This document shows positions 1-64,000 of a stretch of DNA of 64,000 bases, one piece after another (the stretch's first letter is position 1; each line of letters starts with the position of its first letter). Position numbers and translations under genes: made by a program. A model generated the notes under the pieces. The model searched no databases, had not been told where the DNA came from, and was given only the letters and a program-made list of their open reading frames with translations. The stretch comes from Pristiophorus japonicus (taxonomy: Eukaryota), in the NCBI RefSeq assembly GCF_044704955.1, contig NC_091984.1, positions 241,118,001 to 241,182,000 on the forward strand. The letters are read 5' to 3'.

Positions 1-105
1 CTAATTAAACCCTTTGTCCTCCTCTGCTGAATTCTACATTTCTCCCAGTCCTCAGGTTTGCTGCTTTTTCTGGCTAGTTTATATGCCTCTTCCTTGGGTT
101 GCAAG
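1..105 (-). mobile_element. CR1-type LINE fragment (ORF2 piece)
   Basis: Near-identical to 47150-47250 inside the minus-strand CR1 copy of this window. Confidence 0.7.
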
Positions 106-444
106 GGGGGTGTGGGTGGAGAGCGATACGAGGACGTGGTCAGAGATGGCCTTACCTGCGATGGACACGATGGGAGTAGCGAGGCCACGAGAGATGGCAA
201 GGTCGAGGGGGTGGCCGGGAGCTTACATGGAGGGAGAGACTAAGGGAGGACAGGAGAAAGGGGAACTCAGTCTAATCCCAGTCTAATCCCAGTCCTTTTG
301 AGAATTCCACATTCCAATCTCTCAGCATAGCTTTCCCCTCCCTCCCCTTTAATGTTTTTGTGTTTTGCCGACATAAACCCGCCCGCTCGGTGTTAAAGGG
401 GAGGTGCCGGCGGAGTGCCTCCTGGCGGCCGGTAGGCGAATTAC

Positions 445-457
445 CTTCATCGTTCAT
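445..457 (-). CDS. EIF2B1: eIF2B subunit alpha, coding exon 1 (gene continues left of window)
   Basis: Minus strand gcgccATGAACGATGAAG|gtaatt: 13-nt phase-1 exon MNDE(E), matching the size and N-terminus I recall for vertebrate EIF2B1; head-to-head with GTF2H3 as in the human locus. Confidence 0.8.
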
Positions 458-1069
458 GGCGCACTCCCGCTCCCGGAGCCGCGCTCTCTCCCTCTGGATC
501 CCGGGCTGTGGTGCAGTGCCGGGCGGCCGGAGGGTGGTGTGAGGTCCCGGGCGGAGGTCGGTGAGGTCCCGGGCGGAGGGGTCCCGGGCGGAGGGCGGTG
601 TGAGGGCCGGTATCGGGCGGAGGGCGGTGTGAGGTCCCGGGCGGCGGGCGGTGAGGGCCGGTCCCGGGCGGAGGGCGGTGTGAGGGCCGGTCCCGGGCGG
701 AGGGCGGAGGGCGGTGTGAGGGCCGGTCCCGGGCGGAGGGCGGTGTGAGGGCCGGTATCGGGCGGTGTGAGGAGCCGCGCGGCCGCTGACGGACAGCCGG
801 AAGTTGCCTTCACCCACAGGCCGTGTACCGCCCTAAACCCTCCCCCGACAACAAGGGCCGCCGCACGAGGCCCGCCGCCCGGCCCCGCGCCTCCCTTTAA
901 TACTCAGCCGATGTGAGTCTGCCGCTGGTTGGGCAAAGCTCCCGAGCCGCAGGATGCGAGTGCCAGCAGTGACACAGTTACAGCGGGAGCTTTGTGTAAC
1001 GGGCCCGACCTGCGGCTCGGCGCTCACCCGGCCCCAGTTCAGTGTGGCGCCAGGGTGCGGGCGGGCGGG
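458..1069. promoter_or_regulatory. CpG-island bidirectional promoter/5'UTRs shared by EIF2B1 and GTF2H3
   Basis: Divergent ATGs at 457(-) and 1070(+); very GC/CpG-rich; many GGGCGG boxes; ETS-type CCGGAAGT at 797-804. Confidence 0.75.
522..770 (+). repeat. GC-rich minisatellite (about 22-29 bp units, gggcggagggcggtgtgagggccggtccc)
   Basis: Imperfect tandem units visible directly. Confidence 0.85.
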
Positions 1070-11751
<10,682 letters not shown>

Positions 11752-12043
11752 CACCAGAGAGCAGGAATCATTCAGTGGGCCCTTTTCCCATTGGAACCTT
11801 CCGCTTTTACCTGCCACAGGCATCCACTGCAGTCAGTGCAATAATCTAGATACTGGTGCCAAAACTTCCACTTCTTCTGCAGCCGATATAAGGGCAGGAG
11901 GAGCGAGTTCAAACTGGCACAGGGTGTTAAACTCTTATTTATTGCGCTGTGGTTGAAATATGTACAGATTTGGAAACTTTTTTTTAAACAAGCTTCTCTA
12001 ACCGATTTGTTGTCACTTTTTGTAAATGCTCCGTTGGTTAGAG

Positions 12044-12049
12044 AATAAA
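12044..12049 (+). terminator. Probable GTF2H3 polyadenylation signal
   Basis: First AATAAA about 290 nt after the stop codon. Confidence 0.6.
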
Positions 12050-12399
12050 CACACAGTACGGATCGCGCTCAGGAAAATCCGTTACTGGAATCAGAAACCC
12101 ACTGCTTCCACATCATGATTTAGAATGACTTCTGTCCCCTGTTTCAACTCTTTCCCCAGCAGAGGGAGCAGAATCCCGCTCTCAGGAGCCTGCTGTTGGT
12201 CAGACTCTGGATCCTCTCTCTTTCCAGCATCAGCTCCCAGTTCAAACCAGCACGTTGAGGTGTGAGGGAATGGAATTTGTTTCCTTTGGGGAAATTTCTG
12301 TCCCCTGGTGTTGTGATCCGAAGAGAGAGAATTCTTATCTCCAGGTGGATTTTATTAAAAGTTCTGGATCCAGGTGCCAAGTGTTGTTCCATTGAACAT

Positions 12400-12850
12400 A
12401 AGAAATAGAAACATAGAAAATAGGTGCAGGAGTAGGCCATTCGGCCCTTCGAGCCTGCACCGCCATTCAATAAGATCATGGCTGATCATCACCTCAGTAC
12501 CCCTTTCCTGTTTTCTCTCCATACCCCTTGATCCCTTTAGCCGTAAGGACCATATCTAACTCCCTCTTGAATATATCCAATGAACTGGCATCAACAACTC
12601 TCTGCGGTAGAGAATTCCACAGGTTAACAACTCAGTGAAGAAGTTTCTCCTCATCTCAGTCCTAAATGGCTTACCCCTTATCCTTCGACTGTGTCCCCTG
12701 GTTCTGGATTTCCCCATCATCAGGAACATTCTACCCGCATCTAACCTGTCCCGTCCCGTCAATATTTTATATGTTTCTATGAGATCCCCTCTCATTCTTC
12801 TAAATTCCAGTGAATACAGACCCAGTCGATCCAGTTTCTCCTCACATGTC
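12400..12850 (-). mobile_element. CR1-type LINE 3' end
   Basis: [25 protein letters not shown]2 C-terminus and ttctatgt-type tail. Confidence 0.85.
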
Positions 12851-12854
12851 AGTC

Positions 12855-15405
12855 CCGGGAATAGGAGCAGGAGTTAGCCATTTGGCCCTTCGAGCCTGCT
12901 CCGCCATTCAATAAGATCATGGCTAATCTGATCATGGACTCAGCTCCATCATCATAGGCAGTCCCTCGGAATCGAGGAAGACTTGCTTCCACTCTAAATA
13001 TTAGTCCTTAAGGGCTGAACAGTCCAAAACGAGAACCATAGGTGGGACAGATAGTCATTGAGGAAAAGGGTGGGTCGGACAGGTTTGCCGCACGCTCTTT
13101 CTGCTGCCTGCGCTTGATTTCTGCATGCTCTCTGTGATGAGACTCGAGGTGCTCGGCGCCTTCCCAGATACACTTCCTCCACTTAGAGCGGCGTTTGGCC
13201 TGGGTCTCCCAGATGTCAATGGGGTGTTGCATTTTATCAGGGAGGCTTTGAAGGTGTCCTTGTACTGTTTCCTCTGCCCACCTTTGGCCCGTTTGCCATG
13301 AAGGAGTTCTGAGTAGAGCGCTTGCTTTGGGAGTCTTTGGTCTGGCATGCGGACAATGTGGCCTGCCCAGCGGAGCTGATCGAGTGTGGTCAGTGCTTCA
13401 ATGCTGGGGATGTTGGCCTGATCGAGGATACTAACGTTGGTGCGTCTGTCCTCCCAAGGGATTTGCAAGATCTTGCGGAGACATTGGTGGTGGTATTTCT
13501 CCAGCGACTTGAGGTGTCCACATTATCCATGTCTCAGCCATATAGGAGGGAAGTTATTACTGCAGCCCTGTAGACCATGAGCTTGGTGGCAGATTTGAGG
13601 GCCTGGTCTTTGAACACTCTTTTCCTCAGGCGGCTGAAGGCTGCACTGGCGCACTGGAGGCGGTGTTGAATCTCGTCGTCAATGTCTGCTCTTGTTGATA
13701 AGAGGCTCCTGAGGTATGGAAAGTGGTCCACGTTGTCCAAGGCCGCACCGTGGATCTTGATGACTGGGGGGCAGTGCTGTGCGGTGAGGACAGGCTGCTG
13801 GAAGACCTTTGTCTTACGGATGTTTAGCATAAGGCCCATGCTTTCGTACGCCTCACTAAATACGTCGACTATGACTTGGAGTTCAACCTCTATGTGCGCA
13901 GACGCGGACTGTAGCTCAACGACAGAGGTTGGGGGGGTCTTGGACCTGGCCTGGAGACGGCAACGGTTGAACAGGTTCCCACTGGTTCTGTAGTTTCGTT
14001 CCACTCCGGGGAGCTTGTTGACTGTGAGGTAGAGCATAGCAGCGAGGAAGATGGAGAAGGGGGTTGGGGCATTGGCGCAGCCCTGTTTGGACGTGGATTG
14101 GATTCGTTGGTAAGGATCACGGCCTGCATGTCGTCGTGGAGCAGGCGGAGGATGGTGATGAACTTTTGGGGTATCCGAAACGGAGGAGGAAGCTCTACTT
14201 CCCTGCCTGCTCCCCATGACCTTTTATTCCTTTACCGCTCAAAAATCTGTATCTTCACCTTAAATAGATTCAATGACCCAGCCTCCATAGCTCTCTGGGG
14301 CAGAGAATTCCACAGATTTACAACTCTGAGAAGAAATTCCTCCTCGTCTCAGTTTTAAGTGGGTGAGCCCTTATTCTGTGACTATGTCCCCTACCATCAG
14401 TGGAAATATCCTCTCTGCATCCGCCTTGTCGAGCCCCCTCATTATCTTATATGTTTCGATAAGATCGCCTCTCATTCTTCTGAACTCCAATGTGTATGGG
14501 CCCAACCTACTGAATCTATCTTCATAAGTCAACCTCCTCATTTCCGGAATCAACCTAGTGAACCTTCTCTGAACAAACTTAAATACGGAGACCAAAAGTG
14601 TACGCAGTACTCCACGTGTGTCCTCACCAATACTCTGTACAGTTGTAGCAGGACTTCTCTGCTTTTATACTCTATCCCCCTTGCAATAAAGGCCAACACT
14701 CCATTTGCCTTCCTGATCACTTGCTGTACCTGCATACTAACTTTTTATGTTTCATGCACAAGGGCCCCCAGGTCCCTCTGTACTGCAGCACTTTGCAATT
14801 TTTCTCCATTTAAATTACAATTTGCTTTTTTATTTTTTTCTGCCAAAGTGGATAACCTCACATTTTCCCATTATACTCCATCTGCCAAATGTTTGCCCAC
14901 TCACTTAGCCTGTCTGTATCCCTGTGCAAATGTTTTGTGTCCTCACAATTTGCTCTCCCATCCATCTTTGTATCATCAGCAAACTTGGCTACATTACACT
15001 TGGTCCCTTAATCCAAGTCATTAATATAGATTGTAAATAGTTGAGGCCCCAGCACCAATCCCTGTGGCACCCCACTAGTCACTGTTTGGCAACCGGAAAA
15101 TTATCCATTTATCCCGACTCCCTGTTTTCTGTTAGTTAGCCAATCCTCTATGCTTGCTGATATGACCCCAATCCCGTGAACTTTTATCTGGTGCACCTTT
15201 TATGTGGCACCTCATCAAATGCCTTCTGGAAATCCAAATACACCACATCCACTGGTTCCCCCTTATCCACCCTGCTTGTTACATCCTCAAAGAACTCCAG
15301 CAAATTTGTCAAATTTTCCTTTCATAAAACCATGCTGGCTCTGCTTGACTGAATTATGCTTTTCCAAATGTCCTGCTACTGCTTCCTTAATAATGGACTC
15401 CAACA
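12855..15405 (-). mobile_element. 5'-truncated CR1-type LINE interrupted by an RTE element
   Basis: Degenerate RT pieces ([30 protein letters not shown]); 3'UTR split at agctc. Confidence 0.8.
12948..14190 (-). mobile_element. RTE-clade LINE, 5'-truncated, nested in CR1
   Basis: RT C-terminal motifs (LNIRKTKV, VDHFPYL, QLRWAGHIVRMPD.RLPKQ), (atg)n tail, apparent TSD agctc. Confidence 0.8.
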
Positions 15406-17236
15406 TTGAATGGGGGATCAGTTTACTGTCCTCATTCACAAGGTGAGTATGGAGGGGCTGCCTAACGGAGGCAGTGTGTGAACGGCCTCCTGCACACTTC
15501 CCAGCCTCAACTTTATCATCCCAGCAATTGTCTGGCACAGGAAGAGGGAGGGAAAACAATGGGAAAGAGAAAAGGTATAACTGCTGGTTTTCAGAAAATC
15601 CTTTTGGACAGAAGGGGAAATGTCTGCCCCTCACAGGGAGCAAACTGAGCAGGTGCCGAAAGGCAGAAGCAAAATACCGCGGATGCTGGGATCTGAAATA
15701 AAAACAATGCTGGAAATCCCAGTGGGTCAGGCAGCATCTGCCAAGAGAGAAACAGAGTTAACGTTTCAGGTGCATGACCCCATGATGCAGGGTTATCGAC
15801 CTGAATCGTTAACTTTTCCTCTCCACAGATGCTGTCCGACCCGCTGAGATTTCCAGTATTGGGCGCAGAAAGACTGGTTCTAAACTTCCAGTAGGGTATC
15901 CGGGCATTTCCTAAGCAAACGTGGCGTTCATCATGTGACTTTAGTTAGATGTCTGCAGTGGTGAGGACACCTGGACCAGTCCAGGTGCTGGTCAAGTATT
16001 ACCCGCACACTCGCCGCAGGCGAGGCGACAGAGACACCGATAGCGTCGGGCACTGAGTTTAGTAGAAAACATCTTGCACACAATCCAGGTAAATTACTGC
16101 ACACGTGTATATTTATTTAACAAACATCTCCCACCGTTCAGTAACCAAAGTAAAGCTTTCACAACGCTCAAAAAAACACTCGCACTTTGCTTTTTGTCTC
16201 ACCATTTTACCAACAGACGCACAAAAAGGTTATAAAGTTCCATGCACAGACTGAGGCTTGAGATCACAGGCCCAATGACAGAGTCTGTTACTTGTTTACT
16301 GATCAGAAATACAAGTAGTCACATCTGGAAGCCCAGTTTGCCACATTTGGCTAGCGGATGACGGATTGAACAACACGCCCCCAGTGTCACAGACACCGAA
16401 CCTGAATATTGTGTCCTGGGAACTGTACTCACCCTTTGCATTCCTGCACTAAAATCAGAAATGTGAGAGGCCAGCAGCTTTCAACTCATTCCCAAATTAC
16501 CATCTTTGTGCTTTTACATGGTGAAAAGTCTCATTTCCTCCATGAAAAGATTTGCCGGTGTTTTTGTGTCAAAGTTTGAAGCCAGGGCCGGCAAAGCGGA
16601 GATCTGGGAGAGAGCGGCCTCTGGTCACAAGCGTTTTACGGGAGCAGGTGCAGATGTTCTTGGGCACTGTCGCGGTGAAGTGAGCGTCTGATACCTGAAA
16701 TAATTAAAGCTTCATTGAGGGTTATTCAGTTCTAAAACTTCTCAGAGCTGTGTGCTTTGCATTTCACAAACTCATCTTAAGAATGAACGCCTATGTTCCC
16801 TACTGGCTGATTGCGGTTGTGGTTAGCTATCAGTTTGATATGTCGCTGCCTTTTATTCTATTCTTGACCTTCTCGGGCAATAAATGCCGGCATTGCGGCG
16901 ATGGCCCCATCCCAAGAATGAACAATAAATCAAATCTAATCCTGTCTCAGTATCATTTCAGGAAGTGTTCGTGTGGGCCTGTCGAGCTCAGAATCTTGGC
17001 AAGCCCAGTATTTTAATCCCGACTGAACCTATTCCGGTGGCACCTTTCCGTTCTCACTGTACTCTGCCCGAGAGAAACGGGCTGTGTTTAAATCCACCCA
17101 GCCACGGAAGGAGCTGTGAGCGGAGACCAGCCATGTGTTCCACAGCTGCTGGCTGGTTACAGAATCCTCCGAAATGGTTACTCTCACGCCTAGGGGGGAT
17201 GAGGCTTTGTGGGTGGAAGGGAAAAGCCAGATCGAG

Positions 17237-19204
17237 CTAAAAGGTGGGAGTGAAGAATAACTGTTTGCCAACCCGCTTGAAGTTACACCACCGGTTTCGG
17301 TTTGGATTTACGCTTACCTTTAAGAGTTTGGATTTGGTGTCGGTGACCTGTGACCTGGCATCAGGTGGGCACTTCTCCAGGTGTTGTGGCCCTGTGCCAT
17401 TGTTTCTGGCAGGGGCAGAGAGGGTGACGCTGGAGGCAGTTGCCACCAGGGGTTTATTGGGAGGGCAGGGTGGGTGTGGAGGGGCAGTCCATCTGTTGCC
17501 TCTGGGAGCCAGTTTCCTTCTCATTAGGAGAGCGAAGCTCTGCCGTTCTTCATTCAGCTGCCGCAGTCGGGTTCGTTTTTGGTACTCCAGCCTCCTCAAG
17601 TTCTAAAATGGAGACCAAATTATCAAGTTTTTAAAAGATTCATTCACAGGATGTAGGTGTCGCTGGCAAGGCCTGCATTTATTGCCCATCCCTAATTGTC
17701 CTTAACTGAATTTCAGGACAGCTTCAGAATCACACATTGCTGTGTGTCTGGAGTCACATATAGGCCCAGATTTCCTTCCCTAAAGGACATTAGTGAACCA
17801 GATCTCGCCATTACCTGATACTAGCTTTTTTATTCAAGATTTATTTAATTATTTTCTTGGATAATGAGTTTCAGACTCTAGATTTAGTTACTCCAACGAT
17901 CTCCTTGTTAGCTTCCCATCCTCCACCCTCTATAAAATCCATTTTGTCCAAAACCCTGCTGCCCCCATCTTATCCCACACCACATCCCTCTTGCCCATCA
18001 TTACCTCCCTTGTGGGCCTGCAGTGGCTCCCAGTCTCCCAACTCTTGAAATGTAAAACTCTTGTCCTTTAAATCTCCCATGACATCATCCCCGATCTCTG
18101 TTCGATCCTCCGACCCTACAGTCCTTGGCCAGATAGCCACCAAACTCCATTCCTCATCTGTTGCACACTCTCCTTCCCTTCACCTAACCCGATCTCCTTC
18201 CCGCCCCGAGCCTCTCCCTTGGCAGTTCAGCTGGATGTAGAAGATGCTGCTGCACTATTTGAAAGGTGCCCTGACTGACATTCCGCCCTCACTCACCCAC
18301 CCACAACATTAACTGCTCATTCAGCTCACGTGTTGGTTACCAGGCTCTTGACTGCAATGTTTGCCTGAAAAAAACAATGCGCTTTCGGTCAAAAGTTGTC
18401 CATTTGTTGGAAACTGCTTTGGGATGTCCTGAGGGTGTGATAAGGTGCTATATAAATTAAAGTTCTTTCTTACCTGTCCTCCAAAAGTAGTGTGTGTGTG
18501 GAGGGTATAACACCTCTGCCATCGGTTCGAAACAGCGTGCTCAATCGCGAGAAAGAATCGGACAAAAAAAACTTGCATTTGTATAGCGCCTTTCGCAACC
18601 TCAGGATGTCACAACGATCTTTACAGCCAATGAAGTACTTTTTGAAGTGTAGTCACTGTTGTAATGTAGGAAACGCGTCTACCACTTTGCGCACAGCAAG
18701 CTCCCACAAACAGTAATGTGATAATCACCGGATAATCTGTTTGAGGGATAAATATTGGCCCAGGACACCGGGGAGAACTTCTCTTCGAGCAGTGCCATGG
18801 GATCTTTGACGTCCACCGAAGGGGGCAGACAGGGTCTCGGTTTAACATCTCATCCGAGAGACGCCCTCAGCATGGCACTGGGAGTGTCAGCCTGGATTAT
18901 GTGCTCAAGTCTCTGCTCTCGGAGACCAGAGTGCTCTTGAGCCCCGACTAACAACTTAAGATCAACTCCAAGGGCCCCTCCCCCTATCTAATTTATACTC
19001 TGATTAGAGATAAGTCCGTTTTTAACACTCCCCATTTGTAGTTCCAGAGCTACCAACACTGCTTTAGTAACTAGTCCTGCAAATCTAGGCAGTGTGAGAG
19101 TTATTGGCGTTCATACTGACATCTAAAACAAATTTCAAAGTTACCTCTATCAGGGCCCTCTGGTCCTTAATAAACTGGTTGTGAACAGACTGGGGTGCTG
19201 CCAT
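17237..19204 (-). CDS. Putative uncharacterised two-coding-exon gene, about 141 aa, N-terminal basic coiled-coil-like helix
   Basis: complement(join(17237-17602,19145-19204)): ataATGG Kozak; GAG|gtaact donor and ccattttag|AAC acceptor both phase 0; MAAPQSVHNQFIKDQRALIE+NLRRLEYQKRTRLRQLNEERQSFALLMRRKL...PTF*; exons repeat-free while the intron holds SINE/LINE relics. Confidence 0.6.
18570..18945 (-). mobile_element. SINE (Deu-domain/SacSINE1-like)
   Basis: Reverse complement of the SINE seen at 4870-5345. Confidence 0.75.
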
Positions 19205-20759
19205 TATATCAGCAACGCAAAGAGAATAGACTGGGTCGTTTTTGCATAAGAAGGACAAAGACAGTCGAATGCTGGTTTCTAAATCAGTTGCCATCCTTGG
19301 AACAGGACATAAAGTGCGTTTTAACTCACGGTCCATGGGTACAAAATACTCGCAACATCCAACAGGGAGTGAAGTAGAGCAAGAGCTGGGGCAGACTGAA
19401 GGACTCATTCAGTGGGACGGAAGTGAGGGAGCAGGAATTTATCAGCAGGAAATCGGTCGGTTAAAAAGGTGGTTTTAACTGGATTTAACATGCACCGAAC
19501 CAATTCAGAGGTTTATGTCAACTGTTAGCATTTTTTATTGGTGTTAAACATTACTCAGAGGATTAACAAGTACCAGCTTGTCCATTTTATTGGCATTGGG
19601 AGTTAGGGGAATATCTGCTTTCAAGCCCAGCATCTGGAAGAGGTCAGCGTTTTATTGTGAATCTGGATACGTTGATCTTTTTCTGTGATGTTCCTCATCT
19701 AAACAAAGGAAATAAAAACTGCAGCATTTACTGTTGGATCAAATTATTTTTCTATGTTTATCTTACTGGAGCAGATTCCAGTTTATTGAGCATAATCCGC
19801 TGTCTGACTCAGCGCCCTTCTGTGTGGAGCTGAGCACAGGTTGAAACAGCTGGTGCAGTCTGTTAATACTCATTGTTCGGGCTCGGGACACAACCAAACA
19901 ACTCACTGATACCATCGCAACTCAATGTGAACTAAACACATTGGGGGGAAATACTTTGGTGCAAACGCAACTATTAAAGTAAGTGTTACGACAGGGCGTG
20001 ATCTGACTGCTGGGATTCACTGCAGGATTGGTGGATTAAATATTAATATAGATTCGCAGCAGTGACACTGCTCCCCCCAGCCGAGAACCACACACAGAGT
20101 TAGTCAATAACTGGAGCTTGAAGAATTGTAATTATCTCGGTTCTGTTGTCACTCTCTCTCGGTGCCGCATCAGAAAAACGCAAGATAATTACAGAAAAGG
20201 AAGCCAGACAGCCCAGTGTGGTTCATCCTTCCAGACATTCCCTTTTTCCCCCATCAATTATTTCTTAAATAATTCCAGGGTTTTTTTGTCTTCAGAGTTG
20301 TCCAACAGAAATTGCTGACTAGTCACAGGTGTGGTTACAGTGACATTATTTTAGCTTCGTACACTAATGTTAGTGGGAGCAGCTGACACTACAGGTACAT
20401 GTACACCATCATTTACTTAACAAACAAATATCGGGAGGGTCAGTAACCGCAGGACCACGCGTTATCTGTAAAACCACTTCCCTTCAAATGATGCCACTTC
20501 TGCCCCAGTCAGGAACCGGTCTAACTCCCTCTCTTAGAGAGAGAGTCGGCACCCACCGCACCAGCCGGCAAAACATTCCAGAGACTCATACTCTGGAAAA
20601 AGCAGAACTGCCCAGCATTCAGTCTATTCCTACTCTTACACAGTTTAAACTCGTGTTCCCTTTCCTCCCCAATCTATCAAACTGTAAAGAACTTCATAGA
20701 CAATTAATTATTTTGAAGCATTTTTTTCGTGTGAAAATAAACAACCATCCTGCACATAG

Positions 20760-21005
20760 CAAGGCTTAACAAACAACGATGAGATGAATAACCAGTTAAT
20801 TTGTTTCTGAGTTGGCCAGGTCACCGGGGGAAATTCTCTGCTCTCTCTCTGAGTAGTGCAGTGGGATCTTGGATTTCTACCTGAATAGGCAGATGAGACC
20901 CGACTTATCCATTAAACAACACCCATGAAAATGCAGCATTCAGTACTGCACTGGAGTGTCGGCTTAGGTTATGTGCTCAAACGCTGGAGTGGGCCTTGAA
21001 CCCAT
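20760..21005 (-). mobile_element. Diverged SINE, partial
   Basis: cagtactgcactggagtgtcggc..gtgctcaa body and reversed B box ttgaaccc. Confidence 0.6.
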
Positions 21006-21011
21006 CACTTG

Positions 21012-22072
21012 CTCGGGATAAATGGGTCATTTTCAGGTTGGCAAACTGTAACTAGTGGGGTGCCACAGGGATCGGTGCTGGGGCCTCAACTCTTTACAAT
21101 TTATAGTAATGACTTGGATGAAGGGACCGTGTGTAATGTAGCCAAATTTGCTAATAGTACAAAGATAGGTGGGAAAGCAAGTTGTGAGCAGGATGCAAAT
21201 AATCTACAAAAGGATATAGACAGGCTAAGTGAGTGAGCAAAAATTTGGCAGATGGAGTATAATGTGGGAAAATGTGAGGTTATCCACTTTGGTAGGAAAA
21301 ATAAAAAAGCAAATTATTATTTAAATGGGGAGCGATTACAAAATGCTGCAGTACAGAGGGACCTGGGGGACCTTGTGCATGAAACACAAAACGTTAGCAT
21401 ACAGGTACAGCAAGTGATCAGGATGCCAAATAGAATGTTGGCCTTTATTGCAAGGGGGATAGAGTATAAAAGTAGGGAAGTCCTGCTCCAGCTGTACAGA
21501 GTAAGACCGCACCTGGAGTACTGCGTACATTTTTGGTCTCCTTATTTAAAGAAGGATATACTTGCATTGGAGGCAGTTCAGAGAATGTTCATGGGGTTGA
21601 TTCCTGAGATGAGGGGGTTGACTTATGAAGAAAGGTTGAGCAGGTTGGGCCTATACCCATTGGAGTTTAGAAGAATGAGAGGTGATCTTATTGAAACATA
21701 TAAGATTCTGAGGGGTCTTGACAGGGTAGATGCAGAGAGGATGTTTCCCCTCGTGGGGGAATCTAGAACTAGGGGCATAGTTTCAGAATAAGGAGTCGTC
21801 CATTTAAAACAGAAATGAGGAGGAATTTCTTCTCTCAGAGGGTCATGAATCTTTGGATTTCTCCCAGAGAGCTGTGGAGGCTGGGTCTTTGAATATATTT
21901 AAGGTGGAGATAGGCAGATTTTTGAACGATAAGGGAGTGAAGGGTTATGTGGTTCGGGCGGGGAAATGGAATTGAGGCTAGAATCAGATCAGCCACGATC
22001 TTATTGAATGGTGGAGCAGGCTCGAGGGGCCATATGGCCTACTCCTGCTCCTATTTCTTATGGTCTTATGTT
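21012..22072 (+). mobile_element. CR1-type LINE, 5'-truncated
   Basis: [13 protein letters not shown], degenerate [13 protein letters not shown], 3'UTR. Confidence 0.9.
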
Positions 22073-22270
22073 CTGCTGACTCAGAGGTGCACAAACAGCA
22101 ATTTGATAATGACCAGACCATCTATTTTTTAGTGATGTTGACTCTGGTATAAATATTGGCCATGGCACCGGGGAGAAGATTCCTGTTCTTCTTCGAAGTA
22201 GTGGGATCTTTTACATCCACCTGAGATGGCAGATGGGGCCTCAGTTTAACATGTCATCCGAAAGACTGCA

Positions 22271-22816
22271 CCTCCGACAGTGCAGTGTTCCCTCAGTACT
22301 GCCCCTCCGACAGTGTGGTGTTCCCTCAGTACTGCCCCTCCGACAGTGTGGTGTTCCCTCAGTACTGCCCCTCCGACAGTGTGGTGTTCCCTCAGTACTG
22401 CCCCTCCGACAGTGCGGCACTCCCTCAGTACTACCCCTCCGACAGTGCAGTGTTCCCTCAGTACTGCCCCTCAAACAGTGCGGCATTCCCTCAGTACTGC
22501 CCCTCTGACAGTGCAGCACTCCCTCAGTACTGCCCTTCCAATAGTGCAGCGCTCCCTCAGTACTGCCCCTCCAAAAGTGCAGCGCTCCCTCAGTACTGCC
22601 CCTCCGACAGTGCGGCACTCCCTCAGTACTACCCCTCCGACAGTGCAGTGTTCCCTCAGTACTGCCCCTCCGACAGTGCGGCATTCCCTCAGTACTACCC
22701 CTCCGACAGTGCAGTGCTCCCTCAGTACTGGCCCTCCGATAGTGCAGTGCTCCCTCAGTACTGCCCCTCCGATAGTGCAGTGCTCCCTCAGTACTGCCCC
22801 TCTGACATTGTGGCAC
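22271..22816 (+). repeat. 33-bp minisatellite, about 16 copies (more diverged)
   Basis: Direct tandem units. Confidence 0.95.
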
Positions 22817-23139
22817 TAAAAGGAGCAGAGGTACAATGGCCCGGGAGCAGCGTGGAGGAATGCCACTTCAGGGAGCAGTGCAAGCTAGTACAGGAGGGCG
22901 ACGACTTGGAGAAGGGCGATTCAAATGGATGTCACCAGAATCAAGGTCGCTGATTGGAGTGTGGGCAGGTACAGCAGGAGAGGCGGTAAGCAGCAGAGAT
23001 TGTAGAGCGACATGATCGGGGTCCAGGAGAGACGTGTGTTCTGGACCCAGAAGAGCCGAGGGCCCAGGGGCAGCACGGGCCAGCCCACACTGTAATATGT
23101 GTGTGCACTAGGTCCGTGCAGCGGAGCTGGTCTCCAGTC

Positions 23140-24697
23140 ATACTGCCCCTCCGACAGTGCGGTGCTCCCTCAGTACTGCCCTTCCGACAGTGTGGCACTC
23201 CCTCAGTACTGCCCGTCCAACAGTGCGGCGCTCCCTCAGTACTGCCCCTCCGACAGTGCTGCACTCCCTCAGTACTGCCCCTCCGACAGTGCGGCACTCC
23301 CTCAGTACTGTCCCTCTGACAGTGCGGCACTCCCTCAGTACTGACCCTCCGACAGTGCGGCACTCCCTCAGTACAGTCCCTCCGACAGTGCGGCACTCCC
23401 TCAGTACATTCCCTCCGACAGTGCGGCACTTCCTCAGTACAGTCCCTCCGACAGTGCGGCACTCCCTCAGTACTGACCCTCCGACAGTGCGGCACTCCCT
23501 CAGTACTGCCCCACCGACAGTGCGGCGCTCCCTCAGTACTGCCCCTCCGACAGTGCTGCACTCCCTCAGTACTGCCCCTCCGACAGTGCGGGACTCCCTC
23601 AGTACTGCCCCTCCGACAGTGCGGCACTCCCTCAGTACTGCCCCTCTGACAGTGCGGCACTCCCTCAGTACTGACCCTCCGACAGTGCGGCACTCCCTCA
23701 GTACAGTCCCTCCGACAGTGCGGCACTCCCTCAGTACAGTCCCTCCGACAGTGCGGCACTCCCTCAGTACAGTCCCTCCGACAGTGCGGCACTCCCTCAG
23801 TACTGCCCGTCCGACAGTGCGGCGCTCCCTCAGTACTGCCCCTCCGACAGTGCTGCACTCCCTCAGTACTGCCCCTCCGACAGTGCGGCACTCCCTCAGT
23901 ACTGCCCCTCCGACAGTGCGGCACTCCCTCAGTACTGTCCCTCTGACAGTGCGGCGCTCCCTCAGTACTGCCCCTCCGACAGTGCGGCACTCCCTCAGTA
24001 CTGCCCCTCCGACAGTGCGGCACTCCCTCAGTACTGCCCCTCTGACAGTGCTGCACTCCCTCAGTACTGCCCCTCCGACAGTGCGGGACTCCCTCAGTAC
24101 TGCCCCTCCGACAGTGCGGCACTCCCTCAGTACTGCCCCTCTGACAGTGCGGCACTCCCTCAGTACTGACCCTCCGACAGTGCGGCACTCCCTCAGTACA
24201 GTCCCTCCGACAGTGCGGCACTCCCTCAGTACAGTCCCTCCGACAGTGCGGCACTCCCTCAGTACAGTCCCTCCGACAGTGCGGCACTCCCTCAGTACTG
24301 CCCCTCCGACAGTGCGACACTCCCTCAGTACTGCCCCTCCGACAGTGCGGCACTCCCTCAGTACTGCCCCTCCGACAGTGCGGCGCTCCCTCAGTACTGC
24401 CCCTCCGACAGTGCGGCGCTCCCTCAGTACTGCCCCTCCGACAGTGCGGCGCTCCCTCAGTACTGCCCCTCCGACAGTGCGGCGCTCCCTCAGTACTGCC
24501 CCTCCGACAGTGCGGCGCTCCCTCAGTACTGCCCCTCCGACAGTGCGGCGCTCCCTCAGTACTGCCCCTCCGACAGTGCGGCGCTCCCTCAGTACTGCCC
24601 CTCCGACAGTGCGGCGCTCCCTCAGTACTGCCCCTCCGACAGTGCAGCGCTCCCTCAGTACTGCCCCTCCGACAGTGCGGCGCTCCCTCAGTACTGC
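23140..24697 (+). repeat. 33-bp minisatellite, about 47 copies
   Basis: Direct tandem units with higher-order blocks. Confidence 0.97.
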
Positions 24698-24744
24698 AGT
24701 GGACTGTCAGCCTTGATTCTGTTCTCAAGTCTCTGGAGTGGGAC

Positions 24745-24951
24745 TGTGATGGCGTTGCTGCTCCTCCCTGCCGCCAGAGGGCGCTCGAAGCCCCACGCGC
24801 TCCATAGCAACCGACCGCCGGGCGCCGCATTCATTGTGAGCGTTGATTGGCTCGCAGTTGGTGCGTGCCCGAGCGGCCGAATGGCAGGGCGCCTTGTTGC
24901 AGGGTGGAGAGTTTAGCAATGGCGGCCCGGAGGCGTCTTTGAGCCGGTGCG
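24745..24951 (+). promoter_or_regulatory. TCTN2 CpG-rich promoter/5'UTR with RFX X-box-like motif and reverse CCAAT box
   Basis: cgctCCATAGCAAC at 24798-24811; ATTGG at 24846-24850; directly upstream of exon 1. Confidence 0.65.
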
Positions 24952-25039
24952 ATGGGCGGCGGGCTGCCGGCCGCGCTCCGCTGGGTCATCCGACAATGGT
25001 GCTGCAGCCTCCTGCTGACCGGGGCCGCGGGCCGTGTGG
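24952..25039 (+). CDS. TCTN2: TCTN2 exon 1 (signal-peptide-like)
   Basis: gcgATGG; [29 protein letters not shown]|gtgagc, phase 1. Confidence 0.75.
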
Positions 25040-28000
25040 GTGAGCGGTGCTCACAGCAAGCGGCCGAGGGAGTGGAGTGAGTGAGGAGGAGGAGGAGGAG
25101 GAGGAGGAGGAGTGAGTGAGTGAGTGAGTGAGTGAGTGAGGGAGGGTGTGTTGGGGTCTGATTGAGGACAGTAAGGGGTCGGGGTGTGTGGGGTGAAGGG
25201 TCGGGGTGTGGGGTGAAGGGTCGGGGTGTGTGGGGTGAAGGGTCGGGGTGTGGGGTGAAGGGGTCGGGGTGTGTGGGGTGAAGGGGTCGGGGTGTGTGGG
25301 GTGAAGGGGTTGGGGTGAAGGGGTCGGGGTGTGTGGGGTGAAGGGGTCGGGGTGTGTGGGGTGAAGGGGTCGGGGTGTGTGGGGTGAAGGGGTCGGGGTG
25401 TGTGGGGTGAAGGGTCGGGGTGTGTGGGGTGAAGGGGTCTTGGTGTGTGGGGTGAAGGGTCGGGGTGTGGGGTGAAGGGTCGGGTGTGTGGGATTGGAGG
25501 GGTCGGGGTGTGTGGGGTGAAGGGTCGGGGTGTGTGGGATTGGAGGGGTCGGGGTGTGTGGGGTGAAGGGTCGGGTGTGTGGGATTGGAGAGGTCGGGGT
25601 GTGTGGGGTGAAGGGTCGGGGTGTGGGGTGAAGGGTCGGGTGTGTGGGATTGGAGAGGTCGGGGTGTGTGGGGTGAAGGGGTCGGGGTGTGGGATTGGAG
25701 AGGTCGGGTTGTGTGGGGTGAAGGGTCGGGGTGTGTGGGGTGAAGGGGTCGGGGTGTGGGATTGGAGAGGTCGGGTTGTGTGGGGTGAAGGGTCGGTGTG
25801 TCGGGTGAAGGGGTCGGGGTGTGTGGCAGGGAGTGCGGGTGTCGGGCTGTTGGATTGGGGTGTGGTTGGGGGCGGTGAGCGGATTGGATGAGGTGAGGTC
25901 GGAAGATACCCGAGGGTGGGTGTGATTGGGACGGTGAGGGGTTATGGTGTGGGGAAGGGGATGAGTGTGAAGAGTTGGGGTGTGAGGGTTGGGCAAGGGG
26001 GTGAAGGTGGTGCTGGGATTGTGGGCGGATGGGAATCCTTCTGCTCGGCCCCAGGTATCGCTACAAGCTCGTGCCCTGATGGTTAGTGCCTCAGTGGACA
26101 GGTCCCAAGTGCTGTGCAGTGTTAGCTGGTTAAACTCCAGCATTAGCCCCGGTGCAGCTTTGGGGTCTCCATAGCTGGGTGTTGCCAGAATACACCTAAG
26201 CTCACTAGGTGTGTCGGGGCCTCCCTCTGACCTAGCACTGAACCCGTATCTTTCACTAGTTTCTCTCCTATCTCCCCTCATGCCCTCGCCGTGCTCGTCT
26301 TGTCATTGGGATCAGCACGTACTCCCTTCACCCTATTCCCACTAAACTGCCAACAAACCCCCCCCCCCAACTTCCTGACCCCCCATGTTAGCTGATATTT
26401 GTTAACTGTTCTCTCTCCTCAGGTACTGTGTCCCTCTCTATCACCCTTCTCCCCCAAAAAACAACCCTGTCCTTGCAAACTTCCGCCCTATTTCCAACCT
26501 CCCTTTCCTCTCAAGTCCTTCAATGTACTATTGCCTCCAAAATTAGTGCCCACCTTTCCTGCAACCCCATGTTTGAATCCCTGCCACAGTACTCATCAAA
26601 GTCACAAATGACATCCTCTGTGACTGATACTTTCCCTCCTCATCCTTCTCGACCTCTCTGCTGCCTTTGACACAGTTGACACACCATCCTCCTATCTGCT
26701 CACCTCCATTGTACAACTGGGTGGGACTGCCCTCGCCTGGTCCATTCTAATCTGTCCAGTCCCAGCCACAGAATCACCTGCAGTGGCTTCTCTTCCCACT
26801 CTCTCTTGACCCCTCCATGTATCTGTGTTATCACACTGCTTGTTCAACATCTAGTCCTGATGAGCAGAAATTTCCTCCAGTTAAACATCAGGAAGACAGA
26901 AGCCATTGTCTTCGGCCCCCGCCACAAACTCTCCACTGATTCCAATGCCCCTCCCTGGCCACGGTCATGAGCTGAACCAGATGTGCCTTTAGCCATCCAG
27001 GTCCTAAACTCTGAAATTATTCCTTAAATCTCTCTGTCTTTTCACCTCCTCCTCCTTCTTTAAAACCCCCCCTTAAAACCTCCCTCTGACTGAGCTTTCA
27101 GTCACCTGCCTGATATTTTCTCCTTTGCCTTCCTACGCTGATGTGAAGCATCTCGGGTACTTGAAGAAGAAAAATTTGCAGAGCTATGGGGAAAGAGCGA
27201 ATGAGTGGATGTAAAGAGCCGGCACAGGCATGCTGGGCGGAATGGCCTTGTGTGCTGTACGATTCCATGATTCTTAGCTGCTGATGACATAATGGTGTAA
27301 CTATTCTACTTTTCATTCAGTGTTCCAGCCATCTTTCTTGATTGCCTCAGGACCTGAAGTAAATGTGTACCTGGTGGGAGAGGCCAGCTCTGCTGTTACC
27401 CTCAGCGTGGGGACAGTTTCTGCCACTGATGGTATGACTCCCTTATTGTTCTGGTTTATGGGCACATATGTTTCAGAATTAGGACAGTCTGTGAATAGAA
27501 GCTGTCATTAGCTTTAAATAACCTTGTAAAAGCAAAATAATTAGAGTAACATCTTTTTGAAAGTTGAAGTAGGAACTATACATCTATATGCTCTTCCTCT
27601 TTAAATTCCTCCTCCCAAACCATTCCTTCCTTGTAGTCCCTGAAGTTTAGAAAGGATCCTCCAAAGAGCTTGACTTTGTGCTCGCCAGACATCGATCGAC
27701 ACGAGCACTCTGCAGGTATAGCACTCGAGCAGAAACCGTGGCTGATTCTCCCCTCTCAAGCCCAGGAAACGGAAGTTAGTTATAGTGGGCCCAAATTTCC
27801 CCAGGAGTTACTCCGCTTTTTTTGGAGCAACTAGATTTTTTTGGAGTAACTGAAAAATCGCAATTCTCCCCATTTATTTTGCTCCAATGTAAGTGAGTTA
27901 GTTAGGTTTTTTTTTTAGTTTTGTTTTTTACACCTGTTTTGGCCATTTAAGCAAGTTTAGCCAGCTAAAACTTACTCCAAACTAACTTAGGCCACTTGTG

Positions 28001-31000
28001 TCCGCTCTGAAAAACCTTGCGGTGAAATAAGAAATCAGTGTAGGACGGGGGGGAAAGTGAGAATATTCTGAAGCACTAAACACCTTCACAACATCAGCAC
28101 AATATCTTCATCACAATATTTTCATCACGACATCATCAATAATAAATGAAAAATAAATCAATCAGTAAAAAATAAAAAGTCCTACCTTGCTGACTGCAGC
28201 ACGCAGCGGCTCGCCCTTCGGCCAGGGCTAGGAGTGGCAGGCTCGTTACTACTACAGACATCGAGGCCCTCCGGCTCAAAAGGCTGCCCCGATGTGGGCC
28301 GAGTTGGCGGTTCTCCCGCGATGCAGTCTATCCGGAACAAAACGAACAAGATGGGTCAGCAGATGAGAAACATAGAAAATAGGTGCAGGAGTAGGCCATT
28401 CGGCCCTTCGAGCCTGCACCGCCATTCAATAAGATCATAGCTGATCATTCACTTCAGTACCCCTTTCCTGCTTTCTCTCCATATCCCTTGATCTCTTTAG
28501 CCGCAAGGGCCACATCTGACATGAGAGCCATGTTAGAGCTGAATGGCCACCAGAAAACGGTCGCACAGAGAAGTCATTTTGGTTGGCTTGAGACAGGGAC
28601 GGCCCTGGCGCGCTTGGTCTTTTCGTTCAGCTGGTCTTTTGATAAAACAAAAGCCATGCCCTCGTCTTTCTGCTGCCTACTGCCGCTCCATACCGCATGT
28701 CCCCGCTGCTCGTTGGCCCTGCGTGATCTTCGCCTGCGGCCCTTGTTTCGACTTCTGTCTCGTTTAGTCTGCGTGCCTGTCCACAGTGAGCCGCTCTCTC
28801 TATCTCTCTCCATCACTCCCGCTGTTTTCCCCGCACCGCACACTGCTCATCTGGACCGGCAATGGACTTGCCACCGTCTTGCAACATTACACCGCAGTCG
28901 AATTTAAGGGAGCTTCTGCGGGCTCGGATGTTGCCTGGCAGCTTGTCGTCGGGACCTCGGCGAACGGCCACCGTGAGCTCCACCGGGACTGAACCGATGA
29001 TGCAGGCCCGGCTTTCTTTCCCCACGCGGTGACACTTTGGTCGCACTAGTCACTCTCCCTTTACTTGTGGGACAGTCTACGGGCAGTCTGTGTTTGGTGC
29101 AATTGATTTTTTAGCAATGGTTACATCTTGCTCCAAGGGATAGAAAAAAAAAACCAAAATTAAACATTCAGATTTCATGAATCTAATTTTCGAGTCCACT
29201 TTCATATGTGCTCCGAGTACGCTGGTCTCCCTTGAACCACTTCATTCTTTCAGCCCATTTTTTACAGTGACAAAAGTGACCACGGGAAAATCAGGCAATT
29301 CCTTCTATACTGATGGCTACCTTGTCAGTATTGAGTTTAATATTAAAATGAAGTGCCTGTGTATTTTTAGTGCAGAACTCAGTGGTGATCCAGTGAGGGA
29401 TCTCTGCCCAGTTACCTGTTCCACCAGCCATGGCAACTGGAAAATCATCTTGTAAAATCTTTCAGGAAAAGTACATTTGAGATGCTTGGAAACTACCCGT
29501 GTAGAACTTGAATGAATAGAACATAAACAGTACTGATGGTATTTGTAACAGAACCAAGTGAATAAAAATATGAAAACCAGTTCAAGAATTTTTATTGGAA
29601 TGATAAGACAGTTAAAATTTACATTGTTTTTAAAGTTCTATTAACCAGGAGATGCTGGTTACAGTTTACAGTTATAGAATTACACACCAGAACATCAGAA
29701 GTAAACATTAAAAATACTACCTCCTGGGACCATTTTGTCACTGGCCCACAGATGTATATGACCTAATAATCTGCTGCTTGTCCAACAGCACTACAGCGAA
29801 CGCAATACATTACAGTTCAATCACACCTGCATCCAGAGCAGTTCTCAACTCAAGTCTAGAAAAAAGTGCACAGGATTAAGGCCACTTATGTAACTCAATG
29901 CTGCTTAATTTTGAGGCACTGAATACCATCAACTGAAGTGTGGCTTAGACATAGCACTTGTGCAATAAAATAATTCTTGTATCAAACTTTACTTTAATAT
30001 GACTCTTTAAGATCACTTAAAAACTTTAAGATCACTTATAAACTTGTAAAGTTACAAAACAATTTCAATTAAAAAAAAGTTACACTGTAAGATCACTTAA
30101 CTTTAAGATCACTTGGTGTAAATTTAAACAACTTATAAAATGTGAGAATATTTACACTCTTAAGATCACTTAAAAACTGTAAGATCACAAAGTTGTAAAG
30201 TTACAAAACTTACTAAATGATTTCAATTTGAAAACAGTTACAACAGTAAAATCATCAACAACAACAGCAGCAAAGAAAGGCTGCATCCATCTCATCCACA
30301 TCTCGGTGAATGTGCACTTCCTCATGGGGGGGTGGTGGGGGAGGGGGTGCAGTGGGAGTGGCATTTGATTGGCCGGGCTGTGCGCCCTTATTGCAGCAGC
30401 TACCTCACACAGGCACTCCCTGATGGCCTGTGCCATCGTTTGCACTTGCCTCTGACATTCCCGCCTTCAGTTCCCGTGTCATTACTGCTATTTCTCCCGA
30501 CAGTGCCGTTATTTCATCACCATCCCCACTGACGGTGCCCACGAGTGATCGGGCAAGGACATTGGACTCCACACCCAATGCCATAACCTCAAGCACATTT
30601 GCGAGACGCAGGTTGGGACGGTGGGGCCCTGGGTGTTCCAAGCTGCATTCCACCTCCACCACTGGGATCCGCAACCTTGGAACCTGTGAAACCATGGAAT
30701 GTTGCACCAGAACTTGCATCACTATATGCGGATGGGTACGTGGAGAAATGATGGCATGTCGCATCAGAACTGAAAGCACTCGCAAGGATGGAATGTCGGA
30801 CCAGAACTCATGGAGGTGTCTGGCAGAGTGAGGCCCTGCACTATGGACTGATCCATATTACGATCAACATTCTCCCATGAACACATATCCATGCTCCCCC
30901 CGGGCATTGGTCTGGATCACACCACCTGAATCTTCTTCTGGATTGGCATCATGTTCTGCAAAATATAACAGACCAGACACATGATTAGCAGCACAGGAGG

Positions 31001-34000
31001 GGACAGGCTGGGTGGCATAAGTAGTCTCTCACGTAGCAGGCCAGTCAGGACTTGCCCTCTCCATCGCGTGTGGGCCCAGCTTGTGCATTATTGTTTGTTT
31101 TTCTCCAAGTGCGACTCATCAAAGCAGCGACCCTCTGTTCCAAGGGTGTCAGTTGGTGCAGATTTGGCGGGCCTCCTCCTGTTCAAGTTCTTACCCTTTT
31201 GTTGTGGGCCAATTTCTTCTGCAAAGATGAAAATATAACTGTTTAGAGAGGGTGTCTTACTGCTGGGTGGGACATATATAGATGGTCACATTTACAATTG
31301 CAATTCCATTGAAAAATCAAGATATTACTTACACTAATTACTTGACCAAGGTCCTACCATTTCTTTTTACACTGGCTTCCAGATCTCATGGTATTCACCA
31401 CTCCGTAGTATTCTTCTGCAACTAGGTTCCAGCGTTTCTTCAATTCTTTGGATGCCACTTTTGTATGACCTCTGTTGCTGGTATCCAGCTCCTGCCATCT
31501 GTTCTCAATGACGTTAACTAGAGTCTCCACTTCCTCATGCAAGAAATTCTTCGTTCTTGGTGCACGTTGTTGCATTGTTGTATTGCATTTACACTCAGTG
31601 ATTTTTTGAAACACACAGTCCTTACCTTGCATGCACCTATGCAGTACTCCTTCAGGCACCCAAAAATCACTGAGCTCGCTTTACCTTTAAATGGCCGATT
31701 GCCAAGGTTGCTGAAACATTACGCATGTGAGCACGCTCCAACGCACATGCTGTGGGAGGGGGCGGAGCTAGTGCCGTGCTGGGTCAACATAGCTGGCAGG
31801 GGGGGGGGCGGGGCTCGGGCTCAGCGTGTTGCTGCCGGCAATCAAAAACCCGCTGAGCCCCCCCCCCCCCCCCCCCCCGCCAGCTGTGTTGACCCATCAT
31901 GGCATTAGCCCCGCCCCCCACACAGCTTTTGATGCACCATGCCATGGGCCTGCAACGTTCCAGGAGCGAGAAGAATTACAAGGTTGGTTTTCAGTGCGGT
32001 CTTTATCCTCCAAAGTGCGCCGTTTTAAGTGGGGGGGGGAAACTTGGGCCATTGTCTGCTGAACTTCAACTCAGACCAGCTAACTCCTTACAGACTGGCA
32101 ACTCCGGCTTGGATGTGCAGCTCAGTTATGTGTCTTTACCAGGATGGATCCATTTCAGTGCAGCCATGTATTGGAATTCTGGTTGTAGCTAACGCTTCTC
32201 ACGTCTGATTCTTTTGTGTCCACTTTATGTATGACACCCCTTTGTCTGTATAAATAAAGCACGCTTACTGCGGCAAATCTCTTATTCTTTGTCCGTTCAT
32301 TAACTGAGGACAGTGTTTTCGTAACTAAAGCTAATAATTGCTCTGTCACTGGTGATTTGGAGGTTAGAGACAGGATCAAGGGCACATGCTGTAATTTTAA
32401 AATGAGAAAACTGAACTGAATCACTTTTGGTTTGTTTTCTATGTAGATTTACCCCAGTCTGGCTGTCTGACGAAAAATACCACTGATCAGTGGGTACTGA
32501 CTAGTTCAATCGATGAGGTTAGTACTTTTTCATGAAACTTTCTCATATTTCTTTCTGGGGTCTTTTTGTGAAAAAACTTCCTCCAACCAGATTGCTGGGA
32601 TGTTAAACGTGTCCAACATTAAAAGGACTCCAAAGGAGGATCCATATCAGTAAACTAAACACTGCCTGCTCGTCCACTAACTGCACTGCAATCTGGTTTT
32701 CATGCTTTCACCAGAAGAGATTTCAGAAATAAGGATAGAGCTTGTGCAGAAACTCCTAGGAACAGAAGTAGGCCATTCAGACCCTTGACCCTGTTCTGCC
32801 ATACAATGAGATCATGGCTGACCTGCAACCTCACTCCATTTAGTCCATAACCCTTAATACCTTTGGTTAACATAAGAAATCGGAGCAGGAGTAGGCCATT
32901 TGGCCCCTCGAGCCTGCTCTGACTTTCAATAAGATCATGGCTGATCTGATCTTGGCCTCCACTTCACTTCCTCTTAACGGAAAGCTATCAATCTCCAATT
33001 TAAAATTAACAATTGATCTAGCATCAATTGCTGTTTGCGCAAGAGAGTTCCAGACATCCCCACCACCCTTTGTGTGTGGAAGTATTTCCTAATTTCACTC
33101 TGGAAAGGTCTGGCTCTAAGTACATAGGATTTCAGTGAATATACAGCACAAAAACACGCCATGAGACCCAACCAGTCCATGCCGGCGTTTATACTCCACT
33201 CGAGCCTCCTCCCATCTTTCCTCATCTAAATCTATCAGCATAACCCTCTATTCCCTTCTCCCTCATATGCTTGTCCAGCCTCCCCGTAAATGCATCGATA
33301 CTATTCGCTTCAACCACTCCCTGTGGCAGCGAGTTCCACATTTTCACCACTCTTTGGGTAAAGAGGTTTCTTCTGAATTCCCTATTGGATATCTTGGTGA
33401 CTCTTTTATATTGATGGCCTCTAGTTATGCTCTTCCCCACAAAGTGGAAAACTCTGCATCTATGCTCTCAAAACCATTCATAATTTTAAAGACCTCAATT
33501 AGGATATTCCTCGGCCTTCTTTTTTCAGCCTGTTCGCAAAGAATCATAGAATGGCTGCCTTCCGTTCTGTAACCATTGGGCCCATTGAGCCCGTGCCGAC
33601 TGTTAGTCCCACATCCCTGCCCTTTCCTGTAGCCCTGCAATCTTTTTTCCTTCAGATACTTATCCAACTCCCTTTTGAAAGATAAAATTGAATCTGCCTC
33701 CATCACCCTTTCAGGCAGCGCACTTCAGATCTTAACCGCTCGTTGTGTAAACAAAGTTTTTTCTTACATCACCTTTGGTTCTTTTGCCAATCACCTTAAA
33801 TCTGTATCCTCTGGTTCTCGATCCTTCTGCCAATAGGAACAGTTTCTCTCTATCTACTCTGTCCAGACCCCTCCATCAAATCTCCTGAGAAGAAAAGACT
33901 TTAAAGAAAAGGGATAACCATCCGTGGTTAACTCAGGAAATAAGGGATGGTGTCAAATTGAAAACAAGGGCATACAAAGTGGCCAAGACTAGTGGGAGGC

Positions 34001-37000
34001 CAGAGGATTGGGAAACTTAAAAACCAGCAAAGAACATCTAAAAAAAATAATAGAGGGAAGATAGATTATGAAAGTAAACTAGCAAGAAATATAAAAACAG
34101 ATAATAGCTTCTACAGGAAGAGAGTAGCTAAAGTAAACGTTGGTCCCCTGGAGGATGAGACTGGGGAATTAATAATGGGGAACGGGGAAATGGCAGAGAC
34201 TTTGAACAAATATTTTGTATCGGTCTTATGGTAGAAGACACAAAAAATATCCCAACAATGGATAATCAAGGGAGGAACTTAAAACATTATCACTGTCATT
34301 AAAGAAGTAGTACTTGGTAAAATAATGGGACTAAAGGTGGACAAGTCCCCTGGACTGATGGTTTGCATCCTAGGGTCTTAAAAGAAGTGGCTGCAGAGAT
34401 AGTGGATGAATTGGTTGTAATCTACCAAAATTCCCTGGGTTCTGGGGAGGTCCCAGCGGGTTGGAAAACCGCAAATGTAACGCCCTTATTTAAAAAAGGA
34501 GGCAGATAGAAAGCAGGAAACTATAGACCAGTTAGCCTAACATCTGCGGTTGGGAAAATGCTGGAGTCCATTATTAAGGAAGTAGTAGCAGGACATTTGG
34601 AAAAGCAAAATTAAGTCGAGCAGAGCCAGCATGGTTTTATGAAAGGGAAATTATGTTTGACAAATTTGCGCGAGTTTTTTGAGAATGTAACGAGCAGGGT
34701 GGATAAAGGGGAACCAGTGGATGTGGTGTATTTGGATTTCCAGAAGGCATTCGATAAGGTGCCACATAAAAGGTTACTGCATAAGAAAAAAGTTCACGGG
34801 GTTGGGGGTAATATGTTAGCATAGATAGAGGATTGGCTAACTAACAGAAAACAGAGAATCGGGATAAATGGGTCATTTTCCGGTTGGCAAACAGCCGCAG
34901 GGATCAATGCTGGGGCCTCAACTATTTACAATCTATACGAATGATTTGGATGAAGTGTAATGTAGCCAAGTTTGCTGATGATACAAAGATGGGTGGGGAA
35001 GCAAGTTGTGAGGAGGACACAAAATCTGCAAAGGGATATAGACAGGCTCAGTGAGTGGGCAAAAATTTGTCAGATGGAGTATAATGTGGGAAAATGTGAG
35101 GTTATCCACTTTGGCAGAAAAAGTAAAAAAGCAAATTATTATTTAAATGGTGGAAAAAAAAAAATCACAAAATACTGAAGTACAGAGAGACCTGGGGGTC
35201 CTTGTGCATGAAACACAAAAAGTTAGTATGCAGGTAAAGCAAATAATCAGGAAGGCAAATGGAATGTTGACCTTTATTGCAAGGGGAATGGAGTATAAAA
35301 GTAGAGAAGTCCTGCTGCAATTGTACAAGGTATTGGTGAGGCCACACCTGGAGTACTGCGTACAGTTTTGGTCTCCTTATTTAAGGAGCGATATACTTGC
35401 ATTGGAGGCAGTTCAGAGAAGATTCACTTGGTTGATTCCTGAGATGAAGGGGTTGACTTATGAAGAAAGGTTAGGCCTGTACTCATTGGAATTCAGAAGA
35501 ATGAGAGGTGATCTTATTTAAACATATAAGATAATGAGGGGGCTCGACAAAGTAGATACAGAGAGTTTCCATTTACGGGGGAATCTAGAACTTGGGGGCA
35601 TAGTTTCAGAATAAGGGGTCGCCCATTTAAAACTGAGATGAGGATTGTAAATCTGTGGAATTATCTGCCCCAGAGAGCGGTGGAGGCTGCGTCATTGAAT
35701 ATATTTAAGGCGGAGATAGATAGATTTTTGAGCGATTATAGGAGTAAAGGGTTATGGGGAGCGGACAGGGAAGTGGAGCTGAGTCCATGATCTGAGCAGC
35801 CATGATCTTATTACATGGCGGAGCAGACTCGAGGGGCCAAATGGCCGACTGCTGCTCCTATTTCTCGTGCTCTTATGTTATCCTCTCAATCCTCTCTGCT
35901 TCAAGGAGAACAACCCCAGCTTCTCCAATCTATCAACATAACTGAAGTCCCTCATTCCTGGAATCATTCTCGTAAATCTTTTCTGCACCCTCTCTAAGGT
36001 CTTCACATCCTTCCTAAAGTGCGGTGCCTAGAATTGGACACAGCATCCCAGTTGGGGCTGCATCAATATTTTATACAGGTTCATCATAATTTCCACACTT
36101 TTGTATTCTATACCTCTATTTATGAAGCCCTGTCACCTTCAACAATTCATGCACACAGGTGTCTCTGTTCATGTATCCACTTTAGGATTGTACTATTTAG
36201 TTTATATATCCTCTCATTCTTTCGACCAAAATGCATCACTTCACACTTTTCTGCGTTAATTTTCATCTGCAACGTGTCTGCTCATTTCACCAGCCTGTCT
36301 ATGCACTTCTGGTATCATCCTTATAAATCTTTTTTGCACCCTCTCCAGTGACTATATCTTTTTTATAATATGACGACCAGAATTGTACACAGTACTCCAA
36401 GTGTGAACTAACCAAGATTCATTACAGGTTTAGCATAACTTCCCTACTTTTCAATTCTATCCTCAGAGGAGGACAAAGGGTTTAATTAGGAGGGGAAAAT
36501 AGAGTATGAGAGGAAGCTTGCTGGGAACATAAAAACTGACTGCAAAAGTTTCTATAGATATGTGAAGAGAAAAAGATTAGTGAAGACAGATTCGGGTGAC
36601 TTTATAATGGGAAACAAAGAAATGGCAGACCAGTTGAACAAATACTTTGGTTCTGTCTTCACGAAGGAAGACACACATAACCTTCTGGAAATACTAGGGG
36701 ACCGAGGGTCTAGCGAGGAGGAGGAACTGAAGGAAATCCTTATTAGTCGGGAAATTGTGTTAGGGAAATTGGTGGGATTGAAGGCCGATAACTCCCCAGG
36801 GCCTGATAGTCTGCATCCCAGAGTACTTAAGGAAGTGGCCCTAGAAATAGTGGATTCATTGGTGATCATTTTTCAACAGTCTATCGACTCTGGATCAGTT
36901 CCTATGGACTGGTGGGTAGCTAATGTAACACCACTTTTTAAAAAAGGAGGGAGAGAGAAAACGGGTAATTATAGACCGGTTAGCCTGACATCAGTCATGG

Positions 37001-40000
37001 GGAAAATGTTGGAATCAATTATTAAAGATGAAATAGCAAATCATTTGGAAAGCAGCGACAGGTTCGGTCCAAGTCAACATGGATTTAGGAAAGGGAAATC
37101 ATGCTTGACAAATCTTCTTGAATTTTTTGAGGATGTAACTAGTAGAGTGGACAAGGGAGAACCAGTGGATGTGGTGTATTTGGACTTTCAAAAGGCTTTT
37201 GACAAGGTCCCACATAAGAGATTGGTGTACAAACTTAAAGCACATGGTATTGGGGGTAATGTATTGACGTGGATAGAGAACTCGTTGGCAGACAGGAAGC
37301 AGAGAGTCGGGATAAACGGCAGTCAGTGACTAGTGGGGTGCCGCAGGGCTCAGTGCTGGGATCCCAGCTATTTACAATATTCATTAATGATTTAGACAAA
37401 GGACTTGAGTGTAATATCTCCAAGTTTGCAAATGACACTAAGCTGGGTGGCGGTGTGAGCTGTGAGGAGGGTTCTAAGAGGCTGCAGGGTGACTTGGACA
37501 GGTTAGGTGAGTGGGCAAATGCATGGCAGGTGCAGTATAATGTGGATAAATGTGAGGTTATCCACTTTGGTGGCAAAAACACGAAGGCAGAATAGAATCT
37601 TAATTGGGGCAGATTAGAAAAAGGGGAGGTGCAACGAGACCTGGGTGTCATGATACATCAGTCATTGAAAGTTGGCATGCAGGTATAGCAGGCGGTGAAG
37701 GAGGCAAATGGTATGTTGGCCTTCATAGCTAGGGAGTTTGAGTATAGGAGCAGGGAAGTCTTACTGCAATTGTACAGGGCCTTGGTGAGGCCTCACCTGG
37801 AATATTGTGTTCAGTTTTGGTCTCCTAATCTGAGGAAGGACCTTCTTGCTATTGAGGGAGTGCAGCGAAGGTTCACTAGACTGATTCCCGGGATGGCTGG
37901 ACTGACATATGAGGAGAGACTGGATCGACTGGGCCTGTATTCATTGGAGTTTAGAAGGATGAGAGGGGATCTCATAGAAGCATATAAAATTCTGACGAGA
38001 CTGGACAGGTTAGATGCAAAAAGAATGTTCCCGATGTTGGGGAAGTCCAGAACCAGGGGATACAGTCTAAGGATAAGGGGTAAGCTATTTAGGACCGAGA
38101 TGAGGAGAAACTTCTTCACCCAGAGAGTTGTTAATCTGTGGAATTCGCTACCGCAGAGAGTTGTTGAGGCCAGTTCATTGGATATATTCAAAAGGGAGTT
38201 AGCTATGGCCCTTACGGCTAAAGGGATCAAGGGGTATGGAGAGAAAGCAGGAAAGGGGTACTAAGGGAATGATCAGCCATGATCCTATTGAATGGGGTAC
38301 AGGTTCGAAGGGCCGAATGGCCTACTCCTGCACCTATTTTCTATGCTTCTATCCCTCTAGAAATAAAACCTAGTGCTTGGTTTGCTTTTTTTTTTAATGG
38401 CCTTGTTAACCTATGTCTCTATTTTTAGTGATTTTCTGTATCTGTACTCCCAGATCCCTTTGTTCCTCTACCCCACCTAGACTCGCCCTCCAAGTACTAA
38501 GCAACCTCCCTATTCTTCCTGGCAAAATGTAATACCTCACATTTATTTGTGTTGAATTTCATTTGTCAATTATATGTTGTTTAGGGAAAGAAATTGCCCG
38601 GTCTGCCCTGTATGTGACTCCAGACCCACAGCAATATGGTTGACTCTTCACTGCTGTCTGAAATGGCGGCTCACCGCCACCTTCTCCAGGGCCATTAGAG
38701 ATGGGCAATAAATGCTGGCCTCGCCCACATCCCCAGAACAAATCAAAAAAATAACAGGCATGTGACAGTGCCACCTAGGGACACCCAGTCTAATCCCACT
38801 CCCTCTGAGAATCCCATATTTCAATCACTTGGCAGAGATTTTTTCCCCCGAACCCTCACATTTACTTTTTTGTGTTTTGCCGACATGAATCCCCTGGGGT
38901 TGGTGTCAAAGGGGAGGTGTCAGCGCAGCACCCCCTGGCGGGCGGGCGGGTTACCTTCCTCGTTCATGGCGCCACCTCTCCTGCTCCATCTCCGCCACCG
39001 CTTGAACTCTCGCGCGCCTCAATCTCTCGGGGCCGACGGAGGCTCAGCTGTGGCGCGGTGTTGAGGACTGTTTAAGTCGGCTCGGCCGGGCCCTGGGCGC
39101 TGACTGAAATGTTTAGGCTCTGCCCCCCCTAGTCCTAGACTCCCCAGCCAGTGGAAACAGTTTCTCTCTATCTACCCTCTCTGTTCCCCTTAATATCTTG
39201 AAAACTTTGATCAGATCGCCCCTTAACCGTCTAAATTCTAGGGAATGCAAACCTAATTTGTGTAATCTCGCTTCGTAATTTAACCCTTGAAGTTCTGGTA
39301 AACCTACTCCCTCCAAGACCAACATAGGTGTGATGCCCAGAACAGCTCACAGTGCTCCAGGTGTGGGCTAACCAGGGTTTTGTACAGCTGCAGCATAACT
39401 TCTACCCCCTTCTATTCTAGTCCTCTCGATATAAAGGCCAGCATTCCATTAGCCTTTTTGATTATTTTCTGTACCTGTTCATGACATTTTAATGATCGAT
39501 GTACTTGAACCCCCAAGTCTTTTTGGACATCCACTGCTTTTATTCTTTCACCATTTACCCTGTTCTATCCTTTTTAGGTCAAAGTGGATGACCTCACATT
39601 TGCCTACATTTAAATCCATTTGTTTTGTCCATTCACTTAATCTATCAATATCACCTTGTAATTTTATGCTTCCATTTACCCTACCTACAATTCTACCTAA
39701 CTTTGCATCATTGGCAAAATTGAATATGTGACTTTCTATGCCATCATCTAAGTCATTACTAAATACTGTGAATAGTTGAGACGCCAACACAGATCCCTGC
39801 AGGACACACTAGTCACCTCCTGCCCATTGGAGTACCTGCCCATTATCCCTATTGCCTGTCTATGCCGCTCAGCCAGTGTCCTAACCAGGTCAATAATTTG
39901 CCCTCAGTTCCATGGGCTTCAACTTTAGTTAACAGCCTCGTAAGTGGGACTTTATCAAATGCCTTCTGGAAGTCCATATAAATAACATCCATAGACATTC

Positions 40001-43000
40001 TCCTGTCCACTAATTTAGTCACCTCTTCAAAAAATTCAATCTGGTTTGTCAGGCATGACCTGCCTTTCACAAATCTATGCTGGCTCTCTCTGATATCTGA
40101 ACATTTTCGAGGTGTTCAGTCACCCTATCCTTAATTATAGACTCCAGTAATTTCCCCACCACAGATGTTAGGCTAACTGGTCTATAATTTCCTGGTTTCT
40201 CTATCTCACCATTTTTAAATAGCAGATGACATGCACAATTTTCCAATCTAAAGTAATGGTTCCTGAATCGAGAGAACTTTGCAGATGCCCGAACTATAAT
40301 CTTCAAATGTACTCACCTACTTCCTTTAAACCCTGGGATGGAAACCATCTAGCCCTGGGGATTTGTCACTCTTTAGTGCCATTATTTTCTTCAGTACTGT
40401 TATTTTACTTACACTAATTTTATTGAGTTCCTGTCCCTGATTTAGTTTCCTTGTGATTTCTGGAATGCTATCTTCGTCCTCTGCTGTAAATACTGACACA
40501 CAATAATTGTTCACCAAGTCCGCCATTTCCTTATTATCATTGATAATATCGCCATTTTCAGTTTTTAAGGGGCCAACATTGCTCCTGACTTCCCTCTTTT
40601 TCCTAATATAATTGTGAAAATAATTTGTGATGATTTTGATATCCCTTGCGAGTTTCCTTTCATGCTCCCTTTCTGTAGCTCCGACTATCTGTTTTGTGAC
40701 CCCTTGCTGTTTTTGTATATTTCCATTCGCCAGGATCTGCTATTTTTTGCATTTTTGTGTGCTTTTCCCTTTAGTTTTATGTTGTCCCATACCTCGTTAG
40801 TCGTGCATGGTTGTTTTTTTTGGCAAGTAGCACTCTTGCCCCTCTGGCTAGAGTCTATAATTAAGGAGAGGGTAACTGAGCAGTTGATCAGGGAGAGCCA
40901 ACATGGATTTGTGAAAGGTCGGTCGGGAACTACTGACGATTATTGCAGCATTGGGCAGTAAGGATTTTGCAAGATGTTAAATGGCTGCCTTCTAAATGTT
41001 ATGGACTGCAAACTGAGGTGGATCAAGCTCCGAGCTTGGAAAGCGTTACAACAGCCGGGAACCCGATGGAACTGCAGCCCCAGAGTGCTGTTGCCAGCTC
41101 TGGTTGGAGGTGTTCCTGGAGGTTTGATCATGTGACGCCTTATCAGTTTGCACATTATTGCATTTGTATAAAGATCAGGCCCCCTGTAGTCGAGTATCTT
41201 TGCTCCAGCAGCTGTTGTGTGAGCAATTGGGCACCAGTTGGGAAAACCAGGAGACCACCCTCGAACCAGTGAAGAAAGGTGCAAAGCACAGGTGTGAATG
41301 TGAAGTGCAAACTCTGCTTTTTTTCCCCGGTTGCGGGTAACAACGGGAATGGAGATCAGCCTTCCATTCCGGGAGTGTTAGCAATACTATTAACTAGGGC
41401 TTCAGCAGTAATCCCTGAGGCAGAGTCAGCATGGATTTATGAAAGGGAAGTCACGTTTGACAAATTTTCTGGAGTTCTTTGAGGATGTAACGAACAGGGT
41501 GGATAAAGGGGAACCAGTGGATGTGGTGTATTTGGACTTCCAGAAGGCATTTGACAAGGTCACACATAAAAGGTTACTGCACAAGATAAAAGTTCACGGG
41601 GTTGGGGGTAATATATTAGCATGGATAGAGGATTGGCTAACTAACAGAAAACAGAGAGTCGGGATAAATGGTTCATTCTCTGGTTAGCAATCAGTAACTC
41701 GTGGGGTGCCGCAGGGATCAGTGCTTGGAAACCAACTATTTGCAATCTATATTAACGACTTGGACGAAGGGACTGAGTGTAACGTAGCCAAGTTTGCTGA
41801 CGATACAAAGATGAGAGGAAAAGCAATGTGTGAGGAGGACACACAAAATCTGCAAAAGGACATAGACAGGCTAAGTGAGTGGGCAAAAATTTGGCAGATG
41901 GAGTATAATGTTGGAAAGTGTGAGGTCATGCACTTTGGCAGAAAAAAAATCAAAGAGCAAGTTATTATTTAATGGAGAAAGATTACAAAGTGCCGCAGTA
42001 CAGCGGGACCTGGGGGTACTTGTGCATGAAACACAAAAGGATAGTATGCAAGTACCGCAAGTGATCAGGAAGGCCAATGGAATCTTGGCCTTTATTGCAA
42101 AGGAAATGGAGTATAAAAGCAGGGAAGTCTTGCTACAAGGTATTGGTTTTCATATTTACGTTAGGATATACTTGCTTTGGGGGCAGTTCAGAGAAGGTTC
42201 ACTAGGTTGATTCCGGAGATGAGGGGGTTAACTTCTGAGGAAAGGTTGAGTAGGTTGGGCCTCTACTCATTGGAATTCAGAAGAATGAGAGGTGATCTTA
42301 TCGAAACGTATAAGATTATGAGGGGGCTTGACCAGGTGTATGCAGAGAGGATGTTTCCACTGATGAGGTAGACTAGAACTAGAGGGCACGATCTTAGAAT
42401 AAGGGGCCGCCCATTTAAAACTGAGATGAGGAGATAAGGGGATAAGGGGTTATGGGGAGCGAGCAGGGAAGTGGAGCTGAATCATGATCTGATCAGCCAT
42501 GATCTTCTTGAATGGCGGAGCAGGCTCGAGGGGCCATATGGCCAGCTCATATTTCAAGTTCCTTAATGAATTTTATGGGCCACAGTGAATGAAGTGCCTG
42601 GCTGAGGTCAGTAATATTCCCAGCTCCCAGTGACCTCCCTCGGTCCCTCTCCTCACGTTCTACGCTGAGTGATGTGCAGTTGCAAACCTCCTTTGGAGAC
42701 AATTGGTGGCTCACACCACCCCATCACCTGGTCTGCTGACGGGATATGTTTGAAAGAAATTTGCCTCTGAAAAGTAACCCGGAACAGAATCCAGCTGACT
42801 GATTTGCACGAGGGCTAGACGTCGGTAACCTGCAATGCAATTGGATAAGACCACTTCTGGCATGAATGTCAGACTCACTAGGCTGCGGGCGGAATTTGTA
42901 CTTTTATCCCGAGTTGTGAGCAGCAATGTCTGGGAGATTCATCCTCCATTCTGGAGACTCCCGGCCAATCTGGGATTGCTGGCAGCCCTACACGAGAGAA

Positions 43001-46000
43001 CGTGATTGGGCCTGTGAGGACAGAAATTGTTACAGGGATTTTTAAGACAAATGCGGCCTCTTCATGGTCAGCTTTAACTGGTTCTTGGCAATTTTCTGTG
43101 CGTTTGTTTAACTTTTCTTTAGTTCAGCAGATCAAAGTAGCACCAACTGCTTAAAAGAAAATCTGGGCAAAGTTTATTTTTGAGCATTTGGGCACTGGGT
43201 GAAGCTGGGCAGGAGGTGGGAGATGGGTGGAGAATGGGCACTGGGTAGGGGATGGGTGCTGGGCTGGGGAAGGGCACTGGGTGAAGCTGGGCAGGAGGCG
43301 GGAGATGGGCGGAGAATGGGCACTGGGTAGGGGATGGGTGCTGGGCTGGGGAAGGGCACTAGGTGAAGCTGGGCGGGAGGCGGGGGATGGGTGGGGTATG
43401 GGTGCCAGGCGGGAGATGGGCTGGGGATGGGTGCTGGGTACTGGATGAAGCTGGGTGGGAAGGGGTACCGACAGAAGCCTCGGAGCCAAACTCAAGCGCC
43501 ACGTAAGTGACTGAGGGTGACATACGTTACTGCATTTGGTGTTAGAAATTGTTAGCTGTATGCAGTCAGCTGGCTGAAGAAATAAGATGATGACTGAAAA
43601 TGTGATTTCATTATTTTGTTTGACTGCTGATTGTTGATTGGAAAACATTCTCGTTCCCGTGTCCAGCTGCTGAAATGTTAGTTCTGTATTAATGTTATTA
43701 CAGATCGATCACTCGATTCTCAATGTGCTGTTGACCCTGGACCGACGGCTAGTACTGTGTCAAGATTTAGCAAATGAAACCGACTGTTGTCTGGAACCTC
43801 TGTGCATTATTGAAACTCTCCGCGTGACTGCTTGTCTGAATTACGAAGTTGTGGCGACTCTGATCGTTCAAGTTATAATATACACGAACTCGACTTTCAG
43901 TGGGATTGTAAATGGTAAGTGTTATGTATATAAACAGTACCAATGTGTAAGACTTGCCACCAGGGGGCGCACCTGTGGGAGACCCAAGGGTCACCTGCAC
44001 ACCCTGGGCAAGCAGGTATAAAAGGCAGTCTACTACGCTGCCTCCTCACAATAAAGAGACCAAGGTCACGACAGTTTCAGCTTAAGATATAGAGTCTTGT
44101 GGAGTTATTCTAAACGTAACAATTGGTGACGAGTAACAGATCACGAACTTTCACACAGTTATGGCTGCTGTTGGTATTCTTGAGAGATTTGTTGAGGGTG
44201 ATGATTGAGCGTCTTGACCAGTACTTCGTGGCCAACGAGCTGGAAAAGGAAGAAACTGCGGTCAAGCACAAGGCGATTCTCCTCACCATTTGCGGGTCCA
44301 CGATATATGGCCTCATCAAAAATCTGCTGGCACCGACAAAACCAACGGAGAAGACATACGAGGAGCTGTGCACGTTGGTTCAGGAACACCTGAAGCTGAA
44401 GGAAAGCATCTTGATGGACAGGTATCGGTTTTATACGCACCACCGCTCCGAGGGCCAGGATGTGGCGAGCTATGTCGTCGACCTAAGACGCCTTGCGGGA
44501 CCGTGCGTATTTGCTGGATTTTTGGGGGAAGTGTTGCGGGACTTTTTCGTGCTTGGAATTGGCCACGAGGTCATTCTTCACAAATTGCTGTCTGCCAAAT
44601 GCTTAGATCTGAGCAAGGCCATAATGATAGCCCAGGCTTCGATAACACGAAACAGATATCATTGCAGCATCGGAACTCACCGGCAAGTACTGTGCATAAA
44701 ATAACGCCTACAGCAGGCAGAACTGTACATGGCAGGGCCTGCACACCCGCAGAGGCCAGACCTAGGATGACTAAGAGTCCACCGTGGGGTGTGAATGTGA
44801 ATCCATTAACACCATGTTGGCGCTGCGGGGGTAATCATCGAGCCCATCGATGTCGATTCAAGCACTACGTGTGCAAGGGCTGTGGAACAATGGGGCACCT
44901 CCAGCGAATGTGCAGACGTGCTGTGACTCACCACGTGGCAGAGTCGGCAGAAGATGACCGATCCGGCGCGGATCACACAGGATGCGTAAGAGAGGCAACT
45001 CAACCCGAGGCTAAAGAGGAAGTGTATGGGGTACACACCAAGAGCCCTCCGATAATGTTAAGTCAAATTAAACGGCATTCCAGTTTCCATGGAATTGGAC
45101 ACTGGAGCGGGTCGGTCAATTATGAGTCAGAAGGCTTTTGAGAAACTGTGGGGCAACAAGGCACAAAGGTCAAAACTAAGCCCAATCCACACCAAGCTGC
45201 GCACTTACACCAAAGAGCACATACCAGTCATTGGCAGTGCGGCAGTGAAGGTATCGTACAATGGATTGTACCAGGCAATGGCCCAACACTGTTCATAGAA
45301 ACATAGAAAATAGGTGCAGGAGGAGGCCATTCGGCCCTTCGAGCCTGCACCACCATTCAATAAGATTAAGGCTGATCAGTACCTCTTTCCTGCTTTCTCT
45401 CCATACCCCTTGATCCCCTTAGCCGTAAGGGCCATATCTAACTCCCTCTTGAATATATCCAATGAACTGGCATCAACAACTCTCTGCGGCAGGGAATTCC
45501 ACAGGTTAACAACTCTCTGAAGTTTCTCCTCATCTCAGTCCTAAATGGCCTACCCCTTATCCTAAGACTGTGTCCCCTGGTTCTGGACTTCCCCAACATC
45601 AGGAACATTCTACCTGCATCTAACCTGTCCCATCCTGTCAGAATCTTATATGTTTCTATGAGATTCCCTCTCATCCTTCTAAACTCCAATGTATAAAGGC
45701 CCAGTTGATCCAGTCTCTCCTCATATGTCAGTCCAGCCATCCCGGGAATCAGTCTGGTGAACCTTTGCTGCACTCCCTCAATAGCAAGAACATCCTTCCT
45801 CAGATTAGGAGACCAAAACTGAACACAATAATTCAGGTGAGGCCTCATCAAGGCCCTGTACAATTGGAGTAAGACCTCCCTGCTCCTATACCCAAATCCC
45901 GTAGCTATGAAGGCCAACATACCATTTGCCGCCTTCACTGCCTGCTGTACCTGTATGCCAACTTTCAATGACTGATGAGCCATGACACCCAGGTCTCGTT

Positions 46001-49000
46001 GCACCTCCTCTTTTCCTAATCTGCCGCCATTCAGATAATCTGTCTTCGCGTTTTTGCCCCCAAAGTGGATAACCTCACATTTATCCACATTTCCTGCATC
46101 TGCCATGCATTTGTCCACTCACCTAACCTGCCCAAGTCACCCTGCAGCCTCTTAGCGTCCCCCTCACAGCTCACACCGCCACCCAGTTTAGTGTCATCTG
46201 CAAACTTGGAGATATTACACTCAATTCCTTCATCCAAATCATTGATGTATATTGTAAAGAGCTGGGATCCCAGCACTGAGCCCTGCGGCACCCCACTGCC
46301 TGTCATTCTGAAAAGGACCCATTTATCCTGACTCTCTGCTTCCTGTCTGCCAACCAGTTCTCTATCCACGTCCGTATATTACCCCAAATACCATGTGCTT
46401 TGATTTTTCACACCAATCTCTTATGTGGGACCTTGTCAAAAGTCTTTTGAAAGTCCAAATGCACCACATCCACTGGTTCTCCCTTGTCCACTGTACTAGT
46501 TACATCCTCAAAAAATTCCAGAAGATTTGTCAAGCATGATTTCCCCTTCGTAGATCCTGTCACTGCTTTCCAAATGTGCTGCTATTTCATCCTTAATAAT
46601 TGATTCCAACATTTTCCCCATTACTGATGTCAGGCTAACCAGTCTAAAGTTACCCACTTTCTCTCTCCCTCCCTTTTTAAAAAGTGGTGATACATTAGCT
46701 ATCCTCCAGTCCTTAGGAACTGATCCAGAGTTGATAGGCTGGAAAATGATCACCAATGTGTCCACTATTTCTAGGGCCACTTCCTAAAGTACTCTGGGAT
46801 GCAGACTATCAGGCCCCGGGGATTTATCGGCCTTCAATCCCATCAATTTCCCTAACACAATTTCCCGCCTAATAAGGATATCCTTCAGTTCCTCCTTCTC
46901 ACTAGTCTTTCTCCTCGGTCCCCTAGTACTTCTGGAAGGTTATTTGTGTCTTCCTTTGTGAAGACAGAACCAAAGTATTTGTTCAATTGGTCTGCTATTT
47001 CTTTGTTCCCCATTATAAATTCACCTGAATCCAACTGCAAGGGACCTATGTTTGTCTTCACTAATCTTTTTCTCTTCACGTATCTATAGAAGCTTTTGCA
47101 GTCAGTTTTTATGTTCCCGGCAAGCTTCTTCTCGTGCTCTATTTTCCCCCTCTCAATTAAATCCTTTGTCCTCTGCTGCTGAATTCTAAATTTCTCCCAG
47201 TCCTCAGGTTTGCTGCTTTTTCTGGCCAATTTATATGCCTCTTCCTTGGATTTAACACTATCCTTAATTTCCCTTGTTAGCCACGGTTGAGCCACCTTCC
47301 CCGTTTTATTTTTACTCCTGACAGGGGTGTACAATTGCTGAAGTTCATCCATGTGATCTTTAAAAGTTTGCCATTGTCTATCCACTGTCAACCCTTTAAG
47401 TATCATTTGCCAGTCTATTCTAGCCAATTCACGCCTCAAACCATCGAAGTTACCTTTCCTTAAGTTCAGGACCCTAGTTTCTGAATTAACTCTGTCACTC
47501 TCCATCTTAATAAAGAATTCTACCATGTTATGGTCACTCTTCCCTAAGGGGCCTCGCACAACAAGATTACTAATTAGTCCTTTCTCATTACACATCACCC
47601 AGTCCAGGATGGCCAACTCCCTAGTTGGTTCCTCGACATATTGGTCTAGAAAACCATCGCTAATACACTCCAGGAAATCCTCCTCCACCGTATTGCTGCC
47701 AGTTTGGTTAGCCCAATCAATATGTAGATTAAAGTCACCCATGATAACTGCTATACCTTTATTGCATGCATCCCTAATTTCTTGTTTGATGCTGTCCCCA
47801 ACCTTACTACTACTGTTTGGCGGTCTGTACACAACTCCCACTAGCGTTTTCTGCCCCTTGGTATTCCCTTTACCGACCACAAGCCACTCATTTTGTTGTT
47901 CTCAGAAAGCAAAGGTATTAACACCAATGCTTCATCCCGCATCCAATGATGGACACTAACGTTATCTGCGTATGATTATGTAATCCGCCACACACCAGGC
48001 ACTGAGAACTGTGCAGATGCCCTCAGTCGGCTACCATTGCCCACCACCGGGGTGGAAATGGCGCAACCCGCAGACTTGCTCCTTGTAATGGATGTTTTTG
48101 AGAGCGAAGGATCACCCGTCACGACTCGCCAGATCAGGACCTGGACTAGCCAGGACCCTGTGCTATCACGAGTAAAAAGTTACATCCTCAATGAGAGCTG
48201 GCCAGCGGTCCCAGGGGAAATGCAAGACGAAATTAAGCCGTTCCACCGACGCAAGGACGAAATGTTCATCCATTTGGATTGCCTCCCATGGGGTAATCGT
48301 GTAATTTTGCCAAAAAAGAGCAGGGAAATGTTTATACACGACCTTCACAGTACCCACCCAGGCATAGTCATGATGAAGGCTAACGCCAGGTCGCACGTTT
48401 GGTGGCCCGGCATTGACTCGGAATTGGAGTCATGCGTACACCAATGTAACACTTGCTCACAGTTGAGCAATGTATCAAGTGAGACCCCACTGAGTCTGTA
48501 GTCATGGCCCTCAAAACCGTGGTCAGGGGTCCACGTAGATTTTGCTGGCCCCTTTCTAGGAAAGATGTTTCTAGTAGCAGTGGATGCTTATTTTAAGTGG
48601 ATTGAATGTATAATAATGTCGTCCTGTATGTCCACTGCCACCATTGAAAGCTCCGGGCCATGTTTGCCACCCATGGTTTGCCCGACGTCCTTGTCAATGA
48701 CAATGGACCATGCTTCACCAGCTCGGAATTCAACGAGTTCATGACCCGCAATGGCATCAAGCATGTCAAGTCTGCGCCGTTTAAGCCCACATCCAATGGT
48801 CAAGTGGAACGGGCAGTCCAAACCATCAAGGAGCTTGAAACGCGTGACGGATGGGTCCCTGCAGACCCGGTTATCTCGGATTCTGCTCAGCTACTACACG
48901 CGACCTCACTCGCTTACCGGGGTTCCCCCTGCAGAATTGCTAATGAAGAGAGCATTCAAAACCAGGTTCTCCCTAGTCCACCCGGATCTCAATGATCATG

Positions 49001-52000
49001 TAGAAACCCGGCGTCACCGGCATAACGTATACCACGATCGCACGGCTGTATCACGTGACATTGAGGTTAATGATCCTGTATTTGTTCTTAATTATGGTCA
49101 TGGTCCCAAATGTGTTGCTGGCACTGTATTAGCCAATAGAGTGTTTGTTGTCAAACTTTTGAATGGACAAATGTGCAGAAAGCACTTGGATCAGACTGAA
49201 CTGCGGTTCACTGACAACCAAGAACAGTTTGAAGAGGACATTACCATCAATGATCCACCCACACACACCCAACCAGCAATCGACCTCGCGGTAAACCCCG
49301 AGGATGAACCCACCGTGCCCGACAGTCCGATCAGACTAGCCACACCGCAGTGCAGCAATGATCCAACCGACTCACTCAGGCCAGGACTTCAACTCAGGCG
49401 ATTAACCCGGGAATGTAGAGTCCCGGATCACATAGAAACATAGAAAATAGGTGCAGGAGTAGGCCATTCGGCCCTTCTAGCCTGCACCGCCATTCAATGA
49501 GTTCATGGCTGAACATTCAACTTCAGTACCCCATTCCTGCTTTCTCGCCATACCCCTTGATCCCCCTAGCAGTAAGGACCTCATCTAACTCCTTTTTGAA
49601 TATATTTAGTGAATTGGCCAATCACCTCAGCTTGTACATAAGACTTTGGGGGGGGGAATGATGTTATGTATGTAAACATTACCCAATGTGTAAGACATGC
49701 CACCAGGGAGCACACCTGTGGGAGACCCAAGGGTCAGCACATCCTAGGCAAGCAGGTATAAAAGGCAGACTACCATGCTGCCTCCTCTGGAGTTAGAATA
49801 AAGAGACCAAGGTCACAACAGTTTGAGCTTAAGATATACAGTTTTGTGGAGTTATTCTAAATGTAACAGGAAGTGCATTTGTATGGTGCGCTTGAGAAAT
49901 CTGGCATTTCAAAGTTTGCTGATGACACGAATCTCGGAAATGTAGTTAACAATGAGGAGAGTAACAGACTTCAGGAGGACATAGACCAGATTGTCGTAAA
50001 AACCCATTTGGTTTACTAATGTCCTTTAGGAAGGAAATCTGCTGCTCTTACCTGGTCTGGTCTATATGCGACTCCAGACCCACAGCAATGTGGTTGACTC
50101 TTAACAGCCCTCTGAAATGGCCTAGCAAACCACTCAGTTGCAATAAACTGCTACAGAAAACACTAATAAAACTGGACGGACCACCCGGCATCAGCTTCGG
50201 ACACGACAACGGTACACCCAGCCCAGTCGACCCTGCAAAGTCCTTCTTATTAACATCTGAGAACTTGTGCCAAAACTGGGAGAGCTGTCCCACAGACTCG
50301 TCCAGAAATAGTCATCCTCACAGAATCATAGCTTTCAGGCAATGTCCCAGACTGCTCAATCGCTATCCCAGGATATGTCCTGTCCCACCGGTAGGACAGA
50401 CCCACCTGGCTGTTCAGTGGTATACAGTCAGGAGGGAGTAGCCCTAGGAGTTCTCAATATTGACTCTGGACCCCACGGTCAAGCGTGGGCAAGGAAACTT
50501 CCTGCTGATTACCACCTACCGCCCTCCCTCAGCTGATGAATCAGTACTCCTCCACATTGAACACCACTTAGAAGAAGCACTGAGAGTAGCAAGGGCACAG
50601 AATGCACTCTGGGTAGGGGACTTCAATGTCCATCACCAAGAGTGGCTCGGTAGTACCACTACTGACCGAGCTGGCTGAGTCCTGAAGGACATATCTGCCA
50701 GACTGGTCCTGCAGCAGGTGGTGAGAGAACCAACACGAGAGAAAAACCTACTTGACCTCGTCCTTGCCAATTTACCTGTCGCAGATGCATCTGTCCATGA
50801 CAGCATTGGTAGCAATGACCACCGCACTGTCATTGTGGAGACGAAGTCCCGTCTTCACATTGAGGACACCCTCCATCATGTTGTGTGGCACTACCACCGT
50901 GCTAAATGGGATAGCAGAACAGATCTAGTATCTCAAAAGTGGGCATCCATGAGGCGCTGTGGGCCATAGTTGTATTCCACTACAAACTCTAACCTCATGG
51001 CCCAGCATATCCCTCACTCTACCGTTACCATCAAGCCAGGGGACCAATCCTGGTTCAATGAGGAGTGCAGAAGAGCATGCCAGGAGCAGCACCAGGCGAA
51101 CCTTAAAATGAGATAACAACCTGGGGAAGCTGCAACACAGGACTACATGCATGTTAAGGTGGAGGCTCCATGAATATCCCCATCCTCAATAACGGCAGAG
51201 TTCAGCAATCAAGTGCAAAAGACTAGACTGAAGCATTTGGAACCATCTTCAGGCAGAAGTGCTGAGTGGATGATCCATATCGCCCTCCTCCTGAGGTCCC
51301 CACCATGACAGAAGCCAGTCTTCAGCCAATTTGATTCTCTCCATCTGATATCAAGAAGCGGCTGAGCGCACTGGATACAGCAGAGGCTATGGGCCCCAAC
51401 AACATTCTGGCTGTCGTGTTGAAGACTTGTGCTCCAGAACTAGCCACGCCTTTAGCCAAGCTGTTCCAGTACAGCTACAAAATTGGCATCTACCCGACAA
51501 TGTGGAAAACTGCCCAGGTATGTCCTGTCCACAAAATGCAGGACAAATCCAAACCGGCAATTACCGCCCCATCAGTCTACTCTCAATCATCAGCAAAATG
51601 ATGGAACTGATGTCAACGGCAGTGCTATGAAGCGGCACTAACCAATAACCTGCTCACCGATGCTCAGGAACACTCGGCTCCAGACCTCATTACAGCCTTG
51701 GTCCAAACATGGACAAAAGAGCTGAATTCCAGAGTTAGTGAGTGACTGCCCTTGACATAAAGGCAGCATTTGACCGAGTGTGGCATCAAAGAGCCCGAGT
51801 AAAACTGAAGTCAATGGGAATCAGGGGAAAACTCTCCACTGACTGGAGTCATACCTAGAACAAAGGAAGATGGTTGTTAGAGGTCAATCATCCCAGCCTC
51901 AGGACATCGCTGCAGGAGTTCCTCAGGGCAGTGTCCTAGGCCCAACCATCTTCAGCTGCTTCACTGATGACCTTCCCTCTATCATAAGGTCAGAAGTAGG

Positions 52001-55000
52001 GATGTTTGTTAATGACTGCAGTGTTCGGTTCCATTCGCAACTCCTGAGAAAATGAAGCGGTCCATGCCCACATACAGCAAGATCCAGACAACATTCAGCG
52101 CCACACAAGTGCCAGGCAATGACTATCTCCATCAAGCGAGAGTCTAACCACCTCCCCTTGATATTCAACAGCATTACCATCGCCGAATCCCCCACCATCA
52201 ACATCCTGGGGGTCACCATTGACCAGAAATTTAACTGGACCAGCCACATAAATACTGTGGCAACAAGAGCAGGTCAGAGGCTGGGTATTCTGCGGCCAGT
52301 GTCTCACCTCTTGACTCCCCAAAGCCTTTCCACCATCTACAAGGCACAAGTCAGGAGTGTGAGGGAACACTCTCCACTTGCCTGGATGAGTGCAGCTCCA
52401 ACAACACTCAAGCAGCTCGACACCATCCAGGACAAAGCAGCCGCTCGATCGGCCCCCCATCCACCATCTTAAACATTCACTCCCTCCACCACCGGCGCAC
52501 CGTGGCTGCAGTGTGTACCATCTACAAGATGCACTGCAGCAACTCGCCAAGGCTTCTTCAGCAGCACCTCTAAAACCCGCGACCTCTACCACCTAGAAGG
52601 ACAAGGGCAGCAGGCGCATGGGAACACTATCACCTCCACGTTCCCCTCCCAGTCACACACCATCCTGACTTGGAAATATATCGCCGTTCCTTCATCGTCG
52701 CTGGGTCACAATCCTGGAACTCCCTCCCTAACAGCACTGTGGGAGCACCTTCACCACACGGACTGCAGCGGTTCAAGACGGGGGCTCACCATCACCTTCT
52801 CAAGGGCAACTAGGGATGGGCAATAAATGCCGGCCTTGCCAGCGACGCCCACATCCTGGAAGGAATTTTTAAAGAAAGACTGGTGAAATGGGCAGATGAG
52901 TTTAAAATAAATATTTGTTCACGGGTGTGTGTGCACAAACCGTTGAAGGTGGCAGGGCAAGTTGATAAGGCTGTTAAGAAGGCATATGGATATGGGATCC
53001 TTGGCTTTATAAATTGAGGCATAAGAGCACAAAATAAGGAAGTTATGCTAAATCTTTAAACTAGCAGGAGGGTCAGTAACCAGAGGACACAGATTTACGA
53101 TAGTTGTCAAAAGAACCAGAAGGAAGTTGAGGAAACATTTTTTTACACAGCGAGTTATGATGATCAGCAACGCACTGCCTGAAAGGGCGGTGGAAGCAGA
53201 TTCAAAAGGGAATTGGATAAATGCTTGAAGGGGAAACATTTCTCGGGCTATGGGGAAAGAGTAGGGTAGTGGGACTATTTGGATCGCTCTTTCAAAGAGT
53301 CGACACAGGTATGATGGGCCGAAAGGCCGCCTCCTGTGCTGTATGATTCTGTTTCATTAGCAGCCATGGGGAAAGTAATGCAGGAGGGTCTTAGAATCAG
53401 TAGAGCTGTTTAAGGACCTGTATAGTTCTACTGAAGTCTCCAGCTTGTAATAATGCTCGGTTATCCAGGAGCATGTCCTTGCTTTCAGCCGAGTCACCTT
53501 TGTAAGAATGGTGGTGGTTGTGGCAGTGACTGAGCCTGTAGGATACTCAATGGATCCCCATTAAATATAACATTATTTCTGTGACCAGGTTGACTGGGGG
53601 CAATCTCTAGTGGAAATTAAAAACCACAAGGAATCATTCATATCCTCACCACTCTCTGGGTGAAGAAGTTTCTTCTGAATTCCCTATTTGATTTCTTGGT
53701 GACTATCTTATATTGATGGCCTCTAGTTTTGCTCTTACCCACAAGTGGAAACACTCTCTCTGTGTACTCTATCAAAACCTTTCATAGTTTTAAAGACCTC
53801 TATTATGCCACCTCTGAACCTTCTAAGAAACCCAGTCTGTTCATCCTTTCCTGATGCGTATAAACTCGCATTTTTGGTACCATCCTTGTAAATAATTTTT
53901 GCACCGTCTCCAGTGCCTCTATTTCCTTTTTATAAAATGGCGACCGGAATTGTACACAGTACTCCAAGTGTGGTCAAATCAAGGTTCAACGTATGGTTAA
54001 CTTTTCAATCTTATCCCTCAAGAAATAAACCCTAGTGCTTGGTTTGCTTTATTATGGCCTTGTCAAGACAGACACAGACGTTCCAGCAAAGACACGATGG
54101 GTCGAATGGCCTCCTTCTGTGCCATACATTTTTATGATTCTATGATTGACCTGCGTTGCTACTTTCAGTGATTTGTATTCCAAGATCCTTTTGCTTCTCT
54201 ACCCCATTTAGATTCTTATTTTCCAAGTAATGTGTGACCTTATTCTTCTTACTAAAATGTAATACCGTACACCTATCTGTTTTGAAATTCATTTGCCAAT
54301 TAAATGCCCATTCTGCAAGTTTATTAATGTCATCTTGTAATTTGTTGCAGTCCTCCTCAGTATCTGTTCCCTCTGATTTGGTGACATCCGCAAATTTTGA
54401 TTCCAAAGTCTAAATTGTTAATATAAATTGTGAATAACAATGGTCCCAGCATTGATTCTTGTGGGGCCCTACTTTCCACCTTCTGCCACTCTGAATGGCT
54501 ACTCTTTACCCGTACTCTCTGCCTTTCTGGCTTGAAGCCAGTTAGCTATCTGTTCTGCTACTTGTCCCCTGACTCCACGTGCTCTGACCTTTTTCATAAG
54601 TCTATTATGTGGCCCCTTAGCAAAGGCCTTTTGAAAATCTAGATAAATTACATCTACTGCATTACCCTTGTCCACTCTCTCTGTTACCTCTCAAAAAATT
54701 CAATGATGGTTGGTCAAGCAAGACTTTTCCTTTTGAAATCCATGCTGACTATTCATTATTATATTTTTGATTTCTCGATGTTCTATTTTCTTTTTCAATA
54801 GGGCTTCCATTATCTTTCCTACCTTTGATGTTAAACTGACTGGACTATAGATCGCTGGACATGTTCTATATTATTAAATATAGGTATTTACGTTAGCTAT
54901 GTCCTCTGGCACTATGCCTGTTTCTAACGAATTATTAAATATGTGTAATAGGGCCTCTGCTATCTCTTCCCTGGATTCTTTTCAAATGAGCAGATGTATT

Positions 55001-58000
55001 CCGTCCAGACCTGGAGTTTTATCCTCTGTGTTTGATTAGTTTATTTAATACTTTTCCTTTTTTTTAAAAAATGCGGCAGGGGGCAGGGGGAAAAGAACAA
55101 AAGGGAAGGGCTGTGATAAGGTGGAAGGCAGGAGAGAACAAATGGTATCAGTGTAGGAGGCTGAAGACTGAGGTCAGCATGGGAGTGGGGCGGCCAATCA
55201 AAATGACAGATGACCGGAAACCCAGGGTCACGCCCTCGGACTGAACGGAGGGGCTCGGCAAAGCAACCACCCCCCTGTGTCCGGCCTCCCCAATGCTGAG
55301 GCGACCACATCGTGAGCACCGACCACAGCACACCAAATTGAAACAAGTATATTATGCGGACTATACTTGCTGTTTGGTGGGGGATGGGCATTAAATGTAA
55401 CTTTTAAAGTTTAAAAAAAATCACTATCAACAAAATGAGAAATCTGTCGTCAATGATGAAGGTTTTGTGCTGCAGCAATTGTAAAAACTCCCAGTCCTGG
55501 TGAATTTTTAATAAATGTAATGTTTGGGAGGGCATCTTTACTTTCGATAGTACGAGTCACTGAATGTCTAATTGAGAAGTTAGTGTTGTAAAATATGTTG
55601 TGTAAAATGGCACTTCATTAATATCCACTGCCAGATTTTATCCAGTTCTTTGTGATTAAACTATAAATGTATTTTTCTGTTTGTCCAGATTCAGAAATGG
55701 TTAGTTTTATTTGATGTGATGGAGTCTCTGATTTTCTCTTTCTAGCTGCTCTCCTGAAGGCATCGTCTCCTTCAATGGATGTGGTTCCATAAGTACTGGC
55801 GCCTTCTAGTCCTGGCTCAGTGTCCCGTCTTCCCAAGGGTAAGCCTGGCCAACTGACTGGTGCTGCCACAGCCGTGTGATCCTGTCCTTAACTCACGTCC
55901 ACACCAGCCCTTCCAGCAGGAGTCACCGGGTAATGAACAAGGGAAGGGAATTGCCAACAAATTGCCCCTGTAGTGTGGGGCTGCTCAGGACTGTTGCAGT
56001 ACCCTCACCACTGCCCTGGTTATATTGGCTAACTCTGCAAAGGCGAGTGATCCACAGTGGGACCTTACTGCTCTCAATGGCTCAGTGACACCCCAACTGT
56101 TGCACTTTTTGATTAATGATCGTCATGCTAATTATTGAACATTGTTATTTTTATTTCGATAGAAAACAAGATGCTGATTCCAAATCAAAAGTACAATCCC
56201 CTGGGTCCCTGCCCATGTGACCTAACCGCGCGAGCTTGTGACGTAAGATGCAGCTGTGATGAGGTATTTCTATATTTTAAATTATACAGTTACCCTAGAT
56301 TTTTAATTGTTTAATAGTGTGTGAAATGTAAGCATTTTACTCTGTTGGGTGAAGAGGAATGCACGTTGAATTGACAGTACTGTTTATTTAAATTGACGCA
56401 GTATCCACATGATCCCATTACATTCTGGATCACAGTATGCAGGAGAGCATTGTGAGGGATGGATTGGTGGAGGTGTGTTACCTCAGCGTTAATAAAAATC
56501 CACGCACAGACCTCCTACACCCTTCAGATGTAGTTTGGGATCTGGAATACTTGGTCTTTCCTTGAAATACCTGTGAACCTTTTGGCATGGGAGAAAGTCA
56601 TCCTCGCTTCGAGGGATTGCCTATGATGATGATGATTACCTCAATAGACCCCTGGAAATAGAAGCTATTTTCCACGTTGCACCATGCACCCTACAGCTGG
56701 AGAGATGCACTCGGCTCCGAGTACCATTGTTTAGTTTCCCCAATGACCCCAGGTTGTTGCCTGTAATGATCGGCTATCCGGAAACATGACTCAAGTGCAC
56801 GGACCAAATTTGGAACTCCGTGGCCCAAAGTCGTGGTGCTGTGCTGTGCTGTGCTTTGCTGCAGTGCCACATTAGAGAGGTTTCTGTAACATGATCTCCC
56901 AGATAGACATTGCTCCAGAGTCAAGAGCAACGGGTGAGTGTCCTCTCATCACTCGAGCACTGAACGGTGTCTAGTTCAGGCAGGTAAGGGGGGTGGTGGG
57001 AGCGGCAGAAAAACAGGTGTAGTCAAGAAAATAAAAAAATGAGGAGGGGCTTTAAGATCAACTGGTACCATCTTTTAAGAATAATGTAAAGATTTTTTTG
57101 TTCCGAGTATTCTTTTAAATTCGTGTATTCTACTCTCTTGCTTTGAATTTCTGATCAATATTAACTGTAGCGTTCCTGGTCTGTATTCGCTGTTCTTCCA
57201 TGGAAAGTAGAAGCCATCGGAAGAGTATCATAAATAATTAGTTAAGTGAGAGAGATTTGAGCAAAGTCATAATCTCAGACTAAATTCATTTATTTCTGTC
57301 ACGAGCAGACAGAGAATCAAATGATACTTTTTTTAAACATTATCCAATCCCCGTTTAAATGATCTCAACAGCCACATGTGGTAAAGCAATCCATGTTTTA
57401 ATAACCCTCTGTGAACAATGTCTAGCTTGCTCCCTGCCCCTTGTTCTTTTCCTGCTGATCCTCAGTCTATTCCCCCTTTTTACCAATTCACCAACCAGTG
57501 GACACTTGCTATTTACCCTCTCAAAGTCCCATCACCCTTCTATGCAATTATATAGGACCCTGGTGAGACCACACCCTGGAGTATTGTGTACAGTTTTGGT
57601 CTCCTTACCTAAGGAAGGATATACTTGCCACAGAGGGAATGCAACAAGGGTCAGCAGACTGATTCCTGGGATGGGGGGATTGTCCTATGAGGAGAGATTG
57701 AGTAAACTAGGCCTATATTTTAGAAGAATGAGGGGTGATCTCATTGAAACATACAAAATTCTTACAGGGAGGGTGTTTTCCCTGGCTGGGGAGTCTAGAA
57801 CCAGGGGTCACAGTCTAAGAATAAAGGATCGATCATGTAGAACTGAGATGAGGAGATTTGGAATTCTCTACCCCAGAGGGCTGTGGAGGCTCAGTCTTTG
57901 AGTATATTCAAGATAGAAATCAATAGATTTTGAATATTAAGGGAATCAAGGGATATGGGGATCAGGCGGAAAGTGGAGTTGAGGGAGAAGATCAGCCATG

Positions 58001-61000
58001 ATCTCATTGAATGGCGGAGCAAGCTCAAGGGGCTGAATGCTCCCAATTCTTCTTATGTTTTTCTCTGTTCCATTGAAAAGCCTAGGTGTTTTGAGCCTTT
58101 CGACATAGCTTTAATCTAATTTTAGTAAATCCTCATCATTCCCTTTCCATAGCTCTAATAAGCTGCCTATAATTGGTGCCCAGAGCTGCATACAATACTC
58201 CAAGTGAGGTCCCGGTGCAGATCACTGGGAATCGCCTCCGCCCAGATCCTCTTCTCTCTCTGGCTCTCTTGTCATAGCTCTATGCAGCAGCACTCCCTCT
58301 CATGTGGCACTTAGTCAAATGCTGATCAGTTGCTGCACTGTAATAAAAATGTGTGAAGCTGCCACCTAAATGTGATGATTTCAAGGTGTGTATCTGTGTC
58401 AAGTCACTCGGAACTCGACAGTGAGAAACTGCATCTATGTCGAAATATTAAAAAATGACTTGCATTTATATCATGCCTTATCAAGTCAGACAGCCCAAAA
58501 TCCTTTACACTTGCATGCAATACACTTTTTGAAGTGCAGTCACTTGTTATATAGGCAAATGCTGCAACCAATTTTCACACAGCAAGATCCCACAACAGCA
58601 TTGCAATGAATGCCCAGTTAATCCGTTCTTGGCAGTGGTTTTGGAAGAAATATTGGCCGTGAAACAGGGAGAACTCGCTGCTCTTTGAATAATGCCATGA
58701 GATCTTTAGCATCTGTTTGAACATATGGAACAGGCAGACATGTTTATTGTGTCAACCTCTGGCAATGCAGTACTCCACCAGTACTGCACTGTAGTGTTCC
58801 AAGACTGGGAGTGGGGTTTGAACCCAAAACCTCCTGACTCTAAGTGCTGCCAAGTCAATGACTTAATCTGATGGTGCTCGTGTAGTGGATTAATGATGGG
58901 TGGGTTTGTAGCAGGCAATGATAGCAGTGACCTCTGAGAGGGACTATCTGTTTACATACATGAATGGGAGAGCTTGTTCAGCAACACTAATTCTAATCTG
59001 ATTAGTATCCGCTGTTTCCTGATCAATGTTTGTCATGCAACTATTTCATTAAGAGTGCATAAATACTGGATTGAATGGGCTTCGTGCAGCTTCTTGGCAT
59101 CCTGTTGACCCAGCGCTGACCTTTAAACCCGCACCCTATCCATCATACAAACTGCTTACTTCCACCTCTGCAGCATTGCCCGCTGCTGCCTCTTCCCCCC
59201 CCCCCCCCCCACCCCCCACCCCAATACCACTGAAACCCTTTATTGCCTCTACAACAACATTTTATCCAGACCTTTTATTGTATAAACAACATCCTAGGAC
59301 TCCATTTTGGCAGTGTCCTTGTAGTCCTCTCATCCTCCACCCTTTGTAAACTTGCTCTGCTCGCCAATCACTTCTATTCTCAGTGACTTACAATGGCTGG
59401 CTGTCCTCCAACTAATTCAATTTGAAATCTTCAAATCTCTCCATGGCCTCCCCCGTCCTAACTCTGCTACCTCCTGCAGCCTTCCATCTCCTGCTGCACT
59501 TTTTGGGCCTCTGGCCTTTTGCATCCCCCCCCCTCCCTTTGCCCCACCATTAGTGGCAGAGTCTTTATCTGCCTTAGTTCTACCCTCTGAAACTCCCTCT
59601 CTCAATCCTTCTGCCTCTTGACTTCCCTCTCCACCTTGAATAACCTTTTCAAACCCATCTTTTTGACCAGTGTTTTGGTCACCCCTGCTAACTCTCCCAC
59701 ATTAGTTCATTGACTATCCCTTTAGGCTTTTTTCCAAACCTCTGTCTCTCTCTCTCTCTCTTTCTCTCTAAAGCTCATCGAGATATCTTTCACTTTAAAG
59801 GCTCTGTATAAGAGCTGACCTTTGAACATGGGGTGAAGTGATTACTATATACATAGTGTTCACTCTTAACTCTTGTACACTGAAATATTACACAGTTGCA
59901 TGTAAGTTTGTGTTGCCTGGCCTAGCAAATGCAAATGGTAAAACTGATTTATGTGATGGGTTAGGTGCTTTATCTTTTATCTAGCAATTCTGATGTTTTT
60001 CAACCAGTTTGTAAGAAAAATAAAAAAATAAATGAGTTTTTTTTACCATGAGTGCTCTGTGATACTGCATATATATATAACTGCTAGTCTGTTAGTATCA
60101 TTGATTTGATCCCATGTTCTGAAATGTGATTATGTTAAGTAAATTTCCCTTTTTTTTTCAGGAATGCACACCCAACATGATACAGATGTTTCAATCCCAC
60201 TGCTTTCCAGGAGTGTTTGGTGGGAATGTATCCCAACCCTTTGACCAGTTATGCTCCGTTCAATCTGTAAACAATGCTCCTGATTGGTTCCCTTTCCTCT
60301 GTGTGCAGTCTTCTCTCGATAATGCGCCGTACTTGGGGCTGTTCTATAATGGCAGTACTGTGTAAGTTTGTAAAACTGGGGACAGAGCATTTATAATTAG
60401 TGAAATGAATGAGTCTACATAATCAGTTGTGCCTTGCCTCTGGTGTTCAACTTCAATGTCTGGATTAATTCCTTTCTCTCTTGTTTAATGCTTTATGCTA
60501 CTGCACAACACTCGAGATTTAACTGTGTTCCCTGCTACCTCAGCTTTCCCTGCCATGTTCTATCTCAATCCTCCTTGTGTTGCATCCTATCTTTGAGTTT
60601 GTGTTGGAATATGTATCTGTACATTACTATGTTAAAAAGGTTCATTAGCCACTCTCTATACCGGTGCGAAGCAACTGTGATATTCTGCAGGTTTCTGATC
60701 TTCACCTCTAACTTCTAACCTCCAGCCTAAACCTGAATACATTCCAATCGGCAGTTACCCAACCAAATGATTAAACTCTGAATTAAACAAAAAAGTAAGA
60801 GATAATGCTGGAACTAGGAAGGGTCTTGCACCCAAAATGTTAATCTGACTGACTGACCTCCTGTATGTTTCCATCAATTATCTTATTATTTCGGTTCATT
60901 TTCCCCCTTTTCATATCATTTAGCTTTACTTTTTTTCTCTTTTGAATTAAATTCTGACGAGCCTCTGTTTACTTAATAGGTAGACTTGTAGCCTAAAGAG

Positions 61001-61336
61001 TCACAGCTCCTTAACCAAATAGTATGTTGTGCATTGCATGGTATAATGGTCCTGACTTCATAGTGTGCAATTCGATTTACTATGAAAAACCCATCTCTAA
61101 ATGGTGACCAGCCCCCCTCCCGAAAAAAAAAATAGCTATTTCAGTCTGCAGCTATCTGTGATACATTTGTATTGCACTGGAATTTCATCTCCCTCTTGAA
61201 ATTTCCTTTCAACAGCAGCGATTCTCAGGACCTTTCCTTTGGGACCGGCATGTCTGCAGCGATAAATGTGCCTGTTGGCTACCGTCAAGGAGACCCAATT
61301 ATTCAAAATGAAGATGAACTTTTCACTATTCCACAG
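24952..61336 (+). CDS. TCTN2: Tectonic-2 (ciliary transition zone), exons 1-7, 3'-partial
   Basis: join(24952-25039,27321-27431,32447-32517,43704-43914,56163-56263,60162-60361,61216-61336), phases compatible; motifs [62 protein letters not shown]; syntenic downstream of GTF2H3. Confidence 0.93.
25083..25140 (+). repeat. (GGA)n and (GAGT)n microsatellites
   Basis: Seen directly. Confidence 0.9.
25175..25825 (+). repeat. G-rich minisatellite (about 20-23 bp, ggggtcggggtgtgtggggtgaa)
   Basis: Direct tandem units in TCTN2 intron 1. Confidence 0.93.
26400..27160 (+). mobile_element. Old L2-like LINE relic
   Basis: Degenerate [12 protein letters not shown] and LQLNI.KTEAIVF motifs, C-rich. Confidence 0.6.
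27321..27431 (+). CDS. TCTN2: TCTN2 exon 2
   Basis: cag|[37 protein letters not shown]|gtatga. Confidence 0.85.
27788..32050. mobile_element. PIF/Harbinger-type DNA transposon, defective
   Basis: Terminal inverted repeats ggcccaaatttcccc (27788-27802) and ggggaaacttgggcc (32036-32050); internal Myb/SANT gene; no transposase seen; TSD not clear. Confidence 0.7.
30330..31575 (-). pseudogene. Harbinger Myb/SANT-like DNA-binding ORF, spliced, with stops
   Basis: [29 protein letters not shown]|gtaagt then ag|[25 protein letters not shown]. Confidence 0.75.
32447..32517 (+). CDS. TCTN2: TCTN2 exon 3
   Basis: tag|[24 protein letters not shown]|gttagt; phase 1 to 0 fits its neighbours. Confidence 0.75.
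33885..35878 (+). mobile_element. CR1-type LINE, 5'-truncated, degenerate
   Basis: [29 protein letters not shown], 3'UTR. Confidence 0.9.
36464..38352 (+). mobile_element. CR1-type LINE, 5'-truncated
   Basis: RT ORF pieces 36562-37329, 37269-37595, 37695-38264 and tail; inserted in an older minus-strand CR1 relic. Confidence 0.92.
38578..38745 (+). mobile_element. HE1-like SINE/bipartite LINE derivative
   Basis: 5' part matches 50025-50130, 3' part matches 52783-52856. Confidence 0.65.
38786..39110 (-). other. EIF2B1: Duplicated EIF2B1 exon-1 segment (coding exon copy at 38955-38967)
   Basis: Colinear similarity to 279-462; ggcgccATGAACGAGGAAG|gtaacc. Confidence 0.8.
39115..40845 (-). mobile_element. 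Older CR1-type LINE
   Basis: [33 protein letters not shown] fragments. Confidence 0.85.
41418..42560 (+). mobile_element. CR1-type LINE, 5'-truncated
   Basis: [24 protein letters not shown], 3'UTR. Confidence 0.88.
43190..43465 (+). repeat. G-rich tandem repeat, about 82-bp unit, 3+ copies
   Basis: gggcactgggtgaagctggg recurs at about 82-bp spacing. Confidence 0.8.
43704..43914 (+). CDS. TCTN2: TCTN2 exon 4
   Basis: cag|[47 protein letters not shown]|gtaagt. Confidence 0.88.
43920..49868 (+). mobile_element. Gypsy/Ty3 LTR retrotransposon, defective
   Basis: LTRs TG..CA at 43920-44121 and 49662-49868; PBS-like TGGTGACGAG after the 5' LTR; G-rich PPT before the 3' LTR; gag with two zinc knuckles; protease LDTGA; RNase H end TDHKPL..ADALSRL; integrase [20 protein letters not shown]; TSD gtaag/ggaag. 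Confidence 0.93.
45295..47868 (-). mobile_element. CR1-type LINE nested in the Gypsy pol region
   Basis: APE endonuclease (VYRPPN, MGDFN, SDHN) and RT on the minus strand; tail at 45295. Confidence 0.92.
49990..52860 (+). mobile_element. HER1-like (CR1-clade) LINE, degenerate, near full ORF2
   Basis: YRPPS, GDFNVHH, NDH endonuclease motifs; [21 protein letters not shown] motifs; tail gggatgggcaataaatg. Family name is from recall. Confidence 0.8.
53640..55040 (-). mobile_element. Old CR1-type LINE relic
   Basis: KFADVTK and other degenerate RT pieces. Confidence 0.7.
56163..56263 (+). CDS. TCTN2: TCTN2 exon 5
   Basis: tag|[34 protein letters not shown]|gtattt. Confidence 0.95.
56486..56635 (+). 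mobile_element. Short RTE-tailed retroelement with 8-bp TSD
   Basis: Tail gagggattgcctatgatgatg matches the RTE 3' end at 12948-12975; flanked by ttacctca at 56478-56485 and 56636-56643. Confidence 0.65.
57540..58060 (+). mobile_element. CR1-type LINE 3' fragment
   Basis: [21 protein letters not shown], 3'UTR. Confidence 0.8.
58455..58855 (-). mobile_element. Diverged SINE
   Basis: Similar to the minus-strand SINE at 18570-18945. Confidence 0.6.
60162..60361 (+). CDS. TCTN2: TCTN2 exon 6
   Basis: cag|[52 protein letters not shown]|gtaagt. Confidence 0.96.
61216..61336 (+). CDS. TCTN2: TCTN2 exon 7
   Basis: cag|[28 protein letters not shown]|gtaaga; CAGCAG tandem acceptor. Confidence 0.9.
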
Positions 61337-62269
61337 GTAAGAATAACAGTGCACCTTCACTGTAACAGCATTTTCAAGGAAGACAAAAGGCATATTTAAC
61401 CCTGGGTAAGATTGTAAGTGAGTTCCATGGCTTTCAATGGAGCAGCAGTCTAACTTATCACTAGTCTAACTGGACAGTGTGTAAATTGAGCTTAACTTCT
61501 AAAATCTAATAATCCTAAGAGAGCTGGAAACACAGAATATGTGTTGGCACAGTGCCTTATCACCTCTTCCGACCATCCCAAAGTGCTTCAGATCCAATGA
61601 AGGATTTTTTGGTGTAGTGGTTATATAGGCAAACACCACATCCCTGATTGTGCACAGCACAAAGGACATTTCAATTTACTGTGAATGGACAAAGGATACT
61701 GGAGGAATGTGGCTAAGTTCATGTGCTGGTTGGTGGAGGTGTTTTCTTTAAAAGGAATCAGGACGATGTACAATTTATTAAAATGGTTTTGTTCAGACCC
61801 AGACTTTTTTTTGTTTTGATAATTGACTTTCTCTTTCCACCCCTGCCCCGTTTAACTTCTCTCCTTTTATCTTTCTGGTCGGGAGTGACCTCCTCCCAGT
61901 GCTGCTCTGAATCTGAGTGAGGGCAGGCCAGTGATTGCCATTGTTCTGAGTTTCTACCTCCTGAAGCCAAAGTGCATCTGGTGCTTCTTCACTGCGGGAC
62001 GTGTAAGATTGAGTCATCAGCGCCGTGCGGTTTGTCAGTGTCAACCCATGTCCCACCAATTCCTTTCACCAGTTTCCTGCCCTTCTCATCCCTCACGATG
62101 GACTCCATGCTGGTGTGCAGTTCTACAGATGTCAGTTCTCCCCTGGTACCCCACCCATTATTAGTGTGCGAGCCTTGTCAGTGAGTGTTGGCACCAAATA
62201 TACAGGAGAGCCAAGGCTGCCAGGGGTGGATGGACGATGGGCACATGATAAACTATTGGGTATCTGTCT

Positions 62270-62535
62270 NNNNNNNNNNNNNNNNNNNNNNNNNNNNNNN
62301 NNNNNNNNNNNNNNNNNNNNNNNNNNNNNNNNNNNNNNNNNNNNNNNNNNNNNNNNNNNNNNNNNNNNNNNNNNNNNNNNNNNNNNNNNNNNNNNNNNNN
62401 NNNNNNNNNNNNNNNNNNNNNNNNNNNNNNNNNNNNNNNNNNNNNNNNNNNNNNNNNNNNNNNNNNNNNNNNNNNNNNNNNNNNNNNNNNNNNNNNNNNN
62501 NNNNNNNNNNNNNNNNNNNNNNNNNNNNNNNNNNN
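62270..62535. other. Assembly gap (266 N)
   Basis: Run of N. Confidence 1.
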
Positions 62536-64000
62536 CTCTCTGCCCCCCCCGCCCTCTCTGCCCCCCCGCCCTCTCTGCCCCCCCGCCCTCTCTGCCCCCC
62601 CGCCCTCTCTGCCCCCCCGCCCTCTCTGCCCCCCCCGCCCTCTCTGCCCCCCCGCCCTCTCTGCCCCCCCGCCCTCTCTGCCCCCCCGCCCTCTCTGCCC
62701 CCCCGCCCTCTCTGCCCCCCCGCCCTCTCTGCCCCCCCGCCCTCTCTGCCCCCCCCGCCCTCTCTGCCCCCCCCGCCCTCTCTGCCCCCCCCGCCCTCTC
62801 TGCCCCCCCCGCCCTCTCTGCCCCCCCCGCCCTCTCTGCCCCCCCCGCCCTCTCTGCCCCCCCCGCCCTCTCTGCCCCCCCGCCCTCTCTGCCCCCCCGC
62901 CCTCTCTGCCCCCCCCGCCCTCTCTGCCCCCCCCGCCCTCTCTGCCCCCCCCGCCCTCTCTGCCCCCCCGCCCTCTCTGCCCCCCCGCCCTCTCTGCCCC
63001 CCCGCCCTCTCTGCCCCCCCGCCCTCTCTGCCCCCCCGCCCTCTCTGCCCCCCCGCCCTCTCTGCCCCCCCGCCCTCTCTGCCCCCCCGCCCTCTCTGCC
63101 CCCCCGCCCTCTCTGCCCCCCCGCCCTCTCTGCCCCCCCGCCCTCTCTGCCCCCCCGCCCTCTCTGCCCCCCCGCCCTCTCTGCCCCCCCGCCCTCTCTG
63201 CCCCCCCGCCCTCTCTGCCCCCCCGCCCTCTCTGCCCCCCCGCCCTCTCTGCCCCCCCGCCCTCTCTGCCCCCCCGCCCTCTCTGCCCCCCCGCCCTCTC
63301 TGCCCCCCCGCCCTCTCTGCCCCCCCGCCCTCTCTGCCCCCCCGCCCTCTCTGCCCCCCCGCCCTCTCTGCCCCCCCCGCCCTCTCTGCCCCCCCCGCCC
63401 TCTCTGCCCCCCCCGCCCTCTCTGCCCCCCCCGCCCTCTCTGCCCCCCCCGCCCTCTCTGCCCCCCCCGCCCTCTCTGCCCCCCCCGCCCTCTCTGCCCC
63501 CCCCGCCCTCTCTGCCCCCCCCGCCCTCTCTGCCCCCCCCGCCCTCTCTGCCCCCCCCGCCCTCTCTGCCCCCCCGCCCTCTCTGCCCCCCCCGCCCTCT
63601 CTGCCCCCCCCGCCCTCTCTGCCCCCCCCGCCCTCTCTGCCCCCCCCGCCCTCTCTGCCCCCCCCGCCCTCTCTGCCCCCCCCGCCCTCTCTGCCCCCCC
63701 CGCCCTCTCTGCCCCCCCCGCCCTCTCTGCCCCCCCCGCCCTCTCTGCCCCCCCCGCCCTCTCTGCCCCCCCCGCCCTCTCTGCCCCCCCCGCCCTCTCT
63801 GCCCCCCCCGCCCTCTCTGCCCCCCCCGCCCTCTCTGCCCCCCCGCCCTCTCTGCCCCCCCCGCCCTCTCTGCCCCCCCCGCCCTCTCTGCCCCCCCCGC
63901 CCTCTCTGCCCCCCCCGCCCTCTCTGCCCCCCCCGCCCTCTCTGCCCCCCCCGCCCTCTCTGCCCCCCCCGCCCTCTCTGCCCCCCCGCCCTCTCTGCCC
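62536..64000 (+). repeat. C-rich 17/18-bp minisatellite (ctctctgccccccc[c]gcc), runs off the window
   Basis: Highly homogeneous tandem units. Confidence 0.97.

Follow-up and report, generated by a model that had tools for sequence, protein, structure and literature searches.

An intact three-exon gene of an unnamed jawed-vertebrate family lies head-to-head with a tectonic gene in the shark Pristiophorus japonicus

Introduction

The tectonic gene Tctn2 (TCTN2 in human) has been linked to RFX2. In mouse testis Tctn2 is bound by RFX2, but RFX2 is not the dominant influence on the expression of core cilia genes of this kind (from the accessible part of PMC4498915). Further, TCTN2 expression falls in RFX2-null human neurons (from the accessible part of PMC10900739). 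Among microtubule inner proteins, CFAP53, MNS1, CFAP45 and CFAP210 are helical and run along the protofilaments of sperm doublets (from the accessible part of PMC10663601).

Here we describe a gene next to a tectonic gene whose closest relatives are protein models labelled 'uncharacterized' or 'hypothetical' or left unnamed, without exception. A literature search by 18 gene or protein identifiers of this family, with supplements and most subscription journals outside its scope, found no paper. Papers naming both GTF2H3 and TCTN2, judged by their titles or the start of their abstracts, included none about a gene between the two.

We analyzed a stretch of 64,000 nucleotides, hereafter the window (C8:241118001-241182000 of the 5.9-Gb assembly of Pristiophorus japonicus). 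An earlier note, made from the sequence alone, had proposed that this stretch carries a real, spliced and unnamed minus-strand gene encoding 141 aa in two exons. A spliced contig and matches to a protein family profile bear out the first part of that proposal, and we are nearly certain that the gene is real and coding. The gene is intact, present in a single copy and made of three exons, and it belongs to a jawed-vertebrate family that has no name; the two-exon model missed exon 3, and the last 26 residues of its product are encoded by intron 2.

Results

The gene has three coding exons between GTF2H3 and a tectonic gene

The gene lies on the minus strand, flanked by two plus-strand genes (Table 1). 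Matches to PF03850 and PF25752 agreed with the placement in the earlier note, between GTF2H3 and a tectonic gene and head-to-head with the latter. The tectonic gene is presumably TCTN2, a name that follows from the human gene order. Its first exon (24952-25020, beginning with ATG 24952) was placed by eye from the sequence, and the gene may extend further; the genome profile search gave no match to PF07773, whereas PF25752 did match. The coding starts of the tectonic gene and the minus-strand gene are 5.7 kb apart. On the other side, the last exon and stop codon of GTF2H3 were read by eye, and GTF2H3 and the minus-strand gene are arranged tail-to-tail with approximately 4 kb between them. There were no Rfam matches within 15400-25200.

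Table 1. Features of the locus (positions in the window; run X1 and protein P0001 are described in the text)
Feature	Position	Strand	Evidence or remark
Coding exon 1 from likely start ATG 19294	19145..19294	-	50 codons; bony-vertebrate profile E 2.6e-20
Possible 14-codon N-terminal extension (ATG 19336)	19295..19336	-	12/14 residues identical to horn-shark P0001
Intron 1, GT..AG, phase 0	17603..19144	-	sequence
Coding exon 2	17318..17602	-	95 codons; X1 contig covers 17315-17603; profile E 1e-17 to 2e-17
Intron 2, 623 nt, AAG/GTAAGC ... TTTCAG	16695..17317	-	spliced X1 contig
Coding exon 3	16569..16694	-	41 codons + TGA (16571-16569); carries CxC and S..P motifs
Likely 3' UTR	16084..16568	-	X1 contigs over 16277-16691 and 16084-16254; AATAAA at 16117-16112
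33-nt tandem array, 47 copies	23141..24697	-	candidate alternative upstream exon; second block 22265-22807
CpG-rich promoter region	24251..25250	.	GC 0.66-0.67, CpG o/e 0.70-0.85
GTF2H3 (Tfb4) neighbour	5451..11751	+	PF03850 at 5451-5588 and 11306-11440; more exons upstream
Tectonic gene neighbour	24952..56311	+	PF25752 DUF1619_N at 56132-56311, E 2.8e-12

All three coding exons are open and bounded by canonical splice sites, and together they encode 186 or 200 aa depending on the start codon. The frame 19408-19145 with its ATGs at 19408, 19336, 19294 and 19204, and the 141-aa translation derived from it, were reproduced from the sequence, as were the donor GAG/GTAACT after 19145 and the phase-0 acceptor TTTTAG/AAC before 17602. 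The exons are free of repeats within the window, as had been claimed; repeat depth showed abundant repeats in intron 1, near 17630-17800 and 18520-18910. Exon 1 encodes the most conserved N-terminal helices and the beginning of a long helix, and exon 2 its second half followed by a Pro/Ser-rich linker.

When a profile built from 24 non-cartilaginous homologues was run against the 1954 ORFs of the window, the exon-1 frame (E 2.6e-20) and the exon-2 frame (E 2e-17) ranked first and second. The third-ranked piece was 16572-16703, which corresponds to exon 3 (E 0.038), and the next best had an E of 3. The three-exon model scored 158.7 bits with the bony-vertebrate profile compared with 98.6 bits for the two-exon model, to which the 26-residue tail contributed nothing. 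Further, 29 of the 41 residues of exon 3 are identical to those of a horn-shark protein (P0001), and exon 3 aligned to the family with an hhalign probability of 93.9%, in an alignment that includes sharks. In contrast, the tail (17317-17237) showed no likeness to the family alignment, with an hhalign probability of 0.04%.

The coding sequence likely starts at ATG 19294, which has A at -3 and G at +4 and is immediately preceded by a pyrimidine-rich, acceptor-like AG; the start Met of most bony-vertebrate members aligns four residues downstream of it. The product from this codon has 186 aa, with a mass of 20.8 kDa and a pI of 10.3. ATG 19336, used in the horn-shark model P0001, is a possible alternative, and the extension that it would add is absent from the bony-vertebrate rows of the alignment. 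ATG 19204, which had been taken as the start, is too late: it would remove a conserved N-terminal block of 30 residues that is present in 28 of 30 family proteins, the two exceptions being shorter models. A conger isoform (P0035) begins at the Met matching ATG 19204.

Exon 2 had a single DNA match in the whole assembly. The other matches of an exon-3 query were all due to a repeat in the untranslated stretch of that query, and its coding part is single. Because neither exon 2 nor coding exon 3 has a second copy, a processed copy does not explain the spliced contig described below.

One intron is seen spliced, and homologues span the other

Two public sequencing runs of one study, X1 and X2, covered the locus, and X1 was treated as RNA because it contains a spliced contig. 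This contig of 706 nt joins 16277-16691 to 17315-17603 (joint 16691/17315, depth 11.4); the 623 nt left out between them are bounded by GT..AG when read on the minus strand (CT..AC at cut +3). Since it splices exon 2 to exon 3, the 26-residue tail, its stop codon and the AATAAA at 16857 all belong to intron 2. Minus-strand AATAAA motifs had been claimed near 16855 and 16115; both were found, at 16857 and 16117, but only the latter lies outside an intron. The 3' end is put near 16084 as an estimate, contigs being unable to show an RNA end. In X2, intron 2 is read through without splicing, which would fit precursor RNA or DNA, and one X2 contig (17244-17467) spans the exon-2 donor.

The exon-1 donor at 19145 is crossed unspliced by contigs of both runs (X1, 19072-19318; X2, 19101-19459), and the splice from 19145 to 17602 is not among the contig joints listed for X1 and X2, which show presence and not absence. 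Because both runs bridge this donor, we infer the full transcript of exons 1, 2 and 3 from homologues, whose proteins run ungapped across the junction. Thus the junction proposed previously is upheld by homologous proteins but not by the contigs. Further, a salmonid read-through product (P0039) departs from the family sequence at the residue where exon 1 meets exon 2, and a skate isoform (P0006) and P0040 attach other first exons at the same point. The switch of all three at one residue indicates that the position of intron 1 is old.

An upstream repeat array and a CpG-rich promoter region

An X1 contig also leaves the exon-2 acceptor into a loose end of 26 nt, which is a unit of the 33-nt tandem array; this array comes immediately after the CpG island of the tectonic gene. 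The unit matches the window at 38 places. Upstream on the same strand there are 22 such matches, and GTCAGT, a candidate donor, follows 4 of them (after 24171, 23676, 23478 and 23346). The simplest reading appears to be an RNA initiated at the tectonic promoter in which an array unit is spliced straight to exon 2, bypassing exon 1, as judged from 26 nt of a common repeat. The promoter region is likely shared with the tectonic gene. From ATG 24830 on the minus strand, 220 codons stay open through the array as far as the donor at 24171, and this frame would continue into that of exon 2; its likeness to the alternative N-terminus of the skate protein was not significant.

The earlier note had placed an X-box at the TCTN2 promoter. 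We found only a half site there (24812-24803), which fails the full consensus even at three mismatches, together with a site with two mismatches at 19921-19908. With this consensus the window held 13 X-box matches, whereas 25.5 were expected by chance, and X-box traces in the upstream extensions of homologues were not significant (p 0.06-1).

The gene belongs to an unnamed family of jawed vertebrates

An exhaustive search with exon 2 against 1.84 billion representatives returned 10 matches, eight of which are relatives; P0003 (a mussel repeat protein) and P0010 were dropped as chance matches. A word-indexed search with exon 2 returned no match and missed even P0001, indicating low sensitivity. 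Profile searches gave 26 matches among 6024 candidates and 24 among 8000 candidates, in overlapping sets, and the search of 8000 missed several known members. From these searches and cluster look-ups, relatives were named from 36 jawed-vertebrate taxa. They include three cartilaginous fishes, bichirs, sturgeons, paddlefish and gar; bonytongues, eels, tarpon, herrings and salmonids; and lungfish, two salamanders, a tailed frog and one skink. No mammal, bird, turtle, Xenopus, zebrafish or spiny-rayed fish was among the matches of these searches, which miss known members, and loss of the gene from mammals, birds, zebrafish and spiny-rayed fishes is a lead and not a result.

The closest relative is P0001, a protein of the horn shark Heterodontus francisci (XP_067910614.1, 200 aa). 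It has the same length as the model from ATG 19336 (64 + 95 + 41 residues), all three exon products align to it without gaps, and 150 of 200 residues are identical. Identity is 58/64 in exon 1 but only 34/61 in the linker. Bony-vertebrate models share the N-terminal helices and the long helix, and most also the C-terminal CxC..S..P, with 30-47% identity over 146-173 aligned residues and a variable linker; examples are gar LOC107079560, sturgeon LOC131698606, salmon LOC106583623, lungfish LOC122799471, newt LOC144791488 and skink lerEdw1_003519. In the skate, an exon-1-less form (P0006) is annotated beside the full form (P0012).

In a midpoint-rooted tree of 29 rows, the window protein grouped with three other cartilaginous-fish rows (support 100/100); the tree recovered the main groups and left the deep branches unsettled. 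Given its single copy, its position among the cartilaginous fishes and the common position of intron 1, the gene is orthologous to protein models that RefSeq and GenBank already contain, and the family is annotated but unnamed. The description 'lineage-restricted' therefore holds loosely, for jawed vertebrates only, but relatives span sharks to skink; 'unannotated' does not apply, as other species carry RefSeq/GenBank 'uncharacterized' models.

The protein is predicted to form a long amphipathic helix

Residues below are numbered as in P0001, and the alignment has 27 rows. The window protein contains the N-terminal motif DP.Y..C..D.M and a long helix with the invariant residues E82, E83, F87, M91 and L95, and its exon 3 encodes the C-terminal CxC and S..P, with R in place of S186 and the next Ser and P189 kept. 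Five columns are invariant and 14 near-invariant, all within residues 30-95. Conservation reaches 0.64-0.73 for residues 15-98, against 0.35 for the linker and 0.48 for the C-terminal motif, in which C174 is present in 21/23, C176 in 20/23, S186 in 24/26 and P189 in 23/26 ungapped rows. The pI is 9.6-11.5 in all 27 rows.

AlphaFold2, run on the 27-row alignment with P0001 as the first row, predicted helices at 18-33, 35-46 and 49-95, the last with 47 residues (pLDDT 83-97 over 21-90 and 90-97 over 31-90; pTM 0.38). The long helix runs across the first exon junction, as the earlier note had suggested for its charged pattern. No order was predicted after residue 100 (pLDDT <56), so that a disordered linker precedes the C-terminal CxC..S..P. 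The conserved hydrophobic positions 51, 55, 62, 66, 69, 77, 80, 87, 91 and 95 fall at 60-140 degrees of the helical wheel and form a straight stripe along the helix. The hydrophobic period was 3.59-3.63 in 26/26 complete rows, and power at the heptad value of 3.5 was about half that of the peak, which argues against the proposed coiled coil, in what is a weak test with a marginal peak (p 0.063). The long helix may instead form an 11-residue-type bundle.

Comparison with known domains and structures gave no assignment. Pfam returned nothing over its cut-off for six window pieces, nine homologues and 27 family members, and searches of the PDB by sequence gave zero and two weak matches. Foldseek with the predicted structure found none at E 0.001, and the ESM Atlas gave no usable match. 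VIA-align returned generic single-helix matches (Z 5.3-6.3), in which axonemal and unrelated chains tied and residues 18-46 were barely covered.

Discussion

We propose, as plausible on circumstantial grounds and a little short of an even chance, that the protein is a small, basic, long-helix adaptor acting in cilia or sperm tails. This role is favored because an X1 contig runs into exon 2 out of the array behind the tectonic promoter, an apparent promoter sharing, and because Tctn2/TCTN2 is linked to RFX2 and the build of the protein resembles that of helical axonemal proteins. Several points weigh against it: there is no full X-box, the X-box trace is null, the coding starts are 5.7 kb apart, and the reported lack of RFX2 dominance over core cilia genes also counts against it. 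Further, long helices that are basic and amphipathic are commonplace, and the periodicity peak is marginal. The unspliced crossing of the 19145 donor in both runs and of intron 2 in X2 also counts against the proposal, as does the link of the upstream exon to the array through 26 nt of a common repeat.

If the proposal is correct, transcription from the CpG island in common with TCTN2 would switch the gene on with the RFX cilia programme. The long helix would lie along one conserved partner through its hydrophobic stripe and invariant polar residues; candidates for this partner include a microtubule wall and a helix of the axoneme or transition zone. That R78 and E82, which are polar and invariant, lie outside the stripe hints that the partner is specific. 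The flexible linker would tether the helix to a second, short C-terminal anchor formed by the cysteines and the serine, which might be controlled by lipidation or phosphorylation; metal binding is a further guess. Skipping of exon 1 would yield a form without the N-terminal helices.

A non-ciliary adaptor is unlikely but the most probable of the alternatives; its basic helix would pack into a complex of the nucleus or cytoplasm, or bind nucleic acid, and the adjacency to TCTN2 would be incidental. The pI of about 10, the 10-15 K/R of the helix and the lack of a full X-box would suit it, and the best Pfam scores below the cut-off were to nuclear helical families (Sds3, E 0.008-0.01; B-block_TFIIIC, E 0.07-0.1). 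However, 1-3 of the 27 rows gave these scores, any charged helix would typically reach them, and the upstream splice points towards the tectonic promoter.

It is improbable that the protein is a remote relative of CCDC190 (PF15768), another small protein of vertebrates, whose long, charged N-terminal helix has a similar spacing. The hydrophobic spacing agrees, and the best ungapped register against the CCDC190 exon of this genome was the one expected by eye, but in this comparison with one CCDC190 sequence its score did not exceed that of shuffles (p 0.34) and hhalign chose a different register (probability 11.7%). None of the 27 family members matched PF15768 at the cut-off, and the genome search with PF15768 matched only C8 near 118.9 Mb, a separate locus.

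Still less probable is a locus on its way to loss, at which the TCTN2 promoter would mostly drive a divergent RNA that skips exon 1, with little or no full-length protein made. The sole upstream splice seen does bypass exon 1, both runs bridge the exon-1 donor unspliced, and annotated members are found in only three cartilaginous fishes. Against this, the frame is open throughout the three exons and their splice sites are canonical, and exon 1 is far closer to the horn shark than is the linker, as expected under selection; the skate annotates exon-1-less beside full forms, and the evidence comes from two runs of one study.

That the two-exon, 141-aa form (ATG 19204, stop 17237) is the main product is very improbable, since exon 2 is seen spliced to exon 3, the tail has no family match and 28/30 family proteins reach further upstream, even though its frame is open, X2 contig 17244-17467 runs across the exon-2 donor and conger P0035 starts at the matching Met.

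A broader reading of the family, in which mammals, birds and most modern fishes no longer have an ancient jawed-vertebrate gene that shares the TCTN2 promoter, its product being an undescribed helical cilia or sperm-tail component with a conserved domain of its own, with the shark 33-nt repeat as an alternative first exon replacing the N-terminal helices of this domain, possibly with 11-residue repeats, is doubtful as a whole.

Whatever its role, the scattered 'uncharacterized' models now form one family with a strongly conserved N-terminal domain of 80 residues outside Pfam. Should human, mouse, chicken and zebrafish prove to lack it, this would explain why the gene stayed unstudied and would make it a candidate ciliary or sperm part lost in model species. 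Newts, sturgeon and salmon retain the gene, and its function is thus directly testable there.

Compared with the microtubule inner proteins CFAP53, MNS1, CFAP45 and CFAP210, the shark gene has a helix of only 47 residues, and we found no sequence relation to these proteins. The likeness, as far as the accessible description of these proteins goes, lies only in long helices along the surface of a partner.

Sequence features around the gene and its relatives

The X-box-like site upstream of coding exon 1 could mark a second promoter, but such matches were fewer across the window than expected by chance. In the 3' UTR, the public sequencing run X1 differed from the assembly at two places, and these differences are likely alleles.

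Only two internal exons of the neighboring tectonic gene were identified in the window, separated by about 29 kb. The arrays directly flanking both CpG islands of the window had one 33-nt unit in common, on the minus strand throughout. A stop codon was absent from one reading frame of this unit.

Features of the window and of the CCDC190-family gene
Feature	Position	Strand	Remark
33-nt tandem unit array	1286-2508	minus	adjoins CpG island, GTF2H3 5' region
33-nt tandem unit arrays	22272-22701 and 23149-24667	minus	adjoin CpG island of tectonic promoter
X1 vs assembly, T>G	16534		3' UTR of gene under study
X1 vs assembly, 2-nt insertion	after 16520		3' UTR of gene under study
X-box-like site, 2 mismatches	19921-19908		precedes coding exon 1 by ~600 nt
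Microsatellites and 23-nt G/T-rich tandem array	25066-25826		first intron of tectonic gene
Tectonic gene, internal exon	27293-27442
Tectonic gene, internal exon	56132-56311
CCDC190-family gene (L013, L014)	C8:118910905-118930323		two exons, about 19 kb between

Elsewhere in the genome, each of the two CCDC190-family exons (L013 and L014) exceeded the Pfam cut-off. In sturgeons, two near-identical copies of the family gene under study were annotated (P0020, P0064-P0066), as expected from the sturgeon genome duplication.
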